From: Myxococcota bacterium
Lineage (GTDB): Bacteria > Myxococcota_A > UBA796 > CAJQPC01
DNA: 64,000 nt
Direction: 5' to 3'
NCBI GenBank assembly: GCA_036229005.1
Contig: JAZAMN010000024.1
Coordinates: 64,001-128,000 of the forward strand
Part shown: in pieces, positions 1 through 64,000 of the stretch
Layout of the letters: every line of letters starts with the position of its first letter
Numbering within the stretch: the first letter of the stretch is position 1
Made by a program: the position numbers and the translations under genes
The notes under the pieces: model-generated
Database searches by the model: none
The model's input: the letters and a program-made list of their open reading frames with translations, nothing else
What the model was told of the DNA's origin: nothing

Positions 1-976
1 CGTGCAGCGCCAGGTTGAAGGTGCCCCAGTGCACGGGCATCAGCGTCTTGCCGCGCACCTGCCGGTGTACCGCAACCGCGTTGTCCGGGCCCAGGTGGAT
101 GTTGCCCCAGCGGGCGTTCCACGCGCCGGACTCGATCATCGTGAGGTCAAAGCCTCCGAAGCGGCGGCCGATCTCTTCGAAGCCCTCCGCGTAGGGCCCC
201 GTGTCGCCGGAGAACCACACCGAGTGGCGCGGCCCGACGATCGCCCAGGACGCCCAGAAGGTCGCCGTCGACGCCCCCGGTCCGCGGCCCGAGAAGTGTC
301 GGGAGGGCGTGGCCGTGATCTGGATGCCCTTGACCTCGGTCTCCTGCCACCAGCCCAGCTCTGTGATCCGGGAGGAGGGGATCCCCCAGGCCTCCAGATG
401 TGCGCCCACCCCCAGGGCCGTGATGAAGCGCGTGCCGCGCCCGGCCAGCTTGGTGATCGTGGGGTAGTCGAGGTGATCGTAGTGGTCGTGGGAGATGATC
501 ACGGCGTCCAGCGGCGGCAGCTTCTCCACCGGGACCGGCGCGGGGTGGAAGCGCTTGGGGCCCATCCAGGACACCGGCGCGGCGCGCGGACCGAACACTG
601 GGTCGGTGAGGATCAGCGCCCCGTCGATCTCGATGAGCTGCGCGCTGTGGCCCAGCCAGGTGATGCGCAGGTCCTCGCCCTGACCGGGGACCAGGCTGCC
701 CGTCTCCGGAGTCAGGATGGGGAAGTCCACCAGCGGCTCGCGCTCGACCTTGTCGGCCACGTACTCCCAGAGCAAGCCGCCGGGATCCTTGATCATCTGG
801 GGGGTCTCCACCGGGTTGGAGAAGCGCTTGCCGTCAAAGTGCGGGGAGTCCTGCAGCCGCTCCAGCCGCGCCCCGGCCACCTTGCCCCCCAGCGCAGCGA
901 GCCCCGCGCTGGCCCCGCAGGACTTCACCCCGGTGGCTTGGGCGAGGGGGTCGGGGAGGGTGGTGTCGCTGGACAT
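1..976 (-). CDS. MBL-fold metallo-hydrolase (RomA/NAPE-PLD-like), 3' end runs off the window
   Basis: Manual translation from ATG 976 (not in ORF track): ITWLGHS, LTDPVF, SHDHYDHLD, PSRHFSGR, FSGDTG, MPVHWGTF. Confidence 0.9.
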   Translation of the reverse strand, partial: MSSDTTLPDPLAQATGVKSCGASAGLAALGGKVAGARLERLQDSPHFDGKRFSNPVETPQMIKDPGGLLWEYVADKVEREPLVDFPILTPETGSLVPGQGEDLRITWLGHSAQLIEIDGALILTDPVFGPRAAPVSWMGPKRFHPAPVPVEKLPPLDAVIISHDHYDHLDYPTITKLAGRGTRFITALGVGAHLEAWGIPSSRITELGWWQETEVKGIQITATPSRHFSGRGPGASTATFWASWAIVGPRHSVWFSGDTGPYAEGFEEIGRRFGGFDLTMIESGAWNARWGNIHLGPDNAVAVHRQVRGKTLMPVHWGTFNLALH

Positions 977-1041
977 GGGGGGCTCCGGTGGTGGCGTGGG
1001 GGAGAGGATGTCCACGGATTCGGCGGCGTCCAGGCGGGGCT

Positions 1042-1731
1042 TCAGTTTGGGGCCTCCGAGAGTTCAAGCAGGCGTGCTCTCAGGATCTGCGCCCGCCCCG
1101 GGCTGGACGCATTCCCTGCCAGGATGTCCCTTGCATCTGGCCGGGCCAGCAGCTCCTTTGCCCACTCCCGGAGGTGTTGGGCAACGGCTTCGGGGGCGGC
1201 TGCGACCTGGTGGGCAAAGGACGGTAGCCCGTCCACCAGCGCGAGGAGGTCCTCGAGATCGGGCGCCCCGTACCAGTCCAGCGCTCCATCCAGACCCCCC
1301 CGATTCCGGAAGGCGTCGATCTTGGCTGCCGCAAAGTAGACCGGAGACAGCATTGCGATCTGGCGCCCCGTTGGCAGCTCGACCCGGGCCGGGTTGCTGC
1401 TCCCTGGCTGAAACCAGCGATTGTCGGTGCCCACGCCGTGGTCTGGACACGGCATCAGGTCTACCGGAACGTCCTCGCGCCAAAGGCGACACATCGGACT
1501 CTCCTCGGACAGCCTGTCTTCGTACCCGAGCCGTCGGAGCCCCGCCTGCAGGCCCTGGTATTCGGAAAGGTCTCCGACCAGCACAATCACGTCAACGTCT
1601 TTCGTCTGCCGGAGGACGCCGCGGACTGCAGAGTCCGTGACCAGCAGCGGGAGCGTGCTGGCTCCCGTGAAGACTCCGCGGAAGCCCAGCCGCTCCAGGT
1701 CAGCTGCCACTGCATCAATGAAGGCCAACAT
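1042..1731 (-). CDS. Predicted nucleotidyltransferase (AbiEii-like)
   Basis: VFTGAS...RQTKDVDVIV, KIDAFRNRG, DLEDL motifs; TGATG overlap with the upstream gene. Confidence 0.7.
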   Translation of the reverse strand: MLAFIDAVAADLERLGFRGVFTGASTLPLLVTDSAVRGVLRQTKDVDVIVLVGDLSEYQGLQAGLRRLGYEDRLSEESPMCRLWREDVPVDLMPCPDHGVGTDNRWFQPGSSNPARVELPTGRQIAMLSPVYFAAAKIDAFRNRGGLDGALDWYGAPDLEDLLALVDGLPSFAHQVAAAPEAVAQHLREWAKELLARPDARDILAGNASSPGRAQILRARLLELSEAPN

Positions 1732-2285
1732 CAGCCCGCGTACCCCCACTCCCTCAAGATGGACATCGCCTCTCGCTTGTCCCGGGCACGACCTATTCGC
1801 AGCGTGTCGACCAGCGCAAGGAGTTCGTGAAGGCGGCCGTTGTACCTGGGATCACCAGGGACACAGCTTCCCTTGCGCAGGACGCAAGGATGGAGGGGCG
1901 CGAGCGCCGCGCCGAGCTGCTCCCCGGAGGGGTGAGGCCAGACCATCGTGACCTCACTCTGGAGGACCTCTCGCAGGGGCGAGGTGGACCAGGCGGTCGG
2001 GACTCCCCGATGAGGGCCGGGACCCGGGCCGGACTCCGCGTACAACCAGCGAGGGACGGCGTGTAGCAGCAGCTCCCCCAGGGCCTTGGCCGGGACCCAG
2101 AGTGGCTCTCCGGCTGCGCTGTGTACGAGCCCGGCTGACCGCAGCCTGTCGACGCTGGCGTGTCCCTGTGAAGCGCTGAGGCCGGTGTGGCCTGCCAAGC
2201 CTGCGTAGGTCCAGACCGGACTCGGCTGCTGGAGCGTATAGGTTCGGAGCTGGAGGAGAACGACGACGTCTTGGGGGCGGAGCAT
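1731..2285 (-). CDS. Winged-HTH protein, putative antitoxin/regulator partner of the nucleotidyltransferase
   Basis: MLRPQDVVVLL, HTH-like WTYAGLAGHTGLSASQGHASVDRL, RGVPTAWS, LLALVDTLRIGRARD. Confidence 0.7.
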   Translation of the reverse strand: MLRPQDVVVLLQLRTYTLQQPSPVWTYAGLAGHTGLSASQGHASVDRLRSAGLVHSAAGEPLWVPAKALGELLLHAVPRWLYAESGPGPGPHRGVPTAWSTSPLREVLQSEVTMVWPHPSGEQLGAALAPLHPCVLRKGSCVPGDPRYNGRLHELLALVDTLRIGRARDKREAMSILREWGYAG

Positions 2286-2342
2286 GAAGGCATTCTATAT
2301 TCCAGAATAAAGAATGCCCAACAAATCAGCGAACCCTGACCC

Positions 2343-3359
2343 TCAAACCTCCACCCGATCAAAGTTGCAGTTCAACAAGTTGCAGCTCCGCTCACAGCGG
2401 CTCACCTCCCAGCGCCGCCGCAGCGTCTCCGGCGCGTCCCAGATGGCCGCCAGGGGCGCCATGTCGAACACGGTGGCCACGGGCTCCAGGAAGTAGCAGA
2501 GCCGGATGTTGCCCTGGGGGTCGAAGCTCAGGTCGCTGTGGCCGGCCTTGCAGGTCAGGCCGTTGAAGGTCACCGGGTCCCGGAAGTAGGCCTTCATGGC
2601 GGCGAGCTGGCCCACGGCGTTGCACACGGGGCCGCCCTGGCGGCGCTCGGCGATCAGCAGGTCCAGGGCGGCGTCGATGGCCTCCAGGTCGTGGGGCCAC
2701 AGGGGCGACTCGCGGAACCAGTGGGGGTCGTACTCCACGTCGCCGAAGTTCTGGTAGAGGGGCTGGAGGACGAGCTGGTAGCCCCGCTCGCGGACAAAGC
2801 GCAGCAGCGCGGGGATCTCGGGCGCGTTGTCCCGCGTCAGGATGCAGGTGACGACCACCCGGGGGCTGGGGTGGGCGTCCAGCAGGTCAAAGCACGCCAT
2901 GCACTTGTCGAAAGACCCAGCCCGACCTCGGCTGCGGTCCACGGTCTCAGGTGTGATGCCGTCCATGCTGACGTAGGCGGTGGACACCCCAGCTTCCGAG
3001 AGCTGCGCAGCCCGCTTCTCCGTCATCAGCCAGGCGTTGGTGTTGAAGGTGACCTCGTTGCCGAGCTGCACCGCCCGGGCCATGAGCTGCTCCAGGTCCT
3101 TGCGCAGCAGGGGCTCGCCGCCCACAAAGTTGATGGCCGCGGGGCCGACCCACTGGGCCAGACGGTCCAGGGTGTCCAGCCAGACCTGGGTGGGCAGGTC
3201 CACCGTGTCGTTCTTCCAGATGTCGCAGTGCAGGCAGGGCAGGAAGCAGCGGTCGGTGACCGAGAGGTGGATCTGCGTGGGCTTGCCGGGGGCGCGGCGC
3301 AGACGGAGCTGGTCCAGGGCCTTGTTGAAGACCTTGGTGCCGCCCAGTCGCAGGCTCAC
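2343..3359 (-). CDS. Radical SAM protein with C-terminal SPASM/twitch domain
   Basis: CFLPCLHC, GGEPLL, NTNA, VSMDG, C-terminal CKAG...GNIRLC...CERSC..LNC. Confidence 0.9.
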   Translation of the reverse strand: MSLRLGGTKVFNKALDQLRLRRAPGKPTQIHLSVTDRCFLPCLHCDIWKNDTVDLPTQVWLDTLDRLAQWVGPAAINFVGGEPLLRKDLEQLMARAVQLGNEVTFNTNAWLMTEKRAAQLSEAGVSTAYVSMDGITPETVDRSRGRAGSFDKCMACFDLLDAHPSPRVVVTCILTRDNAPEIPALLRFVRERGYQLVLQPLYQNFGDVEYDPHWFRESPLWPHDLEAIDAALDLLIAERRQGGPVCNAVGQLAAMKAYFRDPVTFNGLTCKAGHSDLSFDPQGNIRLCYFLEPVATVFDMAPLAAIWDAPETLRRRWEVSRCERSCNLLNCNFDRVEV

Positions 3360-4447
3360 CGTCCCGCCTTGTGGGCGTCGATCTCCACCGCGCTGATGTC
3401 AGCGTGGTTCGAGGAGCGGGGGATGAAGCAGGACGCGCACAGAGGCATGCCCTGGTAGTCCCCCTGGGCGACTTTCTCGCGCCGGGCGTCCAGCGCGCCG
3501 CCCCACCAGAGCTGCGAGAAGGGGGTGTCCGACAGGTTGCCCACCGCGTTCTCCAGCAGGTTGTCGCGGGTGCACACGGTCAGGCGGCCGTCCCAGGCGA
3601 CCACCGGGCTCTTCCAGTAGCCGCTGCAGGGCGCCAGGTTCTGGGCCTTGAGCTGGGTGGGGGCGCGGTCTTCGCGGGGGAGCGCCAGGCGCTGTTCGGC
3701 CATGGCCCGCCGGAACACCGCGTTCTCCTGGGCCTGCAGCTCGGCGGTGGGGCAGTCGAGCTGGCGGAAGTACACGATGGCGTCATCACCCGGGGGCACG
3801 TGCTGGGCAGCGGTGCGAACGGGCAGGCCCAGGCGGCGGCACTCGCCTTCCCAGAACTGGCGGAAGGCGCCGACCTCGTGGACGTTGTTGGAGCCCACGA
3901 TGAACTGGAACACCGGGCGCGGCCACGGCGCCTGCAGGCGGGCCTTCTCGGCCAGGAAGGCGCGCAGGTTGGCCTGGACCTTGTCAAAGCGGTCGCGGCC
4001 CTTGACCGGCGTGTAGGTCTGCTGGCTGATGGCATCCAGGGAGAAGTGCCAGACCTGGGGGACGGGGCTGCGGTTGAGGCTGCCGGCGATGCGCGCGGCG
4101 TCCAGGTGGGTGGCGTTGCTGTGGACCTCGATCTTGTCGAAGATCCCGTGGCGCTGGGCCGCGCGCAGGGCCCCCCGGTAGATCGCGCCAAAGTGTGGGT
4201 GCAGCAGCGGCTCGCCCAGCCAGAACAGGATCAGCGTCGTAAAGCGCGCGCCCACCGCCGCCAGGTCGTCGAAGAGGTCCAGGGCGAGCTGGGGATCCAG
4301 GCGCCCGAGCTGCGCGTGGTGGGGGTGCGCCGGACCTTCGGCCACCGAGCAGTGCACGCAGGCCAGCGAGCAGCGGTTGGTGAGCTCCAGGACCAGGTAG
4401 GAGCCCGGCAGGTGGACGGGCCGCGCCGATGCCGGCTTGTCGTTCAC
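3356..4447 (-). CDS. Radical SAM/SPASM protein
   Basis: GTG start overlapping the upstream TGA; ELTNRCSLACVHC, WLGEPLLHP, SPASM CSGYW..DGRLTVC..GNL..CASC. Confidence 0.9.
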   Translation of the reverse strand: MNDKPASARPVHLPGSYLVLELTNRCSLACVHCSVAEGPAHPHHAQLGRLDPQLALDLFDDLAAVGARFTTLILFWLGEPLLHPHFGAIYRGALRAAQRHGIFDKIEVHSNATHLDAARIAGSLNRSPVPQVWHFSLDAISQQTYTPVKGRDRFDKVQANLRAFLAEKARLQAPWPRPVFQFIVGSNNVHEVGAFRQFWEGECRRLGLPVRTAAQHVPPGDDAIVYFRQLDCPTAELQAQENAVFRRAMAEQRLALPREDRAPTQLKAQNLAPCSGYWKSPVVAWDGRLTVCTRDNLLENAVGNLSDTPFSQLWWGGALDARREKVAQGDYQGMPLCASCFIPRSSNHADISAVEIDAHKAGR

Positions 4448-4872
4448 GGCGCCGCGCAGGCCATGTCGATGCAGGCGCGGGTGGTCTTGCCCGCCTGCAC
4501 CGCCAGATCGAACTCCGTCGCGCACAGATAGGACGACTGGTAGGTGCTGATCTTGATGCGCCAGTTTCCGGCGCCCAGGCGCTCGGTGAAGTTGCCGTCC
4601 GCGTCGCTGCGCCCGCGCTGGGCGGTGCCGCCCACGTCCCGGTTCTCGATCAGGTAGTCCACAAAGCCCACGTACTGCGGGTCGTTGTAGTCCACGACCA
4701 CGTCCGTCATCAGGCGGCCCAGCACCAGCCCAGAGGACGCGTCGCCGTCGCCCTCTTCGACCTGGATGGTGTCGAACTCCGCCGCCGTGGTGCAGGACTC
4801 CTGGATCTCCAGGCCCGTGTCCACGGAGGTGGTGTCGTCGGTGGTGCAGGCGAGAAGGAGCATCCAGAGCAT
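4444..4872 (-). CDS. Small lipoprotein, probable beta-sandwich fold
   Basis: MLWMLLLAC lipobox; SDADGNFTERLGAGNWRI. Confidence 0.7.
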   Translation of the reverse strand: MLWMLLLACTTDDTTSVDTGLEIQESCTTAAEFDTIQVEEGDGDASSGLVLGRLMTDVVVDYNDPQYVGFVDYLIENRDVGGTAQRGRSDADGNFTERLGAGNWRIKISTYQSSYLCATEFDLAVQAGKTTRACIDMACAAP

Positions 4873-4912
4873 GGGGGGATTCTACCCCAGGGGCGCGTGC
4901 TACCGTCCACCC

Positions 4913-5974
4913 ATGTCCGCGCCCGCCGCCATCGCCGCCCGGATCCGGCAGTGGGAGGCCCAGGGCCCCCAGGGCCCCATGACCCTGGAGCTCTACCCCA
5001 CGCTCAAGTGCAACCTGGACTGCCGCTTCTGCGACACCACGGAGCGCCACCAGCCCCGCCAGCGCGAGCTGCCCCTGTCCAAGCACCTGGAGCTGCTGGA
5101 CCAGGCCGCCGAGATGGGGGTGCAGCGCGTGTTCATCCTGGGCGGCGGCGAGCCCCTGGTCGCCCGGGACCTGACCCCCGCCATCATGCGCCGGGTCAAG
5201 GAGCTCGGCATGGAGGGCGTGCTCACCACCAACGGCACCATCCTCCCCGACAGCCTGCTGCGCCAGCTCATCGAGACCGGCTGGGACGAGATCCACGTCT
5301 CCATCGACGGGGCCACCGCCGCGGTCCACGACGACCTGCGGGGCACTCCGGGGGCCTTCCGCAAGACCGTCCGCAACCTCTGCCGTCTGCGCGTCGCCCG
5401 CGAGCAGGCCGGCCAGCACACCCCGCGCCTGGCCATCCACAGCGTGCTCACCAACCTCAACTACCGGCAGCTCCCGGAGCTCGTGCGTCTGGCCGCCGCC
5501 CTGGGCTGCTTCCGCCTGGATGTGGACGGCCTGATCGCCTACCGCCCCGAGCAGAAGGTCCTGGAGCTCAGCGCCCAGCAGCAGCAGGAGCTGACGGGGA
5601 TCGCCGCGCAGGCCCACGCCTTGGCCCAACGCCTGGACATCGCGTCCACCCTGGATCTCTACACCCGCGTCCACCAGCGAGGTCAGGCTGTCCCAGACCT
5701 CCCCCAGAGCTCGGGGACCGGCCTTGAGCACGCCCCCTGCCTCAAGGCCTGGCACTACCTGGTGGTCCAGGCCGATGGGCGCACCAGCCCCTGCTGCGTG
5801 CTCGCCGGAGAAGGGGAGAGCGTGGCCGACACCAGCCTGTCCTCGCTGTGGGAGCAGAGCCCCTTCCTCAATGCCGTGCGCCAAGGCATGCTCAAGGGTG
5901 AGCCCCTGGCCCGCTGCGCGGAGTGCTCGCCCAACATCCTCGCCCACGAACGCGAGATCCGCGCGGCGCTGTGA
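4913..5974 (+). CDS. Radical SAM/SPASM protein
   Basis: CNLDCRFC, GGGEP, TTNG, VSIDG, CLKAW..DGRTSPCC..CAEC. Confidence 0.9.
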   Translation: MSAPAAIAARIRQWEAQGPQGPMTLELYPTLKCNLDCRFCDTTERHQPRQRELPLSKHLELLDQAAEMGVQRVFILGGGEPLVARDLTPAIMRRVKELGMEGVLTTNGTILPDSLLRQLIETGWDEIHVSIDGATAAVHDDLRGTPGAFRKTVRNLCRLRVAREQAGQHTPRLAIHSVLTNLNYRQLPELVRLAAALGCFRLDVDGLIAYRPEQKVLELSAQQQQELTGIAAQAHALAQRLDIASTLDLYTRVHQRGQAVPDLPQSSGTGLEHAPCLKAWHYLVVQADGRTSPCCVLAGEGESVADTSLSSLWEQSPFLNAVRQGMLKGEPLARCAECSPNILAHEREIRAAL

Positions 5975-6005
5975 GCCCCAGCCCCTCCTCTCCCCCCTGG
6001 ACCCC

Positions 6006-6773
6006 ATGATCAACGTCAACCTGGAGCTCACGGACCACTGCAACCTGCGCTGCGGGATGTGCAGCCAGTCCCTGCGGGACGAAGCCCACGGCGCCCCCCA
6101 CCGCTTCATGGCCTGGGAGACCTGGGTGGCCCTGCTGGAGGGCCTGGCCGGGATGGAGGAGCCGGTGCACCTGTGCCCGCACTGGCTGGGGGAGCCGACC
6201 CTGCACCCCCGCTTCGAGGAGTTCGTGGAGTACGCCTTCGCGGTCAACACCGGCGGGCGGCTCTTCGCGGAGTTCAAGCTCCACACCAACGCGGTGATCT
6301 TCGACCGGGCGCGCTCGCTGCGGCTGCTGCGGCTGGCCAACGCGCCCCACGTGCCCCAGGGCTGCTTCCGCTCCATCCACTTCTCGGTGGACGCCTTCTC
6401 GGCCCAGTCCTACCTGGCGGTCAAGGGCGCGGACAAGCGGGCGCGGGTCTACCGGAACGTCGAGGCCTTCTTGCGCCAGCGGGCGGAGCTGGGGCTGCGC
6501 TACCCCAAGGCGCACATCGCGTTCGTGGTGCAGGAGGGCAACGCCCACGAGGCCCGGGAGTACCTGGCCCACTGGGGGGGGCTGTTGGAGCAGCTCGGCG
6601 CGGACTACGATGTGGGCTGGGACTGGCCCAACCCGGAGCGTGACGCCATCTACTTCCGACCGTTGAACTCCGGGGATCAGGACGCGGCCGACCGGCTGCA
6701 CGCCCGGGTGTGCAGGGAGCTGGGGCTGGTCGACGGGGACAGCGAGCGGCTGCGGGCCGCGGGGAGCTTCTGA
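6006..6773 (+). CDS. Radical SAM core protein lacking a SPASM domain
   Basis: ELTDHCNLRCGMC, WLGEPTLHP, HTNA, HFSVDA; no C-terminal Cys cluster. Confidence 0.88.
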   Translation: MINVNLELTDHCNLRCGMCSQSLRDEAHGAPHRFMAWETWVALLEGLAGMEEPVHLCPHWLGEPTLHPRFEEFVEYAFAVNTGGRLFAEFKLHTNAVIFDRARSLRLLRLANAPHVPQGCFRSIHFSVDAFSAQSYLAVKGADKRARVYRNVEAFLRQRAELGLRYPKAHIAFVVQEGNAHEAREYLAHWGGLLEQLGADYDVGWDWPNPERDAIYFRPLNSGDQDAADRLHARVCRELGLVDGDSERLRAAGSF

Positions 6774-7453
6774 TGGGGCTGTGGATCTGGCTTGTGGGCT
6801 GCGCGCCCGGGACCGTGGAGACCGCCTACGGCAGCGACGAGCTGCACACCGCCTGGTACGTCGTTGTGCCCGGGGACTCCGACTACGACCAGGCGCTGCT
6901 GCTGCTGTCCAACTCGCAGATCGGCTGCGATGCCTCGTCGCTGGACTTCACGCCCGATGTGTTCGGCGGGGACACGGGCTGGGACACCGGGGGCTCGGAC
7001 AGCGGGCTGCTCTCCGACCGCCTGAACGTCTCCGAGCAGCTCAGCATCGCGCTGAACCGGGAGAACAGCCGCATCGTGCTGCTGGAGCTGGTGCGCTTCG
7101 GGCAGGAGGGCTGGAAGGGCTACTACCCCCTCAGCGGGGCCCAGAGCGGCGAGGTGCTGGACCTGGCCAACCCGCGCGTGGCGCACGCCGACTACTACGG
7201 CGTGAATGAGGCCATCGCGGTGCTCGATGACGGCCTGCTGCGGGAGTACCAGGTCACGGACTTTGACGTGGCGCGGAACATCGACGCGCCGGGCTCGGTG
7301 GAGATCACCGGGACCCGAGGCGCCACCCTGCGCGGGCGCTTCAACCTGGATCCGGTGGACGTCTCCGGGCGCTTCCGGGCCAAGCAGTGCTCCGTTGAAT
7401 ATTCGGACAGCGTCATGGCGTATCTGCAGAGCCTGCTCTCGCTGAACCTCTGA
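6773..7453 (+). CDS. Hypothetical lipoprotein
   Basis: MGLWIWLVGC lipobox; TGATG coupling to the upstream gene. Confidence 0.7.
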   Translation: MGLWIWLVGCAPGTVETAYGSDELHTAWYVVVPGDSDYDQALLLLSNSQIGCDASSLDFTPDVFGGDTGWDTGGSDSGLLSDRLNVSEQLSIALNRENSRIVLLELVRFGQEGWKGYYPLSGAQSGEVLDLANPRVAHADYYGVNEAIAVLDDGLLREYQVTDFDVARNIDAPGSVEITGTRGATLRGRFNLDPVDVSGRFRAKQCSVEYSDSVMAYLQSLLSLNL

Positions 7454-7466
7454 TCTGGAGTCCCTC

Positions 7467-8759
7467 GTGGACGCTGTCGCGACCGCTGTTGCCCTCTCCC
7501 TCTTCCCCAGCCTGGACTACCGCTCCGTGTCGGCGGGGCCCTACGTCTACACCCAGGGGCGCGCCCCGGTCCTGGCGGACGGGGTGCCCGAGTTCAACAG
7601 CCGCGGCCTGGAGCTGCACACCCGCCGGGTCTGGTGGACCGAAGACCAGCTCGTCGACCAGAGCGAGCGCGGCTCCTTCTCCGAGAGCCGCCTGCGGCTG
7701 ACCCAGGACGCCAGCGGGGCCGTGCACATCGACGCCCTGGAGCTGGAGAGCCGCCTGCTTGAGCTGCGCATCCGCCCCGAGATGGGCGACCAGTTCTCCA
7801 TGGGCCTGTTCGGCGGCCACTACAACCAGGTGCTGCTGGCCAAGGACAGCGGCCGCGCCCAGCTCTTGGTCTACAGCCCCCAGACCCTGACCCTGCTGGG
7901 CCTCTCCAAGTCCGACATGGGCACGGACGCCATGCGCTACTACGCCGAGGTCGGCACGGGCCTGGGCGGAGATCTGATCGTGCGCGCCGCGGGCCCCGTG
8001 AGCCTGCACCTGCGCGCCGAGGCCGAGGGGACCGCGCGCCGCCGTCGGGAGCGCACGACCGTCGACTACACCGTGCGCGGGGGCGGCAACGAGCTGCACC
8101 ACAGCACCCGCCAGGAGCTCACCCTGGAGGCCGAGGCCGGCCTGGGCTGGAAGCAGGACAGGCGCCTGTGGATGGTGGATGTCTGGGGGCAGCACGTCAC
8201 GCAGTGGGAGCCCTGGGACGAGGGCGGGGCGGACGGCATGGACCGCCAGTACATGGCCGTCGGCGCCAAGCTCACCGGGCGCTTCTACAAGGAGAGCGAC
8301 CCCGGCCCCGAGTTCAGCGACATCGAGCTGCAGGAGATGCTCGAGACCATCCAGCGCCAGCGCGACGAAGAGGACGCTGCGCCTCCGCCCCCGCCGCCCC
8401 CCACCGAGCCCGAGCCCCAGCCGATGCTGCCCCAGGAGGTGCACTGGTCTGAGCTGGAGTTCTTGGATCAACCCATGCCCGTCTGGCCCGCCGGCACTCC
8501 CGACGACTTCGAGTGCGAGGTCCAGGTGTTCATCGACACCACCGGCGTGCCCTTCCTGGTCGAGCCCACCGTCTGCCCCTCGCCCCTGGTCGAGGTCTCC
8601 GTGGACGCTGCCGAGCAGTGGCGGGTCACCCCCGTCGCGGACGCCGAGGACACCATCTCCGCGCGCTTCCGCTACACGCTCACCACCGCCGAGGTCGAGA
8701 TCGAGGCGCTGGCCCCGATGGAGGACACCGGCGCCCCGGCGACGGAGCAAAGCGAGTAG
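7467..8759 (+). CDS. Hypothetical protein: beta-barrel-like region, Pro-rich linker, TonB-C-like C-terminal domain
   Basis: Alternating strand pattern; PPPPPPPTEPEPQP; PVWP...CEVQVFIDTTGVP...AAEQWRVTP. Confidence 0.6.
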   Translation: MDAVATAVALSLFPSLDYRSVSAGPYVYTQGRAPVLADGVPEFNSRGLELHTRRVWWTEDQLVDQSERGSFSESRLRLTQDASGAVHIDALELESRLLELRIRPEMGDQFSMGLFGGHYNQVLLAKDSGRAQLLVYSPQTLTLLGLSKSDMGTDAMRYYAEVGTGLGGDLIVRAAGPVSLHLRAEAEGTARRRRERTTVDYTVRGGGNELHHSTRQELTLEAEAGLGWKQDRRLWMVDVWGQHVTQWEPWDEGGADGMDRQYMAVGAKLTGRFYKESDPGPEFSDIELQEMLETIQRQRDEEDAAPPPPPPPTEPEPQPMLPQEVHWSELEFLDQPMPVWPAGTPDDFECEVQVFIDTTGVPFLVEPTVCPSPLVEVSVDAAEQWRVTPVADAEDTISARFRYTLTTAEVEIEALAPMEDTGAPATEQSE

Positions 8760-8771
8760 ACTCAGCGGGCG

Positions 8772-9116
8772 ATGAGTTCTGAGTCCCGCCCCCCCTGCGC
8801 CGGCCTGTGGAGCACGCCGATGGTCCACGTCGACGGCGACGTGACCGTGTGCTGTCTGGACGAGCACCTGGAGAACCGCCTGGGCAACCTGCGCCAGACC
8901 CCGCTGGCCGAGCTCTGGCAGGGGCCCCAGGTGCAGAGCTGGCGGCGCGCCCACGTGCGCGGAGACTTCCAGGACTCCGGCCCTCTGTGCACCCGCTGCA
9001 ACTGGCGCTCCGCCGGCGCCGCCCCTGACAGCGTGGTCGAGGCCTGGCTGGAGCGGCACGGGGACCCCGAGCTCAGGGAGCGCTGGCGGCAGCGCAAGGG
9101 GAAGATCCGGTCGTGA
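8772..9116 (+). CDS. Stand-alone SPASM (Fe-S) domain protein
   Basis: CAGLWSTPMVHVDGDVTVCC..LGNL..LAELW..CTRC. Confidence 0.85.
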   Translation: MSSESRPPCAGLWSTPMVHVDGDVTVCCLDEHLENRLGNLRQTPLAELWQGPQVQSWRRAHVRGDFQDSGPLCTRCNWRSAGAAPDSVVEAWLERHGDPELRERWRQRKGKIRS

Positions 9117-10048
9117 GCACGCAGGACTGCGCCATCCGCACCCAAGGGCTGCGGAAGGTCTACAAGACCCATTTCTGGGATCGTCCCTATGTGGGCCTGC
9201 AGGGCCTGGACCTGGAGGTCCGCCGCGGCGAGGTCTTTGGCTTCGTCGGCCCCAACGGCGCCGGAAAGACCACCACCATCAAGATCCTGATGGGCCTGCA
9301 GGCCGCCACCGCCGGCCAGGCCTGGATCCTGGGCCGCGACCACCGCGAACAGGACAGCCGCCAGCGCGTGGGCTTCCTGCCCGAGCGCCCCTACTTCTAC
9401 CAGCACCTCACCGCGTGGGAGCTGCTGGACCTCTACGGCGCCCTCTATGGCCTCGACAGCGCCACCCGACGCAAGCGCAGTGGGGAGCTCCTGGAGCGGG
9501 TGGGGTTGAGCCACGCAGCCGACAAGCACCTCAAGGGCTACTCCAAGGGCATGCTCCAGCGCGCCGGCGTCGCCCAGGCCCTGCTCTGCGACCCTGAGCT
9601 TGTGGTCATGGACGAGCCCATGAGCGGCCTGGATCCCATGGGCCGCGCCCTCATCCGGGACATCATCCTGGAGGAGCGCGCCCAGGGCCGCACTGTCTTC
9701 TTCTCCAGCCACATCCTCGCCGACGTCGAGCAGCTCTGCGACCGCGTCGGCATCGTGGTCAAGGGCACCCTGCGCGGCTGCGGCAGCCTCCACGAGCTGC
9801 TGGGGGACAGCGCCCGCGAAGTCGACGTGGTCTTCCAGGGGCCCCCCCAGCCTCAGCTCCCCGGTGTCCAGGTCCAGAGCGAGGGGCTGCGTTGTGTACA
9901 GCGGGTGGAGCCGGCTCACCTCCAGCACACCCTGGACCTGCTACGCGCCGCTGATCTCCCCATCGTCGAGGTCAACCCCAGGCGCAAACACCTGGAGGAG
10001 CTGCTGGTGGACCAGGTCGCCCAGCAGGCCCAGGAGGCCCAGCCATGA
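9113..10048 (+). CDS. ABC transporter ATP-binding protein (Myxococcus PilH-like)
   Basis: GPNGAGKTT, YSKGMLQR, DEPMSGLDP, SSH; upstream of a permease and pilD. Confidence 0.92.
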   Translation: MSTQDCAIRTQGLRKVYKTHFWDRPYVGLQGLDLEVRRGEVFGFVGPNGAGKTTTIKILMGLQAATAGQAWILGRDHREQDSRQRVGFLPERPYFYQHLTAWELLDLYGALYGLDSATRRKRSGELLERVGLSHAADKHLKGYSKGMLQRAGVAQALLCDPELVVMDEPMSGLDPMGRALIRDIILEERAQGRTVFFSSHILADVEQLCDRVGIVVKGTLRGCGSLHELLGDSAREVDVVFQGPPQPQLPGVQVQSEGLRCVQRVEPAHLQHTLDLLRAADLPIVEVNPRRKHLEELLVDQVAQQAQEAQP

Positions 10049-10812
10049 GCGCGGTGTGGGCTATCGCCGTGAACACCTGGCGCGAGTCCATCCGCGACCG
10101 GGTGCTCTACTCGCTCTTCTTCTTCGCGGCCGTGATCATCGTGGTCTCCCTGGGCGCCAAGGAGCTCTCCATCGGCGACGTCGACAAGGTCGTCCGCTCG
10201 GTGGCCCTGGGCGCCATCCGGCTCTTCGCGGACGGCTTCGCCCTGATGCTGGGCGTGGGCCTGGTCTACAAGGAGCTCGAGCGCCGCACCATCTACACCA
10301 TCGCCTCCAAGCCCCTGGCGCGCTGGCGCTTCATCCTGGGCAAATACCTGGGCCTGATGGGCGTGCTCGCCACCCTGCTGGCGGGCATGGCGCTGCTCTA
10401 CACCCTCTCCGTCGGCCTCCAACAGGGGCTCCCCGGCGCCGAGGTGTACTGGTCCTGGGCCCTGCTCTACGTCGAGCTCGCGCTGCTCACCGCCTGGGCC
10501 CTGCTGCTGTCCACCGGCAGCTCGCCGACCGTCGCCACCTTCTTCGCGGTCAGCATCTACCTGATCGGCAACGCGGCGGACGACATCTGGCGCTTCGGCA
10601 GCCAGGCCGAGTCGGAGTCGCTGCGGCAGCTCGCGGAGATCGTCTACTGGGTGCTGCCCAACTTCTCCGTCCTCAGCCTCACGGATCTGGCCGTCCACCA
10701 GCAAGCCGTCCCGCTGGAGCGCGCGCTGGGCGGCATCGTCTACGGGGTGGGCTACTCGGTGGTGGTGCTCTTGGGCGCCTTCGCCAACTTCTCGCGCCGG
10801 GACTTCAAGTGA
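10045..10812 (+). CDS. ABC-2 type permease (PilI-like)
   Basis: About 6 TM segments, ERRTIYTIASKPL..GKYLG, C-terminal FSRRDFK. Confidence 0.88.
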   Translation: MSAVWAIAVNTWRESIRDRVLYSLFFFAAVIIVVSLGAKELSIGDVDKVVRSVALGAIRLFADGFALMLGVGLVYKELERRTIYTIASKPLARWRFILGKYLGLMGVLATLLAGMALLYTLSVGLQQGLPGAEVYWSWALLYVELALLTAWALLLSTGSSPTVATFFAVSIYLIGNAADDIWRFGSQAESESLRQLAEIVYWVLPNFSVLSLTDLAVHQQAVPLERALGGIVYGVGYSVVVLLGAFANFSRRDFK

Positions 10813-11837
10813 TCCCGATGGCGGACCTGGCCGCTCGGCACCGCCGCCACGCCGCCGAGATCGAGGCCGGGGTGCTCCAGGTCCTGCGCGGTGGCCGCTA
10901 CATCGGTGGGGAGCGCGTGGCCCAGGCCGAGGCGGCGCTGGCCGCCCAGATGGGCTGCTCGGGGGGCGTAGGGGTGGCCTCGGGGACCGACGCGCTGATC
11001 CTGGCCCTGAGCGCGCTGGGCGTGGGGCCGGGGACCCGGGTGGCCCTGCCGGCCCTGAGCTTCTTCGCAACCACAGAGGCCCTGCTCTGGCTGGGCGCGA
11101 CCCCGGTGTTCGTGGACCTGCGCGCCGACCGGCCGCTGATGGACAACGCGCAGATCCCCGCGGACGTCGATCTGGTGCTCACCGTCCCGCTCTTCGGGAT
11201 GGGGGGGCAGGACGCCGGGTTGCCCGCCGGGACCCCGGTGCTCTGTGACGCCGCCCAGGCCATCGGGTGGGGGTGGGGGAGGCCGAGGGGGACCTTGGTG
11301 TGTCTCAGTCTGTACCCCACCAAGACAGTCGGGTGTGCCGGAGACGGGGGCGCCATCCTGGGTGACGACGAGGACCTGCTGAGGGCGACCCGCGCTCTGG
11401 CAAACCATGGCCTCGCTGGCGCCCATGAGCATCGGACTCTGGGACGCAACAGCAGGCTGGATGCGGTGCAGGCCCCCGTGGTGTGTGCCCAGCTCTCCTC
11501 CCTCTCCCAACGCATCGCGCGCCGGCGCCAGATCGCCCGCCACTACGAGGCCTGCCTGGATGCGCCCATCCCCCGGGATGACCGGGACGCGGTGCACCAC
11601 TTTGTGCTGCGGCACCCAAGCCGCGATGACTTTGCGGCTCGGTTGCGTACCCAGGGCGTGGCCTCGACCTGCTACTACCCGCGCACCATGGCCCAGCAGG
11701 AGGCCCTCCCGGAGGCTCTGCGGGCCCAGCTCCCGGTCGCGGAGTCCTGGGCGCGCGAGCTCTTGGCGGTACCCTGTCACGCGGAGCTGAGCGATGACCA
11801 GGTGGCGCGGATCGGACGACTGCTGGAGGCGGGATGA
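10809..11837 (+). CDS. DegT/DnrJ/EryC1/StrS PLP-dependent sugar aminotransferase
   Basis: ASGTDALILAL, DAAQAIG, SLYPTKTVGCAGDGG, NSRLDAVQA. Confidence 0.9.
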   Translation: MIPMADLAARHRRHAAEIEAGVLQVLRGGRYIGGERVAQAEAALAAQMGCSGGVGVASGTDALILALSALGVGPGTRVALPALSFFATTEALLWLGATPVFVDLRADRPLMDNAQIPADVDLVLTVPLFGMGGQDAGLPAGTPVLCDAAQAIGWGWGRPRGTLVCLSLYPTKTVGCAGDGGAILGDDEDLLRATRALANHGLAGAHEHRTLGRNSRLDAVQAPVVCAQLSSLSQRIARRRQIARHYEACLDAPIPRDDRDAVHHFVLRHPSRDDFAARLRTQGVASTCYYPRTMAQQEALPEALRAQLPVAESWARELLAVPCHAELSDDQVARIGRLLEAG

Positions 11838-12688
11838 CCGCTGAGGGGCTGCACGGCCTGCTCCAGGGCTGGGCCTTCGCTGTCTCCCTGGCGGTGGGCA
11901 GCTTCCTGAACGTGGTCATCGCGCGCATGCCCGAGGACCGCTCGGTGGTGCGTCCGGGGAGCATGTGTCCGGCCTGTGGCCACCAGATCCGTTGGTACGA
12001 GAACATCCCGGTGCTCTCCTGGATCGGGCTGCGCGGCAAGTGCAGCGGCTGCGGCATCCCCATCTCGCCGCTGTACCCGGCCATCGAGCTGCTCACCGGC
12101 GTGCTGGGCCTGCTGCTGTTCCGGCGCCTGGTCCCGGACTTCATGGCGGTGGACGCCGGGCACCTGGCGGCGTGGGGGATCTTCCTGGTGTTCGTGGCGA
12201 TGCAGATCGCCAACACCTTCATCGACCTGCGCCACCGCATCCTGCCCGACGAGCTGACCATCTACGCGGCTCCCTTCGGGGTGGGCGCGGCGCTGCTGCT
12301 CCAGTGGCTGGGCTACGAGGGGCCGCTGGGCATCACCTGGCAGCAGTCGGTGGTGGGCTCGCTGGCGGGCGGTGGCGTGCTGCTGCTGCTGATCCTGGGC
12401 TACTGGGTCTTCCGCCGCACGCAGGGCATGGGCTTCGGCGACGTGAAGCTGCTGTTGGCCTACGGTGCCTTCCTGGGGCTGTGGGCGGTGCCGCCCATCC
12501 TGATGATCGGCGCGCTGTCCGGCCTGATGGTGGGCATCCCGCTGATGGTCATCAAGGGCCGGGGCCTGCGCCTGGAGATGCCCTTTGGGCCCTTCCTGGT
12601 GCTGGGCGCGGTGGTCTGGGTCTACTTCGGCGACGCGCTGGTCGACTGGTGGCTCCCCTACAACAGCATCATGAGCGGCGGGCTCTGA
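11834..12688 (+). CDS. pilD: Prepilin peptidase/N-methyltransferase
   Basis: GSFLNVVIAR, CPAC..ENIPVLSW..GKCSGC, GMGFGDVKL, PFGPFL. Confidence 0.95.
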   Translation: MTAEGLHGLLQGWAFAVSLAVGSFLNVVIARMPEDRSVVRPGSMCPACGHQIRWYENIPVLSWIGLRGKCSGCGIPISPLYPAIELLTGVLGLLLFRRLVPDFMAVDAGHLAAWGIFLVFVAMQIANTFIDLRHRILPDELTIYAAPFGVGAALLLQWLGYEGPLGITWQQSVVGSLAGGGVLLLLILGYWVFRRTQGMGFGDVKLLLAYGAFLGLWAVPPILMIGALSGLMVGIPLMVIKGRGLRLEMPFGPFLVLGAVVWVYFGDALVDWWLPYNSIMSGGL

Positions 12689-12709
12689 GCAGGGTGGGGG
12701 CGCTGAAGT

Positions 12710-12742
12710 GAAACACCCCGGAGCGGTGGGCGCTCCGGGGTG
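12710..12742 (-). terminator. Probable intrinsic terminator between convergent genes
   Basis: 12-bp stem CACCCCGGAGCG/CGCTCCGGGGTG with a 5-nt loop, followed by TTTC on the minus strand. Confidence 0.6.
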
Positions 12743-12784
12743 CCAGGGGACCTCTCGGGCAGAAAGGTCAGGGGGCTGGAAGCC

Positions 12785-15010
12785 TCAGTAGAGGTTCCAG
12801 ACGAACAGGCCACCGACGTCGTCGTCGGCTTCGCCGTCGCCGTCCAGGTCGGAGCCGAACGCGGGGTCACCGAACACCAGGTCCAGCACGCCGTCGCCGT
12901 CGAAGTCCTGGGGCGTGGAGGAGAAGCCGGCGCCGAAGTCGCCGGTGTTGTGGTCGGAGGCTGTGTTGGCGAAGGAGAACAGGGCGTCGTCCTTGGTCAG
13001 GTCGCCGCTGGCGCCCACCACGTCGAACACCCAGGCGGCGTCGGAGCCGCTGGCGTTGGCCACGATGACCAGCTCGGGGTTGCCGTCGCCGGTGACGTCC
13101 GCGGTGTAGTTCACGTGCGAGGGGGCGTAGGAGCTGCCCAGCTCGATGAACAGGTCGGTGTCGTCGTCGAAGGACATCCCGCCCGCGCCCTTGAGGGAGG
13201 CGGAGCCGAAGGTGAAGCCCAGGGCGCCGGTGTCGCCGTTGAAGTAGGTGACCTCGCCCAGGCCGTCGCCGTCCATGTCCTCGACCAGGTGGGCGGAGGC
13301 GCCGACGGCTGCGCTGGCCTCGTCGCCGCCCCAGTAGTCGGAGAAGTAGTCGGTGGCGTCCAGGGTGTCGGAGCTGGTGCTGTACTCGGTGCTGGAGCCC
13401 CACCACATCCAGGCGCGGCCGGCGTTGGTGTAGCTGTTGTCCACGCCCTGGCCGCCCATGATCCAGTCGTCGATGCCGTCGCCGTCGACGTCGATGCCGC
13501 CGTTGATGCTGTGGGCGATGTTCGAGCTGTAGGACTCGGTGATGTAGCTGGCGTCGGCGTCTTCGGCGGCGAAGTTGCCCAGGCCGCCGGCCTCGCCGTA
13601 GATCACGGCGTAGCGGTCCTCGTAGTAGCTGGCGGAGTAGCCGCCGATGTTGGACCAGAAGAGCAGGTCCTGCACGCCGTCGCCGTTCAGGTCGCCGCTG
13701 TTGAAGCCCTCGCCCACCGAAGAGAAGCTGTAGTCGTAGTAGTAGTAGTAGGTGTACCCGGTGACCACGGTGTGGGCGTCGCTGGTGTCCCCGCCGTCAG
13801 CCAGGGTGGCTGCGTCGGCGATGAAGATGCGGCCCTTGTACATGTAGCTGGAGTAGCTGTAGAGGCTGGCGCCGATGCCGATGTCGTTGCCTTCGTCACC
13901 GCCGAAGTCGCCGAGCATCACGATGTTGCTGCCCAGGCCCTCGGTGCTGGAGCCGTTGATCTCCACGTCCGAGGTGCCCACGGGGGCCCCGTCGGTGGGC
14001 AGGCCGCCCGCGCCGGTCCAGATGTAGACCACGCCGTTCCCGGAGTCGTCACCCTGCGCGCCGACCACGATGTCCACCAGGCCGTCGCCGTCCAGGTCGC
14101 CCATCTCGACGGAGGAGCCGAAGCTGTCGCCGGAGGCGTTGCCGACGACGCTGATGTCGGCGCTGTCGACGCTCATGTCCTGGTCGGTCTGGCCCTCGCA
14201 GTCGTTCTTGATGCCGTCCAGGTACTCGATCGCGCCGGGGTAGACCGAGGGGTTGGTGTCGTCGCAGTCCTTGCTCTTGGTGGACTTGATGCTGTAGCCG
14301 TCGCCGTCCTGGTCGAAGTCATCGGCGCCGTCGCAGTTGGAGTCGATGTTGTCGTACCAGATGTCCTCGGCCCCGGGGTGCACTGCGGCGTTGGCGTCGA
14401 TGCAGTCGTCGCCGCCGTAGGGCTCGGCGGTGTAGCCGTCGCCGTCCTTGTCGAAGTCGTTGTCGCCGGCGCAGTCCTGGTCGATGCCGTCGTACCAGAT
14501 CTCCTCGGCGCCGGGGTAGACCGCCGCGTTGCTGTCGTCGCAGTCGTCGCCGCCGGCCTCGGGGCGATCGTGCCCGTCACCGTCCACGTCGGTCTCGACG
14601 GCGCCGATCAGGGCGACGCCCATGTCGGGGGTGTCGGGATCGTTGGACTGGATCAGCAGGGTGGTCCGGGCCTCGTCGTAGTCCACGGGCCGGTAGGTCA
14701 GGCTGACGTTCTGGCTGCTCTGGGGCTGCAGGGTCAGCACCGTGGTGCCGCTGGAGAAGGGACCGTCCACGGCGAAGTCGGTGATCTCCAGCACACCCGT
14801 GCCGGTGTTGGACACGGTGATCTGGGCGCGCTCGCTGATCCCGACGTCCGCGGCGATGCCGAAGTCCACGCTGGTCACGGAGACGGCGATGTTGGGGATG
14901 CCCGCGTCGCCGGTGTCGTCGGTGGTGGTGGTGTTGACGGGGCCGCCGGTGTCACAGGCGACGAGCAGGGCGAGCAGGCCGGGGAGAGCCAGGAGAGGGG
15001 CCGAGCGCAT
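12785..15010 (-). CDS. Surface lipoprotein: Ig-like domain, three MopE-related metal-binding repeats, FG-GAP repeats
   Basis: LLALLVAC lipobox; SNTGTGVLEIT; DGDG..DCDD..VYPGA.E..DGID.DC x3; GDLDGDGLVDIVVGA-type repeats; GGAGG SD. Confidence 0.88.
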   Translation of the reverse strand: MRSAPLLALPGLLALLVACDTGGPVNTTTTDDTGDAGIPNIAVSVTSVDFGIAADVGISERAQITVSNTGTGVLEITDFAVDGPFSSGTTVLTLQPQSSQNVSLTYRPVDYDEARTTLLIQSNDPDTPDMGVALIGAVETDVDGDGHDRPEAGGDDCDDSNAAVYPGAEEIWYDGIDQDCAGDNDFDKDGDGYTAEPYGGDDCIDANAAVHPGAEDIWYDNIDSNCDGADDFDQDGDGYSIKSTKSKDCDDTNPSVYPGAIEYLDGIKNDCEGQTDQDMSVDSADISVVGNASGDSFGSSVEMGDLDGDGLVDIVVGAQGDDSGNGVVYIWTGAGGLPTDGAPVGTSDVEINGSSTEGLGSNIVMLGDFGGDEGNDIGIGASLYSYSSYMYKGRIFIADAATLADGGDTSDAHTVVTGYTYYYYYDYSFSSVGEGFNSGDLNGDGVQDLLFWSNIGGYSASYYEDRYAVIYGEAGGLGNFAAEDADASYITESYSSNIAHSINGGIDVDGDGIDDWIMGGQGVDNSYTNAGRAWMWWGSSTEYSTSSDTLDATDYFSDYWGGDEASAAVGASAHLVEDMDGDGLGEVTYFNGDTGALGFTFGSASLKGAGGMSFDDDTDLFIELGSSYAPSHVNYTADVTGDGNPELVIVANASGSDAAWVFDVVGASGDLTKDDALFSFANTASDHNTGDFGAGFSSTPQDFDGDGVLDLVFGDPAFGSDLDGDGEADDDVGGLFVWNLY

Positions 15011-15114
15011 GTAGGTGCCTCCAATTGTGCGTGCAAAATACATGTGTACTGTGGTGCTGCACAAGTGCCGCGCGCTCGTCGGCGCCCCTTGCGCGAATCG
15101 TCACAGCATCGGGC

Positions 15115-16839
15115 TCAGGCCACCTGGTGCAGGAGCTCCCGGGTTCGGCAGGCGCGGGCGTCGGCCCGGAGGCCGAGCTGCTCGAAGGCCTGAGCAGCCA
15201 TCGCCCAGCCGGGGGCCCACTCGGGGAGGGCATCCAGCATGGGGCCCAGGGCGGAGAGCGCCTTCCGGGGCTCCGCCTTGCGCAGCCAGCGGCGGGCGCG
15301 CCAGGCCTGCCAGGAGAGCTGACTCATCGGTCCAAGCCCTCGGCGCAGCATGGTGGGCAGCGGCCAGTCCATCGCGGCGGCCAGCAGGAGCACAGCCTCG
15401 GAGGGGGGGACGGGGGGCAGCAGCGCGGGGTCGTCGATCGCGGGGGGCGTCCACTCCGGAGAGGAGCTCAGGCGCAGGTGGATCGGCCCCTCGCCCTGGA
15501 TCCAGGTGTGCAGGGGCTCTCGGGCGCCGTACTCGCCGTCCCAGTGCAGGCGCACCTCGCCGATGGGATCGCGGGGGACCTCCAGGTCCACCCACAGCGC
15601 CCACTCCCGGCGGCTGTGCTTGTGCAGGCAGGCCTCCAGTGCGCCCGGATCGCCGTCGTCGACCACGACCAGCCGCCCCTCGGTCGGCGCCGGGCGGGTG
15701 GTGGCGCCGATGTGGGAGCGGGCCCAGGACTCGGTGGGCGTGTCCGGCAGCGGCCAGCGGGCCAGCTCCATGTGGGCCTCCTGGGTGAGCCCACGCTGGT
15801 GCAGCCCCAAGGCCCAGGAGAAGCCCTCGGCGCGCTCCAGCTCCTCGCGGCTCTGCCGCCACCGCTCCAGGAACACCGGCCGGAGCTGCTCGCTCGCCCG
15901 GCGCAGCCTCCCCGGCTTGTCCTGCCCGGAGCGGACCCGGTAGTAGAGCGTGGGCAGCGGCAGCGCCTCGACGTCCCCCAGCTTGAGGATGCGCTGGAAC
16001 ATGTCCAGGTCCGCGCCCCGGCCCAGCCGACGGTCGAAGGGGCCGGCCTGCAGGTAGGCGCTGCGGTGGGCCAGGAAGGCGCCCCCCATGCCTGGGATCT
16101 GGGCGAGAGCGGCGCGACGGAGCACCTGGGGCGGGAGGCGGAGCGCGGGCCGGTAGCTGTGGATGTCGTGCCCCTTGAAGAACACGGCGTCTCCGAACAC
16201 GCCGATCAGGTCCTCGCAGCTCTGCAGGGTGGTCGCCAGGGCCTGTACCGCCCCCGGCAGGAGGAGGTCGTCGTCGTCCAGGGCCAGCAGGTACTCGCCG
16301 CGGGCGTTCTCCACCCCGGTCTGGAGGGCCTGGGACTTGCCGCGGTTGCGGTTGTGCCCGAACGCGCGCAGATCGGGTTGGCTCTGGAGCCAGCGCCAGG
16401 TTCCATCGCTGCTGCCGTCGTCGACCACCAGGATCTCCACGGGCCAGGACTGCCCCCGCGCGCTGTCGATCGCCTGCTTGAGCAGCGGCAGCCGGTCCAG
16501 GGTGGGGATCACGATGCTCACCAGCGGTCCCTCGACTGGGGGCAGAGGCAGCAACCCCGCTGGAGCCCGCCCTTGGAGGTTCAAGCGTTGATCCAAGGTC
16601 ACCTTGGCGCGCCCAAAGGCCAGCTCCGGCAGCCCCAGGGAGCTCAGCAGACGGCTCGCCTGTTCGGGGCTCGCGCTGGTGTGCCAGGTGACCCGGCGCC
16701 CGGAGAGCGTCAGGGCTGCGGTTGCCCAGCCGTCATCGTCATGGGCGATGCCGACGGTGGAGGGAGCGGTGATCAGGGCCTCGGCCAGCGCGGCGCGCTC
16801 AGCCTGGCTCCGGGGACGGATCGCGAGAGAGACAGCCAT
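15115..16839 (-). CDS. Glycosyltransferase family 2 with an uncharacterised C-terminal domain ending in a TPR-like segment
   Basis: VSIVIPT, EILVVDDGSSDGT, LALDDDD. Confidence 0.88.
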   Translation of the reverse strand: MAVSLAIRPRSQAERAALAEALITAPSTVGIAHDDDGWATAALTLSGRRVTWHTSASPEQASRLLSSLGLPELAFGRAKVTLDQRLNLQGRAPAGLLPLPPVEGPLVSIVIPTLDRLPLLKQAIDSARGQSWPVEILVVDDGSSDGTWRWLQSQPDLRAFGHNRNRGKSQALQTGVENARGEYLLALDDDDLLLPGAVQALATTLQSCEDLIGVFGDAVFFKGHDIHSYRPALRLPPQVLRRAALAQIPGMGGAFLAHRSAYLQAGPFDRRLGRGADLDMFQRILKLGDVEALPLPTLYYRVRSGQDKPGRLRRASEQLRPVFLERWRQSREELERAEGFSWALGLHQRGLTQEAHMELARWPLPDTPTESWARSHIGATTRPAPTEGRLVVVDDGDPGALEACLHKHSRREWALWVDLEVPRDPIGEVRLHWDGEYGAREPLHTWIQGEGPIHLRLSSSPEWTPPAIDDPALLPPVPPSEAVLLLAAAMDWPLPTMLRRGLGPMSQLSWQAWRARRWLRKAEPRKALSALGPMLDALPEWAPGWAMAAQAFEQLGLRADARACRTRELLHQVA

Positions 16840-16904
16840 GCCAGACCTCTCGGACCATGTCTCTGGACTGTGAGCCCCCCGTCCCAGTGGCTAAGAAGGG
16901 GGGC

Positions 16905-18026
16905 ATGATCCACTCCGCCGAAGCCCTCGTTTCCCTGCCGATCTTCCGCCAAGTCCCCGTTGAGCGGTTGCAAGCGGCGCAGGCCCTCTTTCACCACCTG
17001 GAGATCCCCTCGGGGCACCGGATCTGGTCAGAGGGAGAGGCTGCGGACCGCATGGCCATTCTCGTGGCCGGCCAACTCCGCGTGAGTCGGGCGGGCGAAC
17101 AGATCGGTACTGTGTCCGCAGGCGAGGTCACCGGGGAGGCTGGCGGCTTCTTCCAAGGCTTCACCCGCAACGCGGACGCGGACGCGGTGGGCGAGTGCAC
17201 CCTGCTGATCCTGGACCGGCAGACCATGGGCCGCCTGCGCGCCCAGCACCAGGAGGTCTACGACGCCCTGCTCGTGGCCACCGAGCGGGCTCTGGTCGGG
17301 CGGGTGCGGGCCACCACGCTGGAGCTGGCCAAGCGCTCTCCCGGCGTCACCGACCGCCCCGAGCGCCTGGAGCTCTCCACGCTGCAGCGGGTCTGGCGCA
17401 AGCTCACCTCGGACAAGGCCAGCCCCGCACCGCCCCTGGTCTACCCGCTCCTCGCGCGGCGCCCCGGGCTGGCGGGTGTGCCCCTGGAGCAGGTCCGCAA
17501 GCTGGTGCCCTACTTCACCCCGCGCAAGGTCCACCAGGGCGAGGTGATCTGCATGGAGGGTGACCAGGTCACCGACGGCTGGCTGCTGGGGGAGGGCCGC
17601 GTCGAGGTCTACCGCAACGTGGGCGGCGAGCGCGCCGAGCACCTGACCACCCTGCGGCCGGGCGACCTGTTCGGGCACAACGGCATGCTGAATCGGGCGG
17701 CCCGCCGCTCGGCGAGCTGTGTGGCCGCTGAGCCCGGCTGGATCTTCACCATGGACCACGCGCTCTTTGGACCCCCCACCAGCCCGGAGCTGCGGCTGTG
17801 GACCGAGTCCATGCTGATCTCCCTGATGGAGCAGGTCTCCCGGGCCAACCGCTCGCTGGAGCTGTTGGTGATGGACACCCTGCCGGAGCTGCCGGTGGGC
17901 GCCCTGACACCCATGGTCACCGAGGAACTGGAGGCCGACGCCCTGCGCGGCGCCCACAGCGCGCTGGCCGGTCACACCCTGGACGAGGAGCTTCCCAAGG
18001 TGGAGTTCGGGGTGGGCCGCGGTTGA
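16905..18026 (+). CDS. Protein with two cyclic-nucleotide-binding domains
   Basis: GEVTGEAG..TRNADADA and PGDLFGHNG..RRSASCVA. Confidence 0.85.
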   Translation: MIHSAEALVSLPIFRQVPVERLQAAQALFHHLEIPSGHRIWSEGEAADRMAILVAGQLRVSRAGEQIGTVSAGEVTGEAGGFFQGFTRNADADAVGECTLLILDRQTMGRLRAQHQEVYDALLVATERALVGRVRATTLELAKRSPGVTDRPERLELSTLQRVWRKLTSDKASPAPPLVYPLLARRPGLAGVPLEQVRKLVPYFTPRKVHQGEVICMEGDQVTDGWLLGEGRVEVYRNVGGERAEHLTTLRPGDLFGHNGMLNRAARRSASCVAAEPGWIFTMDHALFGPPTSPELRLWTESMLISLMEQVSRANRSLELLVMDTLPELPVGALTPMVTEELEADALRGAHSALAGHTLDEELPKVEFGVGRG

Positions 18027-18049
18027 ACCCAGGCGCAGGCTCCGGAGCG

Positions 18050-19723
18050 TCAGTCGTTCTGGAGCTTCCAGTTCAGGACGAGGCAGTCGATGGGGCTGGG
18101 CGCTGAGCCGTAGGCCTCCTCCATGGTGGCCTCGTTTGCGCCCTCAGCCAGCAAGGCGTGGCAGGGGATCACGACGCTCCGGGCGATGAGCTCCGCAGTG
18201 CGCTCCATCACCCACTGCCCCTCGGCCCCGTGATCCTTGAGAGCGGCCCCGACGCCGTCCTCGAAGGGCAGGGCGTTCCCGCGCTCGTCGAAGTTCACGA
18301 CGGTCATGTCGTAGGCGAAGAACATCGCCACCGCGGCGATGGGGTAGTGGTTCTCCTCCAGCAGGGGGAGCCCTCCGCGGTCGGGGGTCAGGTCGCGCTC
18401 CAGGGAGTTGGCGATCTTCACGCGGCGGGCCCGGTCGTCGCCGTCTTCGGTGGAGACGTAGAGGCAGGTGTTGCCGTTGTCGAGCTTGGCGGTCTCCGTG
18501 ATGATGCTCTCGCCAGGCTGCATCCAGTCCAGATACCCGGCCGCCTTGGCGGTCTCGCCCAGGGCCTCGGCGCGCAGGGCCTCGCCGGAGGGGTCGGTGT
18601 ACTGGTCCACGCTCTTGGTGATCAGCGCGTCCAGTCCAGCGTCCAGGCCGAGCTGGCTGGCCTGCCGGTAGCTCAGGTGCATGGGGCCGCGCCCGCAGAC
18701 CGGGTTGCCGGTGGCGTCCACCACCTGGGAGAAGCCCATCGCGTCGGGACGGTCGGCGGCCGCGTAGGCCAGCAGGGTGGCCGCGTCGTAGTCCAGCCCG
18801 GAGCTCAGGAGCGCCTCGCGCATCTCGAAGTAGGGGTGCTTGGAGGTGGGCTTGGTGATGGTGTAGCCGTCGATCCCCAGCAGGGTCTCCTTGGCCTTGC
18901 CCCGGACCATCTCCAGGAGCACGTCCTCCTTCTGCAGGGCCGCCGTCAGGCCGGGCTGCCCGGTGATCGCGCCCGCCAGCTCGGAGAACTCCATGTCCTC
19001 AGGGCGCTTGTCGGCCGTCGCCACGTCCAGGGCGACCTTGCAGCTCTCGTGCTTGCGGGTCCAGGTCCCGATCTCCTTCTTCATGCCGCGGGCCCGGCAG
19101 CCCTGGCGGGCTCCGAAGATCCAGCCGCCGCCCATCGTGAACGCCACCGTCGCGATCATGATGAGGTTCCGGGGCATGAAGATCGCGCCCGAGACCACAA
19201 AGGTGTAGCCGCGCTGCAGGAACTGGCCGGGGGCCGTGGTGAGCAGCCGCGTCCAGATCTGCCGCTTGCCCTCCTGGGCGAACTTCTCCTTGGTCATCTT
19301 CTTGCCGAAGCGACCAAAGCGTCCGGGGCCGCCACCCCCGCGGCGGGCCTCTTCCCGCTCCTTCTGGAGCTCCTCGGGCAGCGCGTCCAGCTCCACCACA
19401 AAGCGCGGGCCCTGCTCGGTGACGAGCGCGATGGCGTCCCCCGAGTTGATGGCCACCGCCGAGGTCACCTGCCGGGGGCGGCCGCGGTTCCGCGTGTACA
19501 GGAACACGGGGGCCGAGCGGTCCACGGGGGCCAGGATCAGGTCCTGGGGCCCCTGCCGGAGGATGCGCAGGTGGGACTCGAACACGCCCAGCGACGCCGC
19601 CAGGACGATGTCGTTGTTGTCCTTGTCGGTGCCCAGCCGGACCTCGGCGCCCTCGAAGGGGCCAAAGCGTGTCCCGCCGAACTCCGGAGTGAGCCTCAGA
19701 TACAGAGCCAGATCGTGCTGCAC
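18050..19723 (-). CDS. FHA-like N-terminal domain, single TM, extracytoplasmic domain
   Basis: VRLGTDKDNNDIVL...VFESHLRI; TM LIMIATVAFTMGGGWIF. Confidence 0.7.
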   Translation of the reverse strand: MQHDLALYLRLTPEFGGTRFGPFEGAEVRLGTDKDNNDIVLAASLGVFESHLRILRQGPQDLILAPVDRSAPVFLYTRNRGRPRQVTSAVAINSGDAIALVTEQGPRFVVELDALPEELQKEREEARRGGGGPGRFGRFGKKMTKEKFAQEGKRQIWTRLLTTAPGQFLQRGYTFVVSGAIFMPRNLIMIATVAFTMGGGWIFGARQGCRARGMKKEIGTWTRKHESCKVALDVATADKRPEDMEFSELAGAITGQPGLTAALQKEDVLLEMVRGKAKETLLGIDGYTITKPTSKHPYFEMREALLSSGLDYDAATLLAYAAADRPDAMGFSQVVDATGNPVCGRGPMHLSYRQASQLGLDAGLDALITKSVDQYTDPSGEALRAEALGETAKAAGYLDWMQPGESIITETAKLDNGNTCLYVSTEDGDDRARRVKIANSLERDLTPDRGGLPLLEENHYPIAAVAMFFAYDMTVVNFDERGNALPFEDGVGAALKDHGAEGQWVMERTAELIARSVVIPCHALLAEGANEATMEEAYGSAPSPIDCLVLNWKLQND

Positions 19724-19762
19724 GGCTACACGCTATCAGGCGCGCAGAGGTAGCGTGCGGCC

Positions 19763-20761
19763 GTGAACATCTTCCTGATCCCGTACAACTGGCTGCGCCA
19801 CGTCCAGGTGGCCCTGGTGACTGGCGGCGCGGCCCTGCTGTCCTGGTGGGTCCTGCTGTCGTGGATGGTGCTCCGCGGGCCCGCCTGGAGCCCGATCTGG
19901 GACGGGGCCCTGTTCCTGGTCGGCATCGCCGCATCCACCGCCGGCGCCTCGATCTGGGCGGAAGGCTCACTCGCCCGCCAGCCCCTCTGGAAGCGCACCG
20001 GCCGCACCGCCCTGGCCATGGGCCTCTCCGGCGGCTTCTCCCTGCTCTGGTTCTTCCTCTGGCACGGCCTCGTGGTCCCCCGTGTCTTCGACGCCGACGG
20101 TGGCGACGCCTCCCTGGTCAGCCTGCGCTACCGCCTGGGCGCCTTCCTGATGGTGGGCTCCTCCACGGCCATCGGCTGCCTCATCGCCCGCAAGGGCGCC
20201 GGCTTCTTCGAGCACGTCGGGGCCGGGTTCACCGCGGGGCTCGCCGGGGCCGCCACCTGGCACGCCCTCAACAGCGTCCTCCACGACCTCTACCTGGCCG
20301 GTGCCTTCGGCGCGATGGCCATGGGCGGCACCTTCGGCCTGCTCGCCTGGGGCATCCCCGAGAGCTTCTACGCCGGCTGGCTGCGCGTGCTCACGCCCTT
20401 CCGCTTCGGCCACCGCATCCCCGTGGACGCCCTCTCCGGCGGCGCCAAGGAGCGCTTCATCGGCAGCTACCCCCGGGGCCTCGACCTGCGCCTGGGGCCC
20501 TACGTGGACGCCAACGTCGGCGCGGTCCGGAAGCTCCACGTCTCCGTGGTCTACGACGGCAAGGAGGCCTACCGCCTGCGCGGCCTCTCCCAGTCCCCCA
20601 GCCGCCTCCGTCGCCTGCTCGAGAGCCTGGATCTGCGCTACGACCCCCGCCGCCCGGCCCCCCTGGAGACCCGCCTGCACAGCGGGGACCTCATCGAGCT
20701 CGGCGAGGGCCAGGAGGGCGCGGTGGTGGAGTTCATCCTGCTCCCCAAGGAGGAGAAGTAG
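19763..20761 (+). CDS. Multi-TM membrane protein with C-terminal FHA-like domain
   Basis: About 6 TM segments, then FIGSYPRGLDL..VRKLHVSV..RLHSGDLIELG. Confidence 0.7.
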   Translation: MNIFLIPYNWLRHVQVALVTGGAALLSWWVLLSWMVLRGPAWSPIWDGALFLVGIAASTAGASIWAEGSLARQPLWKRTGRTALAMGLSGGFSLLWFFLWHGLVVPRVFDADGGDASLVSLRYRLGAFLMVGSSTAIGCLIARKGAGFFEHVGAGFTAGLAGAATWHALNSVLHDLYLAGAFGAMAMGGTFGLLAWGIPESFYAGWLRVLTPFRFGHRIPVDALSGGAKERFIGSYPRGLDLRLGPYVDANVGAVRKLHVSVVYDGKEAYRLRGLSQSPSRLRRLLESLDLRYDPRRPAPLETRLHSGDLIELGEGQEGAVVEFILLPKEEK

Positions 20762-22252
20762 GTGGCGCTCGCAGTGTGGCTCCTCACCCTCTCGCTCTTT
20801 GGGTGCAGCAAGGACACCAGAACACCCATCGGCGCCGGCGAGGACCTGCCGATGCACACCGTGCCCGGGCACACCTTCCGCATCTCCGACGAGGTGCGCG
20901 AGGAGAACGCCCAGCTCCAGGTGGACGTGCTCACCGACACCCGCTCCTGCAACATGGACGGCGTCGACAGGGTCGAGGACTGCCTGCCCTACCTGGACCG
21001 CGCCAGCGGGCAGGTGCGCCTGAGTGTGCGCTTCACCCTGGCCGGCGGGACCGTCCCGCTGCCTCTGACCCGAGATCACCTCGCCGTCTTCCACGATGGC
21101 TTCGAGGTTGGGACGAACGCCGACTCCCGCGTGGAGGTTGTGCCCCACGACCCCCTGGACACCCCCCAGCTCTTCATCCTCGTCATCGACGGCTCCGGCT
21201 CCATGCTGGAGGACGACGGCAAGAAGCTCACCCGCATCGAGCGCGTGCGGAAGGCCCTCCAGGACAAGGCGGTGGTCGACCGCTTCCTGCCGCCCGGCGG
21301 GGAGAACGGCGTGGTCCTGCTGAACTTCTCCAGCGACGACCCCCAGCCCGTGGGCCCCAAGCTCGGCATCATCAAGGGGCCGCGCCACTACGACAAGGTG
21401 GTCGACCGCCTGCAGCCGCTGCGGGGCTACACCCACCTCTACCAGGCCGTGCGCTACGCCACCGGTCCGCTGCTCGACGAGCCCGACATCCGGCGCTTTC
21501 TGGAGAAGAACCAGGCGCAGCCGGTGGTGGTCGTGCTCACCGACGGCTTCAACAACGAGGCCGCCTCCGACACCTGCGCGGACAACGCCCGGCGCCTCAG
21601 CGACCTGCTGGAGCACCTCCAGGGCGTGCGCGACCTCTCGCTCCGGGACCCCGAGACCGTGCCCCTGGTCTACACCGTGGGCCTGGGCGACGGCCTCCCC
21701 GGCCTGGACACCCAGCTGCGCGGCGTGCAGGCCGGCAAGACCAAGGTCAGCGCCAGCGATCTCTGCGGGCGCTACGCGGATCGCCGTATCGATGGCCAGC
21801 TCGAGCGCGACGGCATCGACCGTGTCTCCCTGGAGTGGGTGGCCCGACACGGCGGCGGCTTCGCCTACGTCAGCCGCGGATCCAAGGGCCTCGGGCGCGC
21901 CTTCCAGGACGCCGCTGCCACCCGCTATCGGTGGTTCGAGGTGCGCTATCAGGTGGACCCGGCCTATCTGCGTCGCCGCTTCGACACCAAGATCCGCCTC
22001 ACCGCCTTCGCCCAGGGCGAGAGCGAGGTCACCCTGGAGCCCAGCGCTTGGCTGGATCCGCCCACCGGCGAGCTCTCCCGCCGCAGCGACCTGGCCGGCT
22101 GGGTCGAGCCCGTGCCCTACCGCAGCTCCGCCGGCGTGGTCATGACCGTGCTCGGTCTGCTGGTCTCGGCGACCTTCCTGGGGGCCGCGCTCTTCAACAT
22201 CAGCCGGGTGGCCTCGGGCCGCCGCAAGCCGCGCTCGGGTCCCAAGGGCTGA
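20762..22252 (+). CDS. vWA-domain lipoprotein with C-terminal TM
   Basis: LFGC lipobox; MIDAS DGSGSM, T.LYQA, VVLTDG, VYTVGLG. Confidence 0.85.
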   Translation: MALAVWLLTLSLFGCSKDTRTPIGAGEDLPMHTVPGHTFRISDEVREENAQLQVDVLTDTRSCNMDGVDRVEDCLPYLDRASGQVRLSVRFTLAGGTVPLPLTRDHLAVFHDGFEVGTNADSRVEVVPHDPLDTPQLFILVIDGSGSMLEDDGKKLTRIERVRKALQDKAVVDRFLPPGGENGVVLLNFSSDDPQPVGPKLGIIKGPRHYDKVVDRLQPLRGYTHLYQAVRYATGPLLDEPDIRRFLEKNQAQPVVVVLTDGFNNEAASDTCADNARRLSDLLEHLQGVRDLSLRDPETVPLVYTVGLGDGLPGLDTQLRGVQAGKTKVSASDLCGRYADRRIDGQLERDGIDRVSLEWVARHGGGFAYVSRGSKGLGRAFQDAAATRYRWFEVRYQVDPAYLRRRFDTKIRLTAFAQGESEVTLEPSAWLDPPTGELSRRSDLAGWVEPVPYRSSAGVVMTVLGLLVSATFLGAALFNISRVASGRRKPRSGPKG

Positions 22253-22317
22253 GTCTGCTGAAAGGTGAGCCCGGGTGTCTGCGTTAGACTGACAGCCTCA
22301 CCTCTTAGGGGATCCCC

Positions 22318-24501
22318 TTGAGCCGCTACATCCGGAACTACGAGATCGTGCGCGAGCTGGGCGCAGGCCACTTCGGGCAGGTGTTCGTCGGCGTGGGCGA
22401 GGTCCCCGGGCGCGGCCTGAACGCCGGCCGCCGCCGCATGGTCGCCATCAAGCAGCTCAAGCACCAGGATCCCCACCACCGGGAGCTCCTGGTCCGCGAG
22501 TTCGAGCTGTTGGACGAGGTCAAGCACCGCGGGATCGTCCGCGTCTTCGAGTTCCTGGCCGACGAGAACGCCGTCATCATGGAGTACGTGCACGGCATCA
22601 CCCTGCGCAAGCTGCTGGACGAGTGCCTGCGCGCCCGCGAGCAGGTGTTCACCGAGGCCGCCATCGAGATGGTCTGCGAGCTGGCTGACGCGCTCTACCA
22701 GGCCTACACGACCCCCGGGGACAACGGCGAGCACCTGCAGCTCGTGCACCGGGACCTCAAGCCCGAGAACATCATGGTCACCCCCCGGGGTGAGGTGAAG
22801 ATCCTGGACTTCGGCCTGGCCCGCGTCGACAACAGCGAGTACGCGCCCGAGACCAACGACCGCATCAAGGGCACGCCGGTCTACATGAGCCCCGAGCAGG
22901 CCTCCGGGCAGCTCGTGGACCACCGCAGCGACCTGTTCTCGCTGGGGCTGATCGCGTACGAGCTCTTCATGAACAAGCCGGCGTACACGGTCTCCCGGTA
23001 CAGCCGCGACCCCATGGGCGAGATCTTCGACGCCATCGAGCGCGGCGCCCTGCACGCCCAGATCCAGGAGCTCGAGGTCAAGCTCCCCGGCGTCGGCCCC
23101 ATCATCGCCCGGCTGCTTCAGGCCAACCCCCACAGCCGCTACCAGACCGGTCAGGACCTGCTCGTGGACCTGCGCCGCCAGCTCTACCGCGACCGCGGCA
23201 GCTACCTGGGCGAGTTCTGCGAGTTCTTCTTTGGCAGCATCCACGACCTGCCCCCCGCGCCCGATCCCGACGCCCCCTTCCGCTCCGGCAGCCGCGCCCG
23301 CAGCTCCCAGTCCCGCAGCGCGACCAGCTCCGGCTCCGGCCGCCGCATGACGATGGAGGAGCGCCTGCGTGCCTCCATGGCCCGCGAAGCCCAGGCCAAG
23401 CGCGCCGCCGAGAAGCCCTCCACCTGGCGGGGTGGGGGACGTGAGGCACCTCGCTCCGCGCCCCGGGTCCCGCCTGCGCCTCCCTCCGAGCCCCCTCGCC
23501 CTGCGCCCCCTGCGGCCCGGACCTCCGGGTCTGGAGCGGCTCTGCGGACCTCGGGCTCGGGTGGCCCACCGCTCTCGGGTCGGAAGCCCACGGACCCCGG
23601 GATGCTCTCGTTCGTAGACGAGGACGACGGCTTCGGCGCCGAGATCGGCGGCGAGGAGGGCAGCGCCACCGCCTTCTTCGCCATCCCCCAGCTCAAGGAG
23701 GCCGCCCGCCCGGCGGCTCCCACGGCGACCCCGGTGACCCCCGTCGCGGCTCCCTCCGCACCCCCTGTGGCTCCGGTTGCGGCTCCGATGGGGGGATCGC
23801 CTCCGCCCATGGCCCCCGCGCCGGGTGGTGCTGCGCCCATCGCCCAGGGCCCCGTCGCCCAGGGCCCGGTGGCCGAGTACAAGGCCGGGAGCCCCGTCGG
23901 ACCCGGCGGCGGCGCGCCCGTGCCACCCCCCGCCACCGACAGCGGACGCACCGAGTCCAAGCGCGTGGCCTTCATCATCCTGGGCATGTTCATGCTGCTC
24001 GGCGTCGCGACCTTCCTGGCCATCTGGGGCAGCACCATCCTGGGCAGGGATGACGGGAGAGGGGAGCCCATCGTGGCCGAGCGGGGAGACCCCATCAACT
24101 CCACCAGTACCCAGTCCACCAAGGAGCCGGATCCGCCCGCAGCCGAGGACACCGGGGCACCGACCCAGGAGCGGCCGGTGCGGCAGACCCCGCGTCAGCC
24201 GCGCAACCCCACGCCGCGCACCACCACCAGCACGGGCACCGCGAGCGCGGCGCCCAAGACCCCCTCGGGCAGCCTCAAGGTCAAGGTCAGCGGTGGCCCC
24301 ACCTATGTCTCGCTGAACTGCAGCGATGGGACCCGCGGCCGGGCCAACATCTCCGGTGGCGTCGCCAGCTTCCAGGGCGTGCCTGGCAGCGGCTGCGAGC
24401 TGAGCTTTGGTGGGCACGGCGCCAAGGCGGTGTACCGGAACGTCGGCGGCGGCCGGACCTTGACCTGCTCGGTGGACGGAGGCACCGCCAACTGTAGCTG
24501 A
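22318..24501 (+). CDS. Hanks-type Ser/Thr protein kinase with Pro-rich linker, TM and extracytoplasmic domain
   Basis: LGAGHFGQV, VAIK, HRDLKPEN, DFG, GTPVYMSPEQ, SDLFSLG. Confidence 0.95.
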   Translation: MSRYIRNYEIVRELGAGHFGQVFVGVGEVPGRGLNAGRRRMVAIKQLKHQDPHHRELLVREFELLDEVKHRGIVRVFEFLADENAVIMEYVHGITLRKLLDECLRAREQVFTEAAIEMVCELADALYQAYTTPGDNGEHLQLVHRDLKPENIMVTPRGEVKILDFGLARVDNSEYAPETNDRIKGTPVYMSPEQASGQLVDHRSDLFSLGLIAYELFMNKPAYTVSRYSRDPMGEIFDAIERGALHAQIQELEVKLPGVGPIIARLLQANPHSRYQTGQDLLVDLRRQLYRDRGSYLGEFCEFFFGSIHDLPPAPDPDAPFRSGSRARSSQSRSATSSGSGRRMTMEERLRASMAREAQAKRAAEKPSTWRGGGREAPRSAPRVPPAPPSEPPRPAPPAARTSGSGAALRTSGSGGPPLSGRKPTDPGMLSFVDEDDGFGAEIGGEEGSATAFFAIPQLKEAARPAAPTATPVTPVAAPSAPPVAPVAAPMGGSPPPMAPAPGGAAPIAQGPVAQGPVAEYKAGSPVGPGGGAPVPPPATDSGRTESKRVAFIILGMFMLLGVATFLAIWGSTILGRDDGRGEPIVAERGDPINSTSTQSTKEPDPPAAEDTGAPTQERPVRQTPRQPRNPTPRTTTSTGTASAAPKTPSGSLKVKVSGGPTYVSLNCSDGTRGRANISGGVASFQGVPGSGCELSFGGHGAKAVYRNVGGGRTLTCSVDGGTANCS

Positions 24502-24577
24502 GCGTCGGGCCAAGCAGCTCCTCGCCGACGCCAGCCGGTGCATCCCTGTTAGACTCGGCGTCCCTGTCGAGAGGTAG

Positions 24578-26467
24578 ATGTTGATCTTCGCGCTGCTCAT
24601 CGCCTTCTTCTCTCCCCCTGCGTTCGCTGAGGTCCCCCGGAGCGACGGCCCCGCCGTGTCTGTCGAGGCCCCCCTCTTTGGCGAGAAGAAGGAGGAGCGG
24701 GAGGAGGAGATCTCCGAGGCTGAGAAGGAGGCCCTGCAGAAGCGCAAGGACCGCGCCGCGCGCGTGGTCGTGCTCAAGTGGCCCGACACCTCGGTGGACT
24801 ACCAGGACGAGACGATCCAGCGGAACGTGCGCTCCCGGATCGACCGGGCGGACGCCCTGTTCTTCCCGTCGGTGGACCTGTACCAGAACGGCCGCAAGTA
24901 CCCGGACCGCTCCATCAAGCCGGTGGACCAGCCCGCGACCGTGCCTGACGGCAACCTGGAGCTGCTTCGGCAGGCCGCGGTGGAGACCTCGACCCTGAGC
25001 TGGAGCGACCTGTCCCCGGGTGAGTGGGGTCTGCGCGGCAAGGAGCTGATCCGCCTGGAGGACCGCGTCTGGTTCATCGAGAAGGTGGAGCAGCGCGAGC
25101 CCGTGTTCCTGCTGTACGCGATGATCGGCTACGCGGCGGAGAACTCCGACGACGGCGGCCCCCCCTTCTACGAGGCCATCGGCGGTCGCTCGGTGACCTA
25201 CTACTACTACCTGGCCGCGACCATGGCGTACCAGGACCCCTCGCTGCTCTCCTCGATCACCAACCAGGAGATCAAGGGCCAGATCAACTTCTACCTGGAG
25301 CAGCTCCAGAACGACGAGTTCCCGCACTTCCCCATCGACTTCGAGCTGGAGGACTTCTTCGACAAGGAGTCCTTCGACAAGGAGTACGAGGTCTACCTCA
25401 ACGGCCTCCCGGTGGATGTGGACGAGGAGGGGCAGATCCAGGTGCCCCTGGGGCGCCTCGACATCTACATGAAGCGCAAGGACACGGGCCACTCCCTGTC
25501 CGACAAGCTGGTCGTCGACAAGTTCGAGGACAAGGCCTACTTCGTGCGGAACGACGCCCGCAAGAAGATGGGCATCGACTTCATCGACCAGCTCATGCTG
25601 CACCCCAACGAGTGCAGCCCGGAGCTGGACGGCGACATCCTCAACTTCCTGGCCATCTACGCCAAGCTGCACCCCAAGGCCGAGGTCTACATCGCGGTCC
25701 CGCGCTACGGAAACCCCAACAAGGTGTTCATCTGGCGCTATGACCGGACCTCGGGGACCCTGCAGCGCGTGGGAGGTGCCGACGATGGCTACCCGGTGCG
25801 CTTCGCGGCCACCATCGGCGCGGGGCTGCTCTACAACGGCGCCTCGGCCAGCCTGAGCCCCAACCTGGAGGACCCCAGCATCGCGGACGGTCTTGCCAGC
25901 GGGGACGCCAGCGGGCTGGTGAACGCGGACTACGACCTGAGCGCCGGCGGCCTGCCTCTGGACATCCAGCTCCGCGGCCACTGGTCCCGGCTGATGGTGG
26001 GGTTTGGCATCGAGCACGCCTACAACCTCTCTGAAGACGGCGCCTGGGCCGAGGTCTACCGCACGCCCGTGCACGCCGGGCCCTACGCCGATGACGACAT
26101 CCGGGTGGCGGACACAGGCGCGGACGGCGAGCCCAAGCCGGAGGCGCTGCACTACCGCTTCTGGGCCCGGAACATCTACGGGAACGTGGGCGTGGTGCTC
26201 GGCCGGGACGCGGCGCTCGGCTTCGGCCCCCGCTTCTCGATGCGGGTCGGTGGGCTCAACGCCCCGCACGCGGTGTCGACCACCGCCCACTTTGGCTACT
26301 CCTGGCAGCCCCCGCTGGACGCGCTCCAGGCAGGGGACCGGGTGCGGCCCATGGTGGACTTCGACATCCGCGGGGGGGCCGCCTGGCCGCTGGCTGATTC
26401 GATCAGCCAGGAGAAAGCGGCGTACCCTGTGGTTGGATTCACTGCCGGAATCGGCACAACCTTCTGA
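24578..26467 (+). CDS. Exported protein, PEGA-like middle, probable C-terminal outer-membrane barrel
   Basis: Signal peptide ending AFA; EVYLNG; ends GFTAGIGTTF. Confidence 0.65.
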   Translation: MLIFALLIAFFSPPAFAEVPRSDGPAVSVEAPLFGEKKEEREEEISEAEKEALQKRKDRAARVVVLKWPDTSVDYQDETIQRNVRSRIDRADALFFPSVDLYQNGRKYPDRSIKPVDQPATVPDGNLELLRQAAVETSTLSWSDLSPGEWGLRGKELIRLEDRVWFIEKVEQREPVFLLYAMIGYAAENSDDGGPPFYEAIGGRSVTYYYYLAATMAYQDPSLLSSITNQEIKGQINFYLEQLQNDEFPHFPIDFELEDFFDKESFDKEYEVYLNGLPVDVDEEGQIQVPLGRLDIYMKRKDTGHSLSDKLVVDKFEDKAYFVRNDARKKMGIDFIDQLMLHPNECSPELDGDILNFLAIYAKLHPKAEVYIAVPRYGNPNKVFIWRYDRTSGTLQRVGGADDGYPVRFAATIGAGLLYNGASASLSPNLEDPSIADGLASGDASGLVNADYDLSAGGLPLDIQLRGHWSRLMVGFGIEHAYNLSEDGAWAEVYRTPVHAGPYADDDIRVADTGADGEPKPEALHYRFWARNIYGNVGVVLGRDAALGFGPRFSMRVGGLNAPHAVSTTAHFGYSWQPPLDALQAGDRVRPMVDFDIRGGAAWPLADSISQEKAAYPVVGFTAGIGTTF

Positions 26468-26475
26468 GCCTCTCC

Positions 26476-28011
26476 ATGTCTCCGCTGCTTCTTTGCTGGC
26501 TCTCGTCGACGGCGCTCGCTCAGCAGGCGCCCGCCCCTGCGCCTGTGGTGGTCTGGGTCGAGCGTCAGCTCCCTGAGGAGAAGACGCTGCGCAAGGTCGC
26601 CCGGCTCGCTGGGGGGGAGCCCACCCACTACAGCGGGCGCAACCTGTCTTTCCCGCCCGCGCCCTGGAGCTCCGCGGACGAGCAGGCCTACACGGACCTC
26701 TCCCGGGCCGTGGAGTCTGGTCACGAGCGCTTCGAGGAGTTCGAGGTGGAGCTGTCCATCGCCCAGGAGGTGATGGCCGCTGTGGAGCAGGTCGGGGTCA
26801 TCCGGGACGAAACAGACCGGGCCGCCATCGTCGAGGCCATGCTGCTTGTCGGCGCCGCCGTCGACCTCGCCTTCGTGCCCCAGGACCTGGAGAACTCGGG
26901 TCAGGCCAAGGACCTGCGCCTGGAGCTGCCTGGCATCGTCGCGAACAAGGCGCTGCTCAGCGCCGCCGTGCTGGAGCCCGAGAAGACCTGGGTGCGCTCC
27001 GATCTGCGCACCGGGAGCGCCTACAAGGCCCTGCTCGGGCTGGTCGAGCTCATCCCGAAGCTGGCCACCGGGACCCTCAAGACCGGGGAGCTCCCGGCGG
27101 ACACCCAGGTCATCGTGGATGGCCACCCGACCCCTGTGAGCGGCGGGAGCCTCAAGCTCCACCCCGGTCACCACTGGGTGCACGTGCTTGTGGACGGCGT
27201 GATCACCGGCCGCGGAGAGGTCGACATCTACCCCGGAACGCCCACGGAGATGCCCCGCCTGGTGGACGACAGCGAGCTGACCCAGGCCGACCGCCGGGTG
27301 AGCGTTGGCGCCGCGGATGGGCTGCCCGCGGACGTGGTGCAGAGCATCGCGCTGCTCTCGGGCCAGCACCCGGGCGCGCCGGTGTTCCTGGCCAGCCTGG
27401 ACCCGGAGGGCAAGCTCTCGCTGGTGCCCTACTCGGACAACGCGGTGGTCACCAAGCCCCAGGCCGTGACCTTCACGCTGGGCGCCGAGGTCGGCGGCGG
27501 CGCGGTCGCCACGCCCGCCTTCCGCTTCACCGATCCGGACGAGCCGAACACCGACACCAGCTTGCTCTTCGCCCCCGCGGCGCAGGGCGCCTTCGACCTG
27601 GAGCTGGGCATCTACAACCTGGCCATCCTGGGCGGCGTCGAGGTGAACATCACCCCCACCCGCAACCTGCCCTACGGGGTGGAGGGCCAGCAGAGCGCCG
27701 ACCAGAACCTCAGCGTCCCTGTCTACGTCAAGGGCTACGGTGGCCTGGGTGTGTACCTGATCCGTCCCAACAAGGTCGAGCGCCCCACGCTGCTGGTGGC
27801 GGGCCAGTACGGTTACTTCTCGCCTGGCTGGATGGGCTACGGTGGGCGGGTGACCCTGGGCATCCCGATGCGTCCCGGTAGCTGGTTCAAGTTCAGCCTC
27901 GTCGGCTTCTCCGGGGAGCCCATCCCTGCCTGGAAGGACGCGCCCTATTTCCCGGAGAACACACCGCTGATCAGCGGCGGACTCCGGCTGGGCTTCCAGT
28001 CCACCTTCTGA
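26476..28011 (+). CDS. Exported PEGA-domain protein with probable C-terminal barrel
   Basis: Signal peptide ending ALA; PADTQVIVDG..LHPGHHWVHV; ends GLRLGFQSTF. Confidence 0.68.
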   Translation: MSPLLLCWLSSTALAQQAPAPAPVVVWVERQLPEEKTLRKVARLAGGEPTHYSGRNLSFPPAPWSSADEQAYTDLSRAVESGHERFEEFEVELSIAQEVMAAVEQVGVIRDETDRAAIVEAMLLVGAAVDLAFVPQDLENSGQAKDLRLELPGIVANKALLSAAVLEPEKTWVRSDLRTGSAYKALLGLVELIPKLATGTLKTGELPADTQVIVDGHPTPVSGGSLKLHPGHHWVHVLVDGVITGRGEVDIYPGTPTEMPRLVDDSELTQADRRVSVGAADGLPADVVQSIALLSGQHPGAPVFLASLDPEGKLSLVPYSDNAVVTKPQAVTFTLGAEVGGGAVATPAFRFTDPDEPNTDTSLLFAPAAQGAFDLELGIYNLAILGGVEVNITPTRNLPYGVEGQQSADQNLSVPVYVKGYGGLGVYLIRPNKVERPTLLVAGQYGYFSPGWMGYGGRVTLGIPMRPGSWFKFSLVGFSGEPIPAWKDAPYFPENTPLISGGLRLGFQSTF

Positions 28012-28064
28012 TACGGGAGTGAACGCGGTCCCTCGGGGGTCTGCAAGCTCCATGGGGATCACAG

Positions 28065-28970
28065 ATGTCGCTACTTCTCTTCCTGGCCACCGCAGAAGCC
28101 CAGGCCCCCTCTCTCGCCTGGAAGTGGGATGGGACGCCGGTTCGCTACGTCAGCGAGATGACGATGAAGAACGGCAGCACCCAGTGGCTGATGGCGCGGA
28201 GGAACACCGAGGCCCGCGCGGGCGAGGTCAGCCTGAGCCTGGCCCTGGTCTGCGTCGGTGATGGCGACGGGCGGGTCGAGGTCGTCTGCGAGATCGAGGG
28301 CGCCAAGATGGACGGGGTCGGCGTCGCCAACGAAGGCGACAGCCTCCAGGTCATCTTCCGGGAGTGGGAGACCGAGCTGAAGACCGCCGATGTCGTGCTC
28401 TCCATGGATGGGGTGGGCCGCGTGCGCAGCCTGGATCTGGAGGGCCTCAGCCGGGGGACCGCGCGCGAGGGGGTGACCAACGAGCTGATGCGCATGTACG
28501 TCACGCGGGCCTTGGCGCCGCTGGACCTGCAGCTCCCCAAGAACGGAGAGGTGGACGGCTCCTGGAAGCAGAAGGGCTCACCGCTGGCCCTGCGCATGAT
28601 CGCCACCACCCGCGCCCCTGGGCTGGAGGGTGTGGCGATCACCTCGGCCGCCACCCAGGGGGGCATGCGCTTGGTCCACGAGGTCACCGGGGAGCAGGAC
28701 GGCTATCCCTTGATCCAGTCCGTCGGGGAAGCCGTCGCGATGATCAGCCCGACCGTCGCTGGGAGCGTCAGCCAGACCGTGGGGATGACGCTCAGCGGGC
28801 AGTGTCTGTTCGACGCGGAGCGCGGCCAGATCAAGGCCTGCAGTCAGGTCATCAACGCGGAGCCCACCGCCCAGAACATGAGCGGGATGTACAACGGGAA
28901 CAAGTACCTGTACCAGACCATCCAGTTCACCCGGGTGGACGACTTCTCGGGCTACGACTGGGTCCAGTAG
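28065..28970 (+). CDS. Hypothetical exported protein
   Basis: Short signal peptide MSLLLFLATAEA; high GC3 codon bias. Confidence 0.65.
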   Translation: MSLLLFLATAEAQAPSLAWKWDGTPVRYVSEMTMKNGSTQWLMARRNTEARAGEVSLSLALVCVGDGDGRVEVVCEIEGAKMDGVGVANEGDSLQVIFREWETELKTADVVLSMDGVGRVRSLDLEGLSRGTAREGVTNELMRMYVTRALAPLDLQLPKNGEVDGSWKQKGSPLALRMIATTRAPGLEGVAITSAATQGGMRLVHEVTGEQDGYPLIQSVGEAVAMISPTVAGSVSQTVGMTLSGQCLFDAERGQIKACSQVINAEPTAQNMSGMYNGNKYLYQTIQFTRVDDFSGYDWVQ

Positions 28971-29021
28971 GCGCAGAGCCCTGGCTGCGTTAACTGACAG
29001 CCACTTTCAATAGGAATCGCC

Positions 29022-29558
29022 ATGCGCAAGCTGATCTCCCTGCCCGCCCTGTTGCTCCTCGCCGCCTGCTCCTCCGCTGAACCCCCCACCGAGCCGGCCA
29101 GCGAGCCCTCCGGCGAGCCCGCCGCCGCACCCGCGCAGGAGGAGCCCGCCCCTGGTGTCGAGGGAGACGCTGTCGCCGCCCCGCGCGCCGCGAGCGTGAA
29201 CCTGAACACCGCCACCGACGCGGAGTTCAAGGCCGCCGTCCCCGGTCTGGGCGACAAGATGGTCCACGAGTTCGAGGAGTACCGGCCCTACGTCTCCATC
29301 GTCCAGTTCCGCAAGGAGATGGGCAAGTACGTGGACGCCGACACCATCGCCACCTACGAGCGCTACGTGTTCGTGCCCGTCGCCTTCAACGACTGCGACG
29401 CCGACACCCTGGCCCAGCTCCCCGGCGTGGACATCGACACCGCCAACGGCCTGATCGCCAAGCGCCCCTTCGCCGACCAGGCTGCGTTCCTGAGCGCGCT
29501 TGGCGAGAGCGTCGAGCCCGCCCAGGTCGAGGCCGCCAAGGCCATGCTCGCGCAGTAG
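29022..29558 (+). CDS. Lipoprotein with two helix-hairpin-helix (ComEA-like) modules
   Basis: LLAAC lipobox; VNLNTAT..VPGLG; FNDCDADTLAQLPGV..LIAKRPF. Confidence 0.8.
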   Translation: MRKLISLPALLLLAACSSAEPPTEPASEPSGEPAAAPAQEEPAPGVEGDAVAAPRAASVNLNTATDAEFKAAVPGLGDKMVHEFEEYRPYVSIVQFRKEMGKYVDADTIATYERYVFVPVAFNDCDADTLAQLPGVDIDTANGLIAKRPFADQAAFLSALGESVEPAQVEAAKAMLAQ

Positions 29559-29567
29559 GGGCTGAAC

Positions 29568-30020
29568 GTGGACACCGAGCGCGGGCTCCGCCTTGCTCTG
29601 ACTGCGAGCCTCCCCGCCCTGGGGCTGGCCGCGATCGTGGAGCTCGCGCTGGCCGGTCACACCCAGGACCCCGTCCAGTGGCTCCCCTTTGTCCTCGCTG
29701 GCGCCGGGGTGCTCACTGGGGCGTGGTTGCTTGCCGCCCCCAGCCGAATCGGTGTGCACATCACCCGGGGCACCATGGTCCTCCTCGCCCTCGGAGGCCT
29801 CTTCGGCATCTGGGAGCACCTGGAGCACAACCTGAACTTCCAGCGCGAGATCCGCCCCAACGCCGAGCTGGCGGAGCTTCTCTCGGAGGCGATCCAGGGG
29901 GGAAGCCCACTGTTGGCCCCTGGAATGTTCCTTGCGCTCACCGCTCTGGGTTGGATGGCCACCTGGCGCCACCCGGCACTCTCGCCCACCAGCGAGGACA
30001 CCTCGGCGCCCGGCGACTGA
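29568..30020 (+). CDS. Small 4-TM membrane protein
   Basis: Hydrophobic segments; G.WEH, P.LAPG. Confidence 0.7.
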   Translation: MDTERGLRLALTASLPALGLAAIVELALAGHTQDPVQWLPFVLAGAGVLTGAWLLAAPSRIGVHITRGTMVLLALGGLFGIWEHLEHNLNFQREIRPNAELAELLSEAIQGGSPLLAPGMFLALTALGWMATWRHPALSPTSEDTSAPGD

Positions 30021-30037
30021 TGGCTGGAGACTGAGCG

Positions 30038-32131
30038 TCACACCAGGTCGCTGACCTCCTCCCAGAAGTCGCCGAAGTGCACGCGGTTGACCTGCTTGCC
30101 CATCTTGATGGTCTCCATGCCCACCGCCCGCACGACGTGGCGCTGGTGCACGGCCACGCCCTCGGTGGCGGCCAGAATGCAGGCCTGGATGCCCGCGTTG
30201 ATGATGGGGCCGCCGCTCAGGATGAACTGGTCGGCGATGTACTTGAGGGCCAGGTCGTTGCCGCGGGGCGCGCCCTTGGGCAGAGCCCGCTCCCAGAGCT
30301 CGAGGCGCTGGTCCGCGTTGGGCATGGGGAACTCGACCACCGCGCCGAAGCGGCGCAGGAAGGCCTCGTCGATGTTCTCCTGCAGGTTGGTGGTCAGGAT
30401 GGCCGCGCCCTCGAAGACCTCCAGGCGCTGCAGCAGGAAGCTGACCTCCTGGTTGGCGAAGCGGTCCTGGGCCTGCTTCACGTCGCCGCGTGAGCCGAAC
30501 AGGGAGTCGGCCTCGTCAAAGAGGATGACGGCTGTTCCGCCCTCCGCCGCGTCGAAGATCTCCTTGAGGTTCTTCTCGGTCTCGCCCACCCAGCGGGAGA
30601 TGACCTGGGAGAGGTCGACCTTGAAGAGGTCCAGGCCCAACCGACCGGCGATCACCTCGGCCGCCATGGTCTTTCCGGTGCCTGGGCCGCCGGAGAACAG
30701 GGCCTTGATGCCGTAGCCGCGGGCGCGGATGTCCCGGGCGCCCCAGCGGTGGAACACCGTCTCCTGGTGCTCCAGGTAGTCGACCAGGCCCTGGAGCTGG
30801 TCCTTGATCTTCTTGTTGAGGATCAGATCGCCCCAGTCGTAGCGGGGGACCACGTGCTGGGCCATCCCGCGGAACTCGGGGCGGCTGCCCTCCCGCGCGG
30901 CGGCCCAGAGGACCTCCTGCTTGGGCTGCTTGCCGCCGGACTCGGCCTCGGCGCGGTCCAGCACGCGCTGGATGGTCGTCCCGCCCACGCTGTAGAAGCG
31001 CTCGGCGATGTCCGGGGCCACAGTGCTGTCCCAGCCCTTGGACTCCAGGGCGTCGGTCCAGGCGTCCACGCGCTCGGTGTAGGTGGACTTGCCGCACATG
31101 ATGGTGACGGACGCCCGCTGGCTCCCGAGCAGGGTGTTCACGCTGCGGCGGTCGGCGGCGCCCACCAGCACCGGGCACTCCAGCGTGCTGATCGCGGAGC
31201 CCAGGGTGATGAGCTTGAGGCGCTGGGCGGGGTCGTCCTGGGCCTCGACCACGTTGACCATCAGGGGGATGGCGCGGGACAGGCGCAGCTCGCGCACCAG
31301 GTCCCAGGGCTGCTCCAGGTACTCGACGCAGCGCTCCAGGTCGACCTTGACCAGGGGGCGCTTGCAGCGGCGGGCGATGGCCATGGCGGCGCCCTCGCGG
31401 GAGCCGGCGGAGGCGCCAACGACCACGTAGGTGTGGGGCCGGTCCAGTCCCTCACCGAGCTCATCCAGGCGGTCGTTGACGCTGGAGGGGACGAAGGGCT
31501 CGAAGTGCGTGGGCAGGGGCGTGAACCCCGGCGAGCTGGGCAGCTCCTCCTCCTCCAGCAGCCAGCGCAACAGGCGGCTTGATGGGTGGACGCGCCGCGC
31601 GGTGTGGGTCTCGGCGCCCTCCTCTGGGTAGAGCAGGAGCAGGCGGTTGCGCACCAGGGGCGCGCTGGACATCAGCCGGGACTGGAGGGCCAGGCGCTGC
31701 AGGCGCTCGGTGCGCAGCACACGAGTGGCCAGGTCAACCGTGAGAAAACCCAGGTTCAAGTTGTCGTTCAGGTAGGCGAAGATCTTGGAGTAACCGGCGC
31801 TGATCTCGGGGGCCAGGGCCAAGAGGATCAGGTCGGTGTCGTCGCCGCCCAGCCCAAAGGCCTCGCGCAGGCGCTCCAGTCGGCCGCCGGGGGCATCGCG
31901 GAGCTGCTCGCTGGCGGCGATGGCCGCGTCCAGGCCGTCGGAGAGGGTGGGGTAGTCGATCTCGCCATGGGCGCGCAGCAGCGCATCGACCTCGTCGTCG
32001 GTGATGACGGAGCCCCAGAACTGGCCCTTGGCGCGCATGGCGGGACGGGCGCGCTGGCGGCGGACGGCGCGCAGCAGGAGCAGGTCGGTGCGACGGAGGC
32101 GCCGCGCCAGCTCCTCAAAGATGGTGGCCAT
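30038..32131 (-). CDS. CIS AAA+ ATPase (Afp15/Pvc15-like)
   Basis: N-terminal LLALAPEI..Y.KIFAYLND; WGDLIL; GGPGTGKTMAAE; ISRWVGETEKNL; FDEADSLFG; AFLRRF. Confidence 0.92.
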   Translation of the reverse strand: MATIFEELARRLRRTDLLLLRAVRRQRARPAMRAKGQFWGSVITDDEVDALLRAHGEIDYPTLSDGLDAAIAASEQLRDAPGGRLERLREAFGLGGDDTDLILLALAPEISAGYSKIFAYLNDNLNLGFLTVDLATRVLRTERLQRLALQSRLMSSAPLVRNRLLLLYPEEGAETHTARRVHPSSRLLRWLLEEEELPSSPGFTPLPTHFEPFVPSSVNDRLDELGEGLDRPHTYVVVGASAGSREGAAMAIARRCKRPLVKVDLERCVEYLEQPWDLVRELRLSRAIPLMVNVVEAQDDPAQRLKLITLGSAISTLECPVLVGAADRRSVNTLLGSQRASVTIMCGKSTYTERVDAWTDALESKGWDSTVAPDIAERFYSVGGTTIQRVLDRAEAESGGKQPKQEVLWAAAREGSRPEFRGMAQHVVPRYDWGDLILNKKIKDQLQGLVDYLEHQETVFHRWGARDIRARGYGIKALFSGGPGTGKTMAAEVIAGRLGLDLFKVDLSQVISRWVGETEKNLKEIFDAAEGGTAVILFDEADSLFGSRGDVKQAQDRFANQEVSFLLQRLEVFEGAAILTTNLQENIDEAFLRRFGAVVEFPMPNADQRLELWERALPKGAPRGNDLALKYIADQFILSGGPIINAGIQACILAATEGVAVHQRHVVRAVGMETIKMGKQVNRVHFGDFWEEVSDLV

Positions 32132-32137
32132 GAATCC

Positions 32138-32758
32138 TCAGATGGTCTTCTTCATGTCGCCGAAGCGGCCCAGGCTGGCCTGGCTGGCGTCGTCCTGGCC
32201 GGAGAGGATGTCCCGGGCGATCTTGTCGACCACGTCCTGGTGGCTCATCCCCATCTTGCGCAGGGCCCAGTAGCCGGCGATGGGATCCGGATCGGAGTCC
32301 AGGCTCGCGGGCTTCTCGTCGGGGCCCTGATCGGCCTCGGCGGAGTGGCCACCGGCGCCCTCAAGGGTGTCGCTGGACTTGTTGCCGCCGCCGGGCTGGA
32401 TGCCGGTCTCACCACCCTTCATGCGGTGGAGCACCATGCGCTCAACGGCGCGGGCGGCGACCTCCTCCGCGTCGTGGATGGCGTGGCTGAGCTGCCCGTC
32501 CCGGCCGTGCTCGACGTGGTACTGCTCGTGGGCGTACAGCGCCGCGTGCTCGGGGCGGGCGGGGTCGAAGTCCTCGGGCACGATGATGGTGTTGTCCACC
32601 GTCATCGCCTCGCCGCCAAGCGCCTTGAGGGCGCGGGTCGCGGCCGGTCCGGTGTAGGCCTCACCCTGGCCGGGCACGGTCACCCGTCGGAGGCCACCCT
32701 CCTCTTCGCGGTCGAAGAGTCGGTCGACCAGATCCTCGCCGGGATATGCACGGGGCAT
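32138..32758 (-). CDS. DUF4157 (eCIS core domain) protein
   Basis: YTGPAATRALKALGGEAMTVDNTI..FDP..ALYAHEQYHV..EEVAARAVE; GGAGG SD. Confidence 0.8.
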   Translation of the reverse strand: MPRAYPGEDLVDRLFDREEEGGLRRVTVPGQGEAYTGPAATRALKALGGEAMTVDNTIIVPEDFDPARPEHAALYAHEQYHVEHGRDGQLSHAIHDAEEVAARAVERMVLHRMKGGETGIQPGGGNKSSDTLEGAGGHSAEADQGPDEKPASLDSDPDPIAGYWALRKMGMSHQDVVDKIARDILSGQDDASQASLGRFGDMKKTI

Positions 32759-34115
32759 GTCTGAGTCCTCCAGCGGTGCCGAGCCCAAGCATAGCCTGAT
32801 CTTGCGTCCTTCCGGCATCTTGAGCGCCGGAAAGCTGCTCTCCGGCCACGAGCTGGTGATCGCCGACGGGAGGAACGCGGCGCTCCGACCCGCCACGGGC
32901 CCAGAGAACCTCCCTGGGCGCCTGCTGCTCCCGGGCTTCGTCAACGCCCACAGCCACGCCTTCCAGCGGGGCTTGCGCGGACACGTCCAGTGGCGCAGCG
33001 GGGACGACGACTTCTGGTCGTGGCGGGAGCGCATGTATGCCCTGGCCACCGGACTGGACCCCCAGGGGGTCGAAGATGTGAGCGCGCTGGCCTTCCTCGA
33101 GATGGCCCAGGCCGGCTTCACGACCGTGGGGGAGTTCCACTACCTGCACCACAGCCCCGACGGCCGCCCCTACGCCGACCCGGACGAGCTGGCCCGGCGG
33201 GTGATCCGCGCCGCGCGCCGGGTGGGCATCCGCATCTGCCTGCTCCGCGTCGCCTACGGCCGCGCCGGATTCGAGCAGCCCGCGAACCGTCGCCAGCGCC
33301 GCTTCATCGACCGGGATCCCGACGCGGCGCTCCTGGCCGCCAAGCGCCTCGCTCGCATCGAGGATCCCAAGGTGTCCGTGGGCCTCGCGCCGCACTCGGT
33401 GAGGGCCTGCCCGCGTCGCTGGCTCCAGGCCTTCTCCTCCTTCGAAGGTCCCGTGCACATGCACGTCTCCGAGCAGCCCGGGGAGAACCGGCAGTGCATC
33501 GACGAGACCCAGGTGAGCCCCACTGCGCTGATCGATGAGTGCGGCCTGCTCTCCCCGCGATTCCACGCTGTCCACATGACCTGGCCCACGGCTGGGGATG
33601 CAGACCGGCTGCGGCGCTCAGGAGCGGGCGTGGTCGCATGCCCCACCACCGAGCTCGATCTCGGCGACGGCTTCCTGCAGCAGGACCAACTCGAGGGGGT
33701 GCCTCTGTCCATCGGCACCGACAGCCACGCCCGCATCGACCCCTTCGCGGAGATCCGGGCGCTGGAGCTGCACGCGCGCGGGCTCCAGGGGCGGCGGAAC
33801 GTGCTCTCACCCCCCGAACAGGTAGACGGTCTCGCTCTCCGCCTGCTGGACATCGGGGCGCGCGGCGGCGCTGCGGCCTTGGGCCTTGAGGGGGGGACCG
33901 GCGCGGTGGGTGAGCCCGCGGACTGGATCGGGGTGGATCTGAACGACCCTGTCCTCGCTTGCGCCCGGATGCTGCCCGCGGTGGTGATGGCCGGACATGT
34001 GGGGATGGTGACCCACTCGTGGGTGGGGGGTGATCCCGTCCTCGTCGACCGCAGACATCCCCTGCAGGCGGAGATCCTGGAGGCCGCGACCCGCGCATTG
34101 GCTACGGTCCCGTAA
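32757..34115 (+). CDS. hutF: Formimidoylglutamate deiminase (start uncertain)
   Basis: PGFVNAHSHAFQRGLRG, FWSWRERMY, GEFHYLHH, APHSVRA, HMHVSEQ, CPTTE.DLGDG. Confidence 0.88.
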   Translation: MSESSSGAEPKHSLILRPSGILSAGKLLSGHELVIADGRNAALRPATGPENLPGRLLLPGFVNAHSHAFQRGLRGHVQWRSGDDDFWSWRERMYALATGLDPQGVEDVSALAFLEMAQAGFTTVGEFHYLHHSPDGRPYADPDELARRVIRAARRVGIRICLLRVAYGRAGFEQPANRRQRRFIDRDPDAALLAAKRLARIEDPKVSVGLAPHSVRACPRRWLQAFSSFEGPVHMHVSEQPGENRQCIDETQVSPTALIDECGLLSPRFHAVHMTWPTAGDADRLRRSGAGVVACPTTELDLGDGFLQQDQLEGVPLSIGTDSHARIDPFAEIRALELHARGLQGRRNVLSPPEQVDGLALRLLDIGARGGAAALGLEGGTGAVGEPADWIGVDLNDPVLACARMLPAVVMAGHVGMVTHSWVGGDPVLVDRRHPLQAEILEAATRALATVP

Positions 34116-34132
34116 CTCCAGAGGATCCGGGC

Positions 34133-35287
34133 TCAGGATCCGAAGCAGCGCCGCCGGACCACGTCCTGGACCATGCCGACGGCCTGAGACAGCGCACGCA
34201 CTTCTACGTACTCGTCGGGGGCGTGCGCGACGTCGATGGAGCCGGGCCCGAAGATCAGCGAGCTCACGCCCAGATCCGCGAGGTTCCCGCCGTCCGTCGC
34301 GAAGCTTGCCGCCGCGGGCTCTCCTCCACAGCAGTGGGGCTCGAGCAGGCCCTGCAGCGGGATCCCTTCGGGGGTGAGCATGGCGGGCGTGGCGCGGAGC
34401 TGGCGCATGGTCCAGGTGCAGCCCTTGGGGAGGCTGGTGTTCTCCAGGCGCTCGCGGAGCCGGTGCTGGAGGGCGTCGGGGGTGTCTCCGGGGAGCGGTC
34501 GGTAGCCCAGCCGTAGCACCGCCCGGTCGGGGACCATGTTGACCGCGGAGCCCGCCGAGAGGGTGCCCGCGTTGAGGGTCACGTAGGGGCGATCCAGGTA
34601 GCGCTCCAGGCGCCGCTCCTGCATCAGGTCGGCCTCCAACCCGTTGATCACCTCGATCAGGCGCATCATCCCCTTGATGGCGCTGGCGCCCAGGTCCGGC
34701 TTGGAGGAGTGCGCGGAGACCCCCCGCACCTCCAGTTCCACGGCGACGTGTCCGGGGTGCATGCGGAAGATCTGGAAATCGGTGGGCTCTCCGATCCAGC
34801 ACTCCTTGGGCAGCGGGCGCGGGTCCTGGGAGTAGAGGCTTGCAATGCGCGCGGAGCCTACGCAGCCCACCTCCTCGTCATGTGTCCACGCCAACACCAG
34901 CGGCTTGGACAGCTTGGTGACGTCGAGGTCATCGAGGCCCGTGATCGCGGCGGCGATGAAGCCCTTCATGTCGGAGCTTCCCCGCCCCACCAGTCGGTCG
35001 CCCACTGCGGTCAGGGTGAAGGGATCGGAGGACCACTCCTGGCCCTCCACGGGGACCACATCCAGGTGCCCGCTGAGCATGAGGCCCTCGCCGGGCATGT
35101 CGTCGGGGCCGGCGAACGCGAGCACGTTGGCCTTCCCGGGGCGGTCGGGGTCCTCCTGGAGCTCCACGCGGAAGCCTTGGTCCTCGGCGCGTTGGGCCAC
35201 GTAGGCCGCGAGCTCGATCATGGGGCGGTTGGAGACGGTCGGGGCGGCGACCATGCGCTCCAAGGTCCTGATCTCAGGCCGATTCAT
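34133..35287 (-). CDS. argE: Acetylornithine deacetylase (M20 family)
   Basis: LSGHLDVVP, GRGSSDMKGF, DEEVGC, IGEPT, GPGSIDVAHAPDEYV. Confidence 0.85.
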   Translation of the reverse strand: MNRPEIRTLERMVAAPTVSNRPMIELAAYVAQRAEDQGFRVELQEDPDRPGKANVLAFAGPDDMPGEGLMLSGHLDVVPVEGQEWSSDPFTLTAVGDRLVGRGSSDMKGFIAAAITGLDDLDVTKLSKPLVLAWTHDEEVGCVGSARIASLYSQDPRPLPKECWIGEPTDFQIFRMHPGHVAVELEVRGVSAHSSKPDLGASAIKGMMRLIEVINGLEADLMQERRLERYLDRPYVTLNAGTLSAGSAVNMVPDRAVLRLGYRPLPGDTPDALQHRLRERLENTSLPKGCTWTMRQLRATPAMLTPEGIPLQGLLEPHCCGGEPAAASFATDGGNLADLGVSSLIFGPGSIDVAHAPDEYVEVRALSQAVGMVQDVVRRRCFGS

Positions 35288-35960
35288 CTGGCTTCTCCTC
35301 GTCTTCGTCCTGCTCGGTCCACCAGTCGTGGGGCCGCCTGGCCTTCATCCCGACGCGCTGCAACATGGGCTGCACGGCCAGGATGCGGTCGGCGATTTTG
35401 AGCTCGGGGGGTGGTGTGCGCGAGGCACATCGCTGCTCTTCGCTGATGCCGTCGCCGGCAGCGGGGGCCTCGCTGCCGGGCTGCTGCTTGCCGTCCATCC
35501 GGTTTCGGACCTGCTCGGGGATGGCCTCGAAGGCCGCCGACTCTGCCTGGAGCGCGCGCTCGAGGATCTGCGTGGCTCGCCCGATGTCTCCGCGGCAGAG
35601 GGCCTCGCCGGCGCGCTTCATCCCTTGGGCGGCCTCCGCCCAGCGCCCGGGCTCGGGGACGTGAAATCCGGGCCTTCCCAGGAAGACCGCCCGGTACCAG
35701 TCGTTCTGGTCGCGGAGCGCGGAGGCCTCCATCTGCTGGACCTGCTGCATCGTCTGGAGGCGCTCCACGATGAAGTCCAGCAATCGGTCGCGCTTGGCGC
35801 TGTTGTTGGAGAGCTGCTCCTGGAGGGCCTCGTTGCCGAGCTTCGCGCCGGCGCGGAGTTGCTTGGAGGCCTGATCACCGGGCCCAGTCAGAGAGCCGCC
35901 GTGACGGATCCTGGACGTGGGCTTGTTCCGGAGCAGGTTCTTCTTGTGCTGCCGATCCAT
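35274..35960 (-). CDS. Hypothetical helical protein, possibly CIS-associated
   Basis: ATG preceded by TACACT-N6; LGNEALQEQL motif; overlaps the argE start. Confidence 0.65.
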   Translation of the reverse strand: MDRQHKKNLLRNKPTSRIRHGGSLTGPGDQASKQLRAGAKLGNEALQEQLSNNSAKRDRLLDFIVERLQTMQQVQQMEASALRDQNDWYRAVFLGRPGFHVPEPGRWAEAAQGMKRAGEALCRGDIGRATQILERALQAESAAFEAIPEQVRNRMDGKQQPGSEAPAAGDGISEEQRCASRTPPPELKIADRILAVQPMLQRVGMKARRPHDWWTEQDEDEEKPDESA

Positions 35961-36000
35961 GGAGCAAGTGTAGCCGCCCGCGGGCCGCGCGCCCCGTCGC

Positions 36001-36030
36001 TTGACCGTGGAGAAAACACTTCGGTAGGCT
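36001..36030 (+). promoter_or_regulatory. Candidate sigma70-type promoter for the CIS structural operon
   Basis: TTGACC-N18-TAGGCT in the divergent intergenic region. Confidence 0.45.
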
Positions 36031-36116
36031 CTCATCACCGTCGAGGGCCGGCACCGCCCTCGGCAAGCCCAAGGACAACCGTCTTGCAGTCGTTGCTACT
36101 TCGCCTACACCGGAGG

Positions 36117-36512
36117 GTGCCCGGTGAGCGCCAACTGGGGGTAGGGCCGACGACGGCTCAGGCTCAAGAGCGCCTGGACCGGGAGGTCCTGACGGGGAAG
36201 GACGCGTGGGAGCCCAAGCTGCCGGCGCGCACGGGCAAGCAGCGACGCTCCCAGATGCGGGTCGAGGCGGGCCCCAACGCCCCTCAGCTCATCCGCCTGG
36301 TGCGGACCCCCTACTCCATGAGTGCGGCCTGGATCCGGCGTCAGCCCTATGCGGAGATCGGAATGCCGGAGCGCCTGGAGCGGGTGGTCAGCGAGCCCTT
36401 GATGCGCCTCGCTCAGGAGGAACGAGGGACCCTGGAGCGTCCCGGTTCCAAGGATCGCCCCCGGCCGTGGCTGCCCGATCGGAGAAACTGGACGCTGCGG
36501 GGTGAGGAATGA
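36117..36512 (+). CDS. Hypothetical protein leading the CIS operon (start uncertain)
   Basis: Open frame whose TGA overlaps the Pvc16 ATG (ATGA). Confidence 0.45.
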   Translation: MPGERQLGVGPTTAQAQERLDREVLTGKDAWEPKLPARTGKQRRSQMRVEAGPNAPQLIRLVRTPYSMSAAWIRRQPYAEIGMPERLERVVSEPLMRLAQEERGTLERPGSKDRPRPWLPDRRNWTLRGEE

Positions 36513-37357
36513 AGATCCCCGCTCCGCAGAGCTTCCAGGTCGGCAAGTACTCGTCGCCGAACATCATCGGCGAGACCACGGAGGCGGTTCACAAGCTGCT
36601 CCTGGACAGCTACGACGTCAGCGACCGCCCGCCGCGCCTTGAAGAGGACCTCAGCTTCACCCCGAAGGATCGGGAGGAGGTCATCTACGTCTACATGTAC
36701 CGGGCCGCGCAGAACCCCAACCTGCAGCGTCAGAAGCGTCTGCAGTTGGCGCCGGTCGAGGTCCCCAATGATCGCGGCGGGGTAGACGTCTTCTACCACC
36801 GGCCGCCGCTGCTCATGGACCTGTTCTACCTGGTCTGCGTGCACAGTCGCTTCCGCTCGGACGCGGAGCGGCTGTTGGGTTGGGTGCTGCTCACCCTGCA
36901 CTACACCCCCAAGCTGGTCTACCGGCCCCGGCGCTTTCTGCTCCCGGATGGCCGGCTGGTCGACTCCTTCGGTCGCCCCTGGCAGGACCAGGTCAACATC
37001 GAGGAGGCGGGCCTGGTCGCGGAGAAGGTCTCGCTCGCTCAGGTGGACGATCTGACCGTCGGTGACGCGATCAACTTGTTCACGCTCCACGAAGCCCCGT
37101 ATCGTCCCTTCCTGACCTACCGGGCGCGCGTTGCCCTGGATGGCCCCCTGGTGAGCACCGAGGGTGGCTCCACCATCGAGATGGGCAAGAAGGAAACGGA
37201 GATGTTGGAGACCAACTACCCTCATCGGAAGAGCCGGCCGAGCGGGCGCATCGGTCGCCCCCAGATGCCTTCCCGAATTCAAGAACCCCCTGGGCCGAAG
37301 GCCCACAATCTGCGCAAGCGGCATGAACGCATTGCCGACAACGACAGCGAGGAGTGA
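36509..37357 (+). CDS. Pvc16/Afp16 (DUF4255) CIS cap/terminator protein
   Basis: IYVYMYRAAQNPNLQ, PPLLMDLFYLV, ERLLGWVLLTLHYTP, YRPFLTYRARV. Confidence 0.85.
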   Translation: MKIPAPQSFQVGKYSSPNIIGETTEAVHKLLLDSYDVSDRPPRLEEDLSFTPKDREEVIYVYMYRAAQNPNLQRQKRLQLAPVEVPNDRGGVDVFYHRPPLLMDLFYLVCVHSRFRSDAERLLGWVLLTLHYTPKLVYRPRRFLLPDGRLVDSFGRPWQDQVNIEEAGLVAEKVSLAQVDDLTVGDAINLFTLHEAPYRPFLTYRARVALDGPLVSTEGGSTIEMGKKETEMLETNYPHRKSRPSGRIGRPQMPSRIQEPPGPKAHNLRKRHERIADNDSEE

Positions 37358-37360
37358 TCC

Positions 37361-39157
37361 GTGGAGTACAAGACCCCAGGCGTCTACATTCGTGAGGTAG
37401 ACAGCGGCCCCAAGCCCATCGAGTCCGTTTCTACGGCCATTCCCGGCTTCCTGGGCCTGTTCCCCTACAACCCGCCGGCCGACGCAATGGCCATCAGCGG
37501 CACCGATGGCAACCGGGCCATCGAGGGGAAGATCCCGCCCCAGCTGGTCGACAGCAGCGGCAAGATCTCGGCCAACCACTCGACCGAGGCCGCTGCCTCC
37601 ATCATCGAGGCCTTCCGCTTCCGTGACCGTCAGGTCAAGGACGTCGGCGCGCTGCTGAACCTCTACGGTCACAACGTCAAGATCGAGCCCGGCTCCAAGG
37701 GCCGCGTGAAGATCTCCGACACCAAGGACCCCAAGACGAAGATCGAGATCGCCGATGTCCTGGTGGACGTGAAGGGCGCTGTGATCACCGAGGACGATGA
37801 GGCCGTCGAGCAGCTGCTCAACGACATCGGCCAGGTGTTCGCGCTGGAGCAGGCCAAGCCCAAGCACGCCAAGGATGTGCTCTCGGCCTACGGCCTGAAC
37901 TTCGAGGGCAGCGCTCCCACCGCGCTGAACTCCGAGTACTCCATCCCGCCCATCGCGGTGACCAACAAGAGCGAGTTCTTCCGCTGGCTGCAGAGCTTCT
38001 TCGCGGAGTACCTGCTGGCCACCGAGCCGATGGAGGACCTGCTCCCCGGTCAGTCCTTCGAGGACCCCGATGACGCTGCTGACGCGGTGTTCGAGTCCCT
38101 GGCCCGCGACCCGGCCCTCAAGAAGCGCTTCCAGGACTTCCTGTCCCAGCCGAGCGTCTTCAACTTCGTGGCCAGCGTCAACGGCTTCTACGACAACGGC
38201 GGCGGCAAGGCCTACGTCTACCTCATGGGCACCTCCGACATGGACTGCCCCATCCGCGAGAACCAGGCCGACAAGCTCGGCATCTACGCCTTCGACGATG
38301 TCGACGACATGGCGCTGATGGCCGCTCCTGGCCTGACCCCGCGTCAGCAGAAGGAGATGCTGGAGTACTGCGAGATCCGCAAGGACCGCTTCGCCCTGCT
38401 TGACGGCCCGATCGTCTCCGACGGTCAGATGGACATCCCCGCCTCCGAGAAGGGCTACGGCGCCATCTACGTGCCCTGGGTAAAGGTGGCCAAGCCTACC
38501 TGGTTCAACGGCAAGCAGGACCACATCAAGGTCACCGGTCCCAACCGGCGCAAGCTGATCAAGACCGAGAAGAACGAGCTCTTCGTGCCCCCCAGCGGCC
38601 ACATCGCCGGCATCATCGCCCGCGTCGACGGCGAGCGCGGTGTTCACAAGGCCCCGGCCAACGAGCTCATCATGGGCATCACCGGTCTCAGCCAGAACAT
38701 CAACCGCATCGAGCAGGGCCAGTACAACGAGCGCGGCATCAACGTCGTGCGCGTGTTCAAGGACCGCGGCATCCGCGTCTGGGGTGCCCGCACCCTGGCC
38801 ACCAAGTCCGATCCGAGCTGGAAGTACATCAACGTCCGCCGCCTGTTCATCATGGTGGAGCAGTCCATCCTGCTCGGCGCGCAGTGGGCCGTCTTCGAGC
38901 CCAACGATCAGACCCTCTGGAAGAAGCTGGTGCGCGACGTGCGCGCCTACCTCCTGCGCGTCTGGCGCAGCGGCGCGCTCTTCGGAAACACGCCTGAGGA
39001 GGCCTTCTACGTCCGCTGTGACGAGGAGACCAACCCCCGCTACCTGATCGACGCCGGTCAGGTGAACGTGCAGATCGGAATTTGTCCCGTGAAGCCGGCA
39101 GAATTTGTTATCTTCAACATCGGTCAGTGGGACGGTGGCGCCCTGATCGAGGAATAA
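37361..39157 (+). CDS. Contractile tail sheath protein 1
   Basis: YKTPGVYIREV, GFYDNGG, VPPSGHIAG, GVHKAPAN, VWGARTL, YINVRR, AVFEPN, PVKPAEFV. Confidence 0.96.
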   Translation: MEYKTPGVYIREVDSGPKPIESVSTAIPGFLGLFPYNPPADAMAISGTDGNRAIEGKIPPQLVDSSGKISANHSTEAAASIIEAFRFRDRQVKDVGALLNLYGHNVKIEPGSKGRVKISDTKDPKTKIEIADVLVDVKGAVITEDDEAVEQLLNDIGQVFALEQAKPKHAKDVLSAYGLNFEGSAPTALNSEYSIPPIAVTNKSEFFRWLQSFFAEYLLATEPMEDLLPGQSFEDPDDAADAVFESLARDPALKKRFQDFLSQPSVFNFVASVNGFYDNGGGKAYVYLMGTSDMDCPIRENQADKLGIYAFDDVDDMALMAAPGLTPRQQKEMLEYCEIRKDRFALLDGPIVSDGQMDIPASEKGYGAIYVPWVKVAKPTWFNGKQDHIKVTGPNRRKLIKTEKNELFVPPSGHIAGIIARVDGERGVHKAPANELIMGITGLSQNINRIEQGQYNERGINVVRVFKDRGIRVWGARTLATKSDPSWKYINVRRLFIMVEQSILLGAQWAVFEPNDQTLWKKLVRDVRAYLLRVWRSGALFGNTPEEAFYVRCDEETNPRYLIDAGQVNVQIGICPVKPAEFVIFNIGQWDGGALIEE

Positions 39158-39229
39158 ACCCCATCGACCGATTTTCGAGCAACCCGGACGTCAGTCACCA
39201 ACGTCTTGGAACCATAGAGAGAGGACCAC

Positions 39230-39673
39230 ATGCCTACTGATGATCTGTTTGGCGCATACCACTTCCTCCTGGAGATCCAGGGGGTCATCAACGACACCCG
39301 CGTGATCGTCGGCGGCTTCAAGTCCGTGTCCGGCATGGACTCGGAGACGGAGATCGTCGAGTTCAAGCAGGGCAACGACAAGGTCGTTCGTAAGAAGCCG
39401 GGTCGTACCACCTACTCGAACATCGTTCTCGAGCGTGGCTACACCGCGACTGATGACCTCTGGCTCTGGCGGAAGAACATCGAGGACGGCCAGATCGACC
39501 GCCGCTCCGGTTCCGTGATCATCATGGACCAGGATGGCGAGACCGAGGTCGCGCGCTACAACTTCTTCGAGGGTTGGCCCTGCAAGTGGTACGTGCCCGA
39601 CATGGACTCGGATACCTCCGGGATGGCCATTGAGAAGGTCGAGATCGCTGTCGAGAAGGTGGAGCGCGCCTGA
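39230..39673 (+). CDS. Tail tube protein 1 (T4 gp19-like)
   Basis: FKSVSGM, KKPGRTTYSNIVLERG, RRSGSVI, FFEGWPCKW. Confidence 0.95.
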   Translation: MPTDDLFGAYHFLLEIQGVINDTRVIVGGFKSVSGMDSETEIVEFKQGNDKVVRKKPGRTTYSNIVLERGYTATDDLWLWRKNIEDGQIDRRSGSVIIMDQDGETEVARYNFFEGWPCKWYVPDMDSDTSGMAIEKVEIAVEKVERA

Positions 39674-39689
39674 TAGGCCCGCTTCTTCC

Positions 39690-39707
39690 GGCCCCGATGA
39701 TGGGGCC
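39690..39707 (+). other. Short hairpin after the tube gene (possible mRNA stabiliser or attenuator)
   Basis: GGCCCC-gatgat-GGGGCC, no U-tract. Confidence 0.3.
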
Positions 39708-39758
39708 TCACCTGAGTTGATGTAGGTCTACTGACCTTGCTTTTGGAGCTGTTCCGTC

Positions 39759-40124
39759 ATGGAGCTGAAGACCGAGTACGAGTTCACCCTTCCCCGCGGT
39801 TTCGTCGACAAGGACGGAAACATCCACAAGGAAGGGGTGATGCGCCTTGCGAATGCAAAGGACGAGATCGTTCCCTTGAACGATATGCGCGTCCAGCGCA
39901 ACCGGGCGTACTTGATCATTGTGCTGCTCAGCCGTGTGGTGACCAGGCTCGGTACGCTCTCCGAGGTGAACACGGGCACGGTGGAGAATCTCTTCGCCGG
40001 TGACCTGCGCTTCCTCGAGGAGATGTACAACCGCATCAACGAAGATGAGGCCACGGTACGCGTGACGTGTCCTGAGTGCGGCCACCGCTTCGACAAGGAG
40101 TTCGGCCGCCTGGGGGAATCGTAA
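39759..40124 (+). CDS. Tail assembly chaperone-like protein with C-terminal CxxC
   Basis: EYEFTLPRGFVD..GVMRLANAKDEI..LLSRVV..LFAGD..YNRIN..CPECG; directly follows the tube gene. Confidence 0.85.
   Translation: MELKTEYEFTLPRGFVDKDGNIHKEGVMRLANAKDEIVPLNDMRVQRNRAYLIIVLLSRVVTRLGTLSEVNTGTVENLFAGDLRFLEEMYNRINEDEATVRVTCPECGHRFDKEFGRLGES
40112..40118 (+). promoter_or_regulatory. Putative -1 programmed ribosomal frameshift site GGGGGAA
   Basis: CTG GGG GAA TCG TAA; the -1 frame continues into DUF6760. Confidence 0.65.
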
Positions 40125-40279
40125 GCTACCCTCTTGAGAATATTCTCAAGGAGGTAGCGTTCATCGCCTACCACTTTCATTGGGACCGGGATTCACTCAT
40201 GGAGTTGACGCACAAAGAGCGTCACGCCTGGGTGAAGCAGATCTCGTCCATCAACGAGAAGATCAACGCTCCTCGTTGA
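40112..40279 (+). CDS. DUF6760 family segment, probably the C-terminal part of a frameshift product
   Basis: YPLENILKEVAFIAYHFHWDRDSLMELTHKERHAWVKQISSINE; no ATG/GTG/TTG at the domain start. Confidence 0.8.
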   Translation, partial: GGIVSYPLENILKEVAFIAYHFHWDRDSLMELTHKERHAWVKQISSINEKINAPR

Positions 40280-40390
40280 GTTGCAGGACCGTCTGAGCGC
40301 GTAGTCTTCCTGGGTTTCCTCTGGAAGACTGCGCTTATCCCTTCGTGCACGTCCTCTGGATGTGCGCACCCTCCGACCGTGGATCCTCCC

Positions 40391-41581
40391 ATGAAGCCGG
40401 GCATCTCAGTCCAGCACAGCGCGCTGCCGACCCGCCGCTATGGCGTGGTGCGTGCGGACATTGCCGGGATCGTGGGCTTCATCACCAAGGAGCGCTGGCC
40501 CGTCGATGCGGCCGCCGGTGACTTCCTGGAGCTCAAGCTCCAGCGCTTCCGCGAGCTTGAGGATCACCCGCTGAGAGGTCTCTTCGGCCCGGTCACGACC
40601 GAGTCCGTCCGGAGCTTCTTCAACAACGGCGGAGACGTCTGCTTTCTCTTCGGCGTCTGCCTGGAGGACGCCCGCGAACTCGGCTCGGCCGGCAGCATCA
40701 GCAGTGTGCTGGAGCCATTGATCGTCCGGCTCCGCGGCAACGAGGAGATCGCGCTGCTCGCTGTGCCCGAGGCCGCCTACTTGCCCTGGACCATGTCCCG
40801 GACGGGCACAGTGAGCGCCGCCTGCGAGCCGCTGTATCGTGCGCTTCTGGCGCACTGCCGCGAGATGACCTCGCGTTTCCTGATCATGGATACGCCGCTT
40901 GGACTCCACGACGGAGCCCTGGAGCGGTGGGTCCACGCGTTCAGGAGCCTGGATCAGGACAACCTGAGCTACGGCGCGATGTACTACCCCTGGCTGATGA
41001 ACGGAGAGCGCGCGTTGCCCCCTTCCGCCGCGATGCTGGGGGTGTTCGCTCGGGTGGACCGCGAGCATCAGCCCTACGGGGTGATCTGGCCGCCGGCCAA
41101 CGTGCCCGTCCAGGATGTCACCCACCCGCAGGTCCCGTTGACCTGGGGTGAGGCGCAGCACCTGGCCTCCCAGAGCCTGAACCCCATCCTGACTCAGCCC
41201 GGTCGCGGGGTGTTGGTCTTCGGGGCGCGCACCCTGTCGCACGACCCGAACTGGGCTTTCATCAACTCTCGGCGGATCGCCTCGCTCATCTCGGAGCAGC
41301 TCCGGCGGGACAACGAGTGGGTGGTGTTCGAGACCAACCGCTCAGACATCTGGAAGATCCTCTCTCGCGACGTCCGCGCCCGCCTGGACGAGTTCTGGGA
41401 GCGCGGGATGCTCACTGGTGCCGCCGCTGGCCGGGACTACTGGGTCAAGTGCGACGAAGAGAACAACCCTCGGGAAGAGCGGGAGGCCGGTCGCATGAAC
41501 GTGCTCGTCCGCTTCCGTCCCGTGTCCACCACCGAACACATCACCATCGACCTGCGCTTGAGCCAGGCCGACGCCCGCTGA
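40391..41581 (+). CDS. Contractile tail sheath protein 2
   Basis: KPGISV, SFFNNGG, GAMYYPWL, WPPAN, VFGARTL, FINSRR, WVVFETN. Confidence 0.92.
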   Translation: MKPGISVQHSALPTRRYGVVRADIAGIVGFITKERWPVDAAAGDFLELKLQRFRELEDHPLRGLFGPVTTESVRSFFNNGGDVCFLFGVCLEDARELGSAGSISSVLEPLIVRLRGNEEIALLAVPEAAYLPWTMSRTGTVSAACEPLYRALLAHCREMTSRFLIMDTPLGLHDGALERWVHAFRSLDQDNLSYGAMYYPWLMNGERALPPSAAMLGVFARVDREHQPYGVIWPPANVPVQDVTHPQVPLTWGEAQHLASQSLNPILTQPGRGVLVFGARTLSHDPNWAFINSRRIASLISEQLRRDNEWVVFETNRSDIWKILSRDVRARLDEFWERGMLTGAAAGRDYWVKCDEENNPREEREAGRMNVLVRFRPVSTTEHITIDLRLSQADAR

Positions 41582-41593
41582 TCGGAGTCCAAC

Positions 41594-42028
41594 ATGTCCC
41601 GTGAAATCGTCGACCCTGAAGGAAACTTCATCTTCGAGCTGGAGATCGACGGGATCAGCGTCGCCCAGTTCATGGAGTGCAACGGCATCAAGACCACCAC
41701 CACGGTCTTCGAGATCGAAGAGGGTGGGGTGAACCACCGGGTGCACAAGGTCCCCGGCCAGAGCCGCTGGGAGAACCTGGTGCTGCGCTACGGGGTGACC
41801 GCCGACACCACCCTGCTGTCCTGGCGCCAGGAGATCCTGGAGGACGGCTTCGCCAAGCGGCGGAACGGGGCGATCATCATGAAGAACCTCGCGATGGAGG
41901 AGGTCCGTCGCTACAGCTTCACGAACGCCTGGCCAGTGGCCTACGAGGGCCCCAACTTTGTCGCCAACGGCGCGGAGCTGGCCGTCGAGATGATCGAGCT
42001 CGCCCACCAGGGCATCACCGTAAGCTGA
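41594..42028 (+). CDS. Tail tube protein 2 (gp19-like)
   Basis: FMECNGI, EEGGVN..HKVPGQSRWENLVLRYG, NAWPV.YEGP, EMIELAHQG. Confidence 0.95.
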   Translation: MSREIVDPEGNFIFELEIDGISVAQFMECNGIKTTTTVFEIEEGGVNHRVHKVPGQSRWENLVLRYGVTADTTLLSWRQEILEDGFAKRRNGAIIMKNLAMEEVRRYSFTNAWPVAYEGPNFVANGAELAVEMIELAHQGITVS

Positions 42029-42035
42029 GGTCGCC

Positions 42036-45000
42036 ATGAGCACCCAAGAGTTCACAGCACAGCCGCGCCGCGTCCCTGGACAGGGGGTGCTTGAGCGCCT
42101 GGAGCAGCGCAAGCAGCGCCGGCCCCGTATCGGGATGTCGCCGGAGTTCTACGCCCGCTTTGGGATGGCGGATCCGTGGGCAGAGGGCCCTTTGGAGCTG
42201 CAGGACGACCCGGGCTCGCTCTTCACCTATGTCGACGCAACGCGCTACCGGCGGATGATGCGTCGGCTGGCCTTCTCCCGCTGGCGTCGTGAGCGCCGCG
42301 CAAAGCTCTTTCACAGCCGCCGGGTTGGACTGCCCACGGCCGCGCGCCGCGCATTCCCCGGTGAGTCTCGTCGATTCACCTTCGGGCTCCGTACCCTCGG
42401 CCTCTCCGAGATGGTGGTTCCCGAGGCTCCCGAGCCCGAGGTCATCGAGGTCCCCGTCCAGAGCCGGCCCCGCTGGGTGCGAAACGGCATGCGCTCCGTG
42501 GACAACCCCTGGACCCAGACCCGGGGTGGGCCCGCCCGCAGCGTCCAGACCCGGGAGCGTCAGGACGACGGTACGCGCAGTGTGACCACCGACCGGCCCG
42601 CTCGGGTCGCCAGGGCCCGATCCATGGATCGGGTTGGTGCTCGTCTGGAGCAGAGCCAGGCCAGCCGTGACCCCGTCCGCAAGGCCCTGGAGGCCGCTGG
42701 TCCACGTCTGGATCGCCGCACCCAGCGGAAGGTCCAGGCTACGCTCGCAGCAACTGCCCACCTGCCGCCCGCCGAGCGCGCGGTCCGCATCCGAGAGGTC
42801 CTGCGAACCGTCCGTGTCGTCAGGGAGGTCTTCGAGGAGCGTGTCGCTCGGACGGTGCCTTCCAACATGGCGCGCCCTGCCGAGATCGCCAGGGGGCGGG
42901 TTGCTGCTGAGCCTTCGCGTCGCCGTGGCCTGCGTCCGGTGATGGGGCGCTCCCCGTCCATGGATGTGCTCGCCCCGGTCGCCGAGCCCCAGGTCGAGGC
43001 GGCTCCCGCACCTCGCAAGAGCAACACGCAGACCGCTCTGGCGCGCGCGACCACTCGGCGGGTCAGCGCCTGGTCCAAGCCGCCCACGTCAGATGGGGCT
43101 CGGGTGAGTCGGAGCATCAGCCGCTCCCCGGTCGCTCGGAGTGGGGCGCCCCTCAAGCGCACTGCCTCAGGGGCCTTTGTGCCGGCGCGTCGGATGCGCA
43201 CCGTGGAGACCTCGACGGTGCTCAGCAGTGCCGTGAAGACCGCAGAGAGCGCAACCCAAGGGGCAAAGTCCGGCAGCACGCGCACCACCCCGACCTCTGC
43301 TTCCCAGACCCACCGTACCGCCTCCTCCGGGACGACGGTCAGCGGAACCCACAAGACCCAGGGGCAAGAGGCTGTTGGAGCGCGGAGCACCCGGACCTCC
43401 ACCGCTGAGACCCTGGGTGCACGGAGCACCTCGGGAGCCTCTCACGCCGGCGAGGCCACCCGCAGCGCGACCACCGCCAACCGCGAGGACACCGGGGCTC
43501 GCTCCGTCCAGACCGCGGCGGGGGACACGCAGCAGAGTCAGGCGCTTCGCACTCAGGGGCGGGAGTCCCAGGGGGCGCGCAGCTTCACCACGGCCGCAGC
43601 TCAGGCTCGGGGTGTGGAGTCGACCGCCGAGCTTGAGACCACCGGCCTTGGCCATGTCGGTGCCCGCAGCTTCCGGACTGCCGCGAGCGCGCACGCCGCG
43701 GCTCGGGCAGGTGTTCAGCCTCCCTCGCGCGGCGCGCTGCCGACTCCCGCTCGGGTCGCGGCTCGGAGCGCGAGTGGTTCTTTCATTCCCGCTCGTCGGG
43801 TCGCAGGCGCGAGGAGCGAGCAGGCCTCCCCGTCCGACAGTCATGGGGCTTGGGCGCTGCAGCGCCTGGAGCGCACCGGTACCGCGTCCACGGCACGTCG
43901 GGGGCGCTCGCTGCTGCCTCGGATGGCGCCTCGGGCTCCTGAGTCCACCTACGTGGTTCACGCCAACGCCGACCTGGATGTCCAGGCCATGGTCTCGGAG
44001 ATCAAGCGCAGCGTGCCGGGGGCGCAGGTGAGCGTTCGGGAGCCCAAGGCGGTCAAGGCCTGGGGACCTTCGCCGGTCGCAGCGGCTGCGGAGCGCGCGC
44101 AGAAGTCTCCGGTGTTGTCCCAGTCTGCGGGAATGGCGCTGCCCTCCAGCACCGAGCGCAGTCTGCGTCGCGCGGTGGAGAGCAGCGCTCGGGTCGTTCG
44201 CACCCGGAATCCTGTTCGCTACGTGCGGAAGGCCTCAGCGGAGCAGGTGACTCTCGCGGGGGTGGATCCAAACACCCTGACCTCGCTGCCGGCACAGGTG
44301 CGTAAGGCATTGGGAGGCACGGACCCGACCCAGGCGGTGAGGACCGCGCAGGGGGTGTGGATCCCTGCCTCCTCCTTCACCACGGAGAACGCAGGGAGTT
44401 GGTCTGGGGCGCGCGCGCTTCGGACTGCAGCGAGCCGGAGCGCTGGCGCCCGCAGCGGAACCACCCAGAGTGGGAGCGCCGTCGGGGCTGCCCGTCGCCG
44501 GACCCTTGGGAGCCAAGGGACTGGGGCGGCGCGCTTTCGGACGCCGCCGCTCTCGGGTGGGGGCGCGCAGGTGTTCCTGAGCCCGGAGCGTGAGGATGTG
44601 GAGGCTCAGGGCTTCCAGACGACGGCTCGAGAGGATCGGGCAGCGCGCGTCGGCGTCGGTCGGCCTGTGGCCTGGGCTGGTGCTCGCACGCAGCTCACCG
44701 AGACCGGGGCTTGGCAGGGAGCTGAGCGCTTCACGACCGGTCGGGGGGGCTTCGCGCCCGGCGAGCGGGTGCAGGGAGCCAATCGGCAGGCGCGCGGTGC
44801 GCGTCGCAACACGCTCTCTACGCTCGAGGCGCTCTCGGCGCAGGAGTATCAGGCAGGTGGTCCGAGCTGGGCGGAGCGGACCACGCGTCCCTCCCGAATC
44901 CGGACGCCTGGGGACCTGGTCGACCAGCTCGTGCAGGCCCAGGACGTCGAGCAGCTCGTGGGTATCATCGTCGAGCGAGGCGCTGAGATCCGGCCCAACA

Positions 45001-45488
45001 TGGGGCTCCCCAAGCCGGTGATTCAGGTGATCGAGCAGATCCGGAGCGTGGCCGCGGCCGAAGAGCAGGCTGCCCGCTCTGCTGGATCCGGTGGGCGTCA
45101 AGCGCGCGTGGGCGCCCGGGCGAGCACCCGGCGTCGGAACGCCAAGGTCATCCGTGGCTTTGCTTCGTTGAAGGGAGGGACGGCCAGCAGCACCGCCGGA
45201 GTCGGTCCGGACAAGGTGATGAAGCTGGCGTCCAAGCTGCGGAACCTCATTCACCTGGCGGAGGGGGGCCGGACTGCGGATGCCCAGCGTCAGGTCAAGC
45301 TCGCCCACGGGGACCGCCCCGATGGCCGGATGGAGAACGGCACCGACTCCGGGAACTCCGAAACGGCCGCCAAGCAATCTGTAGACATCGAGGCCCTGGC
45401 TCGGGAGGTCCTGGATGTCGTGAACCGTGAGAAGGAGCTCCGACAGGAGCGTCGACAGGAGGAAAGCGATGCTGACGTCTGGTGGTAA
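42036..45488 (+). CDS. Large Arg/Ala/Ser/Thr-rich low-complexity protein, tape-measure-like
   Basis: Located between tube 2 and the tube initiator; C-terminal DIEALAREV...ELRQERR motif typical of CIS loci; GAGG SD. Confidence 0.6.
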   Translation: MSTQEFTAQPRRVPGQGVLERLEQRKQRRPRIGMSPEFYARFGMADPWAEGPLELQDDPGSLFTYVDATRYRRMMRRLAFSRWRRERRAKLFHSRRVGLPTAARRAFPGESRRFTFGLRTLGLSEMVVPEAPEPEVIEVPVQSRPRWVRNGMRSVDNPWTQTRGGPARSVQTRERQDDGTRSVTTDRPARVARARSMDRVGARLEQSQASRDPVRKALEAAGPRLDRRTQRKVQATLAATAHLPPAERAVRIREVLRTVRVVREVFEERVARTVPSNMARPAEIARGRVAAEPSRRRGLRPVMGRSPSMDVLAPVAEPQVEAAPAPRKSNTQTALARATTRRVSAWSKPPTSDGARVSRSISRSPVARSGAPLKRTASGAFVPARRMRTVETSTVLSSAVKTAESATQGAKSGSTRTTPTSASQTHRTASSGTTVSGTHKTQGQEAVGARSTRTSTAETLGARSTSGASHAGEATRSATTANREDTGARSVQTAAGDTQQSQALRTQGRESQGARSFTTAAAQARGVESTAELETTGLGHVGARSFRTAASAHAAARAGVQPPSRGALPTPARVAARSASGSFIPARRVAGARSEQASPSDSHGAWALQRLERTGTASTARRGRSLLPRMAPRAPESTYVVHANADLDVQAMVSEIKRSVPGAQVSVREPKAVKAWGPSPVAAAAERAQKSPVLSQSAGMALPSSTERSLRRAVESSARVVRTRNPVRYVRKASAEQVTLAGVDPNTLTSLPAQVRKALGGTDPTQAVRTAQGVWIPASSFTTENAGSWSGARALRTAASRSAGARSGTTQSGSAVGAARRRTLGSQGTGAARFRTPPLSGGGAQVFLSPEREDVEAQGFQTTAREDRAARVGVGRPVAWAGARTQLTETGAWQGAERFTTGRGGFAPGERVQGANRQARGARRNTLSTLEALSAQEYQAGGPSWAERTTRPSRIRTPGDLVDQLVQAQDVEQLVGIIVERGAEIRPNMGLPKPVIQVIEQIRSVAAAEEQAARSAGSGGRQARVGARASTRRRNAKVIRGFASLKGGTASSTAGVGPDKVMKLASKLRNLIHLAEGGRTADAQRQVKLAHGDRPDGRMENGTDSGNSETAAKQSVDIEALAREVLDVVNREKELRQERRQEESDADVWW

Positions 45489-47901
45489 GGCGACGTTCAT
45501 CGACCTCGACCTTGGAAGGATCTTTACGGTCCAGTACAACCCCAAGGAATTCAAGGTCGACAAGGCGGTCTCCTGGAAGGAGCACGACGACCAGGGCCAG
45601 TCGCAGGCCCCCCTTGAGTTCCAGAAGGGGGCGCCCATCGTGGTCACGATGGAGCTCATCTTCGACACGACCCACGACGGTTCGGACGTCCGGAGCAAGG
45701 TGCAGGGCCTGATGGCCTTCACCAACGCGGACGTGCCGGTGCAGGGCGAAGGGTCGATGGACAAGAAGCGTCCGCCGCATCTGCAGTTCACTTGGGGCAA
45801 CTTCACGATCACCTGCGTGATCGAGTCCCTCAACGTCAGCTACCTGATGTTCTCCAGCGGCGGTAAGCCCATCCGGGCGCGCGTCTCGCTCAAGCTCAAG
45901 GAGTGGGAGCCCAAGGATGCCGCTGGTGGCAGCGGTGGCAGCGGGATCAGCGGCAGCAAGATCAAGCTGGTGAGCGCGGGGGCCGGGGCAACGGCCAGCT
46001 CGCTTGCCTCCCAGCACGGGACGACCGCGCGCCAGATCATGGATGACAACAACATCGATGACGGCATGGACATCCCGGCGGGCACGGAGCTCGTGATCAA
46101 CGATCCGAGCGGTGGGCCCGGCAACGTCAGCTCCAACCGCAACCAGACCTCGTCGGACTCTCCCTTCCAGGAGATCCAGGACGCCATCTCCGAGGTCCAG
46201 AAGGTGGTCAAGGAGGTCGAGAAGACCAAGAAGCAGATCGAGCAGATCTTCAACCCGACCGCGGGCAAGCCTCCTGGCAGCAAGGGAGGCTCCGGCCGTC
46301 CCGGCAGCGGTGGCGTCGCTGGCGCCCCTGGTTTCCCGGGTGCTGGTGGCGGAAAGCCGGGTAGCGCTCCCGGTGGCGCAGGCGGCTCCGGACCTGGCTA
46401 CGGTGGCGGCTACGGCGGCGGTGCAGGCGGTCCTGGCGGCGGCGGTGCAGGCGGTCCCGGTGGCGGCGGTGCAGGCGGTCCTGGCGGCGGCGGTGCAGGC
46501 GGTCCTGGCGGCGGCGGTGCTGGTGGCGGCGCAGGCGGTGCTGGTGGCGGCAAGCCCGGTGGCGGTGGCTCTTCCGGTGGTGCTGGTGGCGGCAAGCCCG
46601 GTGGCGCAGGAGGCTCCGGCGGTGGCGCTGGTGGCGGTAAGCCCGGCGGCGGTGGCTCCTCTGGTGGTGCTGGTGGGGGCAAGCCCGGCGGCGCTGGTGG
46701 TGCTGGCGGCGGCGCTGGTGGTTCCGGTGGCGGCGCAGGTGGTGCTGGCGGCGGCGCAGGTGGTTCCGGCGGCGGCGCTGGTGGTTCCGGCGGCGGCGCA
46801 GGTGGTGCTGGCGGCAGCGCAGGCGGTGCTGGCGGTGGCGCAGGTGGCTCCGGCGGTGGTGCCGGCGGCGCAGGTGGCTCTGGCGGTGGTGCTGGCGGCG
46901 CAGGTGGCTCCGGCGGTGGTGCTGGCGGCGCAGGCGGTTCCGGCGGTGGTGCTGGCGGCGCAGGTGGCTCCGGCGGCGCAGGCGGGTCCGGCGCGGGTGC
47001 TGGCGGCGCAGGCGGTGCCGGCGGTGCTGGCGGCGCAGGTGGCTCCGGCGGTTCCGGCGGCTCCGGCAGTGGCAAGCCCGGCGGCGGTAGCAGTTCGGGT
47101 GGGTCCAGCGGGTCCGGCGGCAAGCCTGGTGGCTCCGGCGGCGGTGCAGGCGGTGGTGCTGGCGGCGCAGGTGGCTCCGGCGGTTCCGGCAGTGGCAAGC
47201 CCGGAGGCGGTAGCAGTTCGGGTGGGTCCAGCGGGTCCGGCGGCAAGCCCGGTGGCTCCGGCGGCGGTGCAGGCGCAGGCGGCGCAGGTGGCTCCGGCGG
47301 TGCAGGCGCAGGCGGCGCAGGTGGCTCCGGCGGTGGTGCAGGCGCAGGCGGCGCAGGTGGCTCCGGCGGTGGTGCAGGCGCAGGTGGCTCCGGCAGTGGC
47401 GCCGGCGGATCCGGCTCCGGCAAGCCCAGCGGCGGCAGCTCCTCCTCTTCTGGAGGGGCCGGCGGCAAGCCGGGTGGTGCCGGTGGCTCGGGCGGCGGTG
47501 CGGGGGCTGGTGGCGCTGGCGGCTCCGGCTCTGGCAAGCCTGGCGGGGGCAGCTCGTCGGGTGGCAGCTCCTCGGGTGGCAAGCCCAGCGGTGCCGGCGG
47601 CTCCGGGAGCAGTGGTGGCTCGTCGAGCGGCAAGCCCAGCGGTGGGAGCTCGTCGGGCGGAGGTGGAGCCAAGCCCAGCAGCGCGGGTGGCGGCAGCTCT
47701 TCGGGCGGGAAGCCCAGGGGAGGCAGCAGCTCGGGTAGCGGCGGCAGCGGCCCCTCAGGCAGCAGCAGCGGCTCCAGTGGACCTTCGGGTCCTCGTGGTC
47801 CCCGTCAGGCGAACACCCAGGGTGGAGGCCGAAAGGTGGCCTCCGACGTCAAGTCGGCCAAGGCGAAGGCTGAGGCCAAGGCTTCGGAAGGAAAGGAGTA
47901 G
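45469..47901 (+). CDS. CIS tube initiator (Afp7/Pvc7-like) with LysM-like domain and very long Gly-rich tail
   Basis: VQYNPKEF, MELIFDT, RPPHLQFTWG, VIESLNVSYLMF..GKPIRARVSLKLKE; LASQHGTTARQIMDDNNI..IPAGTELVI; AGGAGG SD. Confidence 0.88.
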   Translation: MLTSGGKATFIDLDLGRIFTVQYNPKEFKVDKAVSWKEHDDQGQSQAPLEFQKGAPIVVTMELIFDTTHDGSDVRSKVQGLMAFTNADVPVQGEGSMDKKRPPHLQFTWGNFTITCVIESLNVSYLMFSSGGKPIRARVSLKLKEWEPKDAAGGSGGSGISGSKIKLVSAGAGATASSLASQHGTTARQIMDDNNIDDGMDIPAGTELVINDPSGGPGNVSSNRNQTSSDSPFQEIQDAISEVQKVVKEVEKTKKQIEQIFNPTAGKPPGSKGGSGRPGSGGVAGAPGFPGAGGGKPGSAPGGAGGSGPGYGGGYGGGAGGPGGGGAGGPGGGGAGGPGGGGAGGPGGGGAGGGAGGAGGGKPGGGGSSGGAGGGKPGGAGGSGGGAGGGKPGGGGSSGGAGGGKPGGAGGAGGGAGGSGGGAGGAGGGAGGSGGGAGGSGGGAGGAGGSAGGAGGGAGGSGGGAGGAGGSGGGAGGAGGSGGGAGGAGGSGGGAGGAGGSGGAGGSGAGAGGAGGAGGAGGAGGSGGSGGSGSGKPGGGSSSGGSSGSGGKPGGSGGGAGGGAGGAGGSGGSGSGKPGGGSSSGGSSGSGGKPGGSGGGAGAGGAGGSGGAGAGGAGGSGGGAGAGGAGGSGGGAGAGGSGSGAGGSGSGKPSGGSSSSSGGAGGKPGGAGGSGGGAGAGGAGGSGSGKPGGGSSSGGSSSGGKPSGAGGSGSSGGSSSGKPSGGSSSGGGGAKPSSAGGGSSSGGKPRGGSSSGSGGSGPSGSSSGSSGPSGPRGPRQANTQGGGRKVASDVKSAKAKAEAKASEGKE
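46264..47805 (+). repeat. Coding Gly-rich tandem repeat array
   Basis: 24-bp GGGGAGGP units, 30-bp GGAGGSGGGA units, recurring GKP, duplicated SGSGKPGGGSSSGGSSGSGGKPGG block. Confidence 0.9.
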
Positions 47902-47904
47902 CGC

Positions 47905-48942
47905 ATGTCTTCGCAGCCTCGCTCCACCGCGGTCGGCTTTGAAGTGACCATCGGTGGCCAGACCTTCACCCAGGCCTCGGAAGAGGGTGGTGTGCAGATG
48001 CTGGTCGTCGAGGATCACGTCGATATGACCGACATGCTCACCCTCCGGATGGGCGGGACCCAGGGCCAACCGGACTGGAACTGGAAGATCGGCGACGAGG
48101 TCGAGTGCAAGCTCGGCAGCGGCGGCACCATCTTCAAGGGGCAGATCACCGCCATGGAGCCCGGGTACCAGGTCGAAGGGACCAGCACGGTCACCCTGCG
48201 GGCCATGGACCAGATGCACAAGCTGGGCCGTGGCCGGAAGACCCGCACCTTCGAGGACATGAAGGACTCCGACGTCGTCAGCCAGGTCGCCGGTGAGGCC
48301 GGCATCCCGACGGGCAACATCGAGGCCACTTCGGAGATCCACCCCTACATCCTGCAGCGCAACGAGTCCGACGTCGCCTTCCTCAAGCGGCTGGCGGCGC
48401 GGAACAACTACCTGCTGACCATGGAGGACGGGTCCATCGCCTTCAAGCGCGCCCAGTTCGGTGGCGGTGGGTACAAGCTCAAGATGGGGGACAACCTGCG
48501 CAGCATGCGGATGTCCTTCAACTCCATGGACCAGGTCCAGAAGGTGGTCGTGCGCGGGTGGGACCCCCACACCAAGCAGGCCATTGTCGGGGAGGCCACC
48601 ACGGCCGACGTCGAGCGCATCGGCGGAGGTGAGGTGGGCGCGGACACCGCGGGCCAGTTCGGAGAGTCCACTGCGTACATCACCGATGTGCCGGTGTTCT
48701 CCCAGGCCGCCGCCAACGAGATCGCAAAGGTCGAGATGAACCGGCTCGCCCGTCAGTTCGGCCGCGGCAGCGCCACGGTCCAAGGCAACGAGCAGATCCG
48801 CGCGGGCACGACCGTCGAGGTCGAGGGGCTCCAGAAGGGCAACAACGGCACCTTCTTCATCCTCTCCAGCCGGCACGTGATCTCCAACCGCTCCGGCTAC
48901 ACCACCGAGTTCAGCTTCTGCACCAACACGATGGGCACCTGA
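47905..48942 (+). CDS. Baseplate hub (phage late control D / gp27-like, VgrG N-terminal part only)
   Basis: GRKTRTFEDMKDSDVV, QRNESDVAFLKRLAAR, VVVRGWDP, GNEQIRAG; ends without an OB-fold or beta-helix. Confidence 0.9.
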   Translation: MSSQPRSTAVGFEVTIGGQTFTQASEEGGVQMLVVEDHVDMTDMLTLRMGGTQGQPDWNWKIGDEVECKLGSGGTIFKGQITAMEPGYQVEGTSTVTLRAMDQMHKLGRGRKTRTFEDMKDSDVVSQVAGEAGIPTGNIEATSEIHPYILQRNESDVAFLKRLAARNNYLLTMEDGSIAFKRAQFGGGGYKLKMGDNLRSMRMSFNSMDQVQKVVVRGWDPHTKQAIVGEATTADVERIGGGEVGADTAGQFGESTAYITDVPVFSQAAANEIAKVEMNRLARQFGRGSATVQGNEQIRAGTTVEVEGLQKGNNGTFFILSSRHVISNRSGYTTEFSFCTNTMGT

Positions 48943-49037
48943 GCTCGGGCCCCCGGGCCCCGTCCGAACGCCCCCAGAGGTAGACTCCCGGGGCACCGCG
49001 CGGAGGCACCCGCGCAGACCTGCACTGGAGCAGCCTA

Positions 49038-49427
49038 GTGTCTCAGCGAGACTTTCTCGGGAAGGGGTGGGCATTCCCCTTCGGATTCGACCGCGCGAGC
49101 GGTGGGGTCCGGACCTCCTCGGGCGAGGAGAACATCCGGCAGTGCATCACCGTGATCCTGTCCACCCGGCCGGGTGAGCGGCAGATGCTCCCGGAGTTCG
49201 GCTGTCGGCTGCACGAGGTCCTGTTCGCGCCGAACACCCAGGCGACCTCGGCGCTCATCGCGCACCATGTCAAGACCGCGCTCGTCCGCTGGGAGCCACG
49301 CATCGAGGTGCTGGACGTGCAGGCCCAGGCCCAGGCTGATGGGTCGGTCAACGTCGACGTGCACTACCTGATCAAGGCCACGAACACCCGCCAGGTCCAC
49401 ACCACGGCCCTGGCCAACACCCGCTGA
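49038..49427 (+). CDS. Baseplate wedge GPW/gp25 family
   Basis: FLGKGWAFPF, ILSTRPGERQMLPEFGC, RWEPRIEV. Confidence 0.95.
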   Translation: MSQRDFLGKGWAFPFGFDRASGGVRTSSGEENIRQCITVILSTRPGERQMLPEFGCRLHEVLFAPNTQATSALIAHHVKTALVRWEPRIEVLDVQAQAQADGSVNVDVHYLIKATNTRQVHTTALANTR

Positions 49428-49433
49428 GTCTCC

Positions 49434-52400
49434 ATGCCGATCAAGCCGCCAAACCTCGACGATCGCCGCTACGAAGACATCGTCGCCCAGGCACGCTCCC
49501 TGATCCCCCAGTACACCCCCGAGTGGACCAACCTGGGGGACGCGGATCCGGGAATGACCCTCGTCCAGCTCTTCGCCTGGATGACGGAGATGACGATCTA
49601 CCGGCTCAACCGGGTGCCGGACAAGACCTACATCCACTTCCTGAACTTCATCGGCGAGGAGCGCCGGGCGGCCCGACCCTCCGTGGCTCCGGTGACGTTC
49701 AGGCTGCGGGCGGATCACCCGGTCGAGGTCCCTGCGTTCACAAAGGTCGCTACCCGGCAGCGTGAAGACCTTCCGGCGCTGGACTTCCTGACCTCGCAGG
49801 CGCTGACCGTGCACGACAGCAAGGTCGTACGCGTCATGGCCGTCAAGGGTGGGCCCACCCCCTCCGTGCGGGAGTTGCCCTTCTCCTGGCTCGGTGGAGA
49901 CCCCAGCGCGCTCTCCTTTGCCGGTGGAGCGGGCGTCGCGGTCTTCGAGATCGACCCCCTGCACTTCGGGCCGGACGCCTACACCCCGCATCAGTACCTC
50001 TACTTGGGCCACGACGACCTCCGCCTGATGGACATCGATCCCGAAGAGGACACGGACCGGCCCCTCGGACGCCTCCAGGCCCGCCGGCGCTCCGGCGACC
50101 CCCTGTCGATCATCAACTTCTTCCGCTGGGAATACCCCACGGAGCAGGGCTGGCAGCCGATCTACGTCGAGCGCGAGGGCGAAGCCCCCTACGGCATCCC
50201 CGAGCACACCCTGATCACGGCCATGCCGGGCATCATGCCGCTGGATCGCTTCGGGCTCCAGGGCGCGGAGTTCATCAAGCCGGCCTCCGTCCGCGACCAG
50301 GACTGGTGGATCCGCGGGACTCTGGACTACGAGGCCTGGATGGCCGCCCGGATGGATCAGGAGTCGCGTGAGCAGGGTGGGGGAGACCTCTCCATCACCT
50401 GGCACGATGACCGCGGCGGCGAGGTCCGGGAGCTCAACAACTGGTCGGTGCGCGCTGCGGGCCGGACGCTGGAGTTCTACCTCAAGGATGCCCCCCTGAT
50501 CCGCGGTGGCTGGTCCCTGCGGCTCTCTCTGGTGGACCGGGGGCTGCAGGCGGGGAGGACGGCTGCGTTCCCCAAGTACCGCTTCTCCTACCGCCGGGGT
50601 GAGGTCTGGCAGCCCATCCCTGACGATCGCGTCCGGGTCGAGGGCACCGAGATCATCCTCCACGGTCCCCTCAACGACATGGCCCGCGACGGCTACAACC
50701 TGCGGGCGGAGCGCATCGAGACGGTGTTCCTGCGCGGGCTCATCAAGGACCTGGAGCTGGACCTGAACTGGTCCCGGCCGGTCGAGCTCTCCCTGCTCGC
50801 GGGTGACAACCCCTTGTCGCTCGTGCAGCTCCCCATGGACGAGCGCCCCTGGTCTCCCTTCCAGATGTCGTCGGTGCTCCCGCCCACCATCGGGCGGCGC
50901 CTCTACATCGGCTCGGACCTCTTCGAGAACCGGCAGAAGCTGCCCATCCTGGTCGAGTTCGAGATCGCCTTCGAGCTCAACGGCGAAGAGATCGAGGAGC
51001 CCGTCGACGACTACAAGCTGCAGCTCACCTACCGCGCCGACGACAACTGGCGCGTGGTCTACAGCCCAGACCAGCGCTACGCCGGCTTCACCCTCTCGGA
51101 CATCGACCCCGAGGGCGCGAAGAAGGCTGGGCGGCGCCGGGTGCGCATCGTCATCGACCCCGCCGAGCAGCTCAAGGGACTGGCCCGCCACGAGGTCTCC
51201 AACATCGAGACCACCTGGCTGCGGCTGGAGCTCATCAAGTCCAACCTCACCGGTCAGGACAAGAAGAAGAACGTGCACCCGGTGGTGCCGCGCATCCACA
51301 ACCTCCGCCTGGGGCCCGAGAAGACCCTGGGGATGGAGGCCTACGACCAGCCCATGCCCAACCCCCTGGTGGCCCAGGTGGATCACCGCGAGCAGAACCG
51401 CCGCTTGACGCGCTGCGTGTCCCGGGTGGCCGGCCGGACCTCGGAGAAGCACCCCTTCTTCCGCTTCGTGGACCTGGAGGAGGAGACCCTGTCCCTCTAC
51501 CTCCAGTTCGACAAGCCGCTCCCCCGGGGAGAGCGCCACGCCCTGCACTTCCGCTGCCGCGGCGAGGCCTTCCTGCCCGAGGGCACCTACGTGGAGTGGG
51601 AGATCCTGGAGCGCCGGCAGCACGGCCGCACCGCCTGGCGTCGGCTGGTTTCCTCCGGTGACAGCGGCCCGGGTGTCTACGAGCTCTCCCGCAGCGGCGA
51701 GCTGGAGTTCGCCCTCCCGGACATCCCCCCGGTTCCGGACGACGGCTTCTGGCTGCGCGCCCGCTTCGTCCTGCCCGAGGACACCGGCCTGGACGCGCTC
51801 CCCGGTCTGCCGCCCCTGACCCACCTGATGCTGAACACCGTCGAGGTGGTCAACCTGGACACCGTCCGCGCCGAGCGCTTCTCGGGACTGGGGGTGCCCA
51901 ACCAGGTGCTGGAGCTGCGCGAGCACCCCATCTTCATCCACCCCGGAGAGCAGGACAAGGCGGTCTTCCCGCGGCCCGAGCTGTTCACGGACGTGGCCGT
52001 GACCGTCATCTACCCCGACGGCACCCGCGAGCCCTGGTACCGGGTCGATGACCTGCTGCTCACCGGCAAGGACGACCCGGTCTACACCGTGGACCCCGTG
52101 GACGGCACGCTGCACTTTGGCAACGGCATCCGCGGCCGCATGCTGCCCGTCGGGACCAACAACGTCCTGGTCGACGTCTACCACGTCGTCCCCGGCGAGA
52201 AGGGCAACATCGGGGCCCACGAGATCCGCGTCGCGGACGGCTTCGGGGACCGGGTGGAGATCTCCAACCTGCTGCCGGCCACCGGCGGGCGGGACGCCGA
52301 GTCCATCGACGAGATCATCGAGCGGGCCCCCTCGCTGCTGACCTCCCGGGACCGGGCCGTGACCCGTCAGGACTTCGAGATCATCGCCATGGAGGCCTCC

Positions 52401-52946
52401 GGCGAGGTCGCTCGCGCCGCCTGCGTGGGCGAGATGAAGCGGGACGGCACCGTCGATGTGGTGGTGCTCCCCCGGCGCCGCGAGGGCGAGATCCTGCCCG
52501 ACCCCTTCCTGAGCGTGGGCCTGCGGGACCACGTGGAGAGCTACCTGAACCGCCGCTGCCTGATCAACGTGCAGCCCAAGGTCCGGCTGGCCAGCTTCCT
52601 GCCCATCGACGTGAGCATCACCCTGCGGCTGCGGCCCAACGCCAACGTGCTGGTGGTCCGGGAGCAGGCCGAGCTTTGGATCCGCTACTTCCTGGACCCC
52701 TATGTCGGCGGGCTGGACGGCGAGGGCTGGCCCTTCTCCGCCACCCTCTTCGCCCAGGACTTCGGCCGAATGGTCGCCGACATCGCCGAGGTGCGGCACG
52801 TCTCCGAGGTGCGCGTCTACGACGTCAGCGACAAGGCCCGCCGCGCCCCCGGCTGGGAGGAGAGCGAGGGCGTCGAGGAGCTGCACCTGGACCGCCATGA
52901 CCTGGTGGCGGTGCGCAAGGTGCGCGTGAAGATCGAGGACCGCTGA
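49434..52946 (+). CDS. Baseplate J-like protein (Afp11-like) with large central insertion
   Basis: PNLDDRRYEDIV..PEWTN..DPGMTLVQLFAW; FGNGIRG; ATGGRDAES; DRAVTRQDFE. Confidence 0.93.
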   Translation: MPIKPPNLDDRRYEDIVAQARSLIPQYTPEWTNLGDADPGMTLVQLFAWMTEMTIYRLNRVPDKTYIHFLNFIGEERRAARPSVAPVTFRLRADHPVEVPAFTKVATRQREDLPALDFLTSQALTVHDSKVVRVMAVKGGPTPSVRELPFSWLGGDPSALSFAGGAGVAVFEIDPLHFGPDAYTPHQYLYLGHDDLRLMDIDPEEDTDRPLGRLQARRRSGDPLSIINFFRWEYPTEQGWQPIYVEREGEAPYGIPEHTLITAMPGIMPLDRFGLQGAEFIKPASVRDQDWWIRGTLDYEAWMAARMDQESREQGGGDLSITWHDDRGGEVRELNNWSVRAAGRTLEFYLKDAPLIRGGWSLRLSLVDRGLQAGRTAAFPKYRFSYRRGEVWQPIPDDRVRVEGTEIILHGPLNDMARDGYNLRAERIETVFLRGLIKDLELDLNWSRPVELSLLAGDNPLSLVQLPMDERPWSPFQMSSVLPPTIGRRLYIGSDLFENRQKLPILVEFEIAFELNGEEIEEPVDDYKLQLTYRADDNWRVVYSPDQRYAGFTLSDIDPEGAKKAGRRRVRIVIDPAEQLKGLARHEVSNIETTWLRLELIKSNLTGQDKKKNVHPVVPRIHNLRLGPEKTLGMEAYDQPMPNPLVAQVDHREQNRRLTRCVSRVAGRTSEKHPFFRFVDLEEETLSLYLQFDKPLPRGERHALHFRCRGEAFLPEGTYVEWEILERRQHGRTAWRRLVSSGDSGPGVYELSRSGELEFALPDIPPVPDDGFWLRARFVLPEDTGLDALPGLPPLTHLMLNTVEVVNLDTVRAERFSGLGVPNQVLELREHPIFIHPGEQDKAVFPRPELFTDVAVTVIYPDGTREPWYRVDDLLLTGKDDPVYTVDPVDGTLHFGNGIRGRMLPVGTNNVLVDVYHVVPGEKGNIGAHEIRVADGFGDRVEISNLLPATGGRDAESIDEIIERAPSLLTSRDRAVTRQDFEIIAMEASGEVARAACVGEMKRDGTVDVVVLPRRREGEILPDPFLSVGLRDHVESYLNRRCLINVQPKVRLASFLPIDVSITLRLRPNANVLVVREQAELWIRYFLDPYVGGLDGEGWPFSATLFAQDFGRMVADIAEVRHVSEVRVYDVSDKARRAPGWEESEGVEELHLDRHDLVAVRKVRVKIEDR

Positions 52947-54034
52947 TGCTGCCCACCCTCCGCCGCGGCGGCCCGCCGGATCTGCGTGATGACTACCTGC
53001 ACCTGCGCACGGTGGTCCAGATCCGCTACCCCGTCCGACAGGCCCAGGCTTATCTGAGGCGGGTGTTGGGCAACCCCGTCCGGGTGCACCTCGTCGAATC
53101 GCAGCGGGGCGAACCCATCGGGAACGTCCGTGCCATCGAGGTCTTCCCGGCCGCGGGGGGCGACCCGGTGCTCCTGCGCGCGGTCCGCTGCCTGCCCGAC
53201 GGCAGTGAGGCTGGCCCCTTCGTGCCGGAAGAGCTCACCGAGACCCAGGTGCGCGTGACCACCTGGGACGGCCGGCCCCCTCCCGGGCTCGGTCCCCAGG
53301 ACTGGGTGATCCTGCACGTCCCGGTCAAGAGCTACATGCGCTTTCTGCCCGGGGCCTTCCAGGGCGCCGTGCCCATGCAGCGCAAGGATGTCGTCCGGGC
53401 GGACGAGGTCAGCCTGCGCCGCTGGGGACACGGCGAGAGCCAGGAGCAGAGCACCGAGGTCCAGGCGCAGGACGCAGACGCCATGCGGCGGATGCTGTTC
53501 ATCTTCCAGCACCTGATGACCACGGTGGTCGACAAGGTCACCGACATCCCGTCCATCACGGACCCGCTGACCTGCGATCCCCGATTCCTGCCCTGGATGG
53601 CGAGCTGGGTGGGCTTCTCGCTGGACGAGAGCCTGCCCCTGCACCAGCAGCGTGAGCTCACCCGCCGGGCCATCCGGCTGTACCGCACCCGCGGCACCAA
53701 GCAGGGGATGGAGGAGATCGTCAAGGTCCTCACCAACGCCCCGGTGGCTGTGTCCGAGCGGGAGAAGCCCCAGCCCTTCGTGCTGGGCGCGGCGACCCTG
53801 GCTGGCGGCGCGAACATCTCCGAGCGCTACGAGCGCGGAGAGCCGCCTCCCTTCTACCTGGTGCGGCCCGAACGGCCGGACATCTCCTTCTTTGCCCTGG
53901 TCCTGGAGCGTCGCGAGCGCTTTCAGCGCCGCTTCTCCGAGCGCGCCCCCGAGGTGCTCCGTCGCATCTCCAAGGTGGTGACGGACGAGAAGCCCGCCCA
54001 CGTGACCTTCACCATCCGCTTCGAGAAACGCTGA
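52946..54034 (+). CDS. Baseplate/tail protein (P2 gpI-like) with N-terminal extension
   Basis: YMRFLPG, DPLTCDPRFLPWMASWVG, LYRTRGT, EKPAHV. Confidence 0.88.
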   Translation: MLPTLRRGGPPDLRDDYLHLRTVVQIRYPVRQAQAYLRRVLGNPVRVHLVESQRGEPIGNVRAIEVFPAAGGDPVLLRAVRCLPDGSEAGPFVPEELTETQVRVTTWDGRPPPGLGPQDWVILHVPVKSYMRFLPGAFQGAVPMQRKDVVRADEVSLRRWGHGESQEQSTEVQAQDADAMRRMLFIFQHLMTTVVDKVTDIPSITDPLTCDPRFLPWMASWVGFSLDESLPLHQQRELTRRAIRLYRTRGTKQGMEEIVKVLTNAPVAVSEREKPQPFVLGAATLAGGANISERYERGEPPPFYLVRPERPDISFFALVLERRERFQRRFSERAPEVLRRISKVVTDEKPAHVTFTIRFEKR

Positions 54035-54044
54035 GGAACCCGAC

Positions 54045-54968
54045 ATGGAGTTCTCCCGCCTCAACCCCTTCGAGGGGCTCTGCCTGACCAGCGCGGACCT
54101 GCGCGACGAGCAGGCCTACCACCGCCAGAACCTGCACCGCCACGCCAACTACATGCACAGCCACGGCATCGTGCAGGGCCTGCAGGTGGAGCTGGAGTCC
54201 CGGCAGGGCAAGTACCTGGCGCGCATCTCCGCCGGCTACGGCCTGACCCGCGCGGGCCAGGGCGTGGAGCTCGAAGAGGCCAAGCAGGTCATCCTCGAGG
54301 TCCCCAAGCAGGACGGCGAGTACATGCTCTGGCTCTTCCACGTGGAGCAGCCCGACGAGCACAGCCAGCGGCCGGTCTTTGACACCCAGGAGCTCCGTGC
54401 CGCCCGGGTGTTGGAGCGGGCCGCCCCCGCGCTGCATCCCGCGGACGAGGACCACGATGGCGCCGTGGCGCTGGCCCGACTGAACGTGCGCCTGGGGCGC
54501 ATCGTGCACGTCAAGCTCCCCGTTCCTCGGGCGGGTCGGCAGGCGCGGGCAGCGGAGAGCTACCTCAAGCCCCGGGTGGTGGAGTTCATCCGTCTGAGCA
54601 AGAAGGTCATGCAGAACCTCTTCAGGACGGCCTTGGTCAAGGAGCTGGACCTGGCGGTGCTGAACTTCTCCAGCGCCTTGGTGAGCTCCGAGTTCCTGCT
54701 GATCGAGGAGGGGACCGCCGACCGCGTGCTCTACCGCACCGCAGGCAGCCTGATCAGCTACGCGCACGACTACTACAACGCCATGCCCCGCACGACGGAC
54801 CGGGTGGCCAAGTTCACCGAGTTCGTGCGGCGGGTGCATGCCGAGCTGCCCGGCCAGGAGCAGGGCGACGAGGTCTGGCTCAAGTGGTTCGAGAAGTTCG
54901 AGCGCCTGCTCACCCCGCTGAACAAGATCAGCGAGGAGCTCGAGAAGACCGTCGAGGCCCAGCGATAG
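54045..54968 (+). CDS. CIS fibre-base-like N-terminal domain plus helical C-terminal domain
   Basis: RLNPFEGLCLTSADLRDEQAYH..HSHGIVQGLQV..ISAGYGL..GQ. Confidence 0.7.
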   Translation: MEFSRLNPFEGLCLTSADLRDEQAYHRQNLHRHANYMHSHGIVQGLQVELESRQGKYLARISAGYGLTRAGQGVELEEAKQVILEVPKQDGEYMLWLFHVEQPDEHSQRPVFDTQELRAARVLERAAPALHPADEDHDGAVALARLNVRLGRIVHVKLPVPRAGRQARAAESYLKPRVVEFIRLSKKVMQNLFRTALVKELDLAVLNFSSALVSSEFLLIEEGTADRVLYRTAGSLISYAHDYYNAMPRTTDRVAKFTEFVRRVHAELPGQEQGDEVWLKWFEKFERLLTPLNKISEELEKTVEAQR

Positions 54969-55009
54969 CTGTCCCCGGGGGCTCCGCGGCCTCCTGTTAG
55001 ACTCCCGCC

Positions 55010-55921
55010 ATGCACGTCGATCCCAGCGCCGCCCAAGCCTCCACCGTCAAGGTGCGGGTGCAGGTGATCGACGTGGAGCCCAGGACCCTGGATCTGACCC
55101 TGCCGGCCTACCTCCCGGCGAAGGATCTGACCCAGCGCGTCGCCCGGGACGCCGGCTTGCCGGACTACTGGCCCGATGGCCACCGCCGCGAGTACTGGCT
55201 GCGGGCCCGGGGGCGCGTGCTGCTCCCGGATGAGAACCTGCAGGATCTGGGCGTGGTCCGGGCCGAGCTGCTGCACCTGCTCCCGGTGCCCCTGGACATG
55301 TCCGAGGTGTTGGAGCGCTACCCCGAGTACCCCGAGACCCGGGGCTACTCCGCAAAGGGCTGGCCTGCGCTGCTGACCTCCGCGGCGGTGCTGCTGCTGT
55401 GGATCGCGGGCTGGGGCCTGGCGCTCTCGGCGTCGCGGAGCTGGGGGGTGACGACCCTGCCGGGCTTTGGCCTGGGGCTCTTCTCGGTCAGCCTGGCCCG
55501 GCACATCTTTGGCGGCGAAGGCTGGCGCTCGCGGGTGGCGGCCGTCGGGTTGGGAATCGGCGTCGCTGCGCTGATCCCCGCCCTGGGGTTGGCCTTCGCG
55601 CTGGGCGCGGAGCTCTCCGTCTTGCAGGTGCAGGGCGCTGTTGGCCTGGGCTTTGTGCTGGCCGGGGTGCTCTTTGGCTGGCTGGCGTGGTGGGGGGCGG
55701 TCGAGCCCCTGGAGAAGCTGCCCGAGCCCGTCAAGGTCGTGGACGCCAAGGAGGTCGTGCACACCTGCGGGATCTGCGGCGGTCAGGTCGACCACAGCGT
55801 GCTGCTGAGCTGCCAGTATCGCTGCGGCCGGGTCTTCCACACCGGCTGCTACAACGCGCGGATGGCCGTGTATCGGGGCGACCCCGGCAACTGTGGGATC
55901 TGCGGCACCCCGGTGGCCTGA
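55010..55921 (+). CDS. Ubiquitin-like (YukD/EsaB-like) domain, 4-5 TM segments, C4HC3 zinc finger
   Basis: VRVQV..TLDLTLP..L..DENLQDLGV...LLHL; C-x2-C-x11-C-x3-C-x4-H-x2-C-x14-C-x2-C. Confidence 0.75.
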   Translation: MHVDPSAAQASTVKVRVQVIDVEPRTLDLTLPAYLPAKDLTQRVARDAGLPDYWPDGHRREYWLRARGRVLLPDENLQDLGVVRAELLHLLPVPLDMSEVLERYPEYPETRGYSAKGWPALLTSAAVLLLWIAGWGLALSASRSWGVTTLPGFGLGLFSVSLARHIFGGEGWRSRVAAVGLGIGVAALIPALGLAFALGAELSVLQVQGAVGLGFVLAGVLFGWLAWWGAVEPLEKLPEPVKVVDAKEVVHTCGICGGQVDHSVLLSCQYRCGRVFHTGCYNARMAVYRGDPGNCGICGTPVA

Positions 55922-55926
55922 GGGCG

Positions 55927-56421
55927 CTACTCCGGTTTGGATCCGGGAACCAGCATCGGGGCCGCGTCGACCTCGCTTGCGTCCATGAGCTCCGCGATCT
56001 CTTCAAGGGAAGAGAGCAAGGCGGCCTGACGCTCCAGCGGCAGGGCGGCGACCTTGGTGAGGAAGCGATCCTGGAGGGGGGAGGGTCCGCTCTCCAGCCG
56101 CTGCTCTCCCTTGGCCGTCAGGGTCAGGTGCAGGCGGCGTCGATCCCGCGTGCTGCGCTCCCGACTCACCAGTCCGGCCTGGACCAGGCGCTCGATGATG
56201 GGGGAGACCGTGCCGCGGCTGAGGCCGACGTGGTCAGCGACCAGGGCCAGGGTGATCTCCTCGGCGTCGAGCTCGTGGATGGCGCGGAGGCAGAGGAGCT
56301 GGGGGACGGTGAGCCCAGTCTCCTTGGCCAGGGTCTTGGAGTGCAACGAGACCCGTCGGACGATGCGACGGACGGAGCGGAGCAGGGAATAGCCGAGCGC
56401 GCTGTGGGAATCCTGGGGCAC
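55927..56421 (-). CDS. MarR family regulator (EctR-like)
   Basis: GLTVPQLLCL, LSRGTVSPIIERL, RSTRDRRR..LTAKG. Confidence 0.92.
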   Translation of the reverse strand: MPQDSHSALGYSLLRSVRRIVRRVSLHSKTLAKETGLTVPQLLCLRAIHELDAEEITLALVADHVGLSRGTVSPIIERLVQAGLVSRERSTRDRRRLHLTLTAKGEQRLESGPSPLQDRFLTKVAALPLERQAALLSSLEEIAELMDASEVDAAPMLVPGSKPE

Positions 56422-56485
56422 CTTGGCCTCCGGCGAGGTTGGGGCGCTTAGCGCGACGCGCCGCGATCGTCACGCCCAAACAGGC

Positions 56486-56530
56486 TTGCAATAATGATTT
56501 GCGTATGTCATAGTAAGTGGGCAAATCATT
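56486..56530 (+). promoter_or_regulatory. Sigma70-like promoter overlapped by a 10-bp inverted repeat (probable MarR operator)
   Basis: TTGCAA-N17-CATAGT; AATGATTTGC (56493-56502) and GCAAATCATT (56521-56530). Confidence 0.65.
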
Positions 56531-56553
56531 TGAACCCCATCCAAGGAGCCTCT

Positions 56554-56784
56554 TTGTCCACGCAGGTCCAATCCAACTCCGACCGACTCTTCGAACTCCG
56601 CACCCGCGCCCACGAGGGCAAGCTCTTCTCGCGCCAGAGGGCCGTTGAGCTCGCCAAGCAGGCCAGCCGCAAGCGCCGCCGCTCGATCCAGGTGGCCTCG
56701 ACCGATGGCCGCATCGAGATGTCCTTTCAGGACGGCGGGCTCTACAGCTACATGACGAACGACCGCCGTCGGAGGCGCAAGTGA
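56554..56784 (+). CDS. Small basic hypothetical protein
   Basis: AAGGAG SD, TTG start, GTGA overlap with the next gene. Confidence 0.6.
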   Translation: MSTQVQSNSDRLFELRTRAHEGKLFSRQRAVELAKQASRKRRRSIQVASTDGRIEMSFQDGGLYSYMTNDRRRRRK

Positions 56785-57776
56785 GCGAGCCTGGCATGGA
56801 GTCCGATCTCGGCCTCCCCAGGACCGTTCAACCCCAGAAGCTGGACGGCGAGCAGCGCCTGTTCCGGCACAAGCTGCGCCCACAGTGGGGCGTGGGTCTG
56901 TGGGTCTCGGGGAACAAGCGCAAGCGGCGCCTCCGCTTCGAGGATGGACGCCTGCGGGCCATCGCCAAGGGCTTCTACGACCTCTTGGAGCCGGTGAACC
57001 CAGAGCGCGTCGACGTTGACGCTGTGCTGGAGACGCTGGAGAGCGAGCATCAGTCTGCCAAGTCCCGGGAGGCCAACCCCTCCAAGCCGCCGGTGATGAC
57101 ACTCCCGCAACAGCTTCAGGTGTTCGGCGAGGTGTTCGAGGGTGGCTTTGACGGTCAGGAGTACGCCCAGGAGCGACGCCCTGACGGCGCTGAGAAGCGC
57201 GCGAACGTCGGACTCGCGTCCCTGAAGGCGCAGGAGCTGCTGGCGGAGGAGGCGCTGCGTGCGTCCACGCCACAGCAGGCGCGGGAGCGGCTCGTGAACG
57301 CCCTGGGCGAGACCGCCTGGGTGGGCCCCTCCAAGCTCAAGCCGCTGCAGCGAGAGCTGTCTGAGGACAAGCTGGTCAAGCTCCGGGAGGGGCTGATCGC
57401 GCTCTTGTGGGGCGAAGGCCGCTTCCGCAAGCGCTTTGACCAGTGGGTCGCGGCTCTCGGCGCTGCGCTGGGACGCGCCCCCGGTTGGCGCCTCGCCACC
57501 GCCCCCGCAGCCCTGGTCCACCCGGACAAGCAGGTCTTTGTGCGGCGCCAGGTGATGAGCCTTCAGGCCCGCCTCTTTGGCGGCAAGCCCTTGGAGGCCA
57601 AGCCCTCGGGCGCTGCGTATCGGCGCGCTCGTCGCACCGCGCTCGCGCTGCGGAAGGAGCTGAACCGGGGCACCGAGCAGGCCGAGCGCGACATGCTCGA
57701 CGTGGCCGTGTTCGTCTGGGAGACCCTCAGGCCCTCCGGTCAGAAGCTGCTCAACGAAACCCCCCAGCCGGCGTAG
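56781..57776 (+). CDS. Hypothetical protein
   Basis: Long ORF with GC3 bias; N-terminal FRHKLRPQWGVG (SH3-like). Confidence 0.7.
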   Translation: MSEPGMESDLGLPRTVQPQKLDGEQRLFRHKLRPQWGVGLWVSGNKRKRRLRFEDGRLRAIAKGFYDLLEPVNPERVDVDAVLETLESEHQSAKSREANPSKPPVMTLPQQLQVFGEVFEGGFDGQEYAQERRPDGAEKRANVGLASLKAQELLAEEALRASTPQQARERLVNALGETAWVGPSKLKPLQRELSEDKLVKLREGLIALLWGEGRFRKRFDQWVAALGAALGRAPGWRLATAPAALVHPDKQVFVRRQVMSLQARLFGGKPLEAKPSGAAYRRARRTALALRKELNRGTEQAERDMLDVAVFVWETLRPSGQKLLNETPQPA

Positions 57777-58130
57777 CCGACTGGCCGCCCACTCAGGGCG
57801 CCCCTCACCCAAGAACTGGAGGAAATCATCTCACGCCGAAACGCAAAGCCGGCCCACGCAAATCACAGAGACATGCTGCTGCTCACCAGGGGAGTCGGTC
57901 GCCGCTCAGACAGCGGGACCCAGGCGCTGAACGCCTACCTGGACAGCCCCCTCAAGGCCCAAGGTGGGCACCTGATGGGGCGCGAAGCGCTGAACGCAGT
58001 GCTCTTTCCCCAGAGCTGAGGCGCCCGCCCTCGCTCTACAAGTCCACGCCCTGCCGGTCTGACGGTGGGGCGCGGCGCGTCCTTGCCCGAGCTGCGCCTC
58101 GGGCCCCCGAAATCCCATGCTGGAGGACCT

Positions 58131-59018
58131 TTGTCCCAGAAGACCGCACCCGAGCTCCCCGAACTGAAAGACCCCAAGCCCCGCTGGACCCACGTGGACC
58201 TCGGCAACGGCGTCAGCGCCGCTGATGACGCCTACTCCGACCGCGTCCGCTGCAAGCACCCGGACTCCCAGGTGGACGGCGCGTGGCTGGGACAGGCCTT
58301 GGTCGACAGCGCCAGCTCCTCGGGGCGGGGACGCAGCATCGTCTTCTGCAGGCAGCCCCAGGTGCCCGGGTTGGTGAGCCAGGGTTTCGGGGTCGAGGCC
58401 TGCCTCCCCTCCTTCTACAAGAACGGCCGGCCCTGCTTTGCCCTGTCCAGGCCTACGGAGGGCAGCGCTGGCAAGTCCCAGCCGGGCAGGCAGGCGCGCA
58501 AGGTGGACCGACTGTTGGCGAAGGCGCACAAGCGTCCCTCTCGTTGGCGGCAGCCGGTGGTCACGCGCAAGGCTCGGGTGACGGAGGCGGGTCGCATCGC
58601 GGCTTTGATGGGGGAGGTGTTCGAGGCCTACCCCACACCGATCGCTGCACCCTCCTACATCCAGGACCTCATGCACCACGGGACGCTCTTTCGCGTCGTC
58701 GAGGACAAGGAGGGGGAGCTTGTGGCCTGCGCGAGCGCGGAGCCCGTGGCAGGCGCCCCGGTAGCGGAGATCTCCGACTGCGCGACGGCGACCTCCCAGC
58801 GGGGCAAGGGGCTGCAGCAGGCCCTGATCAAGGACCTGATGGCCGACCTCCAGGCCAAGGGCTACCGGAGCTGCTATTCGCTGGCGCGCGCCCGGGTGCC
58901 GGGGATGAACCTGAGCCTGGCGCGTCAGGGCTTCACCCGGCGGGGGCGGATGCACCGCTACTGCCGCATCGGGACGGGCCTTGAGGACATGAACGTCTGG
59001 TCGCGCGCCCTGGCCTGA
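58131..59018 (+). CDS. GNAT acetyltransferase, beta-lysine N-acetyltransferase (AblB-like)
   Basis: VFEAYPTPI, ACASAE, AEISDCAT..RGKGL, YSLARA..GMN, I.TGLEDMNVW; GGAGG SD, TTG start. Confidence 0.8.
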   Translation: MSQKTAPELPELKDPKPRWTHVDLGNGVSAADDAYSDRVRCKHPDSQVDGAWLGQALVDSASSSGRGRSIVFCRQPQVPGLVSQGFGVEACLPSFYKNGRPCFALSRPTEGSAGKSQPGRQARKVDRLLAKAHKRPSRWRQPVVTRKARVTEAGRIAALMGEVFEAYPTPIAAPSYIQDLMHHGTLFRVVEDKEGELVACASAEPVAGAPVAEISDCATATSQRGKGLQQALIKDLMADLQAKGYRSCYSLARARVPGMNLSLARQGFTRRGRMHRYCRIGTGLEDMNVWSRALA

Positions 59019-59020
59019 GC

Positions 59021-59611
59021 TCAGGCGACCTTGCGCAGGGGCTTGGGGCTGCGCAGGCGGAAGAGGGGGGGCTCTCCCGAGCGACAGCGGCAGGCCACTG
59101 CGATCTCGAACATGCCCAGCGAGGTGTAGACCTCGTCGGCGAAGGACCAGCCGGGCTTCCAGGTGGGCCAGCGGCGGTTGACCAGGGTGATGGCCTCCCG
59201 GGCGCCGTCCAGGTCGCGGCGGTTCCAGGCAGCCACGGCGGCTTCCCAGGCCTGCAGGACGCGATCGTGCGGGCGGGTGCGGGGACCGGGCTGACCCAGG
59301 ATCTGAAGGGCGACGGCCAGAGCGACCTGCGCGGAGGCCGGAGGGACCACCTCTCGGAGGATCTCCGCGTCGAGCAGGATCTGCCAGTCCAGGTCCGAGG
59401 TGGCGCGGATCCGCACCGGCCCCGTCTCGGGGAGCAGCTCGTGGAGCTTGGAGTCCGACATCCACACGCCCTTGCGGAGTCCGGCTGGGCGCGGTCTGAC
59501 CGAGCTCACGAGCGCGAGCGTCTCCGGCAGCTCTCGACCCAACAGGGCCTCCAGTGCGCCGGGCGGACCGTCGTCCAGGATGATCAAGCGCGGTGTAGGT
59601 GCCTTGTGCAT
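59021..59611 (-). CDS. Hypothetical protein resembling the C-terminal domain of the GT2 at 15115-16839
   Basis: RLIILDDGPPGALEA..GPVRIR..W.PGW..LG...A.ACR; GGAGG SD. Confidence 0.7.
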   Translation of the reverse strand: MHKAPTPRLIILDDGPPGALEALLGRELPETLALVSSVRPRPAGLRKGVWMSDSKLHELLPETGPVRIRATSDLDWQILLDAEILREVVPPASAQVALAVALQILGQPGPRTRPHDRVLQAWEAAVAAWNRRDLDGAREAITLVNRRWPTWKPGWSFADEVYTSLGMFEIAVACRCRSGEPPLFRLRSPKPLRKVA

Positions 59612-59705
59612 GAAGCCTCCCGTATGTGAAAGCCTTTCGGCGCGATCGACGCTGGCGTTAGCCGCGGGAAAGGACACAGACAGGCTGCACAGGTAGAATG
59701 CACTC

Positions 59706-60260
59706 ATGACTCGTCTTTTGATGCTGGTATTGGCTCTCTCCACCCTGGCCTTCGCGGGGGATCGCGAACAGGCCGAGCTCGAACGCTACAGCGAGGACCT
59801 CGCCACCCTGTCCGAGCGGCAGGCGTGGGAGGGCGTGGAGCGCACCTACGAGAAGATCATGGAGCTCGCCGGCGTGGACATCCCGCGGGAAGTCCACATG
59901 CAGGGCGCGCACGCGGCCCGCGCGACCGGGGACATGTCCGCCGTCCTGGAGCGCCTGGAGCGCGCCCAGGAGGTGGAGAAGGACGACGAGACCGCGCAGT
60001 GGATCAACGAGATCAACCAGAGCTACTCCCGGGTCGAGCTGATCGTGCCCAAGGGCGTCGTGCTGGTGCCCGAGATGATGCCCTTCGCGCCGGATCAGCG
60101 GCTGCAGGTCGAGAAGGCCGCGCAGGCGCTCAAGGATGAGGGCCAGTTCTCCGGGCTGCTCCCGGTCGGCAACTACACCCTGGGCGGCGTCGGGTTCGAG
60201 GTCGTCGCCGGGATCACGGCCAAGGTCGAGCTCTCCGGTCGCGAGCTGCGGAAGCAGTGA
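59706..60260 (+). CDS. Exported hypothetical protein (TPR-like)
   Basis: Signal peptide ending AFA; helical pattern. Confidence 0.7.
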   Translation: MTRLLMLVLALSTLAFAGDREQAELERYSEDLATLSERQAWEGVERTYEKIMELAGVDIPREVHMQGAHAARATGDMSAVLERLERAQEVEKDDETAQWINEINQSYSRVELIVPKGVVLVPEMMPFAPDQRLQVEKAAQALKDEGQFSGLLPVGNYTLGGVGFEVVAGITAKVELSGRELRKQ

Positions 60261-61747
60261 TGTTCCTGGCCCTGCTGCTCGGGTCCGCGGTCGCGGAGGC
60301 CCAGACCGCCCGCGATGAGTTCGGGTTCACCGTCACCCTCTCCGGGGGCGGCTACATCACGGACCCCGACGAGAACATCCAGACCTCGTGGACCGTGAAC
60401 CCCCGCGTCGGGTACAGCCTGACCCGCTCGCTGCACCTGGAGGCCCACAGCGGCTGGATGCAGAACGAGACCCGCGGTTGGGGCTACCGCTACGACGCCT
60501 TGACCCCTCGCCTGGACCTGCTCTGGCTGATCAACCCCGAGCTGCCAGTGATCCCCTTCCTGGCGGCTGGCCCCGGCATGTACTGGGTGCGGGTGAACCG
60601 CCTGGAGGACTCGCAGGAGGAGCAGGAGTTCCCCGGCTCCAACCTGGGCAACTACAAGAACCCCGACCAGGACCTGCTGCTCAACATCGGGCCGGGGCTG
60701 CTCATCCCCCTGGCTGGGGCCATGTCGCTGCGCCTGGACGCCCGCTACATCTACACCCTGGGGCAGGAGCCCTACGCCGGCCACGACGACCTCTACAACA
60801 ACCTGGAGCTCACCGCGGGCTTCATGTTCCGGGCCGCCGAGCGCAACCGGGACGCTGACGGCGACTCGATCCTGGACAAGTACGACACCTGCCCGGAGAA
60901 GCCCGAGGACTGGGACACCTGGGAGGACGAGGACGGCTGCCCCGACCCCGACAACGACGGGGACGGCGTGGCGGACATCGACGATGACTGCCCGCTGGAC
61001 GCCGAGGACATGGATGGCTTCCAGGACGGCGACGGCTGCCCCGAGTGGGACAACGACAACGACGGGATCCCCGACGATCTGGACCAGTGCGCGACCCGCC
61101 GCGAGGACCAGGACGGCTACCGGGACGACGACGGCTGCCCGGACACCGACAACGACGGCGACGGCATCCCCGACCTGAACGACCGCTGCCCCAACCACCC
61201 CGAGGACATCGACTCCTTCCAGGACGACGACGGGTGTGAGGACGGCGACAACGACGGGGACGGCCTGCCGGATGGCCTGGATAGCTGCCCCTTCGACGCC
61301 GAGATCTACAACGGCCACGAAGACGAGGACGGCTGCCCGGACGAGACCCCCAAGGAGATCGAGCGCTTCACGGGCGTGATCCACGGGGTGAACTTCGAGG
61401 TCAACTCCGACAAGATCACCGTCGAGAGCTACCGCATCCTGGACGAGGCCGCCGCGGTGCTGCTCAAGTACCCCGAGCTGCGCATCGAGGTGCAGGGTCA
61501 CACCGACTCCGACGGCAGCGAGGAGTCCAACTTCGACCTGTCCGACCGCCGCGCCGAGTCCGTGGTCCGCTACCTGGTGGGCCGCGGGGTGGCTGCCGAG
61601 CGCCTGACCTGGATGGGCTACGGCGAGAGCCGCCCGCTGGTCGGCAACGACAGCGCCGAGGGCAAGGCCATCAACCGCCGCGTGGAGTTCCACCTGGTGG
61701 GGGAGGCCCAGCAGGAGGCCTCTCGGGAGGAGGACGCCGGCTACTGA
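60257..61747 (+). CDS. OmpA family protein with N-terminal barrel and thrombospondin type-3 Ca-binding repeats
   Basis: D.DGDG..D..D.CP...ED repeats; VNFE, IEVQGHTD, LSDRRA, GYGESRP, NRRVEF. Confidence 0.93.
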   Translation: MMFLALLLGSAVAEAQTARDEFGFTVTLSGGGYITDPDENIQTSWTVNPRVGYSLTRSLHLEAHSGWMQNETRGWGYRYDALTPRLDLLWLINPELPVIPFLAAGPGMYWVRVNRLEDSQEEQEFPGSNLGNYKNPDQDLLLNIGPGLLIPLAGAMSLRLDARYIYTLGQEPYAGHDDLYNNLELTAGFMFRAAERNRDADGDSILDKYDTCPEKPEDWDTWEDEDGCPDPDNDGDGVADIDDDCPLDAEDMDGFQDGDGCPEWDNDNDGIPDDLDQCATRREDQDGYRDDDGCPDTDNDGDGIPDLNDRCPNHPEDIDSFQDDDGCEDGDNDGDGLPDGLDSCPFDAEIYNGHEDEDGCPDETPKEIERFTGVIHGVNFEVNSDKITVESYRILDEAAAVLLKYPELRIEVQGHTDSDGSEESNFDLSDRRAESVVRYLVGRGVAAERLTWMGYGESRPLVGNDSAEGKAINRRVEFHLVGEAQQEASREEDAGY

Positions 61748-61754
61748 GGGCGCC

Positions 61755-62465
61755 TCAGGTGAAGCGCTCCCAGTTGCCGTTGATCAGCCGCTCGTTGGGC
61801 TTGAAGCGCGACTTGTAGTTGAGCTGCGCGCAGCCCTGCACGTAGAGCCCCAGGTAGTAGTGCTCAAAGCCGCGCTGCCGCAGCCACGAGATCTCGGCCA
61901 GCACCGAGAAAGTGCCCAGGCTGCGTCGCTCCAACTCCGGGTCGAAGTAGAAGTACACGGACGAGGCGTCCTTCTCCCCGACGTCCAGGATCCCCACGCC
62001 GACGAGCTTGCCGTCCAGCAGGTAGCGGGTCTCGATGGTGTGGGTGCAGGTGGTCACCAGCCAGTGCCGGTAGTGCTCTGCGCTGGTCGGCGTGTCCGCC
62101 AGGTCCCGCAGCAGCTTGTGCTTGTTGAAGAGCTCCAGGTGCTCCTGATCGACCACCGGGGCCCCCGCCAGCACCTGCAGATCGGCGTTCCGCCGGATGA
62201 TCCGCCGCTGGCTCTTTGAGGGCTTGAAGTCTGCGATGGGCACCCGGATCCCCTGGCACTCCCGGCACGACGGGCAGCTCGGCCGGTAGAGGCTGCGGCC
62301 CACCCGCCGGTCCGAGCTGGCGAGCAGCGCGTCGTAGTCCTGGGCGGCGATGTTCTGCCGGTACCAGCGCAGGGGGAGCACCGCCGTTCGGCCCTCCAGG
62401 TAGGGGCAGGGGTGCGGAGTCGCGTCGATGGGGATGCCCTGCGGGGGGCCGTCCAAGCTCGCCAT
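61755..62465 (-). CDS. Arginyltransferase family (bacterial Bpt/Ate-like aminoacyl-tRNA-protein transferase)
   Basis: PCPYL, RRVG..YRPSCPSCRECQGIRV, SSVYFYFDP, SLGTFS, YYLG, YKSRFKP. Confidence 0.9.
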   Translation of the reverse strand: MASLDGPPQGIPIDATPHPCPYLEGRTAVLPLRWYRQNIAAQDYDALLASSDRRVGRSLYRPSCPSCRECQGIRVPIADFKPSKSQRRIIRRNADLQVLAGAPVVDQEHLELFNKHKLLRDLADTPTSAEHYRHWLVTTCTHTIETRYLLDGKLVGVGILDVGEKDASSVYFYFDPELERRSLGTFSVLAEISWLRQRGFEHYYLGLYVQGCAQLNYKSRFKPNERLINGNWERFT

Positions 62466-62514
62466 GGCGTTCACTGTATCCCAGCCACAGGGCCGGGCTC
62501 GGTCTCGGTGCGGG

Positions 62515-63168
62515 TCATCGGCGCGTGAGCACCTGCTCCAGAGCCTTGCGCTGGAGGTCGGGGACCTTGACGTCCGGGGCGGGGTGGCCCACCGCCAGCA
62601 GCAGCCAGGCGCGCTCTCCAGCGGGCCGCTCCAGGATGTCCTTGAGGAACTTCATGGGGCTGGGGGTGTGGGTGACCGCCACCAGGTTGGCGCGGTTGAT
62701 CGCCGCCAGCAGCATGCCCGTCGCCAGGCCCACGGACTCGGTGACGTAGTAGTTCTTGCCCTGCTCCCCCTGGTTCACCGCGAACACCGCGATCAGCCAG
62801 GGTGCCTCGGTCAGGTAGGGCTTGTTCGCGTCGGTGTTGAAGGGCTTGAGGGCCTGCTTCCAGGTGTCCGGGAAGCGGCTCTCGTAGTTCCGCCGCTCCT
62901 CCTGCTCGGCGGCCTCACGGATCTGGGCCTTGAGCGCCGGGTCCTGGATGGCCACGAAGTGCCAGGGCTGCCGGTGTGCCCCCGAGGGCGCCGTGCTCGC
63001 GGCCTGGACGCAGGCTTGAATGACCTCGAAGGGGATGGGGTCGGTGGAGAAGCGCCGGACCGTCCGACGCAGCGCCAGCTCGTCCCCCAGGCTGCGCACG
63101 CGCTGCAGCATCTCCTGGTCATCCAGCTTCTCCCGACGGTACGGGATCCAGTCTTCGGGTTCGTCCAC
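62515..63168 (-). CDS. Nitroreductase family, iodotyrosine-deiodinase-like
   Basis: RRTVRRFS, TAPSGAHRQPWHF, IREAAEQEE..NY, KPYLTEAP, ESVGLA, THTPSPM. Confidence 0.88.
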   Translation of the reverse strand: MDEPEDWIPYRREKLDDQEMLQRVRSLGDELALRRTVRRFSTDPIPFEVIQACVQAASTAPSGAHRQPWHFVAIQDPALKAQIREAAEQEERRNYESRFPDTWKQALKPFNTDANKPYLTEAPWLIAVFAVNQGEQGKNYYVTESVGLATGMLLAAINRANLVAVTHTPSPMKFLKDILERPAGERAWLLLAVGHPAPDVKVPDLQRKALEQVLTRR

Positions 63169-63213
63169 GGCAGCTCCTTGTGGCTTGCGGTAGCCTGCAC
63201 GGACGGAGTGTGC

Positions 63214-63909
63214 ATGTCGCTGCAGATCCTTCACCGCAAGGACCACACCCAGCTCCTGCTGGATCGCCCCCACCGCGCAAACGCCTACGACCGCGCGACC
63301 CTGGAGCGCCTCTCCGCCGCCCTGTCCGATCGCAAGCAGCCTGTCCTCGTTGTCGGCAGCATGGGTGACGGGGCTTTCTGTGCGGGCGCCGATCTCAAAG
63401 AGGTGGGCCACGCAGCCCCCGAAGACGCCCTGGACCTCTTCTCCCAGAAGGTCTTCGCGCAGCTCGCGGCCTTCCCGGGGGTCACCATCGCGGCGGTAGG
63501 TGGGCCCGCGGTCGCTGGGGGATGTGAGCTCGCGCTGGCCTGTGATCTGCGCATCGCCGGGCCCAAGGCGCGCTTCCAGCTCCCCGAGACGGCCCTGGGG
63601 CTCATCCCTGCGGCGGGGGGCTGCAGCCGGCTCCCGACCTTGATCGGAGTGGGGAGGGCGAAGGAGATGGTCCTGCTTGGACGCAGCATCGATGGGCCCA
63701 CCGCTCTGGCCTGGGGGTTGGTCAACCAGCTCGTGGACGACCCCTTGGCCGCAGCCGAGGACATGGCGTCCCAACTCGCTCAGCGCGACCCGCTTGCGCT
63801 GCGCCTGGCCAAGGAGATCCTGAGCCCCGAGCTGGCGGGCTCGCTGGCCCGGGAGCGCGTCAGCGAGGCGCTGCTCTACGGGCGCCGCAACGGCGGGGAG
63901 TCCGCATGA
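63214..63909 (+). CDS. Enoyl-CoA hydratase/isomerase family
   Basis: AFCAGADLKE, AGGCELALACDLR, LPETALGLIPAAGG. Confidence 0.92.
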   Translation: MSLQILHRKDHTQLLLDRPHRANAYDRATLERLSAALSDRKQPVLVVGSMGDGAFCAGADLKEVGHAAPEDALDLFSQKVFAQLAAFPGVTIAAVGGPAVAGGCELALACDLRIAGPKARFQLPETALGLIPAAGGCSRLPTLIGVGRAKEMVLLGRSIDGPTALAWGLVNQLVDDPLAAAEDMASQLAQRDPLALRLAKEILSPELAGSLARERVSEALLYGRRNGGESA

Positions 63910-64000
63910 GGGGCGCGGTCGCAGGAGGGAACACGGACACCGTCGCGGCGGGGATGCGGGCCTTCGAGCTTGGCGGGAACGCCACGGACGCCGCTGTGGC
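63906..64000 (+). CDS. Gamma-glutamyltransferase family, N-terminus only
   Basis: MRGAVAGG..AAGMRAFELGGNATDAAV; ATGA overlap. Confidence 0.7.
   Translation, partial: MRGAVAGGNTDTVAAGMRAFELGGNATDAAV

Follow-up and report, generated by a model that had tools for sequence, protein, structure and literature searches.

A putative programmed -1 ribosomal frameshift linking a tail-assembly-chaperone-like gene to DUF6760 in eCIS loci of bacteria and archaea

Results

Organization of the eCIS locus

The window analyzed here, a 64,000-nucleotide stretch of a Myxococcota bacterium genome, contains an eCIS gene cluster (Table 1). A Pfam scan of its open reading frames between 26 and 56 kb identified Pvc16, sheath, tube, CIS_tube-LysM, hub, gp25, baseplate J, P2-I and AAA ATPase genes, and the sheath, tube, Pvc16, CIS_tube-LysM, hub, baseplate and AAA ATPase genes assign the cluster to the eCIS. 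The first tail tube gene is followed by two overlapping reading frames, hereafter G and T, and a tube gene was likewise found at most 700 nt upstream of G in 166 of the 193 dereplicated loci with enough flanking sequence. The earlier note on this DNA had likened the placement of G and T to that of phage chaperone genes between tube and tape-measure genes. The upstream half of this comparison stands, but the Pfam scan of the window detected no recognizable tape-measure gene directly after T, where a second sheath and a second tube gene are encountered instead; a 1150-aa ORF comes after the second tube gene. In a Streptomyces locus, a long hypothetical gene lies directly 3' of the pair.

Table 1. 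Coordinates of the features discussed in the text (positions within the window).
Feature	Position	Strand	Description
eCIS cluster	36509..54034	+	Order: Pvc16, sheath, tube, G/T, sheath 2, tube 2, 1150-aa ORF, CIS_tube-LysM, hub, gp25, baseplate J, P2-I
Tail tube gene	39230..39673	+	Directly 5' of G; PF06841, E 4e-34
G	39759..40124	+	0-frame product, 121 aa, tail-assembly-chaperone-like; C-terminal CxxC hairpin
SD-like AAGGAG	40095..40100	+	Candidate 5' stimulator; 11 nt before heptamer
Slippery heptamer G GGG GAA	40112..40118	+	In X XXY YYZ register with the G ORF
Spacer	40119..40124	+	6 nt, with G stop TAA (40122-40124); from sequence
T (DUF6760)	40121..40279	+	52 codons, -1 frame, three helices; predicted C-terminal part of GT; PF20546, E 3.8e-15
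Stem-loop	40125..40158	+	34 nt, 6 nt after heptamer; candidate 3' stimulator; encodes first DUF6760 residues
Hairpin after T stop	40294..40337	+	-26 kcal/mol for 40285-40345, z -4.2
Low-complexity ORF	42036-45488		1150 aa, Arg/Ala/Ser/Thr-rich; usual tape-measure or cargo slot; without Pfam match

The hairpin after the T stop codon is not termed a terminator here because it lacks a U-run, and a terminator scan did not call it. Two RNA-library contigs end close to it, at 40313 and 40290, a weak hint that it could possibly be where the transcript ends or is processed. An ORF shortly beyond the baseplate genes, at 55010-55921, combines a YukD ubiquitin-like domain with a weak PHD-finger match. 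The same genome encodes a second eCIS locus (L002; G000:C50:15898-19038, minus strand) with a divergent G of about 30% identity that lacks the CxxC hairpin. In this divergent family, G of L002 ends in G GGG TGA, overlapped by a GTG, and the junctions of its relatives vary (G GGG TAA GTA, G GGA TGA ATG, G GGC TGA). The L002 junction fits coupling as well as a shift at the stop codon, and given the variation among its relatives both may coexist.

Sequence of the G-T junction

As the earlier note had read it, G ends in CTG GGG GAA TCG TAA, with GGGGGAA in register, and DUF6760 is encoded in the -1 frame. This frame is open from 40076 to 40279. Its only canonical start upstream of the domain, GTG 40076, lies inside G and is not preceded by SD-like bases, and the next ones (ATG 40199, TTG 40205 and GTG 40232) fall mid-domain, again in agreement with the initial reading. 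At the domain boundary the -1 frame holds ATC (40118) and GTA (40121), leaving T without a canonical start of its own there. Contigs from four runs of four studies (two DNA and two RNA libraries) span the junction with no base difference or indel listed at 40112-40158, noting that contigs drop rare variants and that one DNA run is possibly related to the source sample. These public contigs all show GTA, not GTG, at 40121. The RNA-library contigs extend over tube, G and T, which does not prove transcription.

Within this genome's long ORFs, counted without separating real from shadow ORFs, G GGG GAA accounts for only 279 of 26,779 Gly-Glu dicodons (1%), and it is present at the junction in all 30 relative loci. 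A -1 shift at this site would yield a predicted fusion (GT) of 173 aa by either slip route, supporting the earlier proposal that DUF6760 is the T part of a G-T fusion of about that length. The residue decoded at the shift would be Glu after a tandem slip or Gly after a P-site slip, so that the Gly assumed previously may instead be Glu.

Conservation of phase and slippery site

Loci for the comparative analysis were chosen by G core, T core or Pfam family, and never by their junction. In total, 351 were gathered and 350 analyzed, with L311 (from the unpublished genome G841) kept out of the counts. The G-core scans supplied the best 80 of 596 metagenome stretches and the best 80 of 600 genome stretches, and further loci came from a viral collection (13) and from cyanobacteria (30). 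Kin are over-represented among these loci, which are not independent, and dereplicated counts are preferred because some genomes entered twice by different routes. Pair counts exclude nine loci without T (six cut by contig ends and three G-only cyanobacterial copies) and four without G or at an edge. DUF6760 was detected in 58 of 61 related genomes, in 81 of 201 genomes of the phylum sample and in samples centred on a cyanobacterium (18 of 201 genomes), a methanogen (12 of 251) and a streptomycete (11 of 201). A further 39 plasmid records, in which several phyla and haloarchaea are represented, contained it; 14 of these were taken into the sample. The G pattern is present in an estimated 6,300 stretches of a species-level genome collection. 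Two loci labelled as Klebsiella pneumoniae and Enterobacteriaceae MAGs (L199, L211) have junctions nearly identical to those of Myxococcota-phylum loci, and their labels may be wrong.

The earlier note had suggested comparing heptamer and phase across eCIS loci, and both proved to be conserved. T is in the -1 phase in 335 of 337 G+T pairs, encompassing many bacterial phyla and archaea, and the two off-phase pairs (L046, L341), in which the G-run is retained, appear to result from indels inside G. An in-phase slippery motif was identified in 217 of 225 pairs (85% dereplication), compared to 165 of 2221 control windows in the body of G, and in-phase GGGGG in 179 of these pairs versus 22 of the control windows; the windows span 30 nt and the junction zone up to 45 nt. 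The slippery site is hence conserved in codon register, with GGGGG in 179 pairs, G GGG (mostly before the stop) in 16, another X XXY YYZ motif in 22 and no motif in 8. No ATG, GTG or TTG is found in the last 30 nt of 149 of the 225 dereplicated pairs, and 95 have no start back to the in-frame stop. L292 has no room for a start, because a stop immediately precedes the GGG.

Codon usage around the site was analyzed in the first 180 dereplicated loci, 164 of which present a terminal Gly, picked at the protein level. This Gly is encoded by GGG in 154 of the 164 (21% background) and preceded by G in 155 (32% background), and a Glu that follows it is encoded by GAA in 88 of 100 cases (34% background). 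The first codon after the site encodes Ile, Val or Met in the -1 frame in 119 of 123 loci, as opposed to a 0 frame that varies among Ser, stop, Leu and Phe; 5' of the site, the -1 frame is variable and contains stops.

At 78% dereplication (161 loci), a canonical start falls within the final 15 nt in 58 loci and the motif is missing from 8, but 52 of the 58 start-bearing loci retain it. Six loci (L188, L122, L179, L114, L238 and L314) look separately started, with no overlap of the G and T frames in L188, and coupled starts probably operate in a minority of loci. In L062 and L086 the site is altered to C CCG GAG and C CTG GAG GGG, but PGG(I/V)VRY is retained in the -1 frame; this is possibly a further slip-site variant. 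On a Treponema plasmid (L042, 841-2504), an ISAs1 transposase splits G, leaving the G GGG GAA junction and T intact.

RNA signals flanking the site

A stem-loop follows the heptamer in the window, with a folding energy of -19.5 kcal/mol (z -5.5) that was reached by none of 200 shuffled sequences. Across 81 loci with GGGGG, dereplicated at 75%, the mean folding energy of the opening 39 nt of T is -16.8 kcal/mol versus -8.4 for synonymous recodings (mean z -3.0), compared to mean z-scores of -0.2 to -0.55 in seven other windows under the same folding test. With the stem structure derived from the same sequences, paired cells in an ungapped alignment amount to 80.9%, versus 76.5% in shuffled (0/500) and 35-57% in slid alignments. 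Changes on both sides of a pair were observed in 38 cells versus 21 in shuffles (0/500), but the number of pairs showing them (8 of 12) is not above shuffles (69/500). A Val codon in the 3' arm of the stem is GTA in 102 of 110 cases, versus 11% across the long ORFs of this genome. Loci with U-rich sites, the G GGG-stop and motif-less groups and start-bearing haloarchaeal loci have a weak stem.

Upstream of the site, pairing with the anti-SD exceeds that of synonymous recodings by 1.1-1.5 kcal/mol at spacers of 7-11 nt and by at most 0.4 kcal/mol at 3-5 and 14-19 nt, a comparison of means with no significance figure. Frameshift cassettes of the dnaX/IS type combine a heptamer with a 3' structure 5-9 nt downstream and an internal SD about 10-14 nt upstream. 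The window reproduces this layout, with a stem after a 6-nt spacer and an SD-like element at 11 nt, around the heptamer G GGG GAA, which is not a strict X XXY YYZ heptamer. Stimulation of backward shifts by SD elements is described in the available text of PMC10885494. Both the stem-loop and the SD-like element are new relative to the first reading of this locus.

Alternative slippery sites and archaeal loci

In some, mostly Bacillota, loci the G-run is replaced by A AAT TTT (8 loci) or T TTT TTR (11 loci), and 15 of these 19 have no start after the site. TTTTTTG is the site given for P2 E/E+E' (PMC3091744, available text). All six haloarchaeal-type loci, two on named haloarchaeal plasmids and four from genomes of the same group, present G GGA AAY, and two of the six lack a start; G_GGA_AAC is given as the site of halovirus HCTV-1 in the text available from PMC5009743. 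Fifteen other archaeal loci (seven named, including Methanosarcina and ANME-2, with at least one genome represented twice) retain the G-run and mostly the stem, and 12 of them lack a start. In a quick tree, used for the clustering of site types alone and not for the order of events, the U-rich and G GGA AAY types cluster by lineage.

Protein families of G and T

G matches the 'tail assembly chaperone' family phrog_508 in 14 of 14 family members, Gp41_Mu in 23 of 100 members and TAC_7 in 4 of 100. The structural model of G (pLDDT 87) matches the fold of T4-type hub assembly proteins (E down to 2e-8), Mu FS-gp41 (E 5.8e-3, TM 0.55) and, weakly, the HK97 chaperone 2OB9 (E 0.24, probability 0.63). 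These matches are individually weak, and together they indicate homology of G with tail assembly chaperones. No solved structure in the PDB matched the fold of G at E<=0.001, and sequence searches for G returned neither an NCBIfam family nor a solved structure. T is modelled as three helices (pLDDT 92), and a fold search with it gave no significant match. At a lax threshold of E<=0.5, PF06528 (Phage_P2_GpE) was detected in 47 of 99 T family members, with a best E-value of 1.9e-5 and no match for the window's own T. A tblastn search for G or T in 50,697 phage records found no match.

Five database proteins of 150-159 aa, known as protein only, bear G and DUF6760 in one frame. They are not the product of one sequencing slip, because four of them group as a family (75-79% identity) whose junctions diverge. 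The full fusions were found by HMMER search; a word-index search for longer DUF6760 proteins gave only P0121 (partial G plus T, probably an artefact) and P0122 (an upstream extension), which were set aside. The fusion family (P0233, P0275, P0276, P0277, P0278) lacks the CxxC hairpin, and within this list P0278 is a close relative that ends before T. There are no G-T fusions among the 337 pairs, and a search of 401 cyanobacterial genomes with a fused protein gave no full-length match among the matches listed. G-like genes were found in 126 of these 401 genomes, often in two or three copies. The cyanobacterial loci (L322-L351, e.g. L337:108-2120) present the order tube, tube, G without slip site or T, and G with slip site and T, followed in L337 by a protein-kinase-like gene.

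Discussion

A -1 frameshift as the favored reading

The interpretation that we favor starts from what is observed, namely the phase, the heptamer, the missing start and the conserved site and 3' stem-loop. It proposes, with a probability of roughly 0.86, that a -1 ribosomal frameshift at G GGG GAA generates a 173-aa GT beside the 121-aa G, the two making up a tail-assembly chaperone pair. The programmed shift itself appears highly probable on the sequence evidence; granted the shift, a classical chaperone role is reasonably likely by analogy with phages. Mechanistically, the Gly-tRNA on GGG would re-pair with the GGG that overlaps it; meanwhile, the stem-loop, 6 nt downstream, would slow the ribosome and the SD-like AAGGAG, 11 nt upstream, would pull it back. 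Re-pairing of Gly-tRNA on the G-run is the proposed driver because the core G GGG G is invariant, in contrast to the codon that follows (GAA, GGG, GGA or GAG). The shift would set the G:GT ratio. By extension from lambda G/GT and P2 E/E+E', many copies of G may coat a length-determining protein, and, following the lambda analogy, a few copies of GT may use the DUF6760 helices to recruit tube subunits, thereby nucleating tube assembly. The first tube protein is the likely client of the T domain under the same analogy.

Alternative explanations

The frameshift could be real and its products something other than classical tape-measure chaperones, serving instead in cargo loading or tube-subunit handling and possibly staying in the particle. 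We regard this as unlikely, if worth weighing. No recognizable tape-measure gene adjoins T in the window, Sco4251 was found in at least one particle preparation according to the available text of PMC10020575, the cyanobacterial tube, tube, G and G+T genes adjoin non-CIS genes, often with two or three G copies per genome, and the best fold matches of G are T4-type hub assembly proteins. Against this, G and T both match families of the P2/Mu chaperone pair, the gene follows the tube gene as in phages, and the T4 hub assembly proteins have themselves been proposed as tail assembly chaperones, going by the title of a published paper.

DUF6760 might also be produced as a separate small protein, either through coupled re-initiation at the G stop (at near-cognate ATC or GTA in the window and at RTG elsewhere) or from GTG 40076. 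This appears quite improbable, even though starts in the last 15 nt of 58 of the 161 loci, the six loci that look separately started, the overlapping GTG of L002 and the RefSeq annotation of many pairs as separate genes with RTGA overlaps all speak for it. The codon at -51 is ATG, GTG or TTG in 28 of 30 relatives, but it is set by the Glu-Cys codons of G and is stop-closed in 9 of the 30. GTG 40076, which the earlier note had listed as a start that could overturn the frameshift, was accordingly rejected as a general true start, the frame from that position being stop-closed before the slip site in those nine relatives. The codons at the domain boundary vary (GTA, GTG, GTC, GCA and GCT at 40121; ATC, ATA and ATT at 40118), the SD-like element lies 17-20 nt from them, and the stable stem begins 4-7 nt after them. 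A stable stem just after a start codon hinders initiation. Moreover, separate initiation leaves unexplained both the constraint on the G-run and its replacement by other slip sites.

Slippage of RNA polymerase on the G5 run, adding one G to some transcripts that are then read normally into DUF6760, would fit a homopolymeric invariant core that reaches G7 in 28 and G6 in 18 of 268 loci. Yet the motifs keep the register of tRNA re-pairing, including the non-homopolymeric A AAT TTT and G GGA AAY, the stem lies 3' at ribosome spacing, and the RNA-library contigs, which represent the major form only, show no inserted base, making this explanation very improbable. An assembly error or pseudogene, conceivable in a 94%-complete genome of 74 contigs, can be practically dismissed given the identical junction bases in four runs of four studies and the -1 layout shared by 335 of 337 pairs; the four runs likewise reject a sequencing error.

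Implications

A broader reading, to which we give slightly better than even odds, is that a large class of eCIS in bacteria and archaea kept the phage G/GT shift and fitted it with an RNA stimulator, which would place it among the most widespread -1 shifts in cell-encoded genes, with the same cassette read by methanogen and haloarchaeal ribosomes and the G:GT ratio as a missing control point. To our knowledge, almost no chromosomal -1 shift is established in methanogens and haloarchaea, and the intact cassette is present in Methanosarcina and relatives. For archaea, the available text of a review lists -1 shifting only in haloviral G-T genes, magnesium chelatase and, as a possibility, in Sulfolobus (PMC5009743).

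If the frameshift is confirmed, DUF6760 would be assigned a function, the two-gene annotation in many genomes would need correction and the G:GT ratio would become a control point for building and engineering particles, in which codon optimization of refactored clusters would destroy the slip site. The tape-measure model of eCIS length control needs chaperones, which G/GT would supply; the available text of bioRxiv 2026.05.27.728243, on length control by tape measures, mentions chaperones for phages only. Similarly, sco4251, of unknown function in the model Streptomyces system (PMC10020575, available text), would acquire a function if Sco4251 is the G orthologue.

Prior descriptions of the gene pair

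Sarris 2014 treated the Mu-gp41-like ORFs of PLTS/eCIS clusters, reported for some clusters in the available text of PMC4122934, as optional, and RefSeq annotates a 'phage tail assembly protein' and a 'DUF6760 family protein' as two genes; the Mu-gp41-like ORFs and the RefSeq 'phage tail assembly protein' are very likely the same G gene. The term 'frameshift' is absent from the six supplements of PMC10020575 and, by term search, from the available main text of PMC12998442, PMC11126660, PMC13277306, PMC8213781 and PMC4122934; this search also took in the available part of bioRxiv 2022.08.09.503279. A literature search for 'DUF6760', with most subscription papers and many supplements outside its reach, returned no papers, and one for eCIS with frameshift or tail assembly chaperone, which mostly left out subscription papers, returned only unrelated or reference-list matches, in keeping with the earlier impression that an eCIS frameshift had not been described.

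Comparison with known systems

The best significant fold matches of G, the T4-type hub assembly proteins (gp26/gp51-like), differ from it in their length of 250-270 aa. T4 itself is reported not to frameshift in the available text of PMC5009743, and an HK97-like TAC cluster shifts at 6-7% in that of PMC3711429.

Tail assembly chaperone frameshifts of actinobacteriophages use the identical heptamer, in siphophage genes. The earlier note had labelled GGGGGAA the 'L5-type' site of mycobacteriophages. Its standing as a known phage slippery site is borne out by the SEA-PHAGES source, whose available part gives GGGGGAA as the invariant 'fivetwo' motif of about 1,000 frameshifts.

Lambda gpG/gpGT present the same -1 join of G and T, but belong to a non-contractile tail and gave no sequence match here. 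The lambda slip site is G GGA AAG. In lambda, G binds the tape measure and T the major tail protein, at a ratio of about 30:1 (PMC5009743, text available).

The eCIS pair resembles P2 gpE/gpE+E' (PF10109, PF06528) and Mu gp41/FS-gp41 (PF23746), which likewise belong to contractile tails with the chaperone after the tube. G and, more weakly, T have family matches to P2/Mu, and one eCIS lineage uses the TTTTTTG site of P2. With P2 products of 91 and 142 aa, the -1 extension is short, about 50 aa, as in the eCIS pair (PMC3091744, available text). The same text describes a conserved 3' stem-loop as rare among phage sites and absent in P2, and such a stem-loop is present in the eCIS pair. In contrast with P2 and Mu, the eCIS particle is cell-encoded and has no capsid (as judged from the genes read at 26-56 kb), the main site is G GGG GRN, G bears a CxxC hairpin, and a second sheath or tube gene often comes next. 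Judged by its sequence features, the pair would very probably represent a variant of the phage G/GT chaperone system that operates in a machine encoded by cells of Bacteria and Archaea alike.

What the first reader, a model, noticed from the sequence alone, without database searches (positions are those of the whole stretch)
45469..47901. Tube initiator/LysM protein with a Gly-rich tail of about 500 aa
Seen: after the initiator domain, LysM and a short amphipathic helix (FQEIQDAISEVQKVVKEVEKTKKQIEQIF) come about 1.5 kb of G/A/S repeats punctuated by GKP, ending in a Lys/Ala-rich tip. The frame stays open and synonymous codons vary between repeats. Known: Afp7/Pvc7-type proteins are compact and sit at the baseplate in six copies. 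Inference: six flexible or polyglycine-II filaments projecting from the baseplate as tether or fibre substitute, with repeat-variable length.
Basis: partly seen in the sequence, partly recalled or inferred. Interest (0 to 1): 0.75.

Follow-up and report, generated by a model that had tools for sequence, protein, structure and literature searches.

The report
Leashed baseplate of a bacterial nanosyringe
A core baseplate protein of a phage-tail-like injection machine in uncultured marine bacteria carries a real, length-variable tail of about 550 mostly glycine residues that is predicted to be floppy and likely works as a six-copy leash that helps position the machine, a feature absent from the solved bacterial versions but recurrent, in different sequences, across this bacterial order.

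Summary
Observation confirmed. Window 45469-47901 encodes an 810-aa Afp7/Pvc7/Cis7-type tube initiator (tube fold, LysM, amphipathic helix 232-261) with a 510-aa G/S/A core (59% Gly, 16 GKP) and a basic tip, inside a contractile injection system (CIS) locus of a marine Myxococcota genome. It is unlikely to be an artefact: contigs from three studies cross the 5' junction and two of them the 3' junction, strain differences are mostly synonymous or in frame, and two congeners carry a GKP-punctuated Gly tail with the same tip. No contig spans the array, so its exact length is unverified. Solved homologues are 217-282 aa. Across the order, extensions after the LysM range from none to about 600 aa and are basic, acidic or Ala/Lys-rich; long ones usually end in an amphipathic helix. 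AlphaFold gives the tail pLDDT 30-45, and a congener lacks excess GGX register, so a polyglycine-II filament is unsupported. 'Fibre substitute' is also unsupported: the Cis13-like gene keeps its length with or without a tail. Best reading (inferred, 0.45): a disordered, accessory six-copy leash on the baseplate rim with docking helices. Neutral expansion is the main rival. New variant of a known kind; interest 0.5.

The parts
45469..47901 (+). 810-aa Afp7/Pvc7/Cis7-type tube initiator with C-terminal extension
45457..45462 (+). AGGAGG ribosome-binding site, six bases before the ATG; the start overlaps the end of the upstream ORF (stop at 45488)
   Evidence: sequence
45523..45918 (+). gp48-like tube-initiator beta-barrel (PF19266, aa 19-150)
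45991..46098 (+). LysM (gp53-like wedge clamp), aa 175-210
   Evidence: role from solved homologues
46162..46251 (+). amphipathic helix aa 232-261, conserved in the clade; two homologous proteins (P0006, P0007) end right after it
46264..47793 (+). 510-aa G/S/A low-complexity core punctuated by 16 GKP; nested 24-, 30-, 42-, 87- and 123-nt repeats; predicted disordered
47794..47901 (+). basic tip aa 776-810, alignable with the tips of congeners G001 and G002
36509..37357 (+). Pvc16-type cap/terminator
37361..39157 (+). sheath 1
39230..39673 (+). tube 1 (gp19)
39759..40124 (+). probable tail assembly chaperone
   Evidence: phrog_508, E 0.0012
40379..41581 (+). sheath 2
41594..42028 (+). tube 2 (Cis5-like)
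42036..45488 (+). 1150-aa A/R/S/T-rich ORF in the tape-measure/plug position; conserved ends, variable length in relatives
47905..48942 (+). gp27-only hub (345 aa, no gp5 part)
49038..49427 (+). gp25 sheath adaptor
49434..52946 (+). baseplate J wedge, 1170 aa
52946..54034 (+). P2_I / Cis12-like wedge
54045..54968 (+). 307-aa protein with a Cis13-like N-terminus (below the family cut-off) and no recognised receptor-binding domain
55010..55921 (+). YukD-like domain + three hydrophobic segments + Cys/His-rich end; candidate membrane partner (inference)

Best explanation
The gene encodes the tube-initiator (Afp7/Pvc7/Cis7-type) subunit of a contractile injection system, extended by a genus-conserved, length-variable Gly/Ser/Ala tail that is predicted to be disordered and likely trails in six copies from the outer rim of the baseplate as an accessory leash with short docking helices. 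Shown: domains, composition, open frame, presence in congeners, variation between strains. Known from solved homologues: a hexameric ring whose C-terminal LysM reaches out to the wedge and sheath, so whatever follows the LysM starts outside the tube. Predicted: helix 232-261 and a disordered tail (contour about 200 nm, coil radius 7-8 nm by scaling formulas). Inferred and untested: the amphipathic helix and the basic tip bind weakly to an anionic surface, most likely the producer's inner membrane or a neighbouring particle, and the spacer sets reach. The tail would tune docking or clustering and would not be needed for assembly or firing. Selection would act on composition, frame and the end motifs, not on the repeat sequence.
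For: Fold and position: (best hits are Cis7/Pvc7/Alg7/Afp7 chains). Disorder: pLDDT 35-45 in the full model, 32.7 for the tail alone, 0.42 mean for the Atlas model; 4 large hydrophobic or aromatic residues in 511. Maintenance: 12 of 14 listed strain differences in the tail and 9 of 9 in the N-domain are synonymous. Congeners G001 and G002 share the GKP punctuation and the tip but not the repeat unit. Recurrence: 33 of 81 genomes read have 100 aa or more after the LysM, with basic, acidic or mixed composition (sample enriched for long frames). 9 of 12 complete genome tails of 240 aa or more, and 8 of 11 further representative proteins, end in an amphipathic-helix-like tip, against 0-17% of mid-tail windows in the genome set. 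The locus has no variable fibre and ends in a predicted membrane protein, as in the fibre-less, membrane-docked Streptomyces CIS (PMC12237407 passages).
Against: No partner for helix or tip was identified. Many orthologues have no extension: 74 of 120 have 15 aa or fewer after the LysM, 31 of 81 have 20 or fewer, and the rest of the locus is unchanged in them. The tip score threshold was set by me after seeing the tips, kin are not independent, and 3 of 12 and 3 of 11 tips fail it. In this clade the strong helix precedes the spacer, whereas in family f3 it follows it, so one shared mechanism is not shown. Shorter basic tails in genus g9 end without a helix. Opposite charges in different lineages fit tolerance as well as function. 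The Alg7 linker before the LysM was found cleaved (PMC8894135), so processing is possible.
Confidence: 0.45

Rival explanations
1. Near-neutral expansion: the LysM C-terminus faces solvent and tolerates any hydrophilic appendage; repeat slippage inflates it and selection only keeps the frame open and the chain non-aggregating.
For: Tail absent in many relatives with an otherwise identical locus. Composition differs freely between lineages. Ala codons in the tail are GCA/GCT in 55 of 66 cases, against 8 of 53 in the sheath gene, as expected from amplification of founder units. The genome has other Gly-rich tails.
Against: The tip and GKP punctuation are kept in three species whose repeat units differ. 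12 of 14 tail differences are synonymous. Helix-like tips recur on unrelated long tails. About 550 extra residues in six copies per particle is a cost (inference).
Confidence: 0.25
2. The tail folds into a polyglycine-II bundle or sandwich (PE_PGRS- or S16 gp38-like), with GKP as turns, giving a stiff paddle or filament.
For: Runs of three or more GGX triplets cover 180 of 511 residues against 105 in shuffles (0 of 2000 reach it). PGRS helices span three to five triplets (PMC10216338). 8 of 15 GKP spacings are 14-17 residues. In-frame indels are tolerated in PGRS too.
Against: AlphaFold2 gives 35-45 and 32.7, whereas the PGRS study used models with average pLDDT above 90. There is no hydrophobic foot. 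Congener G002 has 54 residues in such runs against 81 in shuffles, and the G001 3' piece has none. No Atlas hit by features and no structure hit above TM 0.25. Caveat: the tail was folded with no or almost no alignment depth and I ran no positive control, so the AlphaFold result is a weak negative.
Confidence: 0.12
3. The tails replace tail fibres and are the primary prey-binding adhesins of a released eCIS.
For: The locus has no recognisable receptor-binding fibre domain. The tail is net basic (+25) and could bind anionic cell surfaces. Marine Myxococcota eCIS tube genes are highly expressed and proposed to act in predation (PMC11937823 passages).
Against: The Cis13-like gene is 307 aa in 17 of 19 loci that reach it (one 312, one cut) regardless of Afp7 length, so tail-less loci have no longer fibre to compensate. 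Many long tails are acidic. No binding domain sits at the tip.
Confidence: 0.1
4. The tail is processed off, or is packed in the tube lumen as cargo or a length-measuring chain.
For: A cleaved linker is reported in Alg7. A contour of about 200 nm is of the order of CIS lengths (217 nm for Roseiflexus particles).
Against: The LysM lies outside the tube in solved homologues. A separate long ORF occupies the tape-measure position. Tail length varies between strains.
Confidence: 0.05
5. The array is an assembly artefact.
For: No contig in four runs spans the whole array. Gly repeats do cause mis-joins: L123 runs from this tail into a DnaJ-like sequence (DnaJ recognised from recall).
Against: Contigs from three studies cross the 5' junction and from two the 3' junction into the hub gene. 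The longest exact repeat is 50 nt. G002 has at least 229 aa of the same kind of tail before the same tip.
Confidence: 0.03

Closest known systems
Cis7 / Pvc7 / Afp7 / Alg7 tube initiators (PDB 9gtp, 6j0n, 9qgl, 6rao, 7aeb, 7b5h)
   Same: Tube-initiator barrel plus LysM, same gene position before the hub; best sequence and fold hits.
   Different: Those chains are 227-240 aa and end at or just after the LysM; this one adds a helix, a 510-aa Gly core and a basic tip.
Streptomyces coelicolor cytoplasmic CIS with CisA
   Same: Best solved homologue (9gtp, E 3.6e-14); no conventional fibre; a membrane-protein gene follows the baseplate genes.
   Different: Its Cis7 is 240 aa. Here the hub is gp27-only with gp5 unlinked, there are two sheath genes and a Cis13-like gene; homology of the membrane protein to CisA was not tested.
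Thylakoid-anchored CIS of Anabaena
   Same: A baseplate extension is used for membrane anchoring (PMC12237407 passage), the job inferred here.
   Different: The extra domains described there are in Cis11; its Cis7 is 234 aa.
PE_PGRS domains and phage S16 gp38 polyglycine sandwich
   Same: More than 50% Gly, GGX runs, tolerance of in-frame indels.
   Different: No hydrophobic foot, no confident model, triplet register not kept in a congener.
eCIS-like clusters of marine Myxococcota MAGs (PMC11937823)
   Same: Afp/PVC-like cluster in uncultured marine Myxococcota.
   Different: The passages I saw describe tube and sheath genes and expression, not an initiator tail; whether their clusters are orthologous to this one was not tested, and their supplements were not read.

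Membership tests
Afp7/Pvc7/Cis7 tube initiator | N-terminal gp48-like tube barrel | tested here: met
   PF19266 above cut-off; Foldseek E 7e-14 to 4e-11 to seven CIS initiator chains
Afp7/Pvc7/Cis7 tube initiator | LysM after the barrel | tested here: met
   PF01476 aa 175-210, 25.5 bits vs cut-off 20.9
Afp7/Pvc7/Cis7 tube initiator | Gene between tube and hub/gp25/baseplate J genes | tested here: met
Afp7/Pvc7/Cis7 tube initiator | Hexamer built into the baseplate with the LysM on the wedge | not testable with these tools
   inferred from solved homologues
eCIS-like locus (Chen et al. 2019 core) | Afp1/5, Afp2/3/4, Afp7, Afp9, Afp11, Afp16 homologues | tested here: met
eCIS-like locus (Chen et al. 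2019 core) | Afp8 spike (gp27 + gp5, fused or split) | tested here: inconclusive
   gp27 in the locus; gp5-like pair and PAAR-like genes unlinked on other contigs; their pairing with this hub is inferred
eCIS-like locus (Chen et al. 2019 core) | Afp15 AAA+ ATPase | tested here: inconclusive
   none among the 31 window ORFs scanned; the genome search used a family that does not identify Afp15
eCIS (released particle) | Release and action on another cell | not testable with these tools
   mode of action is unreliable from sequence alone (PMC12998442 passage)
PGRS-type polyglycine-II sandwich | GGX triplets in register | tested here: inconclusive
   enriched here, not in congener G002
PGRS-type polyglycine-II sandwich | Hydrophobic/aromatic edge loops | tested here: not met
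   4 such residues in 511
PGRS-type polyglycine-II sandwich | Confident AlphaFold sandwich model | tested here: not met
   pLDDT 35-45 and 32.7; shallow alignment, no positive control

The most novel reading that the evidence does not exclude
An order-wide, vertically kept CIS of uncultured Myxococcota has turned its tube initiator into a display platform for unstructured leashes of up to about 600 residues ending in amphipathic helices. These would dock the fibre-poor machine on the producer's membrane or gather particles into batteries: a third way to anchor a CIS, by disordered tethers, beside the T6SS membrane complex and the folded tCIS or CisA anchors, with reach tuned by repeat number.
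Probability: 0.2. Interest if true: 0.78.

Novelty: new variant of a known kind. Interest (0 to 1): 0.5.

Why it matters
How injection machines without conventional fibres or a membrane complex find and hold their firing position is an open question. A variable disordered extension on a six-copy core subunit offers a testable answer in a CIS found in 127 of 154 genomes of this order. Even if neutral, it shows that the Afp7 C-terminus tolerates hundreds of extra residues in nature, and so marks a likely site for tags on CIS particles. I found no description of such tails in nine literature searches (open-access library only, supplements not read).

Tried and rejected
Protein search for 445-1418-aa homologues with aa 1-265 found none; long forms exist but are too divergent for that word-based search. 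No RNA holder listed. At 97% likeness neither X1 nor X3 covered 47044-47087; a hole proves nothing. Out-of-frame indels appeared: one base left out at 46798 in one contig each of X1 and X2, and several in low-depth X4 contigs. The X1 case lies between loose ends at 46783 and 46814 and probably comes from another locus; I did not treat these as alleles and could not prove it. Overlapping frames 46112-47947 (+) and 46410-47672 (-) were rejected as by-products of GGC repeats. Proteins P0002 and P0008 and locus L122 end in what look like translated adapters (recalled pattern) and are truncated; L123 looks chimeric. An exact 24-nt scan of metagenome contigs found nothing. The Atlas search of the tail gave no usable hit. 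The C-terminus of the 1150-aa ORF had no PDB match. The AAA search was uninformative. The careful tree did not finish; the quick tree was used. Earlier-findings look-ups were empty. No complex prediction was run, as no specific partner is claimed.
Full report
Observation. Window 45469-47901 is one 810-aa frame with a ribosome-binding site. It has a CIS_tube domain (aa 19-150) and a LysM (aa 175-210), a linker, an amphipathic helix (aa 233-261; moment 0.53, reached by 0.06% of 5000 shuffles), a 510-aa core of 299 G, 91 S, 66 A, 30 P, 18 K and 6 others, and a 35-aa basic tip. Sixteen GKP motifs punctuate the tail. It is the longest of 10 Gly-rich stretches found in the genome.

Context. The gene lies in a CIS cluster: Pvc16-type cap, two sheaths, two tubes, a probable chaperone, a 1150-aa low-complexity ORF, this gene, a gp27-only hub, gp25, baseplate J, a P2_I protein, a 307-aa protein with a Cis13-like N-terminus, and a YukD-like protein with three hydrophobic segments. 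Same-family records are titled Myxococcota and the runs that hold the stretch are marine or seawater metagenomes. An orthologue was found in 127 of 154 genomes of the order. No gp5 or PAAR gene is in the cluster; a tandem gp5-like pair with a PAAR-like gene lies on contig C2, and the first of the pair has matches in 27 of 31 genomes searched.

Is it real? Contigs from three studies cross from the N-domain into the Gly array (to 46417, 46457 and 46706), and those of two studies run from 47353-47355 into the hub gene; none spans the array. Of the listed single-base differences, 9 of 9 in the N-domain and 12 of 14 in the tail are synonymous in the Gly frame (placement inside repeats is less sure). 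Long contigs show in-frame length changes: a 72-nt skip at 46412-46485 (X2, depth under 5) and insertions of 15 nt and 6 nt (X3). A few out-of-frame indels occur in short or low-depth contigs and are probably from other loci. The longest exact repeat is 50 nt. Congener G001 (82% identical N-part) starts the same Gly/Pro tail and breaks at its contig end. Upstream of their hub genes, G001 and G002 carry GKP-punctuated Gly/Ser sequence (at least 229 aa in G002) and a tip that aligns with this one. The tail is therefore a genus-level trait; only its exact length here is unverified.

Where it sits. Sequence and fold searches return the solved initiators Cis7, Pvc7, Alg7 and Afp7; the eight initiator-like chains matched by sequence are 217-282 aa. 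In those structures six copies form the first tube ring and the C-terminal LysM extends to the wedge and sheath proteins (passages of PMC12546770, PMC8894135, PMC8894136, PMC6851490). Anything after the LysM therefore begins at the outer baseplate. This step follows from homology, not from data on this particle.

What shape. AlphaFold2 with 115 sequences models the barrel, LysM and helix 232-261 confidently and the tail at pLDDT 35-45; the tail alone scores 32.7. For a polyglycine-II bundle: runs of three or more GGX triplets cover 180 of 511 residues against 105 in shuffles (0 of 2000). Against: no hydrophobic edge, which PGRS sandwiches have (PMC10216338 passages), and the register is not enriched in G002 (54 vs 81) or the G001 3' piece. 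The AlphaFold negative is weak because alignment depth over the tail is minimal and no control was run. Disorder with local PII propensity is the best reading. Scaling formulas give about 200 nm contour and a 7-8 nm coil radius.

Survey of relatives. Among 120 homologues of 145-464 aa, 74 have 15 or fewer residues after the LysM, 41 have 16-100 and 5 more than 100 (some are truncated). I read the gene in 81 of the 127 genomes with a match, choosing partly for long open frames: 31 have 20 or fewer residues after the LysM, 17 have 21-99, 33 have 100 or more and 9 have 400 or more; 12 are cut by contig ends. Of 150 profile hits, 83 had barrel plus LysM; 29 of these had 100 or more and 12 had 300 or more. 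Composition is not shared: basic Gly-rich in genera g1 and g9, acidic or mixed in family f3, short acidic in f2, Ala/Lys-rich in f7, essentially none in f4 and f5. In a quick tree of the N-domains (87 rows, midpoint root, no AU test) long tails fall in two places, family f3 and the g1/g9 group, the latter inside a branch that also holds tail-less genera. This means two gains, or one gain with several losses. The helix after the LysM is conserved in this clade, and two database proteins end right after it (their stops were not checked in DNA), which suggests that the Gly tail was appended to, or lost from behind, a terminal helix. Long tails often end in an amphipathic-helix-like segment: 9 of 12 complete genome tails of 240 aa or more and 8 of 11 further proteins (threshold set after seeing the data, kin not independent).

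Fibre substitute? Of 25 loci compared, 19 reach the Cis13-like gene: 17 are 307 aa, one 312, one cut, while Afp7 spans about 215-810 aa; the hub is 343-351 aa in 21 of 21 (lengths projected from the alignment start). Tail-less loci have no longer fibre in the stretches read, so no trade-off is seen. Passages and section 7 of the eCIS fibre catalogue (PMC12923769) do not mention Afp7 or LysM.

Mechanism. I commit to an accessory leash (0.45): LysM clamps the wedge (known), the helix and the basic tip dock weakly on an anionic surface, most likely the producer's membrane or a neighbouring particle (inferred), and the disordered spacer gives variable reach (predicted). The invariant, binding-domain-free Cis13-like protein and the downstream membrane protein recall the fibre-less, membrane-docked Streptomyces CIS (PMC12237407 passages), but mode of action cannot be read reliably from sequence (PMC12998442 passage), and others propose a predatory eCIS role for marine Myxococcota clusters (PMC11937823 passages). 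Rivals: neutral expansion 0.25, PII bundle 0.12, adhesin 0.10, processing or lumen cargo 0.05, artefact 0.03.

Novelty. The protein is a member of a known family; the extension is a variant I did not find described in nine searches. I also saw passages of PMC6899500 (its 'C-terminal extension' concerns VgrG) and PMC13243192, and the abstract of PMC13277306. No supplements were read; those of PMC6899500 and PMC11937823 could list such loci. Interest 0.5: real, recurrent and testable, but low-complexity tails are common, the function is inferred, and the two boldest first-stage ideas are unsupported.

Noticed in passing
window 47905-49427; G000:C2:72385-75390; G000:C57:33387-33782: The hub is gp27-only, with a gap of 6-308 nt to gp25 in 20 of 21 loci. 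A tandem pair of gp5-like genes plus a PAAR-like gene sits elsewhere in the genome; the first gp5-like gene has matches in 27 of 31 genomes searched, usually with a second match beside it, and none in the three g4 genomes that also lack the initiator. A conserved split locus with a possibly two-component spike.
   Followed up: partly
window 42036-45488: 1150-aa A/R/S/T-rich ORF in the tape-measure position with conserved N- and C-terminal ends; the tube2-to-initiator distance varies from 3.0 to 5.9 kb among relatives. The final helix resembles a spike-plug helix (recalled, no match). Compare Sle1-type tape-measure-related effectors (abstract only).
   Followed up: partly
window 55010-55921: YukD-like ubiquitin-fold domain, three hydrophobic segments and a Cys/His-rich end; conserved just downstream of the Cis13-like gene in most loci that reach it. 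Candidate membrane anchor, analogous in position to CisA.
   Followed up: partly
window 54045-54968: Cis13-like protein of nearly invariant length (307 aa, 51-77% identity across the order) with no recognised binding domain; Atlas clusters are Myxococcota hypothetical proteins.
   Followed up: partly
G000:C50:13269-21356: A second, divergent CIS cluster (sheath, tube, 233-aa initiator-like protein without a Gly tail, hub, gp25, gp5-like gene).
   Followed up: no
window 40101-40279: Short ORF (about 50 aa) right after the chaperone gene, in another frame, as in chaperone/frameshift-extension pairs of tail loci (pattern recalled).
   Followed up: no
window 46264-47793: Codon use in the tail is unlike neighbouring genes: Ala is GCA/GCT in 55 of 66 codons against 8 of 53 in the sheath and 7 of 75 in baseplate J; Gly GGT is 34%.
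   Followed up: no
L022-L025, L086, P0030, P0051: Several short-tailed orthologues end in alternating beta-like strings finishing in aromatic or basic residues, others in an amphipathic helix ending in Phe; these resemble membrane-targeting ends (recalled).
   Followed up: no
window 49434-52946: Baseplate J is 1170 aa, with about 800 residues of insert between the conserved ends, and nearly constant in length across the order; may form a spike cage (inference).
   Followed up: no
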